From Mytilus trossulus (taxonomy: Eukaryota), in the NCBI RefSeq assembly GCF_036588685.1, contig NC_086382.1, positions 64,666,001 through 64,730,000 of the forward strand: a stretch of DNA of 64,000 nt, in the 5' to 3' direction. The position numbers and the translations under genes are program-made. Shown one piece after another: positions 1 to 64,000 of the stretch. How positions within the stretch are numbered: position 1 is the first letter of the stretch; the number at the start of each line of letters is the position of its first letter. The notes under the pieces are model-generated. The model did no database searches and had not been told where the DNA came from. It saw only the letters and a list, made by a program, of their open reading frames with translations.

Positions 1-1849
1 GTAAAACAACCGTTTTAAACAGCAAATAATCGAATTGATATCAACATTTGATTTCACATTTGAATACAAGTTACATTTTATATAAGCTTAGGATTTCAAA
101 TAAAAAAAATACATGGAAAGCACTGAAAATTCATTGAAAAGGGGAGATAACTCTTCATTTTGTAGAAAATTTTGTTGCGTTGTTAGTGAACTTTAAAATC
201 ATTTTCTTAGCTATTCACTGTTGATTCAAAAATATCTCTTTGACATATATATATATATCGTTTGAATGATATAAACATTGCATTGGAACCAAAAATTCAG
301 TGGGGAAAATATTATGTTGTGCCACCCATATAATAGGATTTGCCTCATATTTACTTGGAAAACTTCTTAAATATTCATGATTGTTAATTTCTAAAATTCA
401 AGTAGGAAATTTAACTCCTTATTTTGAATTCTTCACAATATGAATATAATTATAAATGAGGTGATGTGATATATATATCGATTATATATAAACGATAAAA
501 GAATGATTTGAAGGACATTTTTTTTTATACTTAAATATTTAAAAATAGATATGAAGCCATATATCAAATACATGTACATTTTTAAAAGTGCGAACCAAGA
601 AACCCGTTTCTTATGTGTAGAAGTGATATGTTCTTGCATAAATGATATTATACCAAATCAATAAGATAAGAATCATTGTATATGGACAAAAACTTAGAAT
701 ACCAATACTTATAAATATAGCAAATAATATTATTTTGACTATTTATCAATTAAATAATCTCAAAAACGTTTTGTCGTATAAAACATCCAAGGGAGTCAGG
801 TTTCTCGGAAGAAAGTTCGGTCATTCTTTTAATATAAAATAATTTACGATCAATAGAATGATAGAATGCGTATAGAAAAAGTCATTTCAACTTTATTCTC
901 AGTATCGATCTGGGAAGCCACACTTGTATTTTCAAATCAATTTCTTTACGTAGAATAAAATAACAACTGACCACTGTTTCACCTTTAATTATTGAATTCT
1001 TTGAAGTTAACAACTTAAGAAAATAAAAGTCGTGGCTTTCATAATTTGCTTTTAAAACCAATTGATTTGTAATAATTTCTTATTTTATCAAAACAAATAT
1101 CAACACAAATATTTTTTATCTACATTTATTCAAAATCAAATTGAATTATTCCTACATTACATAAGTGTAGGTGAAAATATGGAATATATCCTTATTTTTA
1201 TTATATATAAAGCCAACAGTAGTTTACCAATGTCCAAAGAGTCATTAATCGATTGAGAAAAAACAAAGCCGTGTTACAAACTTAACCCCAGGGAAACGCA
1301 TCAACTATGATCTAATTAGTTTATTCAATTGTTTGGTGTTATTTTACCTTTATGTGATATAAGTACCACATAAAACGTAATTTGATGCTCATTAAGCATT
1401 TCATCATGTTTATTATTTGCATGTATTTTATGTTATTTCAACATGGGATTACACGATGGGTTTTAACCTTTAGTTATAGAATGGACATGTGTCTTTTGTA
1501 TTATGTGAAAACGGCAATATTGTTCTTGGTTTTCATATGATGAAGATATAATAAATTAATGAGTTATTTTAAGGTCTGGAGCTTGCATTGCAGTACCTTC
1601 TAGTAGTCTTTTGTTAAGTAATGTATCGTTGTCATTTTGCTCCTTCCGATAACTATTCATGCATACTCTTATCTCTTCAAATTTAATGTTACTGTGTGTA
1701 TTAATAGGTGTTTGTTTATTTTTATTTGAATTATTATTGTGTACGAGTGGAAGCAGTTAAACACTCAACAACACAACACAACCACAAGAATACACACTTT
1801 AGTTCAAGTACCATACAAAACTTTTTCGTCACATTAGTTCCTTTTTTTA

Positions 1850-2912
1850 TATACAAATACAAATACAAATATACAAATATTTTTATTGGCACAAACACAA
1901 TTACAATAATTGGCAATGGCCCATACAACTGATATACAAATAGTAATAATGCATAGAATATCAACTTAGGCATATTTCGAACAATATCATCGAACGATAT
2001 CAATATCATCAACAGTATTAAATGATTAAAAAAAAGATATATCAATTACATAGTTGGTCAAACAAAATAAGTATTGAAAATAACGACAATATTAATATGT
2101 AATATTATGAACAATGATTATTAGCAATTTTATAGAGTTTGTTCTGCTTTACGCAGGTTCAAACTGTCTGAGATGAAAGAGGAAGTTAATTTTAGGATTG
2201 TGTATGAATTATTATTTAATAAAAAGATTATATTATTTTCATGTTTTTGAAATTTTGTAGGATCAACAATTATCATTGAAACTTTATGGTAAAATATGTC
2301 CCTCTTAGTAGAGTATTTTTCACAATGTAAAAGAAAATGTTTTTCATTTTCAATTTGACCAGAATTACATACAGAGCAGTATCTCTCATTTCTGGGAATA
2401 TTTAGATGTCTCCCTCTTTCAATCATCAGTGTATGAGCGCTTATACGGATCTTACATATTGCAGCTCTGTCACTTCTGTTTTTTAATATATCAACATAGG
2501 GTGGTCTTCTGCCCATTATGTAGAGACTTTTGATAAAAGTCTAACTTTTTGGATTCAAATATATTTGCATTTTGAACTTGCAAACATTGGTCATTAATTC
2601 TTTGTTTAATAGAATTTAAATTACCTTTAACATAATTAAAGTTTTTGATGATATAAGACATTCCAAGTTCATTCAAAAGACTCTTGACCTTTTTGACCCA
2701 AGGGTTTGAATCTACAGATTTAGTGAATATATCATATGCCAAAGAATTTTCCGAAGAAACTATATGGTTCAGGTAGTTGAATATTGAATATAATATTTTA
2801 TTTTTTAAGGGAATTCTATTAAGTTCAGCTCGACATCCATCATTAGATGCCTTACAGTGAACCCCTAATATGTCTTTGATAAATTTAACATGAAGTTTTT
2901 CAAATGGATCAC
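1850..2912 (-). mobile_element. 5'-truncated, frameshifted non-LTR retrotransposon 3' end (CR1/L2-like)
   Basis: ORFs 2491-2742 and 2130-2516 are consecutive frames of a LINE ORF2 C-terminus (KIRISAHTLMIERGR...RYCSVC...ENEKHFLLHCEKY). On the minus strand an AATAAA is followed by an (ATTTGT)n tail at ~1850-1885. Confidence 0.8.
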
Positions 2913-3759
2913 AATTGTGACTTGGATTGTATCAATTGGCAATCATATACAATTATCTTTCTACATCATATTCTATTGATTTCACGATGGTTTTGATTTG
3001 TATTGATCAAGTTCCTCACCTGCGATCTTGTTCCAAAATATGCAGACGCTCATATTTTACATCATTTGTAAAGTAGGCAATAACCTCCACCTTTTTTCTA
3101 TTTTTAGAGGCATCCGTTCTTACTTTTCAATTGTTAATGTATTAGAGTCACGACTCACCGTGGAGTCCACAAAAGTTGATTAAAAAGTTAATGTTGCATG
3201 TATTGTCACGTTAACGTTTATCCTTCTAAGTATAGCTATAAAATGAAATTAGGTAGATTTAACATGTTCAAGTCTTAAATCGTCGAGTAGTACATATAAA
3301 AAGATTTAAAAAGAACGTAAATTTCTTGTATATTCTATATTTAACTAATGGATTTCTGATCTATATAGATAACATAGAAAATGGTAGAATATATATCCTA
3401 GGAATGCGTAAAATGGAGTTTAGTGAACTAATAATAGTAACTGCAATTTTTTTTTACAAAAACGGGGATGGGGGATTAAGAATCAAAAGAAATAATATTT
3501 AATGTGTAATCTTATTTTAATGCTTTATATAAACTGCGCTAAAACATTTCTATTTCAAATTCAATTATATGCATTTTACAGCTGAAGTAACCAATATAAT
3601 TACCATAACTACATTTTTCTATTTACTGTCAATAGTAGCTTTAATAGTAACATACACATATAAAATTATGTAACCTTTCTCAAACATTAAAAAAAATACG
3701 AACTTAATAGTAAAACAAAGAGAATAGAAAACCAATAGTAGTTCAAACAATTTTTTCTA

Positions 3760-4805
3760 GCGTACTGCATTTCCGCTAATTTTTCAAAGTCCCATTACTA
3801 CGTTTCCGCAAATTTAAAGTATACGTTTCCGCAATTTGTATTTATTGACTTTTCCAGAAATTTACCCGGAAAATTATAGATATTTGAATATTATAATATA
3901 AAATAAATATTTCAATTTTATTTAAAAAAAAAGAAAAGGTTCTGATCTTATATCTTCAATATATTAGATATACCTAGTTGACTCTGGTAAGGATTTTGGT
4001 AAATGGCTAGCTCATTTCTTTGGTTTGGCTTACTTGTCAACTGAGATGATCAAAGCATGTTTTGTTGTATTAATAGCCGATTATTCATCTGACGATAAAT
4101 GCATGAAGTTTTTCCGATTATATTTTGGAATTTTATATAGAGAGCAATTCGGGATTTCCACCAACCAATTGAACATCACCTCCTGACCCCGATCAAAAGA
4201 GAACAACGACTAGTGCCGAGTCTTTTCATGCCAACCCGAACGAGCAGAGTGACGCTAGCCGTCCTAACATTTTTGTCTGCGTCGATGTGTTCATGGTGTT
4301 ATTGAAACTGAAAACAACCTCTTACATAAAGATGAGAACTGATTTTACTCTAACTGTTAAAGCACCCGGCGTTCGGAAATATGAAAAGGAAAAGATGGAC
4401 TTCCTTCTTGAACAAAATACAAAACTTGTAAACAGTGAATGTACGACATATTGGCTACAAATATTCTGCCAGCACTGACTTATGAATTCATAACAAGATA
4501 TATCGGATAATTGTATCTTTTGAACATACGTTTTCATCCATTTTGATGATGAATTTTACTTGCATGCTTTGATGAACTTTAACTTAATAAATATTGATTT
4601 CTTTTTATTATAGCTTTGCTTTCGATCAACAGGTATTCCTTAATTATTTGTGGAAAAGTAATAATTATTTTTGGTGAATAGTTACTTTTTTTCCGGAAAA
4701 GTAAGATATTTATTCATGTTATTTGCGGAAACGTAATTTTTTCCCCCGGAAATGTCATCTTTATTACCGGAAAAGTAATGCCAATTTGCGGAAACGAAAA
4801 ACGCC
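3760..4805 (+). mobile_element. Degenerate Mutator-like (MULE) DNA transposon
   Basis: Inverted subterminal arrays (TTTCCGC at ~3770-3835; GCGGAAA/CCGGAAA at ~4690-4800). Broken internal frames read GKWLAHFFGLAYL...FPP...RTTTSAESFHA...PNIFV, resembling a MULE transposase C-terminus. Confidence 0.55.
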
Positions 4806-4838
4806 GATTTTGTTAATATTGCAATTGTAAATGCTAAA

Positions 4839-5070
4839 TGGAAGTCCCTTCACCATGTTCACATGCATGTTTTAAAACCGTATTATAATAAGAAATGCAT
4901 ACACGTGTATATTTGTTTCATTTAAAAATTAATCTATATTACTGATATATTTTATAGACAACAATGATCTTTGAAATAAACTAATAAAACAAACAATTTC
5001 TCCATCACCATCTAGCTCATCTTATATATAAATCAAACCTCTTCCTCTTATTTAAAAATACTTCATCAAG
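4839..5070 (+). promoter_or_regulatory. Putative IAP-A promoter and non-coding first exon
   Basis: kB-like GGGACTTCC on the reverse strand (4840-4848), TATATATAAA at 5023-5032, donor AAG/GTAAAT after 5070, next acceptor TTTTTAG ending at 5152. Confidence 0.4.
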
Positions 5071-5246
5071 GTAAATAAATATAGCTTTATTTTTATATGT
5101 AAAAATTACCCAGATGTTATTTATAGAAAAGGAAATTCTTTTCTATTTTTAGGAATATGAAAACCTCTGCGTTTTAATAAATCTAACAGCGGATATAAAA
5201 GATCAAATTTTAGTCGTAGTTATATTTTGGAAATATCTTAGACGAT

Positions 5247-8200
5247 ATGGGTTGTGAGGTAAAGTATTCAAGTAAAGACATTATTATTTTTGTAATTCCA
5301 AATAATCTTGCAATCACATTGCATTGCTAAAATGATATTCGAAAAAAAAAGATGCAGTTGATTTTTTTGTTATTTAAATGTTTATAATTTTGTATGGTTT
5401 GCATATTTCTAAATAAATGCAAAATTTATATTACAGATACTTATTCCACAGACACCACAATTTGGACGTCCAAGAACAGGAGCAAAACACAGAGAATACT
5501 CATCCTTCCTGACAAGAAAACAATCATTCAACTGTTCTCAGATATTAACTGGGCAAAGTGTGCATAACTTAGCGTCAGTAGGATTCTTTTATGCAGGTAA
5601 GAATGAATGACTATATATGCAGACAACAGAACAAGTGTTTTGAATGTTTCATTCATGTGTTTAGGCCGATCACTTGTTCAGTTTCGTTACTTCTTATTAT
5701 ACCAAGTTAATAGTACTCGGAAATATATACACATTATTAATATGAAATAATAATTAAATATTTGCAAGATAACGTAAAACAAATAATTCCACGAAGCGTA
5801 CGAGCGTTGCAAATTTAGTTTCTTCTATTGGGCACTCATTTTGCTGGCTGCGAATGTGAGTTAAGCGACTTATATATAAATTGTGTATTCCTTTTGAACA
5901 ATAAAGACGGATTTATTTTTGTTTTAAAATCGTATTCATATGTCTAGAATGTACACACACATTGCATTAAGAAATTTCACCACAAATGAACAAATTAATT
6001 GATCCAAATGCTAATTTTTAAATTGATATATTTACTTTCTCGGAATACAGATGCAGCTAAAAAAATGACGAACTTTCTGTGAAGGATGTTCACTTCTCTT
6101 GGTTAAGGAATTTTGTCAGATATTCGGAAGCCTCTAGTTTTATCCATGTAGTTTCATTTATATTTTAAAAACAATGTTTACCATTTTATGTATATAGGTT
6201 ACAAGGATTACGTAAGATGCTTTACTTGTGGAGTTTTGATAAAGAACTGGCAACAGGGACAAGACCCTTTAACGGAACATAGTCGAAGATCACCTGGTTG
6301 TAGCTTCCTTCTACACCCAAGAGTTCACGAGCATCAAGTAAGTAATATTTGTTTGTTTTCGGAATTAGAAAATATATTAATTAAGTTGTTCATTTCTATG
6401 TCATTTAATCTCTGGAGGCAAGTTATCTCATTTGTAAATATAACACCTTTTTATGCGATGCTAATTTTTTCAAAAATTAAATCTTACTCTTTTTAAAAAC
6501 CCAAAGCCAAACTAATCTGATAGAAACATATTTTTTTTTTATTAAAATATGAGATTAATTACTAGAACTTCAAAAAACTTGCATAAAAGACTATGTAACC
6601 ACATTCATGTATGAATTATATTCACATCAAACATTTTCATATTTTTTGACACTAGCTTCTTTAAACTACCACTTTGGTGGTAAGATTTACGGTAGCACAA
6701 TACAAAGATTTCTTCACTCCCAATCAGACAACTTTAAACTGATGTAATTCATTTCATCCTTCTTTATATTTTATAAATGAGGGAACAAAAGAAAGAAGAA
6801 AGATTAATCTTTTAAATTGTAATAATTTCATTATGACATTATTATTACATAATTAATTATTATGTAATTAGTTGCTATATTGTGATGTCCATACTTGATT
6901 GAATTTAGCGTCTTTGTTTTTCATAGCATCCCAAAATATTTTATATATCTTGTACAACACAGCTTGACCTCCACAACTGTGTCTCAGATTTTCAAAAACA
7001 TCAATAGAACAAATTTTATACGTAATTGAATTTATTGGTCTCCTATAAATTGATATTGCAAACTCTTTTGAAGATTTAAGAGAGAATGAAAACTGTTTTG
7101 GAGGTCAAACTGTGTTGTGCAAGAATCTATAAAATATTTTCGGATGCTATGAATAACAAAGAAGCTAAATTCATTTAAGTATGGACATACATATATGGCA
7201 ACTAATTACATAAAAATTAATTATGTAATAGTTATGTCAAAATGAAATTATCACAATTTGAAAGTTTAATCCTTCTTCTTTCGTTTGGTATCTCAAAATT
7301 TAAAGAAAGATGAGTGGAAATACATCAGTTTAAAGATGCCTGATTGGGGATGAAAAATCTTTGTATTGTGTTACCTTAAAAGACTTTTTTTTTATTTTTT
7401 TATTTCAGACCAAAAAATAGTTAGAGTATGAAAAAAAAATTTAACAATAACAAATATATTGACGTATCTTTTTTTTTATTAGGTTTGTGAAAATATAGAC
7501 ATTATAAACATTCTTAGAATTGTTTGTTGGTAACAAGAATAAAAAATATTAGAACATTTATGATGATAAAAAATGAACTATATATCAAAAATCGCTTTCA
7601 CCTTAGGTTGAAAGAACAAACGAATCTACTTCAAATGAGGAAATAGAAAGACTTTCAGATGACATCCAAGCAAGGCTTAACATACGGTATGACAATGTTG
7701 CTATTCAAAGAGCCTATGAGTCATGTCTTGCAACAAACAGCGGTTTAAGGTTAGTTGATATCAATCAACTCACAAATAGACTTCTAGACTTGACAGTTGT
7801 TGAAAATCAGATAACAGAAGAGACAACACAACATAGGCAAGGTGGCGCTGTACTAGACCAATTTCTGCAAGAAAGAACTCCCAGTTACATTCAGCGTATT
7901 GGTATGTCACATTTTGTTAATAACAAGTAAATACAAGAGCAAATTAACGAACATTTTAACATACTCGTATTTAATGTAAAAAATTTCAAATGCATTGCGT
8001 GCTCCTTTTTTTATGAAGGCTTAATACTGGCTAAAAATAAACTAACTAAATCATTTTACAATTTGTTTGTGTATTTTTGAAAAGACATATTGACGTACAA
8101 AGCATATTCTATTTTTTAGAACAAGAAGTTCACCAGCTTAGAGAAACGTTGATGTGTAAGATATGTATGGATAACTCAGCGAATGTTGTGATCATGCCAT

Positions 8201-8298
8201 GTGGACATTTCACATCATGTTTGCAATGCTCTTCTGCACTGACAAATTGTCCTCAATGTAGAGTCGGCATTTCATCAAGAATTAAAGTTTTCCTCTGA
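5247..8298 (+). CDS. Inhibitor of apoptosis protein (IAP-A): single BIR, UBA-like linker, C-terminal RING; 261 aa
   Basis: Exons 5247-5258, 5437-5596, 6198-6337, 7607-7901, 8120-8298, all GT-AG with consistent phases (786 nt). BIR: YSSFLTRKQSF...LASVGFFYAG/YKDYVRCFTC...W...DPLTEH...C. RING: CKICMD...PCGH..SCLQC...CPQCR...KVFL*. The short first exon (MGCE) is the least certain. Confidence 0.9.
6691..7375. mobile_element. MITE with ~190-bp terminal inverted repeats in IAP-A intron 3 (Kolobok-like)
   Basis: Left end GGTAGCACAATACAAAGATTT... mirrors right end ...AAATCTTTGTATTGTGTTACC. Flanks are TTAC and TTAA. Confidence 0.75.
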
Positions 8299-9110
8299 AC
8301 ACATATCCGATGCAAACTAGTTGAAGTAAATCTTCGAAATGAACTTTATCGTACATTGGAAACCTACGATTCAAAGTCAGTTTCAGTCAATAGGCAGCTA
8401 CAAGCAGATAGTTCACAGTACAAGTGTTGTGATAATTTGCATTAGTTATGAAACATTTCTTTGGTTAATCTTATATTACTTTTATGTACCCACATTGACA
8501 AATGAAATATTGTTTAGTGAAGTTTTTCATTATGAAACCAATATAACATGCTTCATTGAAACAATGTATCAGTTAGTTATCATTTTGTTATGTACATAGT
8601 TATGTAGAGCAGAGGTCACTGAAGTATCACATGACCATGAGCAAGGAGTTTTTTCATGATACTCAATAATATCTATATATAAATATAATTATAGTAGTAT
8701 CATTTATTTATTTAAAAAAAAAAATTTAATTAAGCAGCACACCATGAAAATCTAATGGGAACTAGCGGTATACTACTATTGCTATTATAGATATTTCAAA
8801 AAATGATTACAAATTAAAAACATTTTTTTATTGATAGATGTACATGTATGCATCATAATCTAATTATATAATGATAAGATTAAGTAATAGTAATATAACA
8901 AGTTAAGGTATACAACAGAATTTATCTCATGAAAAGAGGGTACAGGTAGTAAGTACCCTTCTGTAAAAAAAAGATTGAAAGTGAATTTTTAAATATCAAA
9001 TTAAAAAAAAATATAGGCCAACACTTTTTACATGATGCATAATCTAATATTTTAACAAATGCTCAATGCTTTTAATCAAATTTGTTCTTCGTTTGTTGTT
9101 TAAGGGCTTC

Positions 9111-9480
9111 AAATAAAGGATAAAAATACAGAAACAGCAGTATATTGCTGTTCGAAAATCATAAATCGATTGAGAGAAAAAAAAATCTGGTTATAATCTA
9201 ACACTGAAAAAAACACATCAACTATAAGAGAAAAACAGCGAAATAACAGAAAAACTAAAGTGCAAAGACCAAAGCAAAATGTAACACACACAGAAACGAA
9301 CTATAAGATAACAACTGCCCTTTAATCTGACTTAGCACAGGACAATTCAAGAAAAAAAAAGTGGGTTGAACCAGGTATTGTTGGTAACCAAACCTCGCGC
9401 TTTTATGGCAATGATAAATAAAACACTAAAAGGATATCATTACATGACAGTACTACAGTAAAATTAATGCAAGAACATTC
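9111..9480. repeat. Interspersed repeat family copy
   Basis: Similar to 34938-35240 and ~11515-11760 (AACAGYAGTATA..GCTGTTC.AAA.TCATAAATC). Confidence 0.55.
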
Positions 9481-10574
9481 AAGATAGAGAAATACACTAA
9501 TAAACAATACAATAATTCACTTCTACAGTTAATACTTATCAAAGTGCAATTCTGAGGATTTAATACGCCTGACGCGCATTTCATCAACATAAGACCAATC
9601 AATGACGCTCAAATCAAAATAGTCAGAAAATCAAACTGGCATAAAGTTAAAGAGCATTGATGACCCATAATTAAAAACAAATGTGTCAAATACGGCTAAT
9701 GTTATCTTTGACTGGGACAAGAAATTCCTTAGTATTGAGAATTATTCATTCTTTTTCAATCAGTAAATTTATAAGAAAAAAGCAACAATATAATTGAAAT
9801 CTATGTCGGCACCGAAATGCTGACAAACACGTAAAAATAACTATGGTAACACATAAAAAGAGCACGACAGATACACACATTGTCTATCACACGACATGAT
9901 CGACGCAACACAAGTGACGTCATTTGTAAAGTTGTAAAAATTAGATATACAAAATGTAGTTCGAGATTAAGTTTGGAACTATCGTATCTGGTGTAATTTA
10001 TAACAATTACAATACTATAAATACAGAAATGTGTTGGTAATTAGATAATGAATTGTATGTATCTACAACAGGTACAGTAACTTCTACCTCATTAATTGAC
10101 TGACATCTAGACGCTAACAATAAGGAGGGTTGAGAACAAACTTTACTTAAAATGGGAGAATTTACAACTGTAGACTTTCAAATGTTTTATTAATCAACAT
10201 TCCAGCACCCTATCTCCCTGTTACTTCCATATCCCATAGCTTAAACCAATGGTTTCTCAGTCTGAAGTTTTTCGGTGTTGTATTTTCTTGTTGTTTTGTA
10301 GTGTCTTGTATGATCTATGAGTTTGATTATACCCTTGGTATATTCCGCTTCTGCTTTATAAATATATATGCATGTGATGTGTAACTTGAGCATATAAACA
10401 CAATTGATAAGCATTGATACATGCGTGATGTATAAGTATATTTTGAATGTATAAATACATTTACAATGTTAAACTACAGTACATTTTGGATACATACAAA
10501 CACGTGGAATTTCTAAATACACAGTCTAGGAAAATATATTTTAGACTTTGTCAACTGATTTTCATACTTTTTTC

Positions 10575-10902
10575 TTATGTTGTACTGTTACACCACTATC
10601 CAAGATAAGGGGAGGTTTGCTCCCTTCCGCCACATTCTGTATGTGCCTGTCCCAAGTCAGGTCTCCGAAATTGAGTGATTGTCGTTTGTTGCTGTGGTCC
10701 ATGTTTGCTTTTCGTTCATGATTTGTACATAATTAAGACCATTAGTTTTACATTTGTCAATTCTGGACCTTGCATGGGTAACAATGCTGTATGGACTTTG
10801 CTCACTGTTTAAGGCCGAACGATGATCTAAAGTCGTTAATTTCAATACCCTTTTGGTCTCATGTGGAGAGTTGTCTCATTGGTAATCAAACCAAATCTCC
10901 TA
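10575..10902 (+). mobile_element. SINE-like interspersed repeat, diverged copy
   Basis: Contains TGTGCCTGTCCCAAGTCAGG...GGAGAGTTGTCTCATTGG; reverse complement of the copies at 11161, 44944 and 57114. Confidence 0.65.
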
Positions 10903-11160
10903 CTAGTATTTTGTGCGCGATTTTAACGAGTTAATTAAGAAATTTCAAGTTTAATTGGTAGCAATTTCTGTAGTTGCATGTTTAAAGTATCAAAGGGACG
11001 GAGTTGATTGAGTTGAACCCAATATATAAAGATGGATTGCAAAGTATAATTAAAATCCAACGACTTCATATCTTCATATGGAGTTTACTGACCCCATATA
11101 TACCGTATTAGGTCACTAGCACACTATGTAACCAATAATACTAGTAATAGCTATACTACA

Positions 11161-11430
11161 ATATAAAAAAGAAGATGTGGTATGATTGTCAATGAGACAA
11201 CTATTCACAAAAGACCAAAATGACACAAACATTAACAACTATAGGTTACCGTACGGCCTTCAACAATGAGCAAAGCCCATACTGCATAGTCAGCTATAAA
11301 AGGCCCCGATAAGACAATGTTAAACAATTCAAACGAGAAAACTAACGGCCTTATCTATGTAAAAAAATGAACGAAAAACAAATATTTAACACATAAACAA
11401 ACGACAACCACTTAATTACAGGCTCCTGAG
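11161..11430 (-). mobile_element. SINE-like repeat, truncated
   Basis: Near-identical to 44944-45215 (AAGAAGATGTGGTATGATTG.CAATGAGACAACTAT.CAC...CGTACGGCCTTCAACAATGAGCAAAGCCCATA). Confidence 0.75.
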
Positions 11431-12282
11431 CTATCTGGCATGCCTCTTCTATCTTTTGCGAGTACAAACGACACCTCCCAGTTATCTATATGAATTCATA
11501 AGGGCATTATTAGTATACTAGTGTTCAAAAGTCATAAATCGATTGAGAACAGAATAAATCTGAGTTACAAAATAAAACCGAAGGAAGCCCACCAACTACA
11601 AGTACCATATTCCTGACTTGGAACAGGACATTGAACCGTGTTTTATGACTAGCCAAACCTCCCGCTAATATGAAAATGATAAAAAAAAATCCGCGTAAAT
11701 AACAACTCTACGGGACAGAAATATTTTATTAACACACGCAAGAACACTAATGACAGAGAAACGCGCAAACAAATTATATAATAGTTGACAAAACATACAA
11801 ACTGCAAAACAACAACAAATATTTTCCAACAGACACCACAACCAGTGACGTTCAAACATAACGAACATTCAATATCGTACAAACAAATCCTAGGACATGC
11901 AACCGTTTTGAAAGGGTTAGTGATATTGACGTTTTGAACTAAATCATCGAGTATCCTTTGACTTATCTATCTGTATAATATTAAAAGACCGTTAGCGTGT
12001 TTTGGTTAATCAATCGTTCAGGTTTGGCCGTAGCAGTGACAACGAAGTTGTTCTGTACGATGATACGATTTTCCAATGATAACAAACACCATAGCTTGTA
12101 TGCATTAACTAATCATGGTCAGTCTGTGAATGTAAAAATAAGAACGATAAGGATTAGAGCGATATTGGAACATCACGAATAGCCAGATCGGAACTGGTGA
12201 CGTCTCAATCTGCAGTTAATGCTATACTATTTTACATTTTGATCTTAATCGTCGGGATAGACTGTAAGTGTAAAAATAAGAA

Positions 12283-12364
12283 CGACGAGAATGGGATTTG
12301 AACTCACGCGGAGAGGCCCTAATAGACTAATAGTCTATCGCCTTAACAACTCGGTCACCTCGTC
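12283..12364 (-). pseudogene. tRNA-Ser(GCT)-derived pseudogene, anticodon now ATT
   Basis: Minus strand GACGAGGTGACCGAGTTGTTAAGGCGATAGACTATTAGTCTATTAGGGCCTCTCCGCGTGAGTTCAAATCCCATTCTCGTCG is 82 nt and colinear with metazoan tRNA-Ser(GCT). A T-run terminator follows. Mismatches occur in the D-stem, D-loop GG and T-stem. Confidence 0.8.
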
Positions 12365-12559
12365 TTGAAGAACCAATTCTTAAATATGATTATCTTTCCT
12401 GTGACTAAGTCACGGAATTTGCTTGGTCTTAGATTTAAAATATTCTTCACTTTTTTTACTTTTTGGCTCATACAAATAATGTATTTATGCAAGGTGAAAA
12501 TAAGATTCAAGTTACCAGCTAGCATAGTCATAAAAGGTTTTTATTCATAAATCTGTGAT

Positions 12560-14700
12560 ATCTTCTTTCACTTCATTCCTCAAAACCATGTGAAATGATG
12601 CGACTTTGAGGTTAGAAAAACGCCCGTCGTCCACATTTTCCTCAAATTGAACTGAAAGCCAATGAGACGGATGTCATTTATCGTGGTCTATACATTTTGT
12701 ACTTTATCGTGATGGTGTTCATAACATTTACGGGTGTGATTTGTTCTCCTCGTAACTCTGTTAGAGCAGTTTCTATATAAGGAGCTCACCCCTGTATACG
12801 AAATCACTGACGTGTGAACACATGCACGAGTATAACGTATCAATTGAGATATGTAAAAACCATACAACGGAGCAGAGGGTATGTTACTGCTATGAAAATT
12901 GGAAATTCATGATATGGAAGTTGAAATCATCCAGTGTGTGAAAGATTTAGTGTGAAGTCGTCCATCTGTATCAAGATTATGGAAAAAATCAAGGTATGAA
13001 GCAGTCCTTGTATTAGTGGTTTCCTTAATTATATGTTCACTAGATATATAAGATGCAAGTACTGAATTTAATGTGGGTTATTCAGTGATAGGACATTATA
13101 AATATATCTGAAAGTTTAAGTATTTTGCATAGTGTTTTGCTTGTTTTAGAAGGTTCTTAATTAATTCTGCTTGATACGAGTTCAAAAACACGTCGGCCAA
13201 AAGGTGATTTTGTAAAATGATATCCTTTGTAAGTGAACGATGTTTCAGAATATGTAGGATTACCAGTTGTGATGATTATTCCTAGTTCTTTTGTGAGAAA
13301 TTGGAAATAATGGTTTTTACATACAAAGACAATATTATAGAAGGCTTTATCTGCTGGAACAACGACATATTTGTCATATAAAGATGATAAATCAGTCATA
13401 ACCTCTGGGTTCTTGAATGGGTTAGACACCCTTGTGTTCCTAGTACATCGTAGTTTCTGAATGCGCTTCTGAATACATGAACGAATTGTTTTGATTCATT
13501 CAGACAACCTGTCCAGTTTTGGTTCGTCTGGTTCACGCTTTTCCCATTTTTTAGAATACTCCTCAGATGCATCCATCAGTAACCTGAAGTTCTTTTTCCA
13601 GTTGATTGACTAGGGAATTAATATTGTTTTGTTCCTACACAAAGGAACTTTCTTTGAAAGTATCTAATATTAACAGAAGTAACTGCCCTTTTCTAAAATT
13701 AGATATTTTCGTTTTCACACGGGTATTCCACACCAAAATTGAGGACAACAGGAACGAGTTTTCTTTCCCCATTGTAAAATTTACTGTTTGGACTGCATCT
13801 TCCTTCGGCACTGTCTCACGGTGTTTTGTTTCCCCACTTGCTATATGTCCATGTCAATTGAAGTTTTGAATTTCTAAGATCGTAATATACGTGTTACTGG
13901 TAAATTATTAAGTCATGGTTTTCGTTGCCATTTTACTAAAGACTTGGTTAAGATGTGTAGCTGTAAAAATGTAAACATATATTATTTCCAAACGGAATAG
14001 TACATCCTAGATGTTACGGTAATGTTGTTAACCGAGCTCGGAACTACAGATAAGATCAAGGTAAACTATCCATTTCTTTAAATAAACATATTCTGAAAGT
14101 TTACCTTATTAAACACTGTAATTGATCTTTGAATATTGGTTTTATTGGAACATATATTTACTTTGTTATCAGTGAGTTAAAACCATACTAATTATTATTG
14201 TTATACACATATAAAATATGCACATTGACGGTACTACAATCTGTCGATTCTTATATTTTGGCCATGCAAAAGGTCATGTTTTTCTTTGTCTGTTATTGAC
14301 GTCTTACATTAAATCCATCTTTCTGTTTGACCTAGACGTAAAGACGATAACATAGTAAAAAATAAGGCCTAAATAAATCTAAGTTTGATACAGTAAAGAG
14401 TTTAATTTTATAAATTCACAACGCAAATTTCAAACAATCTTTGCGGTTCAATCATTACAATCAATCTTTGCGGTTCAATCATTACAAACACTTTGATACT
14501 AAATTAGTGTCAAATCTCTGTGTGCATATAAAAGTAAGAACGTGGAGCACAAGAAGCTTCCATGGGAAATCCAACTGTGTCTTGAATACCACACATGCCC
14601 TGCAAACGTAACCCTCTTGTTGTCAATCAAAAAGTCAAATATGTTGGAAGACCCAGCAATATAACGTTTAGTGAGGATATTTGTGAAATAGATCATCTTT
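12560..14700. mobile_element. Cluster of decayed Penelope-like RT fragments in both orientations
   Basis: Minus ~12560-13000 (DDFNFHI...SNIPSAP...ISIDT region); minus 13150-13605 (KYVVVPADKA..NIVFVCK); plus 13610-14150 (CPFLKLDI...TKIEDNRNEFSFPIVKF); minus 14500-14700 (FDFLIDN..VTFAG). Many stops and frameshifts. Clade assignment is from motif recall. Confidence 0.6.
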
Positions 14701-16066
14701 GATTGAAATTTGCAGTTAAATCTAAGCTGATTTTGCGGGTGCTCAAAACAGGAAAGCAGGATTTATGTCATTCGGATTGGAGGAAAATTATGAAATTATT
14801 TTTTTGTAAAGTTTTTTTTTATAATTCTTCCCCTTAGATCGTCGCTTTACATGATTTTGCTTTTTATGTGTTTATAAACATATAAATGATATGATGAATG
14901 CTATAAAAAAAAAATACGATTTACATGTCTGTGGTGTTCTCTTGCTAAATAACAATTTTACATTCAGTATTAGATACAAGATATTGCCATTGTATCATTT
15001 GTCTTTTAGTGTGTTGGTATTATGATTGGTTTTCCGCGATGAAATACGTTGAAATGTGTTATAAACCCATAATACATTCCTTAGTATGAAACTCAATTAG
15101 TTGACGTGACAGTCTAAATGTCTTGGTAAGAAAATATAAAAATCTAGTCAATTGTGACAATAACTGTTTAGCGTCTTTGAATATCAGCTTAATTTGAACA
15201 AGGCTTGGAAACAGGTGTAATGCGAGCTTCATTTATGAACATCATCATAATTTTAGGGCCTTTTATAGCTTGCTGTTCCATGTTGAAGGCCGTACATTGA
15301 CCTATAATGGTTTACTTTTATAAATTGTGTCTTGGAAGGAGCATTAATACCACATCTTCCTTAGCTATCTTTTTATGTTTTATTAACTTAAGTTTGTTTT
15401 CATGTCTATTCCGTCGTGTGTCGTAACTTGAAAAATGCATCCTCCTTCTAAATCGTTATTTTACTGATGCAAATATATATTGTCTATTCATCAAAATCAT
15501 GCGTGTGATAGTTTTGTCCAATGAATCAAAGTTCCAATCGATTAACATATCATGTTTACGTTCCATACAAATTATTATCACTAAGCAGGTTAATTACAGA
15601 ATTCAAATATAAATGACATTGTTACATTTGAGGTAAATACCATGTAAATACCATCTATTCAATAATTGTTATATGATTAACGTGCTCGTCTGTTTCCCAA
15701 CGGAAGCTTCAATTACTTTATATTCATACTCCATGACAGAATCAAGTTGCCATATAGTGACATTGTTGTCAATATCAACATGTTTGATCTGGGACTCAAT
15801 ATATTATGCCCCAGGTAATATATAGATGTAAAACAGTACTGATTCAAAATCAAAAGAACTAGTTTTAATCAATTTTGCGATTGTTCTATATCTATCTGAG
15901 ATATTCGAAATAAAGTACTGTATAATGATCTCACGTCCTCCTTGTGGTACATTTTTCTCCCTATTTTTGACTCACCGAAATAGTTCCTTGTGTATGTATC
16001 AGAAAGAGGGTTTTAGAAAAGTACTACACTTCAATAATACAGTTTGTTTCCAGTTGTCGTAAGTGA

Positions 16067-18229
16067 TTAACAATTGTTAAATACCTTGTTTCCTACAACA
16101 GTGGTGCTTATTTTATTTTGTTTTGAAGAACTATTTATAACTTTCTTCTTAAATTTACCAATGTCTTTCATTTTCTGGTAGTAGTTACTGAAATTTGTTG
16201 CAATGATAGCTATGGGCATTGCCAAAATAAGAAGACCACATACTGCGCATAAACAACCAACAATCTTTCCGGGCGTTGATTTCGGGTAAACATCACCATA
16301 TCCAACCGTTGTCATAGTAACAACAGACCACCAAAGACCAGAAAATGAAGACGGAAAGGTCGAAGGTTCTTGAAACTCTGCATAATATATGAAATTAGCA
16401 AACAGAGCAGCTATGACAATAAATGTAACTAGTAACAGTAGTAGCTCTTTAAAACTTGTTTTAAGAGATAATAGTAATACTCGAAGTTCAAGGTACTGTT
16501 TGTATATTCTAAAAATTCGAATAAGTCTTAGAGATATCATACAGTATGACATTCCAAATATCCACGTAGCGGTGTATGAGTTCATGACAAGTGTCATGTT
16601 CAATTCAAGACAAAATCGTGTCCACATCGACACGTTCAGAATAAGATCCATTATGTTCAACCAATTTTTGAGGAATTCGATCTTACTTGGACAAACAATT
16701 AATCTAATAAAATATTCTAATGTGAAGAATACCAAAAAAAATCTGTCAAGTGTATACCACCAAATTGGTAATATAGTTGTCGCATGTAGTACATCTTTAG
16801 GATTATTCCTATCGGTATAAACATTAAATCCAGCGGAGGTAGTTACATTGATAAGTGTATCAATATCGATGTACTGTTCTCGCATCTCTTCACAGGTGAA
16901 CAAAAAAGCCATTATGGCTGATAATACAACAACCAGTATATATATTATGTTGTAAACCTGGAATATAAAAAGGACAAATATACTATAATCATTTTCTTCA
17001 ATTCTCATTGGTGATCATAAATAACTCTGAAGTTTGGTACTTTTGATTATTTTACAGTAAATATAAGAATTTTGTCCAATTGTTTTTAAATGAAAACAAG
17101 ACCGATTGTATTTTTTATGTTCAGATTTATCGTTTTACGCACATTCACTCCTCTGTTTCAAATAGTAATCTTTGTAAGAGACTGTTATAAATGTATAGAA
17201 TATAAATAACCATACCTTAAAAGTAGAAAGAAATGTCAGTTCCGTATCAATGATTTGTGAAATTAAATTAATGGAAAATTTGGCGGAAATTATTTTTTCT
17301 TCCTTTAATTTTTCACACATGCATAATTGTTGACACCTTTTTCTTTCAAAAACTCAAAAACAAATAACAAGGATTTTGCGCGTTTTGAAAAATAGCTTTT
17401 TAAACTACAAGTTCAATATATGAAAAGAAAAGATGGTTTAGTGTCCAGATTGTATTGGCACTACATGAATGTTGTATTATTTTGTGCGTCTAAAGCGAGT
17501 TTCAGGATTGACTTTCATGAAGACCGCTCAAAATCCAAACATTTCAAGTTCAGTAATGTTTAAGTCATTAACACGTGAAAAGATATATTACAAAAACATA
17601 AATTTACATTTAGCCAAATGCCTTTCCTGAGTGAGTTGGAACCTTAGTATGTTTTTTTTTAATCATTTCTATGCAAAACATTTCTTAATTTATAAACAGA
17701 AAGTTTAAGTGTTAAACACAGTTTTAATGCAACATGGAATTCAAATCAGGTAGATTAAGTTTTAAAATGTTACCTTAGCAGGTGTTGATGTTAGAGGTTC
17801 CTCCAAAAATAGCCAAATCCGATTAAACCCCCATTGTTTCGTTTCAGCCACATCCAACTCTGTTGAATTGTGCATGTCAAAAGCATGTTTAATCTTTTTA
17901 ATTGTTTCTAGTTCATTTTCAGAATTCAAAAACCGTGACCTGCAACACTCGGCTATGCCTTCAAAAGGTATCTTCCAAAACTCTAATTCCTTCTCCACCA
18001 ATGAACCACATGTACCCGAAGGAATGTGAACTTCATTATTCCGGTAAAAGTCTAAAATTATATTAAACAATTCCGGGTTGCGGTCAAAGAAGTAAAATCC
18101 TTTCTCAGAGATGTATTCCCTAGACTGATTGCTTAATAATCCTAATCGTGTTTCCGGATATCTTTTAAGCGTGTTTTTTTCTGTGATGAATTTTATGCCA
18201 CCGACATTTATTATCGTGCAGTTATCCAT
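16067..18229 (-). CDS. Voltage-gated K+ channel alpha-type subunit, divergent Shaw/Kv3-like; 448 aa
   Basis: Exons 18229-17774 (T1/BTB: INVGG..YPETRLG..YFFDRNP, Zn motif HX5CX20CC) and 16957-16067 (S1-S6, pore WWSVVTMTTVGYGDVYP). Phase-0 GT-AG intron (AAG/GTAAC...TTCCAG/GTT). Confidence 0.92.
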
Positions 18230-19090
18230 AGCTTAAAGGCTTGTAATCTGTGGCTAAATAATTGCTTTACTGCGATGACAATCAAGTATGTCCCATGATA
18301 TTAAGCATGACTTATTAATTGATAATTGGTGTGTATGGGGTATATAACGTTAATCGTTACTTGTGCCAATTATTTTTTAATGAATCATTTTAATTTAACG
18401 ATAGCATTGTAGCGAGGGCAGCATTGTGCATGGTAAGCGTGTGGGTAAGCGTGATATAACATGTGAATAATTCTAAAAAATTATTTGAAAGGTATCATTT
18501 AAAAAAAATAATGCCTGAGACATATAGTTACAGAAATACTTACGAGTCCGCAAGCACATATTGTTGATTTGTCATTATTATACTTTTTTTTTATACTGCA
18601 ATCGTTCTATTTCAGCAGTCAAAATGCGTTGACTGTATATTTTCTATGTCATATGTATACAGTCACTCACCCGATATCACTTTTTTTCTCATGAATATTT
18701 AAATAGATGTTGCCGAAATAATATTTAATTATTCATACGACTCTTCAACCTGTCATTGTTTCCGATGCATGTGTACAAACGATGCGTGGAACGACTCAAC
18801 CTTGTTTCTTTTGCAATTATTGGAAAAAACATATTTCATCTGTTAATATTTTTTGTTTGCAACCTATAAATCATTGTTTAACACTTATGATTGATAATTT
18901 AGTCCATACTCAAACGATTTCGTTCACCAGGATTGTGGTGATTCAAAAGGTAAATCCACATTGCATTTTGTTGTATATTTCTCCGCGAGCATGATCTGAG
19001 GTCTTTTTAAAGGAGATTTCCCGAAGTATTTAAATCAAATAAATAACTTTAACGCATTAAACAACAGTTAAAAATGTTTTTATATTGCAG

Positions 19091-19256
19091 TATAAAGACA
19101 ATAATAGTGCATTGACTTGACATATCAACGATATAAGGATTCGGCCCGAAACGGGGAAATAGCTCGGCTCAGCCTCGCATTTCACCGTTTCTTAGCCTCA
19201 TCCTTATATCGTCGATATATGTCAAGTCAATGCACTATAATATTATTGTCTATATA
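19091..19256. mobile_element. Short hairpin MITE
   Basis: AGACAATAATAGTGCATTGACTTGACATAT...ATATGTCAAGTCAATGCACTATAATATTATTGTCT: imperfect fold-back over its whole length, with TA flanks. Confidence 0.7.
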
Positions 19257-19470
19257 TTCTATTATTACACAAATACATTGTTGCTTAGTTATGATCACTT
19301 ATTGGCTTTGATTTTAAAAACTTGAACAGTTTTGAAGAAATGAATAATATCAACAGACCAGTCTATACACAGAGTAGTACATGTCTTACTTCAATAAATG
19401 CTGTGGTAACGTATAACAGCCATGCAATGTTTAATTTAGTACGTGCAATGCAGCGTAAGCGTGAATAACT

Positions 19471-19834
19471 CACAGGTGCTTGAGGACAGGATCCTGTATG
19501 AGCCCCTCCCCCTTTTTTTTATATTCAAAAATCTCAGATTTTTCGATATATATTACTTATTTGTACCATATATATACTAATATACCATATATACCATATG
19601 TATACTCTAAATATGCATGTTTACTATCAACGTGAATCTCGACTATAGAGCGCTCTATAGTCGAGATTCACGTTGATAGTAAACATGCATATTTAGAGTA
19701 TAAATATGGTATATTAGTATACATATGGTACAAATAAGTGATATATATCGAAAAATCTGAGATTTATGAATATAAAAAAAGGGGGGGAGGGACTATATGG
19801 GGCTCATACAGGATCCTGTCCTCAAGCATCTGTG
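19471..19834. mobile_element. Spacer-less palindromic MITE with 8-bp target-site duplication (P- or hAT-like)
   Basis: Ends CACAGGTGCTTGAGGACAGGATCCTGTATGAGCCCC and GGGGCTCATACAGGATCCTGTCCTCAAGCATCTGTG. Symmetry centre GAGC|GCTC at 19651/19652. GAATAACT is duplicated at 19463-19470 and 19835-19842. Confidence 0.9.
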
Positions 19835-20170
19835 GAATAACTTAGTCACAAAAAAAAAAGTCTTATACATATCAGTCGACCGGCAAAAATCTCAAATGGT
19901 GTTTGTCAGTAACTTTGACATATATTACAAGTAAAAACAATTCGTTTAATGAAAAAAAGATAAAATGGGGGTCATTCGGGATACTCCCATTCACAGACAC
20001 CCAAAAGGGTATCCTGTCTACTAGAACCTGTGAACTTAGTAAGACTGCGTATATATAACTGCGATTTGGAATTTGGATCTTATTAATATAGAAATACAAT
20101 CATTTTGATTGTATAAGTATGTTTACAGTCCATGTGTTTTTCAGGTTATTATTAATAGATCCCATGTAAT

Positions 20171-20197
20171 GGGTTTTCCCTTTATATCTTTAAATAG
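20171..20197 (+). promoter_or_regulatory. Putative IAP-B core promoter: kB-like site plus TATA-like element
   Basis: GGGTTTTCCC (20171-20180) followed by TTTATAT and TTTAAATA, 40-65 nt upstream of the predicted start. Confidence 0.45.
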
Positions 20198-20235
20198 ACG
20201 GTTTGTAATGGCTGAAAAGAAATGACTTCCTCATA

Positions 20236-23200
20236 ATGCTAGTAAGTAGTTTTTCCTGTTACACTTTATCTAAGAATATTTTTTGGGAAAGTTTGTGATA
20301 TTAACAATAAATTTATACATATATATATAAATTAATTAAGTAAATAGTAAATTGTTTGAACATAAGAAAAGTAGAATTAATACATACTGATTAGAGAATA
20401 ATTCCTTCGAATGTCCATATCCTTAGCAATGAATAAAATACTCGTTGTTAACTAAGTATTTTCGTTATAAAGATTCGCTGTGATTTTTGTAAATGTAAAT
20501 TTTTTAGTTAGCACCTCATTATTTTATATTTAGATTTTGCATTAAACAGACCTAATAAACAGGGCATCATTTTAAAAGTTAATATATCACTTGAACAATA
20601 ATTTAATGTGCATATAGTAAACGTAAAGTATATATGCAAAATTTGATTGCAGAGCACAACTGCAAACAGCAATGCAGCTACTGAAACAAGTATGGGCATT
20701 ACAACAACGCGAGCAAAATATACACAGTACGGATCTTATAGAAGTCGCGTGTCTACCTTCAGTGATATGAGAAGTAATATTATACAGTCTAAGGAAATAC
20801 TAGCACGTGCTGGGTTCTTCTATACAGGTTTGTTTCCATAGATAGAAAGGGTAGTTTTTGAAGCTTGAATAAAATATTGACTATAGAACACAAACAAAAG
20901 CGTGAATAAAATTTTGACTATAGAACACAAAAGCTAGATTAAAGTTTTGACTATAGAACACAAAAGCTTGAATAAAATATTGACTATAGAACACAAAAGC
21001 TTGATTAAAGTTTTGACTATAGAATACAAAATCTTGAATACAATTTTGACTATAGAACACAAAAGCTTGATTAAAGTTTTGACTATAGAATACAAAATCT
21101 TATATAAAAATTTGACTATAGAACACAAAAGCTTGAATAAAATATTGACTATAGAACACAAAAGCTTGATTAAAGTTTTGACTAAAGAATACAAAAGCTT
21201 GATTAAAATATTGACTATAGAACACAAAAGCTTATATAAAATTTTGACTATAGAACACAAAAGCTTGAATAAAATATTGACTATAGAACACAAAAGCTTG
21301 ATTAAAGTTTTGACTATAGAACACAAAAGCTTGAATAAAATTTTGACTTTAGAATACAAAAGCTTATATAAAATTTTGACTATAGAACACAAAAGCTTGA
21401 TTAAAGTTTTGACTATAGAACACAAAAGCTTGAATAAAATATTGACTATTGAACACAAAAGCTTGATTAAAGTTTTGACTATAGAACACAAAAGCTTGAA
21501 TAAAATTTTGACTATAGAACACAAAAGCTTGAATAAAATATTGACTATTGAACACAAAAGCTTGAATAAAATTTTGACTATAGAACACAAAAGCTTGATT
21601 AAAGTTTTGACTATAGAATACAAAAGCTTATATACAAATTTTGACTTTAGAACACAAAAGCTTGAATAAAATTTTGACTATAGAACACAAAAGCTTGATT
21701 AAAGTTTTGACTATAGAACACAAAAGCTTAAATAAAATGTTGACTATAATACACAACAGCTTAAATATTTTTTTTACTATGGAACACAAAAGCTTGATTA
21801 AAATTTTGAAGATTTACAAACACAAATATACATCATAGTGTATTTATATATAGTTCTGTAATGTGTTTTGTATCATTACTTGATATATCAGTAATACACA
21901 ACATCGACGTTTATTATACACAGTTGTTGCCATTATATTATTATAGCTATTATTTACCAAACATTTAAAAGAAGGCAAGAATTGAATCAAATTATTAAAA
22001 TGTAAATGTATTATTTTAAACACTTTAGGAACAGGCGATCTTGTTCGGTGTTTTTACTGTGGGGGAGGTTTAAGAAACTGGGACAGATCAGACGACCCGT
22101 GGACAGAACATAAACGATGGTTTCCTAAATGTGATTTCCTCAACAAATTTTCGGATAGGGAACAGACCAATTCAGAAAACAATGTTTCAGCCCAATACGA
22201 ACGTTCGGTGAGTGAAATTTGAATACGTCAGTTTTTTTCTCAATTATAAATATTTTGATGACACAGTACATCTCTTATACAGTTTGAGGCTTTAAAGGAA
22301 AACTGAAAATTTGCTTCATTTATTGCAACTTCATTTTTTTGTACAAACTATTCTAGTTAAAAATAAGGTACATCTTAAATTGGAACTGTAAGTTTACACT
22401 GACTGGTTCTCTTAATGAATCAGATATTGAAACAAAACACAATGAATAAAAATCAAAAATCAAGAATAACATATTGAAACAGAAAAAAATCGAATTACTA
22501 TTTGTATATTTTTTATAAGAAATGTGCCAGTCGCTTTTAATTCTAAAGCTGATATGAAAAATTATGGCATACAATTATTGACTGTTTTTTTTACTTAATT
22601 ATAACTGGTGAAATGTTTGAATAAACCTTGTCGAATATGTTTTAACAGCTTCAGTTGCCAATATACATCGGCCAAGATATCGGAGAAAGTGGCGAGAACA
22701 CAGTTACTCTAGATCCAGGAAATACCAATCTTGACATCATCATTGCAGCCAAGGCAGTACTTCACTTAGGATATAATCGGTTGGATGTCAGAAATGCATT
22801 GGATTTATGTAGCAAAGAAACGAGTTGTAAGTAAACAGTTACATTACGACGATACAAGTTTACAACCTACGTTGCTTTGTCATTCTGTCGATAACGAATG
22901 TCAGAAAACATAAATTGTGTAGGTGCATTCCAGTTGTATTCACACAGGAACAGAAGTGTGATGCCATATTGGTTAGATTTATGAATCAACTCAGGACCAT
23001 CAGCTAAATTTCCAACAGATTTGAATTAAAAATCGTTTTAATATATAAAAAAAAGATGTGGTATGATTGCCAAATGTAACAACTATCCACAAAAGACCAA
23101 AATTACGAAGTAACTACAATCCGTTTCCCTTCAAGTCATGAATGTGACTTAGCAAACCAGACTATTTACCGGATTTGTTATTACATAAGCAACACGGCGG

Positions 23201-24521
23201 ATTCCACATCTGGAACAGGATCTGCTAACCCTTCCGGAGCATCTGATATCACCCTTAGTTTTTGTTTGGGTTCGTGTTGATTATTCTTTGGGTTTCTTTG
23301 TTGTGTCATGTGTACTTTTGATTGTTTGTTTGTCTTTTTCATTTTTAGCCATGGCGCTGTCAGTTTATTTTCGATCTATGAGTTTGACTGTCCCTCTGGT
23401 ATCTTTCGTTTCTCTATCTTTTATCTAAAGTGTAAACTTTAAATAATAACGTTGCCTAGCTACAATAAATAACCTGTAACAATACATATACCAATACACA
23501 AACTATCGCCCCATAATTAACATTTTACCTATATAATGAGTTTGCCTTCTAAAGGAATCGTTATATATAATATAACGCTTTACCTTCACATCAAAATCAT
23601 TGTACTCTTGAGTTATTTATTTCCAAATCATTAAAATTTCAGCTTTGGAATTGAGCTAATTAAAATGATTTTAAAAAGATATTTTCTTGGGAATAGTGAT
23701 TTTTAAATATTTAATCTAATTGTTTTATTTATAGCAACACATGTAACAGCACTCCAGTTATTGACAAAAATATTACAATTGAAACATATACTAGAAAGCG
23801 ACAGTGAAGACAGTCCGAATGGAAGTCGGACACAAGAAAATGATGACTCTTTTATTGAGATTGGTATGTATATCTTTGTACATGGCTGGTACTTACAGTT
23901 AAAATATTAATGATTTTATTTTTGTGCGATTGAAATTAAGAGTGAATTATTAAAATAATCTTTTATAACTAAGTAATGTTAGAGCAGAGATACAAGGAGT
24001 AACTATCATTAGCATTACACTTTATTAAGGTTATGATTTTATTTTTGGTATCAGCATTTTTAGTAGTTTGACAATGGAAATTAGGAACACAATGTATTTC
24101 AAAGAGGCAACAACCCTATCAAAAGTATCCAAGGCAATCAATAGGTATTCAACGGAGTGAGAAAATCCCGTACCCGGAGGTGGGCCTCATGTTTTATTGA
24201 ACAAAATACGATGTTCCAATATATCTTTAAAATATTTGCAGTTGTTAGTTTTTGATTCTGTATTGTGAGTTGTGATTGTTGATGTATTTTCATAGGAAGT
24301 TATTGTTTTCTTGACTTGTGATTGAACATCTAATTTCAGAAAAAGAAAATATTGATTTGAAAGATAAATTTTTCTGCAAAATTTGTCAACAAACTTCAGC
24401 GGAAGTGGCTTTCTTACCATGTGGACATTTAGTGACGTGTCAAGACTGTGGACCTGCAGTGAAATATTGTATAGTTTGTAAAACTCTTGTGAAGGCCACT
24501 GTGAAAGTGTTTATGTCCTGA
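20236..24521 (+). CDS. Inhibitor of apoptosis protein (IAP-B): single BIR, UBA, RING; 282 aa
   Basis: Exons 20236-20241, 20653-20827, 22029-22207, 22649-22826, 23735-23863, 24340-24521 (849 nt, GT-AG, phases consistent). BIR: [11 protein letters not shown]...[47 protein letters not shown]-like [23 protein letters not shown]: CKICQQ...PCGH..TCQDC...CIVCK...VFMS*. The start could instead be the Met at 20692. Confidence 0.9.
20866..21810. repeat. 33-bp minisatellite, ~28 copies, in the IAP-B intron that splits the BIR domain
   Basis: Unit TTGACTATAGAACACAAAAGCTTGA(A/T)TAAA(A/G)T(T/A); the 11-aa periodicity of the overlapping ORFs confirms 33 bp. Confidence 0.95.
23043..23415. mobile_element. 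SINE tail joined to the 3' end of a Penelope-associated repeat
   Basis: 23043-23102 matches the start of the 11161 copy; 23105-23415 is the reverse complement of 46555-46855 and 59366-59670. Confidence 0.65.
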
Positions 24522-25221
24522 ATTCTCAATGACGTTGGAACAGTTTATAACCCCATATCAATTTTGCTTGAAAAGCCAGTATTTATTTATTTAAAAATAA
24601 AATTAATGTTATAAAATCTATCACAGTTTGTTAGATACCAACCTAGAGACTATATATCTCAAATGTCATTTACAACCAATCCCTGACTTTGGATCGGCGG
24701 CAGGATTAAACGTGTGAGTGATCGCTTGATACTCCTTTTACATGGGAGAGTAACAATACATAAACTGTATAAGGCATCAGATTAAAAAGTAGAACAACAC
24801 GTAAAGTATCAATATAGACTATTCGCACTTACTGAAAATTAATCAAAGTAAATTCCAAATAATAAATATTATAAATAATAAATATTCCATGTTTTCTCAG
24901 ACTAAAATATCAATCAGTGCGCATCGAACGGATTTAATGTAAATGCTTCATATACAATTTGAGAAAAAAAACATGATCTTGTGCAAAACCTAACTATATA
25001 TTATGTAGGAACAGTGAGTGTGGATAACTATTGAACACTTTAAAAGTAGTTACATTTTAAAAGCAATGCTAGTTACAAAAAAAAACAAACTTTTAAAATG
25101 ATCTTACTACATTGCTAAATTGATAACTTTGAGGATTAGTTTTGCAATTAAATAGAGAATGGAATTGTGGAATGTGCCAATGAAACAACGACCCGATCAA
25201 AGAGTAAACAAACACAGCTAA

Positions 25222-26168
25222 TGCGGGGTTCACACATTGCCGATTATTGCTCCCGTTTGAGATCAGACAGCAATACGACACGAAAAGTGAAAAAGTCGGA
25301 TTAGTATCCTCAATTATCTGGAATGTCTTATCATTGTCTAAACACAGTCGTTTTAGTTCGTAACAAATTCTTACGGGTCGGGAAGGGTCCGAATAGTTCG
25401 GCAAAGCACCCCGACAGTTAGGTGCGTCCCGTAACATTCGGGACAACTCAGCCGATTTTGTCTAGTCGGATTACAATTGTGGCTATGTCGTGACAGATTC
25501 TGTTGTATCGGATCGAATTCCGAACAATGTCTTGTGTATTCTGGACGGTGTCTTGTGGTACGGGAATTATCTGGAGTAATTTTTCATAGTTGTTTTTCTG
25601 CCGATTGAGTCCAGATGACATCCAGATCTTGTCGATTGCGAACCGTTTTTTGCCGAAACCGTTCCGAAACAGTCCCGTTATTAATACGAAATTAATCAAT
25701 GATACCCACGTCAGAGTCCCAACAATTACAGAATACAATACGACTGAGACCAGACAAAGCCGTTTGCAATGCGATAGAGCGGACCGTGATATGATTACGT
25801 TCCGACAGTACCTGATCATCCCGAATATGCCGACAGTTTTCTAACGGATATCTTCCGTCAGCGTCGGTCCACTGTCTGGTCGTGACATACTCGGTCGAAT
25901 TTTACCTGGCGAAAAATACAAATCGGGTTAGAAGCGGATTCAGAACGGGATTATCGGGACTTATTCGCTTAGAAGCGGTTGAATATCGTCGCATCCTGAA
26001 CACTATCTGATTGTTGTCGTGATCAAATTATTTTTTTTTACAAATTTTGATTTAAGTTTTAATTTCCATCCACGATTCACAGGATCTTGATCAGACTTTT
26101 GATAAATTTTAATCGGGAATGGTCCTGTCGATGACGGTAGTAAAAATCGTGAATGTGTGACTCCAGCT
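25222..26168. mobile_element. PIF/Harbinger-like non-autonomous element inserted into an older repeat
   Basis: TIRs TGCGGGGTTCACACATT / AATGTGTGACTCCAGCT with TAA duplicated at 25219-25221 and 26169-26171. GC-richer interior. The host repeat (related to 24080-24186) resumes on both sides. Confidence 0.7.
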
Positions 26169-27294
26169 TAAAGGCTTCCAATTGGTCTTCAATTCAGCGA
26201 GAAAATCCGGCACCCGTAGGCGGATATCTGCTGGCCCCTTAACAAATATACGTGCTAGTTAAGGAAGAATTAACGTAATACTAAACTCTTAAATATATGA
26301 ATGAACTAAAATGAAAAAAAAAAACATGCAAAAAACAAGACTGACAAAGGCCAGAGGCTCCTGTCTGGAGACATGCGAAAAAAATGCGACGGAATTAAAC
26401 ATGTCCAGAAGATTAACGTTAATAAAAATAAATACCAGTTACGGAATTCCTGAATTGATTTTTTATCAATTATTTATAGAGGCAAAATATCAAATATCAC
26501 TACAGACACGCGAACATAGCGAACATAACCGTCAAAAGAAAGGAACATGTACGATAGAGAACGAGACTCGTACCTGTCGTAATTTAGGTAACCAGTATAT
26601 TCAAAGTACCTTTAAAAGTTCCGAGGACACTACAACTGAGATATCATTGTAGAAATGGTTAAGATGTATATACTTGTGTTATTTGAATATCTGTGGAGCG
26701 TTAGACATTGGATGTAGAAGAACCTATTATTTCCGTTTTCAGAACTTCCAGTTAGTATTTAGCAATTACGCGTTATACCACCTTCACGTTGCTAGCTGTT
26801 TTGTCGCCAGTATGATCACGAAACGCTTTACGAGTACTCCAAGCATATTCCATATCTTAGAAATCTGGGCATTATTAACACTTTTATTAATATCCAAATG
26901 ATTTTCAAAATGCGATACACGTATGCGAATAACCACAAGCATGCATTTTTGAAATACTTAAAACGTATTATTTTTGTACTTACATAAATGTAGTACATTG
27001 ATCCAGTTTACTCTTATTTTACAATAGAAAGGAAGATCATCGAAGAAAATCTTTCATAACTTGACTTCACACTTTTCGATATATTTTCGATGAATGATGA
27101 TGTTGTCCTTTTTCGCACCAATTATCCGTTACAATGTACCCTCGGTCATAAACGATGTTAATGTCCCCTGCACGTCATTTATGGTTTATGAGTGCACTTC
27201 GATGTGTATCAATCTCAAGCTGATGAAAAAGCATTTGTATTACCGACGTTCAAAATAAGTTATTGGCGATGAATCGATTCATTAAATACATATG

Positions 27295-27582
27295 CATGTG
27301 CCTGTCCCTAGCCAGGAGCTTGACTTCACTGGTTATCGTTTATTGGTGTGTCACATATTTGTTTTTCGTTCATTTTTTTGTGTACGTAAATTTGGCCTCT
27401 TTTTGTAGTTTGAGTTGTTTTACATTTGTCATTTCTGGCCAATCACAGTCGACTATGCGGTAGGGGCTTTGATCATGGTTGAAGAATGTACAGGGATATG
27501 AAGTTGTTAATTTTTGTGTCATTCGGTCTCTTGTGAAGAGTTGTCTAATTGCCTTTCACACCACATCGTCTTTTTTTTTTAT
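27295..27582 (+). mobile_element. SINE-like repeat, diverged copy
   Basis: TGTGCCTGTCCCTAGCCAGG...GAGTTGTCTAATTG...ACCACATCGTCTTTTT; same family as 10575-10902. Confidence 0.6.
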
Positions 27583-28007
27583 AGGTAATTGTATAATACA
27601 AAGTGAATGCTTCATTTTGACAAAACTGTAATGAATCGCACATGTGACACTAATTTACAGGAAAATTTACCAAAACGAATGTTTTTTTTAAAGTTAAATT
27701 TTAAATTTATTTTAAGAATGTAGCAATAGAAGTTCAAGAGTGCCCGTATTAAGGCGGATGATAAGTAGACATATATAATTGGCAGTTTAACAGCATTGGT
27801 ATCCAAGTTGATCATTTTCGTTTGGACATACCAATTATCAATACTGTTAGCATGGTTAGTGTCAGTAGTTTCAGTAAACACGCTTATAGTTTTCCAAGCT
27901 TTCCATACATTTAAAAAGTACACATTATACATTTGAAACAGATAATGGAAAGGTAAGGTCAAATGAACCGTTATAATGCAGAGTAAAGTATCTTCAAAAG
28001 TTAACAC

Positions 28008-28013
28008 TATAAA
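28008..28013 (+). promoter_or_regulatory. Candidate TATA box of the aminopeptidase-P-like gene
   Basis: TATAAA about 70 nt upstream of the ATG at 28081. Confidence 0.4.
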
Positions 28014-28080
28014 CTAAAAGTCACTGGACGGTAAAATAATTTGATTCACTATCAAGACGTGTATATCATACGGATTAAAT

Positions 28081-31000
28081 ATGACACAGTTCGTCAGCTG
28101 GTTACTGATATTATTTTGTAAGTAGTAACTTATACTGTTCAACTAAGTAGCCTTATGCTTTGAAATATTTAAGATTTTTCAGATAAATGTTACAATGCAT
28201 TATATGTAAATGCACAAATGTGTAAGTGTAATGAATCAAGAAAATAGTGTACGACTGCTTTTGCACAATCAATTTCCATCACAGTCTAATCACGTGACCC
28301 TCTGGATGTTAAGCAACTAACAATTTTAAGTCAATCTGATCACGGGGACTACTATATATATATAAAAAAACAATTGAGGACTACTTCTGACAATTATTGT
28401 ACTATGACAAATGAAGTTTTAAGACTTGATTCGTCAGAGAGGTAGAAGGATTCTACTTCTTAAGGGTGATAGGAAAGTTTTTTCTCTAATATATTATGGT
28501 TGCTTAGTCGATAGATGGGACATCATAATTATATACTCTAAATCTTTTAATCAATCATACACTGATATAAATAACGCACGAGTTTCATGTGGTGTTAAAA
28601 CATGATTTTGCATAAATGAATAGCAATGACAATGTCGAATGGTGCAATAAAATTAAAGGACAAACATGCGAAGTTTAAACAGAAAAAGCAACTTTTAAAA
28701 AAGTACACAAAAGTTGAAGATTGGACAATGCGATCCATGCAAACACTGTCGGGAGTTTATATAAGTGGTCAGAAGGGATAAACAGTGCTTTGGCTTTGTT
28801 TGTTAATTACATGTATGTAAACATACATAAATGATACGGTTACTAATGTACGGAAGTATATCAAACGGCCTTGTACAACCTGATAATGTGACATATATAT
28901 ATATCTATCATATTACTACTAGCACGACTGAGTAAACGATAATAACAATTTATAATATACTGGCGATGTTCACGTGTACAGTACCTGTCATGTACATATT
29001 GTACTAGAACTAGAATAAAGAAAATATAAATAATATTCAGATGACTGTAAACAGCTATTTTGTTCGGGGGATGCATCAATGTAATAAGGGGGGAAAGTTC
29101 TTAACTAACCGAAGAAGGGACAGTTCTGCAGTGAGGACAATTTAGTTTATTAATTTTGAGCCTATTTGTTTTAAATTAGCGTCATGGTGGATATACATAA
29201 CAATTTTGCCACTGGACATTACACTAACAGCCAGTCAATGAATCGATTGCAGAAATCCCTTAAGTTCTGATTATTTCCATTTGTAAGTTACAATGAAGGA
29301 AAAATTTGATGGCCAATGGAAATTCAATCATAAACCAGAGCAAAAACATTAAAAAAACAACTTGTTGATTTTAACTTTGAATGGTCATATTCATATGAAT
29401 CATTATACAGATATTTTAAGTATCTTTGGTTTATTTATTTAGACTACATTGTCGTTGTGTGATCCATCTGCACAATATTCCTTATCTCAGCTCTATTAAT
29501 GTTTGTTTTAACAATTAATACATTCTATTATGAACAAGTTTGTCGTGTCTTAGAATCAAGCTTGAAAGATCGTTAAAACGTCTAGGTTTTTTGTTTTGTT
29601 ACTCGTTTTCTTTAGGTGTCGATACGAATGGACACGAGATTAGCCAACAACGTTTCGACTCGATCCCAGTAGAAAGTTATAACATAAAGAGAGAGAATTG
29701 TGTAACTGTAAGTCAATATTTTATTCAAACTGTCATCTTTATTATATTTGCAAATGTTATTATAAGGATATTACGGTATTGTAATTAGTACTGATTTCTT
29801 CTGGAAAATGAATCTAACTTTATTATCATCTGCCTGCATTTACTTCTTTAAATTTTTTTATTTAAAATGGATATTTCGTGGAATTTTATAGTTGACTAAG
29901 CGGTATGGGCTTTGCTCGTGGTTGAAGCCCTTCCTTTTCTACAATATTATATAAATAAACAATTACTTGGGACATGCTGCAAACTCACATCAATATCAAG
30001 TGTAAACCATAGATTTTTCTTCACTTTTGTTTTATTGCTGCTGTGCATGAACTGTTTTTGTGTCATGGATAATAACCCCATATCCACTATCTTATATCAT
30101 GAAAAATATTTGAACTAATTTATATCAACTGCCTTTCGTATTTTCTTTCAGAATAGCGTCACATCAAATCGTTTGTCTGAAGTGAGAAAATTATTTGACA
30201 AAAACAATGTAGATGCTTACATAATTACAGCTGACGATGTACATATGGTTAGTTTGACAATGTTTAGAAATTAATACTATAAATAAAATACAAATTCCAT
30301 GTATAAGAAATGGAACCTTTTAAAAATATAATAAAAAAGTTGGCCAGAAAAAAACGCAGTGTCAGCTACTTAAACGACGTCTGGACTAATGACAAAGGGT
30401 CAAAATAGAGAATTTTCCATAATGCAAAATCATTTATAAATTTGTCCGTTGCACCAGACACATATGATACAATATAGCAAGGACTTATATACGTCCCTGA
30501 ATATACGTTTATGAAATCACAGAATATTTACATAATAGTTATTGTAAAAAAAAATGGTCGTAATCGTAATATAAGGGCTGCCCACAGGACAATGAATAAA
30601 CTGAAACGTCGGCATGCAACGTCCTATGAGAATGAACAAATAAAATGTTTGACATACACCTATTTCTTACAAAATGAATAATAAGCATGGCCAATGTCAG
30701 AATGTTCTTAATATTTGAAGAAATACAACAAAACATCTCTCATTCGATTTTTAAGAATGTGAATTTTAGCATGGATACAATTTGAGGAACCTTCATTACA
30801 GAATAATGGATCGTTGGTGGTCGGTTCAAACCCATTTTTCTATTATTCATTATTAATTCAAAATCAAATCGATGACATTGTATATTGTAAATGTGAAAAC
30901 GTCTACAAAATTAACACAGGAATAATACTTTTGTTTTGATTATAACAAGACTTTGGTAAATTTCTATTAGTCTTTTTGTTGGAATATTAGCAATACCCTT

Positions 31001-34000
31001 AATTTCTCTAATTATACCTAATGATCTTTTTGCTGTTTTCAGTACATTATCTATATGAGTATTGCAAGTCAGTTTTTGGTCAAGTGTAACTCCAAGAATT
31101 TTGGGATTGTTGTTGTGTTTTAAAGTTCCATTACCAAGCTTAAGTAGAACGAATGTAGTATTTTGTATATTTTTACTGAAAATACAATATTCTGTTTTTT
31201 CTACACTCACTTTCATCCTCCATTTGTTGCTCCATTCATTCACCTTGTCAATATCTGTTTGAAGATCTTGTTGTAGAATATTGATGTCCTCACCTGTGTG
31301 CCATATGGTTGCATCATCTGCAAATTTACATTTCTGTGCCAGAACGGTCTGAAAAATATCTGCTATAAAGATGTTGAACAAAATAGGGGATAAGACTGAA
31401 CCTTGTGGTAATCCTGTATGTGTTTTAAATAGTTCTCCTTTTGTGTTGTTGATGTTGATTACTGCTTCACGGTTATTTAAAAAAGAATGAACCCAATTCC
31501 AGATTTTTCCTTTGATTCCATATTGATAAAGTTTTACTAATAGTCCTTCTCGCCATATACTGTCATAGGCTTTTTCAAAATCAATGAACAAAGCAAGCGT
31601 AATCATTTTCTTGTTGAATCCCCCATATATTGATTGGATGAGTGACAATAAAGCATTGACTGTTGATCTGTATTGTCTAAATCCTTCCTGTTCATTATCA
31701 ATGATGTTGTTGGTTTCAACATATTCTTCTATTCTTATAGAACTATTCTTTCCATCAGTTTGGATACTACACTGGTTAAACTAATTGGCCGGTATGCTGA
31801 AGGGTTATTGTAACTAAGTTTGTGTGCTTTCTTCAAAAATTTTACATTTGCCATTTTCCAATTTTGTGGAAGTATTCCTTCTTCCCATGATCTGTTCATA
31901 ATTTCTAATAATTTGTCTAAAAATTCTTTTCCAGCATTAATAAACAGCTCTGGAAAAAATCCATCTGGTCCTGGTGCAGTTTCTTTCTTTAGTCTGAAGA
32001 TGGATCCTTCCAATTCATCCATGGTAATACTTTGGTTATATTTGTCATCATCCATTTCTTGGTTGTCACTATCTAATGTTATGTTGATGTATTCTTTAGT
32101 TGTTTCCTCATAAAACTTGTTGTCAAATTTTCTTGGGTCTAGGTGTTTTCCTCCAAAAAATACTTTTTCCAATTCCTTTGACTTTTCTTTCTCCTCGAAA
32201 ATTACATTGCCATCATATTTTATGAAAGGAAGTACCTTGTTGTCTGAGGTTTTCTTGGTTAATTTTTTGAAAGCTCCCCATCTTTCCTTTGGTGTTTTTC
32301 CTGATCCTATCACGTCACATAGTGTTGTTGACCATTCATTTTGGGCTTTATCTTTGATTACTTCTAAGTTCTCTTCCGCATCTATTATTTTATTAAAATT
32401 TTGAGGGATACTTCGTTCTTTAAAATGTCTCTGTGCCTTGTTTAACTCTTTTTTTGCTAACTTTACATCTTCATTCCACCATACAGAATGTTTAACTTTT
32501 GGTCTATTTTGATGATATTTATATTTCGGTATACATTTCGGTTCCATACATGCTGTCATACAACTTTCAAAACATTCATACCATACTTCCAAAGAGTCAT
32601 CATCTTTCAAAAGCATATCTTTGAAATATTCTTCTGTGGTTTCCTTCCACTCTTCCCAATTGATATGATCCTGGTTAAGTTGGCGCGAAATAAATATTCT
32701 TACTCCTATTGCTTCATGTAAAAAAAAAAATATAAAATTGAATTCGACTACAGTTCAGCATAAAAAAAACGTGAATATGCAAAAGCCAGGTAATATGTTA
32801 ATGATAAAGTGTGTATAAGTTTTCTTAAACGAAGTTACCCGTATAATTATCAAGAATTACATTTGAGCGCAAAGTTCTGTATGTGGTTTACCAACCAGGT
32901 TTATGTAACATTTATAATTTAGACTGGGATCCTGGCTAATCTTGACCTTACGACGCGCAGCTAGATTGGACCGGATCCCAGGCTAATGTAACATCGTAAA
33001 ACTCAGGGTAACGGAATTTTTTGCGTTGCTATAAGATCATTAAGGCCATCTATTTTTATTGCGGGTTCCACATATTTAAATCGGAATTATAGAAAAAATG
33101 GAATGTTGTGAGCAGAATCAAAACAGAAATGATGAATACTGCAACATTTCCAGCAAAATATAAATAGGATGGAGGATCTGTGTACTCACATTATTTGTAA
33201 AACTCTCCTTATTCATGTGAAGCGTGTGCTTTACATCGAGGCTTATTCTTTACATCGAGGCTTATTATGCTAATCATCGACGCCACAGTACTTCAACCAA
33301 TCAGACAATGTTTATTTGGGGCATTCGATCGATTTTAACTCAGATTTTGGAATATTTCAATCGAAATTATAGAAGAATGGAATGTTGTTAGTACATATAA
33401 AATAGAAAATGATGAATACTTTCAGCTAAAGATAATTTGGATGGGGGTTCTGTGTATTCACATTATTTGCACAACTCTCCTTACTGATGCCATATATTGG
33501 AATTTCCGTGACCTAAATGGTTCGCGAAAATTAATATTTTTATATATAGTATAGTAAATAAACGTAGGTGAAAAACCGTCAAAATAGGTGCAATTTTATA
33601 CCCTCACGTTATAAATATAAATAATAAGCTGGTACCTTTGATAATTATTTGCAACTGACAAACGGTAAGTAAAGAATAATACACTTCCCCATTATGTTAT
33701 ACAAGTACCCTTAACTAAGGATATGAATATGGTAAAATAGATGCCCTTTACAAAATTGAGAAAAGACTAAAAAAAGAGAAAGAGAAATCATTTGAAATTT
33801 TACAACAATTAAAATAACAAATAATGGTTTTCTCTGTCATTTTCACAGAATTAAAACTAAATAATGTAGATACTATGATGACCGCTGTTTGTATGCAAGT
33901 ATTTGAAGAAAACAAATCAATTATTTCAGCACCCTGGCTTGTCTAACATTGCCAAATGTGATAAACGTCTACAAGCAGTATCGGGATTTTCAGCAAACTT

Positions 34001-37000
34001 TGGTAATGTATTTAACTTTCAAACCATATTTCAAATAGAAATACTATAAAGAAGAAGTTTTAGTTAGTCAATAGAAAAGTATAGAGTTATACAACTTTGA
34101 GCGAGATAACACGTAGGGATTTATTACATTATTAGAGACCACCTGTACTTAGACCATACATTTTATATCCCTCTGTAGTACATTTCATATAGCTTGAACC
34201 TGCATTAAAATACCACTTGTCTGTTAAGACCATCATTTTGTTCTATCTTAAGTGTTCTTGTAATACAGGTTTCACCGTGTATCAAAAAGTAGAAAAGAAA
34301 AATAAGTCGGTGTAAATTTGAAATGTAAGAAACTTCCCATTAAAAAGCCGATTTAAAAGAGGGGACAATCTAAAGTACCAAATGTTTTTCACCATTCAGC
34401 AAGTAAGCAGATTGTTGGGAAGAATATATGTTACAAAAAGATTTGACCACTTTTATTTTAGGAATAGCCGTTGTAACAAGTACTAGTGCTTCCTTGTGGA
34501 CAGACGGTAGACATTTCAGACAAGCCGAGAAAGAGACCGATTGTGGATGGGAAATTTATAGAAAAGGTATGTCAAACAGATTTCAGTCCCTTTAGACTCT
34601 AGAAAAGGTATGCCAAAAACAGTTGTCAGTCCCTGTAGACATTTTAGTTATGAATCAAGTGCACTTGGTAAAAAAAAAACTCAGAAAATATATATTGTAT
34701 GTGACTAATAAAACTATGGTCTTTACCAGATAGAAAGTGTGATCAATTGTAAGATAAAACCAAAATTAACCTAATGAGTAATTGATCTATACTATGGTAA
34801 TTGAATTTTCCTGCTACATTATCATTTGATGAGAATTCTACAAAGATCCTTGGAAAGTCTTCCGATGTGAAATACGAGTGTACACTGTCATCAATATATG
34901 TTTGTAAGAATGTTCGAAGATTCTCTATTGTCATTATAAATAAAGGCAACAGTAGTATACCGCTGTTCAAAACTCATAAATCCATGAACAAAAACAAAAT
35001 CGGGATAACAAACTAAAACCGAGGGAAACGTATTAAATATAAGAGGAGAACAACGACACAACACTAAAATGTGACACACACAGAGACGGACAAAGCATCA
35101 GACAAAATCCCACGAGTATAAAAAATATAACATCAAAACCAAATACATGACTTTGGGATAGACAAGTACCGTGACACGTCTTATCGCAATGTGAATTTAC
35201 ACTAAAAAATAAGAGAAAACAAAACATCGTTATACCTCAAAACACAACGAACGTATATTACGAGTGACCAGCATGTTATCGTTGATACTGCTGTTTGAGT
35301 ATAACTTTATTGGTTTGGTAAAACTTGGATGACCCTTTATCTTACAAATCATAACTTTTGATATAAAAGCGTCTTCAGAATCTTTGTCCTCATGATTTTT
35401 TGAAGAAAAAACATAAAATGATGTTTGTGTCAATGATACATGATTCTGTGATTTATCAGGTACGTGCATCATTAAAAGTAGAGAACACGTTTACTTATTT
35501 GTTTTATTACATGTTAGTTACATTATTATACTATAACTGAAGCTTTAAGGGTTGACTGTCGTTTCCTCAGTGTAACAAAACTGATTACGCTACCGATACA
35601 CCATACCACAATACACAAAAAAAGTACAGTCCTTTTTTGACAATTTTGCTGAATCTAAATCACCTCTTATGATTAATCTGAATCAAGTAAAATGGTCCAT
35701 TGCACGAATGGTACACAAAGGTGAACTTTTGTCCAAAAACCGAAAATCGTTGTCAATGCATGACGCCTATTATGATAGCAATGTCTTATAATTAAAATCA
35801 AATCTTGCAGTTTTTATCCACATTTCAATCCGATGTGTTAATATAATCATGAAAATGCATGACATATGCTTTGCTGGACATTAACAATAAACAGTTAAGT
35901 TTACCACAAAAAGGTGATTACAATTAAATTAAACTATTGTATAAAGGTGGACCAGAGGTTGTTACGGTCACAGATTGGATTATACAGAAGTTACAGACTA
36001 AAGAGGGAGAGAAAAATGTTGGATCGGCTCCAAGTTATATGAATGCTGGTAAAATATATATAAAAAAATATAATTCAAATGTTTCGACCATCAGTTAGTT
36101 AAATTAATGTAGCAAAATAAAGGTTTGGAAATCTCATTTGTGCAATCTATAGCTACTTGTTAACGAAATTTAAGGAATAGTGTCGTAAACAAATAAATTT
36201 TGATAGCTGTTACTATAAGTTCCTTTATATATTAAGACTGGGGTCACATATATAAGATCATATAATGCTGGTACAAGTATCAGCGTTTAAATTGCGGTCG
36301 CAAGCAGTACAAAAAAGCACATGTAATGAAAACATTAATATATTAAAAGTTTTATTGATGATTTACATCCTAGTTTCATTCATTTTCTATTCTGAACAAA
36401 AAATGATTATAAAATATCCGATTAAATAAACAAAATGTCAATGCATGTATTGTAGTTTGGTGGAGAAACTTCGATACAGTTTTATCCCAATCTAAGATAA
36501 GACTATTGCCAATTAATAATGATTTAGTCGACGAAATCTGGACAGATTCAAGATCCGTCCGTCCCTCTAAAGATCTCAATTCTCTGGATATAAAATATGC
36601 TGGTATGTATGCCAAGATCAGTTCGTCCCTCTAAAGATCTCAATTCCCTGGACATCAACTATGCTGGTATGTATGCTGATATTTATAGTTAATATAACCA
36701 AGATCGGTTCGTCCCTCTAAAGATCTCAATTCTCTTGATTTAAATATGATGGTATGTATGCCAAGATCGGTTCGTCCCTCTAAAGATCTCAATTCTCTGG
36801 ACATCAACTATGCTGGTATGTATGCTGATATTTATAGTTAATATAACCAAGATCGTTTCGTCCCTCTAAAGATCTCAATTCTCTTGATATAAAATATGCT
36901 GGTATGTATGCCAAGATCAGTTCGTCCCTCTAAAGATCTCAATTCTCTGGACATCAACTATGCTGGTATGTATGCTGATAGTTATAGTTAATATAACCAA

Positions 37001-40000
37001 GATCAGTCCGTCCCTCTAAAGATCTCAATTCTCTTGATATAAAATATGCTGGTATGTATGCTGTTATTTTAATAGTTAATTCGTCCTCTAAAGATCTCAA
37101 TTCTCTGGACATCAACTATGCTGGTATGTATGCTGATAGTTATAGTTAATATAACCAAGATCAGTCCGTCCCTCTAAAGATCTCAATTCTCTGGATATCA
37201 AATATGCTGGTATGTAGGCTCCTATTTTAATAGTTAATTCGTCTTATAAAGATCTCAATTCTCTTGATATAAAATATGCTGGTATGTATGGTCCCTATAA
37301 AGATCTCAATTCTCTGGATATCAAATATGCTGGTATGTATGGTCCCTCTAAAGATCTCAATTCTCTGGATATCAAATATGCTGGTATGTATGCTGTGATA
37401 TAGATAGTTAATATAACCCATATTCCAGAAAGTGACATTCATTTTTTGAATTGGTAGTTTGTCAAAATAATTGAGGACGTTTTACACATTTCATGGTCAG
37501 AATTCAGAAGAACTGTTTGGATTTACCTTCACCCAATGCCGAATATTAAGTCAAGGATGTAAAAGACCCGACTCTATTGGTGAATGAAAATGGAAATACG
37601 AATATCTTGCATGAATATTTGTTGAAAGTAAATTATGCTCTAAGAGTCCCCTGTCATCAGCTCTAAAGACGGTACTAGAAAGGAACCTTTATTTTCACTT
37701 GGTTTATATTTAAAGGATTTAGCAGGACTACTAGTTTTTTCAGTATCGACAGATTTGAAAATAAAGGATTATCTATTTATGATGTCATTAAAAAGTTTTG
37801 TACGTAATATATTATTTATTTGTCAGTAGAGATGAAAGTGATTTTCATCTTCTAATGTTTTACGTGTAAGACATGTTCTTTGGTATCGATGTATTTTCAG
37901 ATATCTACCCTTTTTATGATAAAATTAGGGTATTAATAGAGTATGGAATCTGAATCTGAATCTGCTTATTAAAACTAGATGCAAATTTAAAAGACACCCT
38001 TAACAAACATGTAAAATTATTGAATTAAAGAAAGACGAACAAAATAATAATATATAACTTGCATTGTTGTTATATTAAGGTCGTACATGGCAGGAGAAAA
38101 TTGAGGATGTTCGCAAGGAAATGACAAAAAAGAATGTAGAAGTCTTAGTAGTAACTGGCGTTGATGAAATTGCATGCAAGTATAAACAGTAATATGTTCA
38201 AATATCACTTTTACTATTATTGTTAAATGATAGACCGTTCTTGTATCATTACTTCAAATTTATTCACACAAAACAACGATATCTTTAATCTACTATTTTG
38301 TACATTGTTTTCAATTAGAAACCCACTGAGAAAAATTCCAAAAGGAGAAGCAAGAATTATAATGGAATGCGATATGTTTATTCCTTCTACTTTTATGTTT
38401 TCATCTTTAAAATGACTATCTTTTCCAAAAGAATAAAATACTAACAATTAATTCTAATTTATAAAACTGTAAATGGACTAACACCTGATTACTAAGCAAT
38501 GCTAAATATTGATGATGTGCAACACCACAATTTACGACCTGTCTCTAATAATGATCTTTTCGTTCCAAGACCAAATACAAGTTTTTATAAAAAATCTTTT
38601 CATTATTCTTTAACCAAAGTATGGAATAATTTACCACTCGAAAAAAAAAATGTCGTCATGTGGAATTCTGTAAGAAACATTGTTGTACTCATTTTCCTGA
38701 ATATTGCAAGTCAAATAATTTGTTTTTCTGTAACAAAACTTTATCAAATATTAAAGAATTACTGTCTTTTGATGAAGATAATGTGTGGTTTTATTGACTT
38801 TTGAAAAACTGATATTCACTGAGGCCAACGGCCGAGGTGAATATTTGTTGTTTTAAAAGGCAATTAAACTACAAATTTACAGAAACAAAAGACAGTAATT
38901 GTTTTATTCCATACTCTAAGAGAAATGAATGTGATGGAAAATATTTACCAAAACCAATTGTACATCAAACGTTTACACCAAAATTATACACGTAAAAGCA
39001 CGCGACGTTTTTCGCGGTGAATATCTTTGTTCCGCAGGTGAATATGCTAAAATTCTAATCCCATTCATATAGAAAAACAGTCTAATATTTTATCAATATG
39101 GAATAATGCCATTTATTACCATTTGTATATTTAAATAATTGAATTGTGTATATACTAGTTATATATATTTAAGGAATAACAGTACTGTAGTTGAAGAGTT
39201 ACCTTCGTCAATTGTAGATTTGACGGTCGCAAATGCAGTTTTACTGGCGACGCGTAGCGGAGACAGTAAAACGGAGATTTGCGACCGTCAAATCAAAATT
39301 GACGGTGGCAGCTCTTCAACTACAGTACTGTTATTCCGATTCTAATGCATTACAAAAAGAAAAATACGATAAAACTTGAAAAATGTCTAAATTTGTCAAA
39401 AAAAATCAATCCGCGAAACTTCATGAATGATTTTGGCACAAAGACATCCTGGCTAAACGTGACGTCATACACATGAAAACTTACAAACTGGAGGTTATTG
39501 CGTTACCTGTACGCTTCAAATTCGGATAAAAATACATTAAAACGGCGAATTCGAGGTAGGTGTTGTTTTATTTTCGATTATATAGTAGTTATCGAACATT
39601 TGTTGATTCATCAATTCTAAATGGCGGGTCCCACCTTAGTTACGCCTGGTCAACTGTGGATTTGACGGCAACTTTCAGCCAATGAAAAAAATTGTTACAT
39701 CCAAATTGCATTAGAATGTAATATATATTGTATTGTAATGTATGAATGTATGAATGTTAACTGTATGCATGTATTTTGTTTGAAGGCCTTAATAAAAGTT
39801 AGACTAGTTATAATTGAGTTACCCTCTTTAAATAAAGAATTTATCATTATTATTATTATTATTATTTATAAATAATAAGTTGGGTACACGTCGACGCAAG
39901 AAAGGAGTAGGTTCAGTAAGACCCCTTTTTGTCCCCGAATTATATCAGTTTTACAAAATTGGTATAGTGTAAACTTTAAGCAATTTATGGAAAGTAGAAT

Positions 40001-43000
40001 AATTTTGCTACATAAATATGGGCTGTTTTTGACGATCTAATGCACATATATTTGATACTAACATGATTAACTCATGCTAAACTCTGAAATCTGCACAATT
40101 TTAGCATTTGAGTTACATTTTAAACGGTTTTCGTCCTAAATGAAAGTGTGGCATATTTGATAGATTTTTCATATTTAAGCTTGAATGAGAGCGTCTGAAA
40201 TTGCTAGAACATTTCAAATCTTTAACACAAACTAATTGAATTGACTGATTGAATCACTTAAGTGTTTAAAAAGTGTATACAATCTTTCATTAGATGAACC
40301 TAAAACTTGAGGCCTAAACAGGCCCTTACTGGACCTACTCCTTTCATTTCTTTGCCCTTCAAAATACGTGTAAACTAAAAATACAGGGTATGCATAATGC
40401 TAGACAATCAAATGAAATAAACCAAAATTGTATAGAACATGAGTAAAGGAAAATGTTTGAAATACATCAATGAGTAATCAGATTAAAAAATCTAGGTAAC
40501 TTTTCAGGTCAACATAATATACTCAAACTTTCAGTTAATGAATTTCATATCTTTTTCAGGGCTATTCAATGTACGAGGAAAGGACTTTGCGAATAAACCA
40601 TACTTTTATTCCTTTGTTTCTATAGATAAAAACTCTGTCAGGTGAATTTTACTGTATATTGGGTTTTAAGTTTTGGTAAGAGTTCTTTTGAAGGTTATCG
40701 ATAAGAGTCATGTAGAATTGATTCATGAAGGCCAATTTAACAGTATATTTTGCAATGTTATTTGAAGTACTAGTATATGGACACGATAAAAGTATACTGA
40801 CAATTATTATTAACAACTCAAATGTTGGAAACGAAAACTATGTTCAAAATTAATCTAGGTCAATACAAATATGAATTAAACTGGTTAGGACAACGTGTTT
40901 CACAAAACCACTCTTTTGAAATTCTCAAGGTTCTTGACTTCTTTAAGTCGTATGTCAGTATGTCAGAAATTGAGCATAACCATACACATGTAATTCATTA
41001 AAAGTGAAAGAAGGATATACACTATATAAATATATTCATAAAGGCATACACTTATCATAAAGGAAAACACATATTCTCCTGTACATTTACTGTGAAACAG
41101 TTTAATACTGAGACCAGAATCGTAAGTATTAGTTACTTAGTTACTTAAACACGTATACTATCTTATGCAATGCCTTCACTTCAGAGTCTGTTGCATTTAT
41201 ACATTACCGCTGTAAAAAATGTACCATTGATACTACTTTTGATATAGGTCTTATACATGCTATTGCATTTATGTGTTTTACAGCCTATACATCATTGACA
41301 GCAAATCTAAGCTAAATAAAGTCCCGACAGATCCAGAATCAAAACAAAAATTGAAAGATCATTTGAAGACAGGTGCAGATGGCAAATGTACCGGGGAATG
41401 TGTACAGGTATTTAAAAAGTAATTAAAAATGAAAAAAAAAATGGATACAAGTACGTACTCCATACAAATTGCTTGCATCAAAATCACTCCTTCAATATGG
41501 AAATATTTGATTTTATACGATGCAGTTAATATTTAACTTTTAGGATTTCTCATTTATCAAATACTTATTATAATAAAAATAAAGTAATTCGAAATAGATC
41601 AACATAAACTAATTATTCCACACAGGTTGTTTTATTTAAAAGCACATATTCATCATTAAGTTATTTGGCTTACTATGATGATGCAATTATCAAAAGTATG
41701 TTTTTGAGATGTTCTCATTTATTTTAAAGTATTTATTACAGTTTGAAACATGTCAGTATTTTAGGCATGCAAGTTGTTTGATTTTCGTAATAAATAGCAA
41801 GAGAGAGAAACGAGAGAATCTTCGAAGTTTTAGGAATGAAAGTTGTTAATTATTCTTAACAAGAGAGATAGATTAACGTCTGCTTAATTCCTAATTCTGT
41901 TTGGTCATTTTGTCGTTTTGTAACTATAATTATAGGTAATGGAATATGATCACAATCAGTTTGCCCTCAACATAGCTTCATTAGCAAAGAAGTCAACAGG
42001 AAGAATCTGGCTGTCCTATGATTGTAATTATAAACTGTACTCTGTAATTCCAAAAGTAAGTCCTTGAGAAAAATGTGGTTATTTGAAGAATAATTGATGG
42101 TTATGTAATGTCAAGTGGCAAAAACATCTGAAAGAATAAAAAGAAATTGTTTACAGACAAGATAAAAATGATTTATCAATTATGTTATGTAAGAAAGTAC
42201 ATTCTTTCCCGTATCAGTGTACTTCAAAAAATTGAGAAACACATTTTCAACAAAAAGTTTGTTAAACAAGGCTTGAGTAAGGACTCATCTTTTCATGGCG
42301 AAATGCTCGCTAAACTTTAAGAAAGTTTAATTTTCCCGTCCAATCTTGTACTACTTATTTATAGTTTCGTTATGAAATATTCATTTTCTAGGAGTTATTT
42401 ATAAATGTCAATTTCTGTCATTCTACCTAATAAATTACAACATGAAATTGAAATTTGAATTTAAGTAAAATGAACAAATTTGCTAGAACCCACAATTCAG
42501 TTTTGGGATGTCGCATTGCGGTGATTGAAAAAACAAATTTAAACGTTATGTTCTATTCTTGTTTTTGTAACTTAATATTTGCTTATTTTTGTATACTCTT
42601 GAATTGTCAAACCGAAACAAAACTGCGCTGATTCTTGAGACTTCCGTAGGTTTGTTGTCTGCGCGTTTGTCATACATAGATAATAGTGCGTTGGTAAACA
42701 ATAACCTTCATACATATTTGAAATATATGGCAATCAATATATTTGTCTATATTGTATACTAATCTATCTAGACATTTCCTAAGAAAGAAGTTATAAAAGT
42801 GGGCTTAGAAGAAAAAATGCTAAATTGTCTGACATCTTTTTCATAATCCAATTTCAACGACTTTGTGTCAATTTCATTATTTTTACACAATATTCAGATT
42901 GTGTTCCAACATGTTAAAAAGTATATTAACATTACAAGAGAAATTCAATAAGTGTAAGTCCATAAAAGCTGACAGACCAAACGTTGTCAATCGACACAAC

Positions 43001-46000
43001 AAGTGAATAACGGACATATTCCTGACCAAACGTATTTATATGTGACATACCGTACTAATAATTGTATTTTATACCGACAAAGTATTTGAATTCGATGCGA
43101 CTGTCATACAAGTGAGAGGTTTAGTTAGCTATAAAACCAGGTTCAAACCCCCTTTTCTACATAAGAAAATGCCTGTACTAAGTCAGGAATATGACATTTA
43201 TTTTCCTCGTTTGATATGTTTGAGCTTTTGATTTCGCCATTGATAAGGGACTATTCTTTTGAATTTTCCTCGGAGTTCAGTAGTTTTCTTATTTTTCATT
43301 TTGACGAAGTGTATGAATAATATACTAATATAGTAATAAGTTGTGGTTTGCCGATAGAGCATCAATTCGACAGACAACTGTTTCAATTTTAATTATTCTG
43401 AGTATGTCAGAGTATAATAGTTATCAAAGAGCATAGCATTTTGTTCGTAGCTGTTATATCATAACAAACACGAAGTTGTGTTATTTAGTTCGACTTTGAA
43501 ATATTTGTGTTATCCATTTTTTTTAGGAAAAAGTGTACCAAGCAATTCCACCTACATTGTATTTAAAAGCTAGAAAGAATTTTATTGAAAGGAACGGAAT
43601 GAGAAATTCAAATGTAAGTGGACAATGATTATACTGATTAGAAATTAAAAAAAAAAAAGAATTTTGGAATTATGTCTTTACAAAAGCAAGATTTTATATG
43701 ACTCAAAACAATTCCCTGTATGTAAAACATGCTCTGTTTAATGAGATAATGTAATTGATCTTACAAAATATCATTGGGAATAGCGATGTAAAGCGTACAT
43801 TTTGTTTGTTTGATATAACTGCAAAAAGAAGAATATGTTTAGAATATTTGTTAAGGGTCCTTACCAAATGAAGATTCCACCTCATCACAATATCTTCATT
43901 GGAAAATTGTACAGAAAATGTAACTTTCTATTTTCAGCTTTTGGATTCGGTTGTTATAGTTGAATTTTTTGCAAGACTTGAAAAAGAGGTAAAATTACAT
44001 AATATTAAATTAAAATTGTGGTAGTCATTTGTGCAATCAGTTAACTGGTAATAAATGTGAAATAATACGTGATAGAAACGTTAATCTACTAACCCACAAA
44101 GGACTTATAAATGCGCTTCAATTACTATTAAAGTAATTCAATCAGGCAGACGAATAAACACTTAAATGTTATATTTAATCATAGATGATCTCACAGAAAA
44201 CAATGCAGCTATAAAGAAATGGCTAAATTAATTAATTCAGAGCATCATCAAACACATATCCGATATCTTTGTCATTCTTTTAAATAAAATCATAAATAAG
44301 GCACATCCTTTTATTTCTTATACATAGTAGTAAAATCGAGATTTAAACAATCATTTGTACTATACTTTTTAAAATTCAAATTATTCTAACATAAGTATTC
44401 TTTCAACAAACTTTATGTAAACAAAATCATCGATTGTTTTTAAAACTACGGCTGTCAGCAGTCACAGATTCGTCAATATTTTGTGAAAATGTTTGAATAA
44501 TTCATACAATTTGTTCTCGGTACCTTTTTCCTTAAATTTGATTCTTTTTTGTTCAAAATTTTATACGAAAAGATAACTTCATACAATCAGTAGATTAGAA
44601 ACTACTGTAGCAACAACATTATGTAAGGCATAAGGGACACTATAGGACGTAAAATGAAAAGAAAAACAAACCCAACACATAAAACACTCTAAGAAATAAA
44701 AAATTCACTGTGCCGTTTGTTTTCAATTTTCAATTTTTATGTAATAATTAATAAAGATCGATGCAAAAGTCGTAACATAAAGGCAGCACTGTTAAACGCA
44801 ACAGGTATAAGCTTGACAGACTATCTTAGTGCACCATTGACATAGTGTTCCATTTGGAAGTACATGCTTACTTCTTCCAATTCAAGTTTATACTTTTTTT
44901 GAACCACGCCAGATTTGTGCTAAAAGTCTTTCATTAGGATCTAATATAAAAAGAAGACGTGGTATGATTGCCAATGAGACAACTATCCACAAATTTAAAG
45001 ACCAAAATGACACAAACATTAACAACTATAGGTCACCGTACGGCCTTCAACAATGAGCAAAGCCCATACCACATAGTCATCTATAAAAGACCCCGATAAG
45101 ACAATGTAAAACAATTCAAACGAGAAAACTAACGGCCTTATTTATGTAAAAAAATGAACGAAAAACAAATATGTTACACATAAACAAACGAGAACCACTG
45201 AATTACATGCTCCTGACTTGGGACAGGCACATACATAAGTAGTGTGGCGGGGTTAAACATATTAGCGGGATTCCAATACTCCCCCTAACCTGGGACAGTG
45301 GCATAACAGTACAAGATAAGAACGAACTATAAAAATCAGTTGAAAAAGGCTTAACTCATCAGATAGACAAAACATACAAGTGGACGTGGCCGGGTACTTA
45401 TACTTTTACTGTTGAATAGTTTTATGTGATATCAGTTTGACGTGGCTCGGTACTTATACATCTCGTCAATGTGTTTGTATTGGCTTTCATTTTTTTGTGG
45501 TTTGTTTTGTATATGCGACTTTTTGTATTTCTTTTGTTCTTATTACATGACTCTGTAATTTAAAAAGATCCCGTCAGTATTATATTGGTCTATTATATGT
45601 CATTATGATATATTTCTATTATGAATTACTATATACGTTGAACCACAAACGTCAAAATCATTCAATCGCGCAGTGGTATTAAAACTTTTTGGATTCTCAT
45701 AAATTCTACCTATAACTTTTGGACTAGTTTGAATATCGGTCTATTTCTGTAATTTATTCTTACATACTTTTGACTTTTTAACCCTGTATGCTGACATTGC
45801 CTATGTAAATTTTAAAACTGTTTGTATGCACATTGAACGACAAATTTATGTGACGTATAAAATTTTCTGACGTCAGACACTCAAATCAATTAATGTGTTC
45901 GTAGATAGAAGATGTTTTTGTGTTCGGTTAAATTGTCCCCTTTTAAAATTGTTATACGATGATGACTGATGTACCCATATTTTGACTATTTTATTAATTG

Positions 46001-49000
46001 TTACTGTTTATTTGACGCATCATGTAAATATAACGGAATTTGATGAGACTGTTATTAAAGTGAGAGGGTTAGCGCTATAGAACCAGGTTTAATCCACAGT
46101 TTTATACATTTGAAAATGCCTGTACCAAGTCAGAAATATGACAGTTCTTGTCCATTCGTTTTTGATGCATTTTGTTATTTGATTTTGCCATGTATTACGG
46201 ACTTTCCTAATTGATTTTCCTCTGAGTAAAGTATTTTTGTGACTTTACTTTTTATTCATCCCGACACAAAAAGACATAATGAACAGATCTGAGAGTACTA
46301 GCATGCTATTGTTTCCATATAGAATTCAGTTCTGATACTTTTTAAAACAGTATTTTTACATGCCGAATTGGTTGAATTTTTTATAAAGATTTTTATTCGA
46401 AAGCATCATTATGAAACATTTACATTTTCTTGAGTAGACCATTAAAATATAAACAAGATCAAATACTTAGCTGAGCATATTTGACGCTCATTTTAATTTA
46501 CCATTTTCAAATATAATATTTATTGGAGAAAAAGCTCCATACCCCAGAACCATAAAAGAGGGACGAAAGATACCGAGGGGACAGTCAAACTCATAAATCT
46601 AAAATAAACTGACAACACTATGGCTTAAAATGAAAAGACAAACAGATAAACAATAGTACACCTGCCACAACATAAAACACTAAAGAATAAACAACACGAA
46701 CCCAACCACAAAGTAGGGGTGATCTCAGGTGCTCTGGAAGGGTAAGCAGATCCTGCTCCACATATAGCACCGTTTGTTGCTTATGTGATAACAATTCCGG
46801 TAAATAGTCTAATTCGGTAGGTCACATTCATGAAAGGGAAGGGGATTGTAGTTACGACGTAAGGAACATATCCGATATCATTTGTGAAACGGTTATTCCG
46901 TAACGGTTAACCAACTCATGATGGCGTCCGTAAAATTAACGAAGGGATGATTACAACTTTACCATTTGGAACTCTTGGTTTAATAGCTTCCTTGTGAGCA
47001 GCAACCCTCTATCAAGAAAATCATGATAGGAAATGCAAGCACTGCAATATTGTATCAATTGGGAGATATTTATCCAGTATGCTGGTTTTGCTGGAATAAT
47101 TTACGATCGATCAAACGTGACTATCGAACATTTCACATTTAATTGTGTTGATACAAAAAAAAAATGTCGAGCACATAAAAGAGCGATGTTAGAACTTTAT
47201 TGCCCTGAAATGCTTTTTGCTTTCTATTTTATAATTCAAATGAAAATACTTCCCAAATAGATATAAGAGAATGTTTTACTAGGTTGTCATGACGGAATAA
47301 AACTATATCTTGTTCACCTCGATGTTACATTTTGAACACTTTCATGCAGTTTGTCACGAAGCATCTGTGTTGCTGCTTGATTTGTCTACTAATGGAAGCT
47401 ATTGAAATAAAATACAAATTATTGTCGCTGTCGTTTATTGTAATTTTTCTCAAAATTACGGCATTGAACAATAGAAAAAACAGAGGGATAAAAGATATCC
47501 GCCTTGTTTTCCTCCATTGACATTTTAAAAGTCTTCAGAAAATACTTCAGATTTCACGCGAAGGCGGACTGCCTTATAATTTGTTTTTATCATATTTATC
47601 GCTTTGTTTCTTGTTCAAGATTCTTCTCTCTACATCTAACTATTGTAATGGGAAATTTTTCTTTTCTTGTTCTGTCTTAGTTTATTTTACAAAAACACAT
47701 GTTTGGTACGAAATACAATATAGCAGTTAAATGAAACTGAAAAGATAATTTATTATACTAATCGAATAACTCACAAAAGAAAAATAAAGTGTGGAGTACT
47801 TTGTCAAAATTATCCTGGTACCTTTGATAACTGTTTTTAAAAATGTCCATCTCTCATGTATATAACGGTGTCATTTTCTCCATATCTGTGTAAAAAGTAA
47901 AATGCAAAAGTATCGAATTCTCATAGAAATTACGATCGGAAAATCCCATTTCAAATGGGAAAATCCAAATCTCAAAGCAAATCAAACGAAGTGAGAACAT
48001 CTGACGTGTATGGTATTACTGGATTTCCTACCATGATCTTTAGAATAACAAATGGAGGCGGCAAAAAAACGTTCATTGTTGCTTGAATTTTGAGATATAA
48101 AATCAACGACTTAACATTTCAAAATGATTATGCCTTGGTATTACATAAAGAAATATGTAATAATTGTTTATATGCCAAAAAAGTCTCATTATCAAAATTA
48201 CAAAATCATTTTAACATGTTGAATTACTTTTGAATTTGTTTTTTAGTTCAATATGAACATATCATTTGACATATTTAGTGCAATCATAATAAAATTACAA
48301 GAATATGACATTTTATTTACGATATCTGTCATAATTCATACTATCGTATGCAATGTGAACGTTCCTTTTGTTTTAACAGATATTAGAAGGTATTCCCTGG
48401 ACAGTTCATCAAGCTGCAGAAGAAGCTATTAAAGTGAGAAGGTTAGTTGCATTGTGATAAGTCATCAATTATCCAAACTGAGAAATGTATTTCACTCTAT
48501 ATAGCGCTGATTCCTTTTCCGGGTTTAGCATGACTTCAGTTCTTCTTGGTTTTATAAGCTCATTACAGTTTGCATGTATATTTCAAATATATCGCCTCGA
48601 TCATCTCAGAGGAGAAATTTATTATCTTAATGCGCATATGGTGCAATGATATTGGTACTGTTAAATTTGACTTATGAATCACTTGATTGAAACGCCAAAG
48701 AGGTTAACTTATTTTTAGAAGTCTTTGTTTTTATAATCGTTTTCCTTCTTGAGCTCCATTTTTTGAATTTCCAAATTGAAACCACATATTAAGTTACAAC
48801 TTGGGTATTTCCTTCAAAATTTTGTGTTTGAAATACCGACTCAACGATATTTCAAATTAACTTTTAAGACCAGAGATACTAACAAGCATGACAGCTACTA
48901 GTATACAACAATGATTTTAAAATGCAAAGTACATAGACGGTATGAAAAAGATAAGGAGGACTAATATATAACAGTAATAAAATATTATGAGGTTTTAAAA

Positions 49001-52000
49001 ATGTTTTGAATAATACAGCAGGTCATTAAAAGTCATAAATTCACAGTCAAGGTAGTAATGGCATATTAATCCAGTATAATGCATCATTGTCGGGTGAACA
49101 AGTCCAGGAATTTGTTTTTGTTATAAAGGGTAATTTTTTTAATTTTTTATAGATAAAAGTAGTCATGGTACATTTTAGTGTCTTCAAATATTTTTCTAAA
49201 GATGTCAAAAATGTTAAAAAAGCTCGAATGTTAATCCTTTTAGTCATTTGAACAAAATTATGATTGTAGTCGATCACTGAGTCTATACAGAGACCAAAGT
49301 TTCAACACTTTATCTGGAAGCGGACACAGAGGTGCCGACTTTCGTTATCATCCTTCCGCGGAAACAGATCATGATATAACAACAACAGAAATATTCAATC
49401 AAGATAGTGGCGGACAGTATCTGTGAGTGTTGTTTTCTACAGGCTTTTAATTTTTTGCAATTAAAGTAATACAAAAATAGGATACCTTTTGTCTTTATTT
49501 GACATATGTATTCTTTCAATTGAAAATATGAATTCATAATCATTAAAATTCATGAATATCACACCACCTTACTCGATGCTTATCCACAGGAACGCTTGAA
49601 AACCAAATACAAGAAGAATGTTGAAAATATAAGTAACTTAAATATAACACACGCAGAAGAACCAAACACTGTAATGAAGAAGTCCCGTTGGATTTATTGT
49701 CAGTACGGGATTATACTATGAAGCCATGTCGAATCGAAATGGATCATTTAAATCGGATGTTCCATACGGAGTGTAAAGCAATAACATGGCTTTAATCATT
49801 ATCCCCAGATGCATTCTTGTTAATAAGTTTTTATCGTCATTACTTCTTCATTGTTGCATTTTCCGTAGAAATAATTTTGCACGAAACTTAGTTTCTTTGA
49901 ATATATATCATCAATCATTTAAAGTTGGTCATTTTCAAAAGTCTTTATGAAACCTGTTAATTGACTGCGTGGCAGAATCTACCCAACAGCTGTTGGAATC
50001 TTAGCTTCACTCTTGTGACAGTTTTTGGCAAGGCCTTCCAAATTAATTTCCATCTTTTGTTTCTCCTTGTTACAGTTATTTTATACAAATATTAAGGATG
50101 AATATGGTATTTTAATTATTTGTTTATTTACTCTTAACCCGAACGCATAGTTCGTTACATTTTTCTTCAATAATACATAACAGAATGACTTTATATTTGT
50201 TGAATAGCTTGACCATGAAGAGTTGTGATGTGCAATCTGGCATACCTATTTGTTTTGTAGATTCTTTGTTTTAATATGTTAGATGGACTTATATATTTCG
50301 TAATAAATTTTACATGAACAATTTAACAAAAAGACTTCAGACTAGACTAGCAGATACACATCGACAAAATGCAATTTGTGAGCATTTTCCTGATTTGTCA
50401 AATACTTACCTAGCTGTACTTAGTCATGCTATATCGACTAGGTTTAGTTACATATACTTTCTTTGTTAGTCTTTGTTTCACTGACAAATAAGGGAGGGGG
50501 TTGATTGTTGGTTCTCTGTTGTACTGAAAGTCTAGTTTACCATTGTTTCTGTATTTCTGTATATTTTGTATTTTAACATATCTACCGATTATCTAATGAT
50601 ATTAAAAATGTATTTGTGTATTATTTTAGAGATGGAACAAGTGATTTAACAAGGACCTTTCACTACGGGAATGCTACTGAACACGAAAAGGTATTTACTT
50701 AAAAGACGCAAACTAGAAAGTCATTAAAAAGTATTTGACAGCATAAAAAAGATTTTTGCATACAAAATATGTCAATGATTGGATAATCATATAATAATTG
50801 TTCATTTGAGAATACATGCATCATTCAGAATATATGCTATGAAACTAATATACTTTTTTTCATTTTTAGGAAATGTATACAAGGGTTCTGATGGCTCATA
50901 TCAACCTATCAAACTTGAAATTTCCGGTAGGACAAACAGGTAACTACTTGCTTATGTAATCACCCAACATAATCATCTCTTAATCCTTTTAAGATGAATA
51001 TTTTTCATCAATAGAATGTTATGAAGCTAAGTTTATTGAAAACATCCTAATTGAAATAATAAAACAAAAGTAAAGCGATTAGTTGAAGTAGTGCAATTTT
51101 GAAATACACATAAGATAACAAGGTAAAGGCGGACTACAGTTTGAATTGCAATTAATTAATTGAATGAAGGACTATTGTATCTGAAGTTAATTATGAAAAA
51201 TTTGAAATTTTGAAAAATTGTAATGAGTGACTTTCATTTATGTGATAGTTTGAGACGGAGTAATCTCTTCAATCTCTCATGACAACTGAAATACTGTTAT
51301 GCAACATTTATTGTTTGTCTAAGACATAGTTCAAAATCAAATTACAGATAAATGCAGAAAAAGCAGAATGACTTTGTCAGAAACTGTTGTTTCTCATATA
51401 CGTTGGATCATTTTCAATAACGCACATCAGTTTCCATTTTGGTTTTCAGTTCTTTAATTTACGGATTTCTGCCTAAAGTCACGTCAAATGTCGACCACTC
51501 ATTCTTGAGAGTTTTGAAAAAGTTGTGAATTAGTATCTCATGTGAATGTTATAAAGTTTAATACTATTAACTCCTTTCTCTGAAACACTTTATTTCTTAG
51601 TTGCTTCTTTTATTCCTACAGAGCGAAATTTAATGGCGACTGATAGCATTTGCTAAAAGGTATTGTAACATTTTCACATAAATCTAAGCATTATAGTGAC
51701 TTGCTATACAACCTTGATATATTGTTATTTTAGGGAGAGCAATTGACGCGGTATCACGTGAACCCCTGTGGGAAGTAGGCGTTGACTATATGCATGAAAC
51801 AGGTCATGGTATATCTCATAATGGAGCTGTAGTAGAAGGTAGCCAATTATTATGAATGTTTGTTTTTTTAAATAGTGTTGATTAATAATAGTTATCATAT
51901 GGAGATATTATAAATTAGGAGTGGAACAATAATTCTTGTGTATGAAGTCTGAAAACTAATTCGATCACTTGTTTGATACACACCAAAAAATGCGAATATT

Positions 52001-55000
52001 AATTGAAATATGAAATAGAAAAATCCATTGTTCACATTTGATTTGTCATTAATATAAAGAAATTAAAATAAATGCTGTATCTTATCATGTTTTTCTACTG
52101 GCTTATCTATTATCGGATAAATATTTTGTATTTTTTGTAAACCTCTGCTCGCTTTGTTGTTGTGATTCAAAAAAGCCAAAACCAAATCGATGTGACGAGT
52201 ACGCATTTAATTAATTGTGCTATTTGAAATTAATTTACCTTAATTGATTTTGTTTATTTCCGAATATTGATGTGGTCATTGATTCTCAAAATTTTAGTTC
52301 CTTAACTGTGGTTCTTTTAAGTAAAGTCGACCTAAGACGGTGCGTGTATTGCGTCAACAGCTTGTTTGCTTTTCTATTTGGCCTCTCACAGTTTTTGGTG
52401 TTGAAAACATGATGACTTTGGTTTGAACTAAAACTGGAACACGATTTATGTGCTACTACTTCATATGGTACCACCATTTCGTATTGTATCACAACATCGT
52501 ATTGTAATTGTATTGTATCGTATGTACAACCGTATCGTATTGTACTTGTGACGTATCTTATTGTACTTATTTTAAACTTCCTACTGTAATCTGTAGTGTT
52601 GTTGAAGTTTCCTCAGTATCCAAAAGCAATTGTAGATACACTGTTTGATATAAGAATACACATTTTTTTCAAACGTTATTTCATAATTTGTTATAAAAAC
52701 GAGCTTTTACTCCCTAACTGAATGTTGTGTGTACAGTTATGTTTTATCGAGTGTTTCGTGACCAGCGAAGTAAACAAAAATTAACATACATGTATGCATA
52801 TTTGTACATTATTTGCTGACCATAATACAAAGAATGAGTTAAAAGTTATATTAATTGTTCAAAGATTGATGAAAAAACACAACAAACAACATTGATTTAT
52901 TCTTGTAAAATATGAGTACGAAATAAATATAGAATTAAGAAGAGTTGAACAAATTATCTATATTATTGAAGCAGTAATAGGCCTACACATAGAATTTTTT
53001 TGTTTGATGAATGACAAATATCAATCATAAACGTATCAAATTCTAGCAGTTTTCCAAATAATCATCCACTTTCTACGACGTATAATTCCCTATAAAGATG
53101 GTAAAAATGTAACTTGTCTTTTTAATACAGATAATAACTATTAATATAAAAAATTGTTAACCGAATTATTTTTCAAAAGATTGTAGACATTTTATTTCAA
53201 ATTAGTTTCTGAAGAAATATTTCGTATTTCAATAACATTTCAGTTAATTAGACAGTTTATCTCGATTTAAACACAAAAAGAACACAGTTGAAAGGAAATA
53301 TGATAGAAAATGAGACAAAGTACATATAAATAAAGTTTTAAATCAGTAGAGTGGAGGAGAATACCACAGGGATAGTCAACTCATAAGTCGACAACATACT
53401 GATATTACTTATATAAAAAAAACCACATGAACAACGTTGATATTGTAATGATAGTACTAGTTACATAATGTGTTTGTGACCTTATACGATGTATAAGGGG
53501 TAAATATCGTATTAAGTCACAAGCACACTATTTTACGAATTTATCTTATCGACTATCTTTATTTGTTGAATTTAGACTATAGTTGTTTCATTTTCAACCA
53601 TACCACATCTTCTTATTTTTATATTAAAGTGTTAAAGTGTTCAATTTTAATACCTTTTTCCATTGGTCTGCACAGAACTAATGTCAACAATAACAACATA
53701 ATATATCAACCTTGATATAACAATATCAAACCGAACTTTCAATACATTTAAATAATCAAACAGTGCTCAAATAACTCCATTTCTTACTGTGCATTGAACT
53801 ACGCCCAGCCTCCCTACTAACCTAATATAGAATATGCACGGTCTCCACGCGGACGCTTTTCACCAATTGTATTCTGGAAATGTAAAGGAAGTAAATCAAT
53901 GTACGAAGCCAAAATGGACAGTTTACAAATGAAATTTTCATATGCATTTTGTAATCAACAGATTTATGTAGAAAGATCTTTAAAAACTCAAAATGTTTTT
54001 TTTTCTATTTCATATTTTTCTATTTTTTTTACAAGGACCAGCATCGATTTCATGTATTGAAGAAACCCACATGAGCGATGTTAAATTGGATGCAAGTTTG
54101 TTTGGAGGAGGTATACTTTTTGATATGCAATGCATTTATTGCAAATGATACTTCCCAAAATTTATTATAAAATAAAACTACTTTTTCGAAGCATGTACAT
54201 CTTTGACCCTTTTGTGTTTTAGTCCTCTCAAATATTTAACATTTTGTTTACAAGTCAACTTATTTGTCCCGAACGTATCTTTACTAGAAAATTCTGTCGT
54301 GGGCACGGTTAGCGATGCCACACGTATTCTATTTACTCTTATTCGAAATATTTTCAGGGTCTATTATAAATTTAAATTGTAGATGACAATCAATTAGAAC
54401 GTGTACCAGACAATGCTGACTATCCCATAAACGAACACATGTGCTTTACTACAGGTAATGATATATGTCTTTAACAACTTTCTTTACAGAGTATCGTGCA
54501 TACTTTGTGTGTTTTATCTCTGCTTCATTCCAGTCATAAGTAGAGTTGTAAATGGGTTTAACCATTTTACGGAAAACGAACTATGCTCGTTTCACTCATG
54601 GATATATAGATTCAAAAAATTAAGCAAACTGAATATGAAAAGTGAAGTAGAAAAATGACATTTAATTTAAGAGTTCCCATATTCATCCATTTCTTCAAAT
54701 TCAAAATGCATTAGTGGAAGAGAAACAAGACCGCATTATACAAAGAAAAACGGCGAAAACAAAAACAGCAGTCTTCAATACACAACAGAAAATCCTAAGA
54801 TTGAGCAAGACGAAATCCAGCAATAATTCTGTGATGATCTCTTGTAAGTCCTCTGTAAATGAGTATATTGGAATGTCTTTTTAGAAGAAAGAAAAAATCA
54901 TATTTTGTAATACAACAAACATATTTATTCACTGTTAATAATGTTAACAGATTATACTGCAATTTGTGAATTTTAGATTAGGAGTTAACAAAGCATGTGT

Positions 55001-58000
55001 GCACTTTGAATATGTAATGAGAATAACATATTTCAAAACATGCCTTATTTCACACGAGTTACCAGTTTACAACTTGAGGCTATTTCATTTTCAGATGCAA
55101 AATAAAATAATGGAATGCCTCGAAATATAAGATATTTAAATACATCATTTTAAGGATAAACAAGTGCAGAAGCATTTATGAAAGTCATTAACTGCCAATT
55201 ATTCTCATATGTACAATTCAATGTTCAGTTCATGTTGAAATTGCATAATAAAGTGAATAGTATGTATTTATTCAAAAAAGTGAGGCGTTTTCTTAAGAAT
55301 TTTCTTATCAGTTTTTCTTTTAAAACTTGACATAGCACAAACCTATACTGTACAACTCGGATGTTTTGGGTAATTCAATATATAAAGAATTGTTTATTCT
55401 ACGACAAATTCGTTCCTCATATAAGATATCAAAAGCGTTAACATGGTTTAAAAGAAAACTGACTGAAATAAACAAAATTTTGATAACAAGTAAAGTCATA
55501 AAACGCATAATTCTATATTGTACACATAATTATAATTAATGAAATATTTCAACAGTTTTTGTCCAATTGACAAACCTTATAAATATGCTCTTAGATAATA
55601 AACTTTATGGTTGTTGGAATATATAAAGCATTATCAATAATCAAACATAAAAAAGGTTACATGTAACGGAATAAAAAGGAAATTAGTATCATAACTGGTT
55701 GAAACAACTTACATATATGAAGTATAAGTAATATTCCAGAATCATCTTTGTGGTAAGCCTATAAACTGATTGACTGTTGGTTACTAAAAGTATAGTGCCG
55801 GTAGGTTTATGAATTATTTAGGAGTATTGTGAATTTATAAATGTGATAAATATTTAAACTAGTTAAAATTTCTTTGAATACATGAACTAAAATAGCAGTC
55901 TTAAGATAACTAACACCTTATTTCAGAGCCAGGGTATTATGAAGAAGGATATTTTGGGATAAGAATAGAGAACGTTATGATTGTTCGGAAATGTAAACAG
56001 AAGGTACGGTTATGTTGTCGTTATTTCAAATTGTAGGAACTTGTGTATGATAAAAGCATGTCTTTGTTAAAGTTCTATGTTACAATGTTTTTTCAAGCAT
56101 TCTTTCCAAACAGAAGTAACCGATATATCTGGGGAATTGAAGTTTATTTACTGTTCGTGACATTTTCATCTGCTGAAATGTCTTTATTAATATTTTTAAA
56201 GTTTCACCCTAAACTCCAAAGTCAATACGATACTGTCAATGTAACCTTAAGGTAGATTCAACATATTCTACTGCAAAATCACACGCGGAGAGTATGCAAT
56301 AAACTTCTAATAAATCTTCATACTTATTTGTTCATTTATTGTTTTTCAAAAGACAATGTTGGAAACAGCTGTTTATAAAAACATAATAACGAGAATAGGA
56401 CATTACAAGCTCGAAATAAAACTGTCATTTTCCCAAATAAATAATTTACGACATAAAGAAAATAAGCTTGCACACGATTACTTCTTCGAAACACTATTTT
56501 TGTCAAATTCCGATCATTAATATAGAAGGACATGAACTAGTATTTAGACTTATTTCAAAGTTTATTACTCTTGGTATTTAAACATGTTGTTCAGATAACA
56601 TGCTTTCAACGATCTCTGATCATTATTTTGTATTCTTTTTAGTACAATATCTCATCTCATCATTTCCTGGAGTTTGAAACTGTCACCTTTATCCCATATG
56701 AACCAAAACTGATTACCTATGATATCATGAGTCAATCTGAAGTAAGTGATTTATGCACTTGATATTGAACGTTAACAAGTTCACAGAATTAAGTTTTTTT
56801 CATTACTAACGTACTTGCATTAATCATATGTGGATTCTAAAAATAAGTCTAAGGGACTTTTTAAAATATTTTAAAATCGCGCTCTTTCTTTGAAAAATAT
56901 TCTATCAAAATCTATATTTGTAAGCCATTTATACCACAAATGTTAAATCTGAAAATCTTCTAAAATAAATAACACACGATGCTTTTCAATATAAAAAATG
57001 GAAGTAAACGTTTTGGAATACAAAAAGACATATTTTGTTAAAAGTGTAAGGAACAAGTGACCAGTATGCTGGAGTTTCATATTGATAACAAATTAGTTGT
57101 ATATGAATGTAGATAAAGGAAGATGTGGTGTGAGTGCCAATGAGACAACTCTCCATCCAAATAACAATTTAAAAAAAAAGTAAACCATTATAGGTCAATG
57201 TACGGCCTTCAACACGGAGCCTTGGCTCACACCGAACAACAAGCTATAAAGGGCCCAAAATTACTAGTGTAAATCATTCAAACGGGAAAACCAACGGTCT
57301 AATCTATATTAAAAAAAGCGAGAAACGAGAAACACGTATATATTACATAAACAAACAACAACTACTGTACATCAGATTCCTGACTTAGGACAGGTGCAAA
57401 CATTTGGAGCGGGATTAAACGTTTTTATGGATCCAAACCTTCTCCCTTTTTCTGAAAAAATAGCATAACATCACAACATAGAAAAACACACGATAAAATA
57501 TCAATTGGCAGACTTAACTCAATCAAAAAACGTAAATCAAAACACAATGAACGAATAAATTTGATCTGCGATATATGAATGCAAATGCACAGTTAATAAA
57601 ATATAAGAGACAAACATTCAAGTAGACTGTTTCATTAAGTATCGTCATTCCTGGTGAAACAAACTGATTTCTTTATCTAGCAATATGTAGAGTACATGGG
57701 AACAGTCACATAACTCGACAATCCCAATATAAAGGGACATAATTGAAACTGAATCGTATTATGTCTAGTTCCAAATTGTTTTTATGCCCCATCTACGATA
57801 GTAGAGGGGCATTATGTTTTCTGGTCTGTGCGTCCGTTCGTCCGTCTTTTCGTTCATCTGTCCGTTCGTTCGTCCGTCTGTCCCGCTTCAGGTTAAAGTT
57901 TTTTGTCAAGGTAGTTTTTGATAAAGTTAAAGTCAAATCAACTTGAAACTTAGTATACATGTTCCCTTTGATAAGATCATTCTAAACTTAATGCCAAATT

Positions 58001-58572
58001 AGAGAATTTATTCCAATTTCACGGTCCACTCAACATAGAAAATGATAGTGCGAGTGGGGCATCCGTGTACTGTGGACACATTCTTGTTTAAAAGTGTTTC
58101 TGATGCTTCAAATAACATTCAAAGGTAGATGAGGCGTAAACAATTTGCAACTGGAAGTGAATATCCTATAGCAGCTCCTAGACTAACACAGTTGTTTGAC
58201 ATATAGGACTGTATAAAAAAGCTGTCTTACTTGCATCGTTGCGACTTTATCGGAAATACACATACTTATTCATCCGTATTAAAACTTATTTTATTATATC
58301 AGAATATAGTGAAGACCAGTGGCATTAACAATTATAAAACTATTTCTGCACAATTGAATGAATATTAATCAAAATTGCTATTCGATTTTATTTGTTTGCA
58401 GGTTGATTGGATGAATAGTTATCACCAAGAAGTCTGGGACAAGGTGTCGCCATTGCTGAAAAAGAAAAATAATAATGTTGCATTAGAATGGCTTCATAAA
58501 AGAGTACAACCAGTGTATTTACACCATAATATTCATAGTTTTTACGAAAACAGTGATAAAATAGAGTTATGA
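28081..58572 (+). CDS. Xaa-Pro aminopeptidase-like protein (peptidase M24B, XPNPEP1/2 family) with signal peptide and altered active site; 718 aa
   Basis: 23 exons: 28081-28117, 29616-29707, 30152-30247, 33930-34002, 34462-34566, 35947-36048, 36456-36602, 38080-38175 (GC donor), 40560-40641, 41284-41407, 41936-42055, 43527-43613, 43938-43988, 48380-48441, 49270-49422, 50630-50690, 50870-50939, 51734-51838, 54036-54110, 54383-54454, 55927-56003, 56643-56741, 58402-58572; 2157 nt, open throughout. Family motifs: DAYII, LWTDGR, DLVDEIW, DEIAWLFNVRG, DSGGQYLDGTSDLTRT, TGHG, EPGYYEEGYFGIRIEN. Confidence 0.92.
30940..32660 (-). mobile_element. Internal fragment of a non-LTR retrotransposon ORF2 (RT domain), frameshifted, in intron 3 of the peptidase gene
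   Basis: APGPDG, YRPISLTSVVSKLMERIV, QEGFRQ, FIDFEKAYDSIW, GLPQGSVLSPILFNIF, KFADD, ILGVTLDQKL. Frameshift near 31735; both ends truncated. Confidence 0.9.
33079..33485. repeat. Diverged direct duplication (~130 bp) plus a 19-bp tandem duplication
   Basis: 33079-33213 resembles 33359-33485; CTTTACATCGAGGCTTATT occurs twice at 33229-33266. Confidence 0.6.
34938..35240. repeat. Interspersed repeat family copy
   Basis: AAATAAAGGCAACAGTAGTATACCGCTGTTCAAAACTCATAAATCC...; related to 9111-9480. Confidence 0.6.
36548..37420 (+). repeat. Tandem array (12 units, ~51-86 bp) derived from the 3' end of exon 7 and its splice donor
   Basis: Core TCCCTCTAAAGATCTCAATTCTCTGGATAT(A/C)AAATATGCTG|GTATGTA. The first unit is coding (RPSKDLNSLDIKYAG). 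Confidence 0.95.
38753..39106. mobile_element. Non-autonomous hairpin-type DNA element
   Basis: AATTACTGTCTTTTG...ATATTCAC-(GAGGCCAACGGCCGAG)-GTGAATAT...CAAAAGACAGTAATT fold-back followed by a tail. Confidence 0.5.
39172..39717. mobile_element. Non-autonomous hairpin-type DNA element
   Basis: ~165-bp fold-back GGAATAACAGTACTGTAGTTGAAGAG...CTCTTCAACTACAGTACTGTTATTCC, followed by an ATTCTAATGC...GCATTAGAAT inverted pair. Confidence 0.65.
39902..40343. mobile_element. MITE
   Basis: TIRs AAGGAGTAGGTTCAGTAAGACC / GGCCCTTACTGGACCTACTCCTT. Confidence 0.7.
44944..46300 (-). mobile_element. SINE-like element interrupted by a second repeat (~45404-46254)
   Basis: 44944-45403 matches the 11161 family. 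The insert's distal part (~46020-46250) matches 43090-43290. The host appears to resume at CATCCCGACACAAAAAG. Confidence 0.6.
46555..47100 (-). mobile_element. 3' portion of a Penelope-like retroelement-derived repeat
   Basis: Highly similar to 59366-59890. The minus strand encodes a decayed RT C-terminus (YHDFLDRGLLLTRKLLNQEFQMVKL). Confidence 0.7.
57114..57600 (-). mobile_element. SINE-like repeat, related subfamily
   Basis: AAGGAAGATGTGGTGTGAGTGCCAATGAGACAACTCTCC...GTACGGCCTTCAACA...TTCCTGACTTAGGACAGG. Confidence 0.7.
57779..58089 (+). mobile_element. Helentron-associated (HINE/pearl-like) non-autonomous element
   Basis: T-rich insertion site, 5' ATGCCCC...GGGGCAT hairpin, (CGTC/CGTT)n microsatellite, 3' GGGGCAT plus a short terminal stem-loop. 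Confidence 0.7.
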
Positions 58573-59365
58573 CGACAATAAGAAATTAACAAATACTTTA
58601 TGTTGATTTTCAGTTTCCTATTGTTTATCCCAAATCTTTTATGAATATTTATATATTCTAATGAAAAACATTTTAAATTTTATTTTGTTATTTCTTCAAC
58701 ACTTCACTTTGATATCATGAATTGTTGATGATTTTTGTAAATGTTTATATCTATTTGCTCAAATAAAAGATAAAATATCCCAAAGAGACAATTTTAGGAT
58801 AAATTGTATGTCAAGTACAATTAGCAGGAATTAAATATGTTTGACATACCTATTAATATTCCCGTCAAAACTTTTTTGATATTTTTAGTACGGTGACCAG
58901 ACCCAATACTTTTTAAATTTAACCGTCAAACATACTATATGGCTATATTATATATCATTGGATTCGGAAAAAATAGTACTTTTGGAATATCGATGTCGTC
59001 AAAAAGAAATGTGATAACAGTTTTGCATAAATCAAGGTCAAAGATGAAAATGTTGTTTTCTTTTTTTCTTTCTATATTTTCAAATTAGAAAGATATCAGC
59101 AGCATTTTGTGTTAAATTTTAAGTCAATTGACATTGAATTATCTCGAAAATGTAAAAAAAAGGAAATTATTACTAAGTAATTGATTAATTCTGAAAATTG
59201 GCGTTTTTCAAAACACTTGTTCTATTATACAAGATCCAGACAAATTCCGTTAAAGTTACAGTAGTTACCTTGCCGGTTTATATCTAACCTCAGCATTAAA
59301 TGACAAATGTTGTTTTTAATTAAAGCCTTCTATCCCGAATGTTATTTTACAAACCTCATGCATGT

Positions 59366-59995
59366 AAAAGAGGGACGAAAGATACCAGAGGGACAGTCAA
59401 ACTCATAAATCGAAAATAAACTGTCAACTTCTGGCTTAAAAGAAAAGAAGACAAACAGACAAAACAAAAGTACACATGACACAACATAGAAAACTAAAGA
59501 ATAAGCAACACTAACCCCACCAAAAACTGGGGTGATCTCACGTGCTTCGGAAGGGTAGGCAGGTCCTGCTCCAAATGTGGCACCCGTCGTGTTGCGTATA
59601 GTATTACAAATTCAGTAAATAGTTTAATTCGGTAGGTCACATTCATGAAAGGGAAGGGGATTGTATTTACGACGTAAGGAACATATCCGATATAATTTGT
59701 GAAACGGTTATTCCATAACGGTCAACCAACCCGTGTTGGCGTCCGTAAAATTTACGAAGGGATGATTTCAACTTCACTATTTGGAACTCTTGGTTTAATA
59801 GCGTATCATGAAAATCATGATAGGAAATGCAAGCACAGATATATCATATCAATTGGGAGATAAATACCCCGTTTGCAGGTGCTGCTGGAATGTTGCTTCT
59901 AAGAAATGGAAAGTTCACTTGGAAAGCTGAAATCATCTCTTTTTTTGTAAGTTTTTGTTTTTCATCCGACCCTCATTGTCAATTTCTATATGTTA
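59366..59995 (-). mobile_element. 3' portion of a Penelope-like retroelement-derived repeat
   Basis: Minus-strand decayed frames EIDNEGRMKTKL..KRDDFSF..VNFPFLRSNIPAAPANGVFISQLI; shares its terminus with the 46555 copy. Confidence 0.7.
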
Positions 59996-60049
59996 CAGTT
60001 AGGGAAAACAAGCACATAGTTGGTGAATGGGTTAAACTATTTAACTATT

Positions 60050-60580
60050 TTTTACACTGCTAATGTTCCCCATCTGCACCTACAACTCGCATGCATGTGT
60101 CATCAGTCACAACCGTATTAGATGTCCGTATATGATTTTTCTTTCGCACTTTCCCATTTCTGTTGACAGTCATTTACACTTAACCTTATTGTCTGAAATA
60201 ACTTCTACAATTTCTGATTTACAAACATTCCGGTAAAGCCCATTATAAGGTAGAAGGAGATTTGTCATAGTTTTGAAGAAAAAAAAACTACCAAAGAAAT
60301 TACGGAGAGCCTGTTGATTTTCTTTAACAGAAAAAAACTTCTTCCAGTCAGGAATCCTTCTCCCTTCAATAGTCTGATACAATTTGTTGGAAGCTGTAGT
60401 CTGTGTGCGGCTTTCCTTTCCAGCAGACAACTTTATTGAGTTTTACATATCGTAGCGGTAAAAAAATGTCTACTATCGTGTACTAGAAAAGCATAGGGTC
60501 ACATTTTTATAATAGTCAGCTGCAAGGTCACCAATGGTTTTACTTTTTTGTTATCATTAATACATTTTTAAAAAGCAATG
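60050..60580 (-). mobile_element. Decayed DNA-transposon coding fragment (possibly Academ-like)
   Basis: Broken frames TIGDLAADYYK...TIVDIF..RYDVK.SIK...IPDWKKFFSVKENQQALRNF. Family assignment is tentative. Confidence 0.35.
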
Positions 60581-60582
60581 CG

Positions 60583-62241
60583 ATGCCACCTCTCAGACTG
60601 GGTTAAGTTGTGAGTGATGGGCCAAAAGGAGGTAGGGAAAGTGCAAAAGACATCAGAATCGAATTGGTTCACCAAATCATGAATTTCAACAAAAGACCCA
60701 TACGCTTCAACACATTGCTGGCAGATTCCATCATTAAAAGTCTTTCAACAGAACTTAAATCAGCTGGAGTAGACAACATCAGTGCATAACTCCTTAAGGC
60801 AGATGTGGAAACAACAGCATCAATACTGCAAACACTATTTAGCAAAATATGGGAGGATGAAATTATACCTGGAGACTGGGAAGAAGGACTACTAGTTAAA
60901 CTTGCCAAGAAAGGTGACATGAAAAATTGCAACAACTGGAGAGGTATATCTCTACTGTCTGTACCTGCAGTTTTCCTTAGAGTTATTGCCAAGCGAATAG
61001 TAGATGCTTTAGATGTCACCCTGCGGAAAGAACAAGCAGGTTTTAGAGCCAATAAAGGGTGCAGTGACCATATATTCACACTCAGAAACATCATTGAGCA
61101 GCGCATAGAATGGCAACACAACATCGTCATAAACTTTGTGGACTTTGAAAAGGCTTTTGATAGCTTGAACAGAGACAGCATGTGGGACATAATGAGATCG
61201 TATGGCATACCTGAGAAAATAATTAGCATGATCAAATTATTTTACAACAACTACAGATGCTGTGTCCTACACAATGGAACCCAATCCACCTGGTTAAATG
61301 TACAATCTGGAGTTAGACAAGGATGCATCATCTCTCCCCTTCTTTTCCTCATTGTCATCGACTAGTGCATGAGAAGAACACTAGGCAATAGAGTAACTGG
61401 AATAAGATGGTCGATGAACACAATCTTAGAAGATCTAGATTTTGCAGACGACATATGCCTTTTATCAACAACTAGAGCAAACATGCAGAACAAAACATCA
61501 AGACTACATGACACTGCTCTATCTGTAGGTTTAAAGATAAATGCGCAAAAGACAAAGATAAATAGCCTTAATGACAAAACTAGTAAACAACCCATAACAC
61601 TTAAAGGAGACAACATAGAAGAAGTGGAAAATTTTACTTATCTAGGTACTAACATCAGCCAGGACAACGGCACTAGCAAAGATATAATGGCAAGGATCAA
61701 CAAAGCCAGAACTTCTTTCTGCAGATTACGAACAGTATGGAAAACAACATCAATATCCAGGTCCACAAAAATCAAAATATATAATAGCAATGTAAAATCA
61801 GTTTTGCTATATGGTGCAGAGTCATGGAGGGTTATAAAATCTGACTTCAACAAACTGTCATCTTTCCACAATACATGTCTTCGGAAAATTTGCAAGATCT
61901 TCTGGCCAAAAACCATCAGTAATAAAGATATATACACCCTAACCTTACAACGAGACATCAGAGTTGAAATTAAAGAAAGGCGATGGAAATGGATAGGCCA
62001 TGTTCTACGGAAAGACAAACATGACATCACAAGGATAGCTCTTCGTTGGACACCAGCAGAGGGGAAAAGAAAGAGAGGGAGACCTAAAGAGACATGGCGA
62101 CGTACAATAGAAAGCGAACTAAGAGCCATGGGAATGACATGGGGAGAAGCCGAAAGAAAGGCACAAGACAGGCAACAGTGGAGGGCGTTGGTAGTGGCCT
62201 CATGTGCAAGTATGCACGAAGAGGATTAAGTAAGTAAGTAA
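60583..62241 (+). mobile_element. RTE-clade LINE, internally deleted, with a few stops and a (TAAG)n tail
   Basis: SAGVDNI, NWRGISLLS, EQAGFR, FVDFEKAFDS, GVRQGCIISP, LDFADD, FTYLG, RWKWIGHVLR, GKRKRGRPKETW. Stops at ~60787 and 61363. The ORF stop runs into TAAGTAAGTAAGTAA (62227-62241). Confidence 0.93.
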
Positions 62242-62487
62242 CAGAACTTAAGAAGCAACGTTTAATCTTTACAGTAAAAGAAGGGGTTCATTTCTTCTTC
62301 TCTTGCACCCGATACACTTTTCAAAATTAAAACACATGTGGTGCCTTTTTTATATGGTCATTTTTATAAATTTCCTGTTACAAAACTTTAAAATATTCGA
62401 AAAACTAAGGATTTTCCTATCCCAGGAATAAATTACCTTAGCCGTATTTGGCACATTTTTTTTGGATTTTTTATAACTATTTTGATT

Positions 62488-62536
62488 TGAGCATCACTGA
62501 TGATTCTTACGTAGACGAAACGCGCGTCTTGCGTAG
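62488..62536 (+). ncRNA. Degenerate minimal type I hammerhead ribozyme motif within a repeat
   Basis: GCATCA-CTGATGA-TTCT-TACGT-AGAC-GAAAC-GCGC-GTC-TTGCGT: the core boxes are intact, while stems I and II carry mismatches. Confidence 0.55.
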
Positions 62537-64000
62537 TGAATTATAATCCTTTGATAACTATTAACTACTCGGACTTAATCGTTAAGGACTTCCTAATTCA
62601 AACATTTTCCAGATTAACTACATGTCCAAATTCAGACTTGGTTCTTAATTTTTGAAATAAATAAAAAGAAAAAGAAACATATAAAGTTAACATACGAAAA
62701 TAAGAAATCTTTTAAAAAATACATAAAAACACGACAACCAACACGAAATGGGACCATGAACTATTAACAAAAAGATCGAATTGAATAAATTTTACCAATG
62801 AAAAATCTTTGTGATACAAAATATTATTTATAGATTGAAATAATAGTATCGGTCCGGTTCTATATTTTTGTACAAGTCGAATTTCAAGAGGAAAACCTGT
62901 ATCTTTATTTTGTAGTGTATATTTTGTTTCAATGCACAAGTCAAAATATTGCTTCTGAGATAAAGGATTTTGAAATTGTTGTTTAATAAAGGTTTGAAAT
63001 ATCATATAAATGTTGAAAATGAATTGAAACGTACTCCATTAATTAAATGAAAAAAACTCGTAGTATTCAATATTTTCAAAAACTCTTCAATAACGGATTT
63101 ATTTTACTAAACTTTGTTTGAAATTGTTAAAATAAGGTGTATCAACAATGTATATAATAACAAGAAGCATATCACGAATATACTTTAAGAATGTAGGCCT
63201 AAAATCTTTTAAAAGTATTTTTTTCTTTAAAATAAGGGAACGAACTTCAAAGCCCATTTTACAAAAATTGCAGCTTACGATTTTTTTACGACAAGTTAAA
63301 ATGTGAAGTGTACCCTTAGGACTACCAATTCTGTGATTTATAGCCGTATAGTCCGAATGACCATTAAACTCCTTATATAAGCGACTTTTCCTTACTTGGT
63401 CACTGTACTATTTATACTGCATGTGACACCCAATATTTTGAAAACTCTATCCGATTGATACAAAGCAGAAATACATCTTACAAAAAACACAGATTGGACG
63501 TGTAAATACATATACCACCAATAAAAAGACACCAAGTCCTTAACATAATCAAGCATCATAAATTGTTATCAGTCTTCACTGTGCATAGTTATAACCAGAA
63601 AGGACACTCGTAGAAAAAAAACTATGCATTAGTTCTTGTTGTTTTGAATGTCAAATATCAAAACTTGAAAATAACATAACAATTGATTTGACTGCATCAT
63701 AAAAGTTTTCATGGAATTGAATTTATTTGGAAGGCTCAAATTTAAAATTCTAAATCCAAATTAGTATGGGTATTGGAATAAGGGAGGAAGTTTTTCTCGT
63801 CGAAAGGGACATAAAAGTCACCACAAAAGACATTGAAAGTTAAACTTAAATCAGGGTGCTGAAAAACAAGTTTCTTTGAAATTTCTAGATTCATCAACGA
63901 ACAAAGTTTGTAATACATCATGTCAATACGGATGCACTAATTAACTGATATTAACATAGGATACTAGCAGTACATCAGCAGAACTCTGAAAATTATGTCC

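What the first reader, a model, noticed from the sequence alone, without database searches (positions are those of the whole stretch)
36548..37420. Satellite made from an exon end and its splice donor: 12 consecutive 5' splice sites
Seen: the last ~50 nt of exon 7 plus GTATGTA is tandemly amplified. G|GTATGT recurs at about 36602, 36666, 36751, 36815, 36901, 36965, 37051, 37123, 37209, 37281, 37332 and 37383. Short and long units alternate, ending with 51-nt units. Reading past the first donor hits an in-frame TAA after about 10 codons, so any downstream donor truncates the protein. Inference: splicing must pick the most upstream of 12 near-identical donors, so copy number could tune productive versus NMD-targeted mRNA.
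Basis: partly seen in the sequence, partly recalled or inferred. Interest (0 to 1): 0.7.

Follow-up and report, generated by a model that had tools for sequence, protein, structure and literature searches.

The report
Repeated splice donor in mussel aminopeptidase
In a mussel aminopeptidase gene the end of exon 7 and its splice signal are copied 11 more times into the next intron, but the RNA contigs examined join the exon at the first signal, so this is likely an ordinary new case of a repeat type known from human and lancelet genes rather than a dial for gene output.

Summary
In detail: 12 G|GTATGT donors at the stated positions (spacings 64, 85, 64, 86, 64, 86, 72, 86, 72, 51, 51), each after a copy of the last 41-54 nt of exon 7 of a Mytilus Xaa-Pro aminopeptidase gene. 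Two DNA runs from two studies carry it, so it is no assembly artefact. Splicing at donor 1 gives the M. trossulus RefSeq protein (703 of 703 residues); extension to any later donor meets TAA at 36632. In two RNA runs, 4 of 4 contigs reaching the donor join exon 7 to exon 8 at donor 1. Contigs drop rare forms, so low-level leak is untested. The build is known: human F7, CBS, LMNB2, PDGF and 6-16 minisatellites and lancelet 'mirages'. The scan has noted it before, in at least eight other genes of this genome. Tuning of NMD by copy number has no support here. One twist: variants among the copies fall mostly on third codon positions (7 of 17 against 4 of 34 sites, p=0.02, post hoc), and some also occur in expressed exon alleles, hinting at exchange between exon and copies. 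New member of a known kind; interest 0.2.

The parts
36456..36602 (+). Exon 7 (147 nt, phase 1 at both ends) of the Xaa-Pro aminopeptidase ApepP-like gene; its last 41-54 nt are the exon part of the repeat unit
   Evidence: tblastn with P0001; spliced exons 2-23 match P0009 at 703 of 703 residues; RNA contigs join exon 6 to 7 and 7 to 8
36603..36608 (+). Authentic 5' splice site (donor 1), CTG|GTATGT
   Evidence: 4 of 4 RNA contigs that reach it in X16 and X17 continue with exon 8 letters
36549..37418 (+). Compound minisatellite, 12 copies of exon end plus donor; unit lengths 64, 85-86, 72 and 51 nt; a 64+86 = 150-nt higher-order unit in the 5' half
   Evidence: multi-copy in DNA runs X1 and X3
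36632..36634 (+). In-frame TAA met when donor 1 is read through
36667..37389 (+). Eleven pseudo-donors (GT at 36667, 36752, 36816, 36902, 36966, 37052, 37124, 37210, 37282, 37333, 37384); 9 match the U1 consensus at 9 of 11 positions as donor 1 does, 2 at 8 of 11
   Evidence: no use seen in RNA contigs
37234..37383 (+). Candidate cryptic cassette exon: TAG acceptor at 37233, open and in frame to donors 10, 11 or 12 (48, 99, 150 nt); predicted only
   Evidence: not seen in RNA
37384..38079 (+). Non-repeated rest of intron 7; its first ~35 nt resemble the intron part of the 86-nt units (likely the original intron start)
   Evidence: skipped as GT..AG in 4 of 4 RNA runs
38080..38175 (+). Exon 8 (96 nt), followed by a GC donor
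   Evidence: RNA loose ends at 38176 are exon 9 letters in 4 of 4 runs

Best explanation
This is a minisatellite whose first unit straddles the exon 7 / intron 7 boundary of a mussel aminopeptidase gene; the RNA contigs examined are spliced at the first donor, and the 11 later donors are likely silent, near-neutral pseudo-sites. Shown: the anatomy, the host gene, the presence of the array in two DNA runs, donor 1 use, and the stop codon on read-through. Inferred: it began as an ~86-nt tandem duplication (last 54 nt of the exon plus the first ~32 nt of the intron); the 64-, 72- and 51-nt units arose by losses around the duplication junction; slippage or unequal crossing-over amplified them. Inferred from human F7: the first intact donor after the exon-7 acceptor wins because it defines a normal-sized exon, and rare extended transcripts carry the TAA and would be removed by NMD. 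Because the repeated block includes coding sequence, occasional exchange between exon end and copies is likely a by-product.
For: 12 donors and unit structure. Donor 1 gives the RefSeq protein exactly; 13 of 13 cluster proteins, 3 of them from Logan contigs, have no insertion at the exon 7/8 junction. 4 of 4 RNA contigs reaching the donor in X16 and X17 carry unique exon-7 sequence and go on into exon 8; RNA depth at 36625 is 0. All 4 RNA runs (3 studies) show a GT..AG joint from an exon-end copy to exon 8 and no cover at 37406-37629. DNA runs X1 and X3 show 'goes back 64' joints; X3 also shows 86-nt- and 72-nt-type junctions. Internal exons are at most 153 nt. Same build and outcome in F7, LMNB2, PDGF (PMC1557585) and lancelet mirages (PMC3087553). 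A second, two-copy donor duplication lies at exon 5 of the same gene.
Against: RNA evidence is shallow assembled contigs (depth 2-12) that drop rare forms, and NMD would deplete the very transcripts in question. The runs are RNA by the tool's guess, though they skip introns at GT..AG. X16's two contigs have only 21 letters on the exon-8 side, under the tool's 31-letter rule for bridging. Whether the RNA animals carry the array is unknown; X16's alleles differ from the window by 8 of 143 and 11 of 150 nt in exon 7. For X18 and X19 the upstream letters were not displayed, so donor 1 is inferred there. The third-position excess among copy variants is not what plain neutral decay predicts. In CBS and 6-16 two pseudo-sites are used as well.
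Confidence: 0.75

Rival explanations
1. Copy-number dial: later donors compete with donor 1, give exon-extended mRNA with a premature stop, and longer arrays lower productive mRNA through NMD.
For: 9 of 11 pseudo-donors equal donor 1 in U1 match; the TAA has 15 further junctions downstream; human CBS and 6-16 use two pseudo-sites; unit sequences differ between haplotypes; contigs could not show rare or degraded forms.
Against: No RNA contig reads past donor 1. Only donor 2, perhaps 3, gives an exon of ordinary size (211, 296 nt), so leak would depend on the first units and not on total length (inference). F7 pseudo-sites are unused while the first donor is intact. Length polymorphism is not measured here.
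Confidence: 0.07
2. Spare exon ends: the copies are kept close to coding sequence because they exchange with the working exon end (unequal crossing-over or gene conversion), so array variants enter the protein and exon alleles reseed the array.
For: Variable sites among copies 2-12: 7 of 17 third positions against 4 of 34 first and second positions, p=0.022 (8 of 17 against 3 of 34, p=0.003, as first aligned). Variants in 3 or more copies, without the TCA allele: 6 of 6 at third positions, 5 of 6 synonymous. Expressed exon alleles share array variants: TCA in 4 of 4 junction contigs; the ATC type in one X16 contig (0 differences from copy 12); one X17 contig whose difference counts fit exon 7 ending like copy 11, with Ser to Tyr.
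Against: Post hoc, small numbers, copies not independent; the conservative synonymous tally is 6 of 11, p=0.03-0.07; two of the variants always occur together and may be one event. The copy-11-like contig has depth 2 in one run, and its last variant is deduced from difference counts, not displayed. Shared variants may be old exon polymorphism captured at duplication. Copy 3 has a frameshift. None of 13 proteins shows Tyr or Asn at these sites.
Confidence: 0.25
3. Cryptic in-frame cassettes: AG sites within the units pair with the next donor to give 30-, 45- or 48-nt phase-1 exons that repeat the DLNSLDIKYAG segment, a tandem exon duplication in the making.
For: 23 open in-frame candidates; 3 of 21 real acceptors of this gene end in AAG, as the 30-nt candidates do; coding use would explain part of the synonymous excess; the lancelet paper proposes recruitment of mirage units as exons.
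Against: 4 of 4 contigs go from donor 1 straight into exon 8; no protein of 13 has the insertion; the 30-nt frame follows automatically from one AG in the copied exon end; third-position variants also lie upstream of that AG.
Confidence: 0.06
4. Assembly artefact.
For: No read or contig spanning the whole array was seen; the exact count of 12 rests on the assembly.
Against: Copies differ from one another in patterned ways; two short-read DNA runs of two studies show unit junctions and raised depth (579-732 against 36.5; 129-245 against ~25); X3's main flank contig differs from the window by 7 letters and a gap in 509 nt, so it is another haplotype.
Confidence: 0.02

Closest known systems
Human F7 intron 7 37-bp VNTR (Borensztajn et al. 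2006, PMC1557585; abstract, introduction, first Results section and Discussion read); CBS IVS13, 6-16, LMNB2 and PDGF as cited there (originals not read)
   Same: First unit spans the exon/intron boundary, so the donor is reiterated down the intron; the most upstream donor is used.
   Different: Here the unit is mostly exon (41-54 nt, against 4 nt in F7), comes in four lengths with a higher-order dimer, and every extended form meets one stop codon. Function of the pseudo-donors and length alleles are shown for F7 and untested here.
Lancelet 'mirage' minisatellites (Adh3, globins BflGb6 and BflGb9; Ebner et al. 2010, PMC3087553; passages of abstract, section 16 and supplement legends read; the Adh3 papers not read)
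   Same: Invertebrate tandem duplications of an exon/intron boundary, variable unit length, 81-100% unit identity, no interference with regular splicing reported.
   Different: Mollusc host. Somatic instability (Adh3) and copy-number difference between haplotypes (BflGb6: 6 and 3) are not tested here. The passages read report no third-position bias.
Human splicing-associated tandem repeats, spl-TRs (PMC10078293; abstract start and 7 passages seen)
   Same: Precedent that repeat length can shift splicing.
   Different: The passages seen show no reiterated-donor case; no association was measured here.

Membership tests
Boundary-spanning minisatellite (F7-type VNTR / lancelet mirage) | Tandem array whose first unit spans a real exon/intron boundary | tested here: met
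Boundary-spanning minisatellite (F7-type VNTR / lancelet mirage) | Splice signal reiterated in the intronic copies | tested here: met
   11 pseudo-donors, 8-9 of 11 U1 matches
Boundary-spanning minisatellite (F7-type VNTR / lancelet mirage) | Main mRNA uses the authentic first site | tested here: met
   4 of 4 contigs in two RNA runs; RefSeq protein identity; minor forms not visible in contigs
Boundary-spanning minisatellite (F7-type VNTR / lancelet mirage) | Copy number varies between alleles | tested here: inconclusive
   Unit sequences differ in X3; summed depth ratios differ (about 20 and 10) but the tool states they are no copy number
Boundary-spanning minisatellite (F7-type VNTR / lancelet mirage) | Pseudo-sites work when the first site is lost | not testable with these tools
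   needs a minigene or a natural donor-1 mutant
Splicing-QTL repeat coupled to NMD | Downstream donor use gives a premature stop upstream of further junctions | tested here: met
   TAA 36632-36634; 15 further junctions
Splicing-QTL repeat coupled to NMD | Downstream donors are measurably used | tested here: inconclusive
   none seen in contigs, which drop rare forms
Splicing-QTL repeat coupled to NMD | Use scales with array length | not testable with these tools
   no paired genotype and RNA reads
Xaa-Pro aminopeptidase (M24, ApepP-like), host gene | Two creatinase-N domains, Peptidase_M24 and M24_C, intact frame | tested here: met
   P0009 passes all four Pfam cut-offs; window exons give its residues 703 of 703 with no stop

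The most novel reading that the evidence does not exclude
The array is a bank of spare exon ends: recombination within the shared 41-54 nt block swaps copy sequence into the working exon and exon alleles back into the array, so an intronic repeat carries a coding-like variant pattern and feeds new alleles (such as the Ser-to-Tyr, copy-11-like transcript) into the enzyme.
Probability: 0.25. Interest if true: 0.5.

Novelty: new member of a known kind. Interest (0 to 1): 0.2.

Why it matters
On its own it matters little: it is one more boundary-spanning minisatellite in a genome where the scan has noted many. It adds a mollusc case to the rule that the first intact donor wins. If the exon/copy exchange holds, such arrays would be local sources of coding variation, and their abundance in mussels would make this testable across many loci. 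If the copy-number dial held, it would be a natural tunable NMD switch, but nothing here shows it.

Tried and rejected
Metagenome contig scan for the unit: 0 matches. Rfam, 36000-38500: no family at gathering score. Local folding: all 12 donors are similarly inaccessible (9-nt unpaired probability at most 0.032) and donor 1 does not stand out, so structure does not explain the choice. Pfam on exon 7 alone: nothing. The run search listed no holder on record as RNA; five guessed-RNA runs had small shares, four were laid. Depth ratios rejected as copy numbers. Intronic pieces laid in X18 and X19 (37640-37722, 37934-37963, 38197-38233) have many differences or loose ends and were taken as unrelated repeats. 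No earlier scan note near this place or on exon/copy conversion. In the substitution tally the copy-3 change beside its deletion and the copy-10 change beside its junction were ambiguous; both tallies are given.
Full report
Observation. The 12 G|GTATGT sites are at the coordinates given, with spacings 64, 85, 64, 86, 64, 86, 72, 86, 72, 51 and 51 nt; TRF reports the same array with periods 64, 86, 150, 72, 158 and 51. Chance gives 0.04 such sites per 800 nt. Each donor follows a copy of the last 41-54 nt of the exon. A search of G000 with exon 7 and the first units hit this locus only.

Host gene. Exon 7 found one homologue among 7 candidates, a M. edulis Xaa-Pro aminopeptidase ApepP-like protein, whose cluster has 13 members: 10 named Mytilus proteins and 3 unnamed ones from Logan contigs. 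Exons 2-23 of the window (29624-58572, + strand), spliced at donor 1, match the M. trossulus RefSeq protein P0009 at 703 of 703 residues with no stop. P0009 has both creatinase-N domains, Peptidase_M24 and M24_C. None of the 13 proteins has an insertion at the exon 7/8 junction; 10 are gene models and are not independent RNA evidence. I did not locate exon 1 in the window.

Consequence of later donors. Read-through of donor 1 adds nine residues and stops at TAA 36632-36634; 15 junctions follow beyond exon 8's start, so extended mRNA would be an NMD substrate (established knowledge, not tested in mussel). Internal exons of the gene are 51-153 nt; donors 2, 3, 4 and 12 would give 211, 296, 360 and 928 nt. 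Truncation is not the only possible outcome: 23 AG-to-donor pairs in the array would be open in-frame cassettes, and 3 of the gene's 21 acceptors end in AAG like the 30-nt candidates.

Reality of the array. On 35900-36625, DNA runs X1 and X3 (two studies, two organism labels) show depth rising from 36.5 to 579-732 and from about 25 to 129-245 over the exon end, 'goes back 64' joints, and in X3 junction letters of the 86-nt and 72-nt unit types. X1 is nearly identical to the window (1 difference in 679 nt) and may not be independent; X3's main flank differs by 7 letters and a gap in 509 nt. The depths are not copy numbers, so length variation is open.

Splicing. On 37342-38300, 4 of 4 guessed-RNA runs (3 studies) give a GT..AG joint from the exon-end copy to exon 8, and none covers 37406-37629. 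On 35900-36625, the 4 of 4 contigs of X16 and X17 that reach the donor carry unique exon-7 sequence and go on with exon-8 letters; RNA depth at 36625 is 0. X17's two contigs meet the 31-letter bridging rule; X16's have 21 letters on the exon-8 side. For X18 and X19 the upstream letters were not shown; their contigs run unbroken for 163 and 573 nt upstream, which the array's repeated 31-mers (451 of 1170 positions) would hardly allow, so donor 1 is inferred. Depth is 2-12, contigs drop rare forms, and the genotype of these animals is unknown. Folding gave no reason for the choice of donor 1.

Origin (inferred). The 86-nt unit is the last 54 nt of the exon plus about 32 nt that resemble the intron start behind donor 12, which fits one tandem duplication across the boundary. 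The 64-, 72- and 51-nt units lack about 22, 14 and 35 nt around the duplication junction; the 64+86 pair was then amplified as a dimer. Exon 5 of the same gene has a two-copy donor duplication (2 of 21 introns scanned have donor copies, none has acceptor copies).

The twist. In the exon frame, variable sites among copies 2-12 are 7 of 17 third positions and 4 of 34 first or second positions (p=0.022; 8 of 17 and 3 of 34, p=0.003, as first aligned). Synonymous changes are 9 of 13 as aligned and 6 of 11 conservatively (p=0.03-0.07; 25-29% expected). Variants in 3 or more copies are 6 of 6 at third positions. Array variants also appear in expressed exon alleles: TCA in 4 of 4 junction contigs, the ATC type in one X16 contig, and one X17 contig (depth 2, with a further difference in exon 8) whose difference counts fit exon 7 ending like copy 11. 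This suggests exchange between exon and copies, or capture of old exon alleles. The test is post hoc, copies are not independent, copy 3 is frameshifted, and the key contig is a single shallow one.

Known kin. Borensztajn et al. 2006 (PMC1557585; abstract, introduction, first Results section and Discussion read) describe the F7 array, where pseudo-donors work but only the first intact one is used, and list LMNB2 and PDGF (first only) and CBS and 6-16 (two more used). Ebner et al. 2010 (PMC3087553; passages) describe lancelet 'mirages' that do not disturb splicing. I took the mirage lead from earlier scan notes, and checked it in the paper. Those notes list eight further arrays of this build in this genome (unchecked). 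A search for minisatellite, splice donor and Mytilus together found 0 papers in the held library, and mirage, minisatellite and amphioxus found 2; subscription journals are not covered, and no supplements were opened.

Verdict. A real, new member of a known kind; donor 1 is used; the copy-number NMD dial is unsupported (0.07); exon/copy exchange is a modest lead (0.25). Interest 0.2.

Noticed in passing
window 38176-40559: Intron 8 of the aminopeptidase gene is a GC-AG intron (donor GCAAGT), the only one of 21; RNA loose ends at 38176 continue with exon 9 in 4 of 4 runs.
   Followed up: partly
window 34559-34640: The exon 5 donor is also duplicated once (period about 43 nt; second AAAAG|GTATGC near 34607), a small second case in the same gene; RNA contigs join exon 5 to exon 6 normally.
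   Followed up: partly
window 30911-32754, - strand: LINE-like reverse transcriptase remnant in intron 3, in two overlapping frames; RVT_1 E=1.6e-32 for the 3' frame.
   Followed up: partly
window about 20760-24521, + strand: Inhibitor-of-apoptosis gene upstream (BIR at 21986-22219, RING at 24315-24518).
   Followed up: no
window 20861-21809: 33-nt minisatellite, 28.6 copies, apparently in an intron of the IAP gene, starting about 30 nt behind a likely donor and without donor copies.
   Followed up: no
window 36456-36602: Exon 7 is highly polymorphic among expressed alleles: 8 of 143 and 11 of 150 nt differ from the window in X16, 2 of 112 in X17; the window's TCC at 36554-36556 is TCA in all four runs laid.
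   Followed up: partly
window 38496-38804: 102-codon open stretch in intron 8 that looks like the tail of a LINE ORF2 (recalled resemblance; no Pfam hit).
   Followed up: no
window 35933-36478, run X3: X3 holds a main haplotype (depth about 25) and a more diverged minor one (depth 6-8) at this locus; not explained.
   Followed up: no

What the first reader, a model, noticed from the sequence alone, without database searches (positions are those of the whole stretch)
49270..51838. Intact aminopeptidase-P homologue keeps all five metal ligands but has lost two conserved active-site histidines
Seen: the spliced frame retains D (DSGGQY), D (GTSD), H (TGHG), E (EPGYY) and E (RIEN), with D-D and E-E at the family spacing. 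The GPNxAIIHY motif reads GHRGADFRY (CGT at 49343-49345, exactly 20 residues before the first Asp). NVHEGP reads AVVEGP (GTA at 51832-51834), and HGTGH reads HETGH. Known: these positions correspond to H395/H498 of human XPNPEP1 (H243/H361 of E. coli PepP), which are important for substrate binding and catalysis. Inference: 23 clean exons argue against a dead gene, so this may be a metal-binding pseudo-peptidase or an enzyme with new chemistry. Nearby new His residues (GHRG, RYH, GISH) could partly compensate.
Basis: partly seen in the sequence, partly recalled or inferred. Interest (0 to 1): 0.85.

Follow-up and report, generated by a model that had tools for sequence, protein, structure and literature searches.

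The report
Histidine-less aminopeptidase P paralogue, expressed
This is a real, spliced and conserved gene for a relative of the proline-specific enzyme aminopeptidase P that keeps its metal-binding residues but has lost two histidines the enzyme needs, so it is probably a non-cutting "pseudo-enzyme" or a re-tooled enzyme limited to one animal lineage.

Summary
On the + strand, about 30.15-58.57 kb, lies an XPNPEP2-like (M24B) gene. I could model 21 exons (675 codons) with no stop. By alignment to human XPNPEP1 (3CTZ), H395 is Arg (CGT 49343-49345) and H498 is Val (GTA 51832-51834). HGTGH reads HETGH. All five metal ligands keep the family spacing.

Spliced contigs from four public runs, carrying three coded organism labels, join exons A-B-C-D-F-G' with GT..AG borders and keep these codons. 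So the gene is transcribed.

The change is old and maintained:
- A second gene on contig C1 shares both His losses, HETGH and an extra 24-codon exon before EPGYY.
- The two genes are 59% identical, with dN 0.33 and saturated dS. They are sisters (support 100) on a long stem.
- Three other same-genome paralogues are canonical.
- Exon fragments from other genomes keep the full HETGHGISHNGAVVEG block, but show R, N or G at the H395 site.

The acidic N-domain partner of H498 is also gone. Only the His of GISH is conserved in this clade.

Best reading: a maintained, metal-binding pseudo-aminopeptidase. A re-tooled active enzyme is not excluded. Structure and activity were not tested.

The parts
30152..30247 (+). 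Exon E2, N-terminal domain (first exon I could place; the start-codon exon was not found)
   Evidence: tblastx, collinear with the C1 paralogue at 58% identity. AG/GT borders and open frame.
33930..34002 (+). Exon E3. The region that holds HQSEY (the E41 partner of H498) in canonical enzymes has no acidic residue here.
   Evidence: The canonical paralogue reads HQ|SEY.
34462..34566 (+). Exon E4 (LWTDGR motif of the N-terminal domain)
   Evidence: tblastn against P0011, 50% identity, E 1e-6.
35947..36048 (+). Exon E5
36456..36602 (+). Exon E6. Its 3' end plus donor site is repeated in tandem downstream, to about 37420.
   Evidence: (repeated ..SLDIKYAG hits).
38080..38175 (+). Exon E7, followed by a GC-AG intron (donor GCAAGT)
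   Evidence: The junction restores the canonical DEIAW|LFN.
40560..40641 (+). Exon E8
41284..41407 (+). Exon E9
   Evidence: tblastx against C1, 57% identity.
41936..42055 (+). Exon E10
43527..43613 (+). Exon E11
43938..43988 (+). Exon E12
48380..48441 (+). Exon E13
   Evidence: tblastx against C1, 59% identity.
49270..49422 (+). Exon A: GHRGADFRY (Arg, CGT 49343-49345, at the H395 site) and DSGGQY (metal ligand D415)
   Evidence: Alignment to 3ctz. Spliced contigs in runs X1, X2, X6 and X7, with the Arg codon unchanged in X1, X2 and X6 (X7's contig starts after the codon).
50630..50690 (+). Exon B: DGTSD (metal ligand D426)
   Evidence: Joints 49422>50630 and 50688>50868, both GT..AG. tblastn.
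50870..50939 (+). Exon C
   Evidence: Joints. 74% identity to C1.
51734..51838 (+). Exon D: W477 equivalent, HETGHG (H485, G486>E, metal ligand H489), GISH, and AVVEG (Val, GTA 51832-51834, at the H498 site)
   Evidence: Alignments to 3ctz and 4s2r. No letter differences in the X1 and X2 contigs. Orthologue fragments P0036-38 are identical across this motif.
54036..54110 (+). Exon F (GPASIS...), equivalent to the canonical exon that leads to EPGYY
   Evidence: Joint 51838>54036, GT..AG, in X1 and X6.
54383..54454 (+). Exon G': clade-specific extra exon of 24 codons, inserted just before EPGYY
   Evidence: Joint 54110>54383, GT..AG, in X1, X2 and X6. Matched only in the C1 paralogue, not in canonical paralogues.
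55927..56003 (+). Exon E: EPGYY (E523, Y527) and GIRIEN (R535, E537)
   Evidence: Pfam PF00557 profile positions 187-207.
56643..56741 (+). Exon H: start of the Peptidase_M24_C region
   Evidence: PF16188, 29.4 bits against a cut-off of 28.9.
58402..58572 (+). Last exon: rest of Peptidase_M24_C. It ends ...SDKIEL then stop, with no hydrophobic tail.
   Evidence: PF16188, 40.1 bits. Compared with the paralogues' tails.

Best explanation
The window encodes one of two sister genes. Both descend from a membrane-type aminopeptidase P (XPNPEP2-like, MEROPS M24B) within a local family of at least five genes.

The shared features of the two genes place these changes in their common ancestor:
- both second-shell histidines were lost (H395 and H498 in human XPNPEP1 numbering; H243 and H361 in E. 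coli PepP);
- the acidic N-domain residue that hydrogen-bonds H498 was lost;
- Gly became Glu in HGTGH;
- a 24-codon exon was added just before EPGYY.

The following were kept: the five ligands of the two-metal centre, H485, Y527, R535 and the dimer-interface Trp.

Shown here: the gene is open, spliced, transcribed and conserved.

Inferred: the protein still folds as a pita-bread domain and binds metal, but hydrolyses Xaa-Pro peptides very poorly, because both histidines are required in characterised enzymes. It would then act without cutting, in one of two ways:
- as a binder of Xaa-Pro N-termini;
- as a partner that dimerises with active paralogues, as proposed for C. elegans PID-5 with APP-1.

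The window copy has also lost the hydrophobic GPI-type tail that its relatives keep, so it is probably soluble in the secretory pathway.
For: - Residue mapping: exon-level alignments to 3ctz and 4s2r and to canonical P0011.
- Intactness: 675 codons without a stop; 20 introns, 19 with GT and one with GC donors.
- Transcription and splicing: contigs of 1030-1657 nt in runs X1, X2 and X6, plus a 247-nt contig in X7, skip the introns at GT..AG. The Arg codon is unchanged in organisms A, B and C, and the Val codon in A and B.
- Age and maintenance: the C1 paralogue shares LLAY (no His), HETGHG, VVVEG and exon G'. The two genes are 59% identical over 597 codons, with dN 0.335 and dS saturated. They are sisters with SH-aLRT 100. 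The stem branch is 0.47, against terminal branches of 0.27 and 0.43, which are similar to those of canonical genes.
- Orthologue fragments: P0036, P0037 and P0038 (79-91% identity) keep HETGHGISHNGAVVEG exactly while the flanks vary. P0039 keeps the C1-type motif; it has 1 change across the exon-coded part and many in the intron-coded flanks.
- Free H395 site: it reads R, N, G or A across the clade.
- Partner residue lost.
- Literature: His243Ala abolishes E. coli APP activity. His243, His350 and His361 are described as essential. His429 and His532 of pig membrane APP are described as part of the proton relay (PMC10377022, PMC5774706).
Against: - No structure or assay was obtained.
- Strict conservation of all five metal ligands, R535, Y527, H485, the new Glu in HETGH and the His in GISH would also fit an enzyme that still does chemistry at the metal centre.
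- Arg at the H395 site recurs in this gene, in organisms A-C and in P0034. It could still hydrogen-bond a substrate carbonyl.
- The start-codon exon was not located, so full intactness and the signal peptide are unproven.
- The runs are only guessed to be RNA. The spliced contigs are the evidence for that.
- The selection evidence is coarse: dS is saturated, and only six substitutions between close relatives could be classified.
Confidence: 0.55

Rival explanations
1. It is still an active metallohydrolase whose second shell has been rebuilt. The conserved Glu of HETGH, the conserved His of GISH/GIAH and the 24-residue insertion would replace the lost histidines. The result would be altered substrate specificity, or chemistry other than Xaa-Pro aminopeptidase activity.
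For: - All five metal ligands, R535, Y527 and H485 are retained in both paralogues and in the orthologue fragments.
- The altered block HETGHGISHNGAVVEG is invariant in three other genomes while its flanks vary.
- The tree shows a long stem followed by ordinary terminal branches, the pattern expected for a functional shift followed by constraint.
Against: - The H395 site varies freely (R, N, G, A), so no replacement is fixed there.
- The papers read here name both histidines among the conserved or essential active-site residues of the characterised aminopeptidases P. My recollection, not checked here, is that methionine aminopeptidases and prolidases keep the equivalent pair.
- His243Ala alone abolishes activity in E. 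coli.
- The geometry of the proposed substitutes could not be checked.
Confidence: 0.3
2. It is a transcribed but decaying duplicate, that is, a young pseudogene. The His losses would simply be neutral damage.
For: - Two residues needed for catalysis are gone, and the H395 site drifts among relatives.
- One contig in run X2 carries an odd insert of 39 nt plus 7 nt that would shift the frame.
Against: - There is no stop or frameshift in 675 codons.
- The same losses occur in a sister gene that is only 59% identical, with dS saturated. The state has therefore been kept open for a very long time.
- Exon-coded parts are conserved far better than intron-coded flanks in P0036 and P0039.
- In run X6, exons differ from the window at about 3% and intron contigs at about 7% (table 8).
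Confidence: 0.07
3. The His-less reading comes from a wrong exon choice. Alternative exons carrying the canonical histidines would be used in the real mRNA.
For: Canonical paralogues of this family do have tandem duplicated exons: two exon-A copies in L009, and two candidate exon-F copies in L007.
Against: - tblastn with canonical proteins finds only one exon-A-like and one exon-D-like segment in the whole window.
- Contigs from four runs use exactly these exons.
Confidence: 0.03

Closest known systems
Membrane-bound aminopeptidase P (XPNPEP2; MEROPS M24B)
   Same: - Three-domain layout, collinear with a canonical 615-aa animal enzyme.
- Peptidase_M24_C tail region above the Pfam cut-off.
- All five metal ligands.
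- Same-genome relatives, including the C1 sister, end in hydrophobic tails that I read as GPI-signal-like by eye; no predictor was run.
   Different: - Lacks the equivalents of pig His429 and His532 (human XPNPEP1 H395 and H498).
- Lacks the acidic partner of H498.
- Has Glu in HGTGH.
- Has a 24-codon extra exon before EPGYY.
- The window copy ends in SDKIEL instead of a hydrophobic tail.
Cytosolic aminopeptidase P (human XPNPEP1, PDB 3CTZ; C. elegans APP-1, PDB 4S2R)
   Same: - Best solved-structure matches for exons A and D.
- Same D-D and E-E spacings, and the same 20-residue distance from the H395 site to D415.
- The dimer-interface Trp (W477) is kept.
   Different: - The window gene belongs to a separate same-genome clade (SH-aLRT 99) from the XPNPEP1-like protein P0011.
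- The two histidines are missing.
- The loop between the H498 site and E523 is 26 residues longer than in human XPNPEP1.
PID-5 aminopeptidase-P-related domain of C. elegans ('pseudo-APP')
   Same: - An M24B homologue predicted to be inactive.
- Its His243 equivalent is Ala, as in the C1 paralogue here.
- It is proposed to work by dimerising with the active enzyme (PMC10377022).
   Different: - PID-5 has lost several metal ligands and is predicted to hold at most one Zn.
- It carries an eTudor domain and acts in germ granules.
- The gene here keeps all five ligands. Its close relatives end in hydrophobic, GPI-signal-like tails, but no signal-peptide exon was found.
EBP1/PA2G4 (M24A pseudo-peptidase)
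   Same: A pita-bread-fold protein that has given up peptidase activity and uses its former active site for binding (PMC11266112).
   Different: - It belongs to the methionine-aminopeptidase branch.
- It retains only two of five metal ligands.
- It is cytosolic and ribosome-bound.

Membership tests
Aminopeptidase P, MEROPS M24B (XPNPEP1/2 type) | Pita-bread catalytic domain (Pfam PF00557) | tested here: inconclusive
   Tested exon by exon only. Exons A, D and E match profile positions 44-85, 132-159 and 187-207 in the correct order, at 14.7, 14.7 and 13.3 bits. Each is below the 23-bit cut-off, although their rough sum is above it. PDB phmmer matches: 3ctz at E 1.7e-3 and 1.7e-4, 4s2r at 8.9e-5. 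The joined protein was not searched.
Aminopeptidase P, MEROPS M24B (XPNPEP1/2 type) | C-terminal region specific to this subfamily (Pfam PF16188, Peptidase_M24_C) | tested here: met
   The last two exons score 29.4 and 40.1 bits against a cut-off of 28.9, covering profile positions 2-27 and 28-62.
Aminopeptidase P, MEROPS M24B (XPNPEP1/2 type) | Three-domain architecture, collinear with canonical enzymes | tested here: met
   tblastn with the canonical 615-aa protein P0011 gives collinear hits covering most of residues 6-614 across the window.
Aminopeptidase P, MEROPS M24B (XPNPEP1/2 type) | Five ligands of the two-metal centre (D415, D426, H489, E523, E537) | tested here: met
   DSGGQY, DGTSD, HETGHG, EPGYY and RIEN are aligned, with D-D spacing 11 and E-E spacing 14.
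Aminopeptidase P, MEROPS M24B (XPNPEP1/2 type) | Second-shell catalytic histidines (H395 and H498 in human XPNPEP1; H243 and H361 in E. coli) | tested here: not met
   Arg lies at the H395 site and Val at the H498 site. The 20 canonical segments (19 proteins) from the exon-A search all have His at the H395 site, and the canonical paralogues and P0011, P0019 and P0007 read HEG at the H498 site.
Aminopeptidase P, MEROPS M24B (XPNPEP1/2 type) | Proline-pocket and proton-relay residues (H485, Y527, R535) | tested here: met
   The first His of HETGHG, EPGYY and GIRIEN are all present by alignment. Their roles are taken from PMC5774706.
Aminopeptidase P, MEROPS M24B (XPNPEP1/2 type) | Hydrolysis of Xaa-Pro N-termini | not testable with these tools
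   This needs recombinant protein and an assay.
Membrane-bound (GPI-anchored) XPNPEP2 subtype | N-terminal signal peptide and C-terminal hydrophobic GPI signal | tested here: not met
   The window gene ends ...SDKIEL with no hydrophobic tail, whereas the C1 sister and three canonical paralogues have one. The signal-peptide exon was not located.
Pseudo-peptidase (inactive homologue under selection) | Loss of residues required for catalysis, together with evidence of purifying selection and expression | tested here: met
   Residue loss. Expression and splicing. Conservation: dN 0.33 against saturated dS and invariant altered motifs in other genomes. The inactivity itself is inferred, not measured.

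The most novel reading that the evidence does not exclude
A secretory-pathway M24B protein keeps a complete two-metal centre but has a rebuilt second shell: both histidines and their acidic partner are gone, a conserved Glu has appeared next to the metal-ligand histidine, and a 24-residue insert sits at the active-site rim. On this reading it does one of two things. It catalyses a reaction other than Xaa-Pro aminopeptidase cleavage, or it acts as a metal-dependent, non-cleaving receptor for Xaa-Pro N-termini. It would have evolved once in a mussel lineage and then split into a GPI-anchored form and a soluble form.
Probability: 0.3. Interest if true: 0.7.

Novelty: new variant of a known kind. 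Interest (0 to 1): 0.45.

Why it matters
Known M24 pseudo-peptidases (EBP1, and the PID-5 domain) have lost metal ligands. Here the metal site is fully kept, while the two histidines that position the substrate and stabilise the intermediate are gone. That state has been maintained in two diverged paralogues and in related genomes.

This offers a natural experiment on what the second-shell histidines contribute. It also gives a candidate for a metal-dependent peptide-binding protein, or a re-tooled hydrolase, in an invertebrate's secretory pathway. Canonical paralogues in the same genome can serve as built-in controls.

The finding is of specialist interest rather than field-changing.

Tried and rejected
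- **Orthologue DNA.** The metagenome scan returned only unrelated 46%-identity hits. Codon-level dN/dS among close orthologues was therefore not possible.
- **dS between the two His-less genes.** It is saturated. NG86 and YN00 failed, and LWL85 gave dS about 1.5. Only an upper bound of about 0.2 on dN/dS can be stated.
- **First coding exon.** ATG/hydrophobicity/donor scans of 18-30.15 kb gave no convincing candidate. A weak tblastx hit at 28727-28774 does not look coding.
- **Origin of exon G'.** The idea that it is a tandem duplicate of exon F was tested by shuffling. For two comparisons, 317 and 772 of 2000 shuffles reached the observed score. The other two were read in the wrong frame and count for nothing. 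The idea is not supported.
- **Whole-genome Pfam PF00557 scan.** It did not flag the window copy at all, because the copy is too diverged at single-exon level.
- **Joined model.** The joined spliced protein was not sent to any search, family or folding tool. Searches were done exon by exon, by reference. Exons were joined only inside local scripts, for the ORF check, dN/dS and the tree. No structure prediction or superposition on 3CTZ was therefore made.
- **First tree run.** It returned no answer. The quick LG+G4 tree was used instead.
- **Literature.** No paper describing this clade was found.
Full report
**What is in the sequence.** The window is G000:C10:64666001-64730000, with about 30% G+C. 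A note from another agent of this scan calls the genome a mussel's; I did not test that.

- GHRGADFRY and DSGGQY in exon A;
- DGTSD in exon B;
- HETGHG and AVVEG in exon D;
- EPGYY and GIRIEN in exon E.

**Mapping to known enzymes.**
- phmmer of exon A against PDB aligns it without gaps to residues 377-420 of human XPNPEP1 (3ctz). Arg (CGT 49343-49345) falls on H395 and the Asp of DSGGQY on D415.
- Exon D aligns to 3ctz residues 468-492 and to C. elegans APP-1 (4s2r).
- The ungapped continuation, also seen against the canonical 615-aa animal protein P0011, puts HETGHG on H485-G490 and Val (GTA 51832-51834) on H498.
- The spacings D-D = 11, E-E = 14 and H395 site to D415 = 20 are those of the family.
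- Pfam, exon by exon, gives collinear but sub-threshold Peptidase_M24 hits for exons A, D and E. The last two exons give above-threshold Peptidase_M24_C hits.
- All 20 canonical segments (from 19 proteins) found with exon A have His at the H395 site.

**Gene model.** I used P0011 and a paralogue as guides and resolved the splice sites by hand. The result is a 21-exon model from 30152 to 58572: 2028 nt, 675 codons, no internal stop. Every intron is AG-bounded with a GT donor, except one GC donor (GCAAGT at 38176) that restores the canonical DEIAW|LFN junction. The start-codon exon was not located.

**Transcription.** Runs that hold part of the 3' region were found. Contigs from four of them, carrying three coded organism labels and coming from two studies, were laid on 49200-55199.
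- Contigs of 1030-1657 nt (X1, X2, X6) and one of 247 nt (X7) skip the introns at GT..AG and join exons A, B, C and D. Those of X1, X2 and X6 go on through F and an exon I had not predicted, G' (54383-54454).
- Intron-less contigs in several organisms mean spliced RNA.
- The Arg codon shows no variant in X1, X2 or X6. The exon D pieces of X1 and X2 have no differences at all, so Val is confirmed there.
- In X6, differences close to the ends of a piece are not listed, so the Val codon is not confirmed for that organism.
- Of the six listed exonic differences, four are synonymous and two are not (my reading of the frame).
- X6 exon pieces differ from the window at about 3% (13 of 409 positions). 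X6 intron pieces differ at about 7% (31 of 448).

**The extra exon.** Exon G' (72 nt) keeps the frame and inserts 24 residues just before EPGYY. The distance from the H498 site to E523 is 51 residues, against 25 in human XPNPEP1. A match to G' exists only in the C1 paralogue. A test of whether G' is a duplicate of exon F gave no support.

**Family context.** A search of the whole genome with exon A found four further loci. After fetching them:
- Three genes are canonical: one at C10:62.65-62.68 Mb and a tandem pair at C10:52.77-52.83 Mb. They read IIHY or VIHY, HGTGHG and HEG.
- One gene on C1 (about 87.69-87.72 Mb, minus strand) is His-less like the window gene. It reads LLAY, HETGHG and VVVEG, with all five metal ligands kept.

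The window gene and the C1 gene are collinear exon by exon. They are 59% identical over 597 codons, with dN 0.335 and saturated dS. In a quick LG+G4 tree the five same-genome genes form a clade (SH-aLRT 99), separate from the XPNPEP1-like P0011. The two His-less genes are sisters (100). Their stem is long (0.47), but their terminal branches (0.27 and 0.43) are ordinary. The acidic residue of HQSEY, which hydrogen-bonds H498 in the human enzyme (PMC5774706), is present in a canonical paralogue and absent from both His-less genes.

**Relatives in other genomes.** Genomic ORF fragments gave the following:
- For exon A, the H395 site reads N (P0001 cluster, 9 members), G (P0002) and R (P0034), while the rest of the exon is 79-88% identical.
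- For exon D, three genomes (P0036-38, 79-91% identity) all read HETGHGISHNGAVVEG.
- A C1-type fragment (P0039) has one change across the exon-coded part, against many in the intron-coded flanks.

So the altered metal-side motif is under strong constraint, and the H395 site is free.

**The "compensating histidines".**
- The His of GHRG is not conserved: Ala in P0002, Ile in C1.
- The His of RYH corresponds to the second His of the canonical HYHPS, so it is not new.
- The His of GISH is conserved in both His-less genes and in their orthologue fragments. It is absent from the same-genome canonical genes and present in C. elegans APP-1. Its geometry could not be assessed.

**Localisation.** The C1 sister and the three canonical genes end in hydrophobic tails, which I take to be GPI-anchor signals of the XPNPEP2 type. 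The window gene ends ...SDKIEL. This agrees with another note of the scan on the same window.

**Interpretation.** The literature read here says:
- His243Ala abolishes E. coli APP activity.
- His243, His350 and His361 are essential for catalysis and substrate binding.
- The equivalent His429 and His532 of pig membrane APP take part in the proton relay (PMC10377022, PMC5774706).

I therefore rate an Xaa-Pro aminopeptidase with near-normal activity as unlikely. The gene is clearly maintained, so the best reading is a metal-binding pseudo-aminopeptidase. It could bind Xaa-Pro N-termini, or dimerise with active paralogues, as proposed for PID-5 with APP-1; the dimer-interface Trp is kept. The main rival is a re-tooled active enzyme. 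That reading is favoured by the complete metal site and by the invariant new Glu next to the metal-ligand histidine.

Known M24 pseudo-peptidases (EBP1, PID-5) have lost metal ligands. This one has not, which makes it a new variant of a known kind.

**Limits.**
- The joined spliced protein has no reference. It was not sent to any search, family or folding tool, so there is no structure model.
- The runs' RNA status is inferred from splicing.
- The organism labels are coded.

Noticed in passing
window 36548-37420: The 3' end of exon E6 (..SLDIKYAG) plus its GT donor is repeated many times in tandem inside the following intron. tblastn shows repeated hits at about 36612, 36761, 36862, 36911, 37012, 37170 and 37221. 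This is the feature in scan note s1-830223. Its effect on splicing is unknown.
   Followed up: partly
window 38176-40559: A GC-AG intron with donor GCAAGT. The same DEIAC|K reading appears in the C1 paralogue, so the GC donor may be conserved there.
   Followed up: partly
window 58402-58572 versus L005, L002, L003, L004: The window gene ends in SDKIEL with no hydrophobic tail. Its His-less sister and the three canonical paralogues all end in hydrophobic, GPI-signal-like tails. This suggests a switch from membrane-anchored to soluble or ER-retained.
   Followed up: partly
L009 7296-7442 and 7070-7204 (minus strand); L007 7014-7103 and 7163-7366: Canonical paralogues carry tandem duplicated exons: two exon-A copies, and two candidate exon-F copies, each with intact motifs. 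They may be mutually exclusive alternative exons. The gene in L009 also has two exon-C-like hits.
   Followed up: no
window 53400-53999: Contigs pile up here to summed depths in the hundreds to thousands in all four runs, with many loose ends. This is a highly expressed or highly repeated element inside the D-F intron.
   Followed up: no
window 51838-54036 (run X2) and 49395 (runs X1, X2): One X2 contig inserts 7 unmatched letters plus 52873-52911 between exons D and F. The total of 46 nt would shift the frame. Separate X1 and X2 contigs follow exon A only to 49395 and then diverge. These could be aberrant isoforms, alleles or assembly chimeras.
   Followed up: no
window about 60650-61230: An open stretch on the + strand contains a ..FVDFEKAFD.. 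segment, which I recall as a reverse-transcriptase motif. It lies downstream of the gene and is probably a retroelement.
   Followed up: no
window 23326-23422, 43104-43302, 45985-46254: Short intronic or upstream segments are 65-93% identical, at translated level, to segments of the C1 locus. They occur out of order relative to the gene, so they are shared dispersed repeats rather than exons.
   Followed up: no
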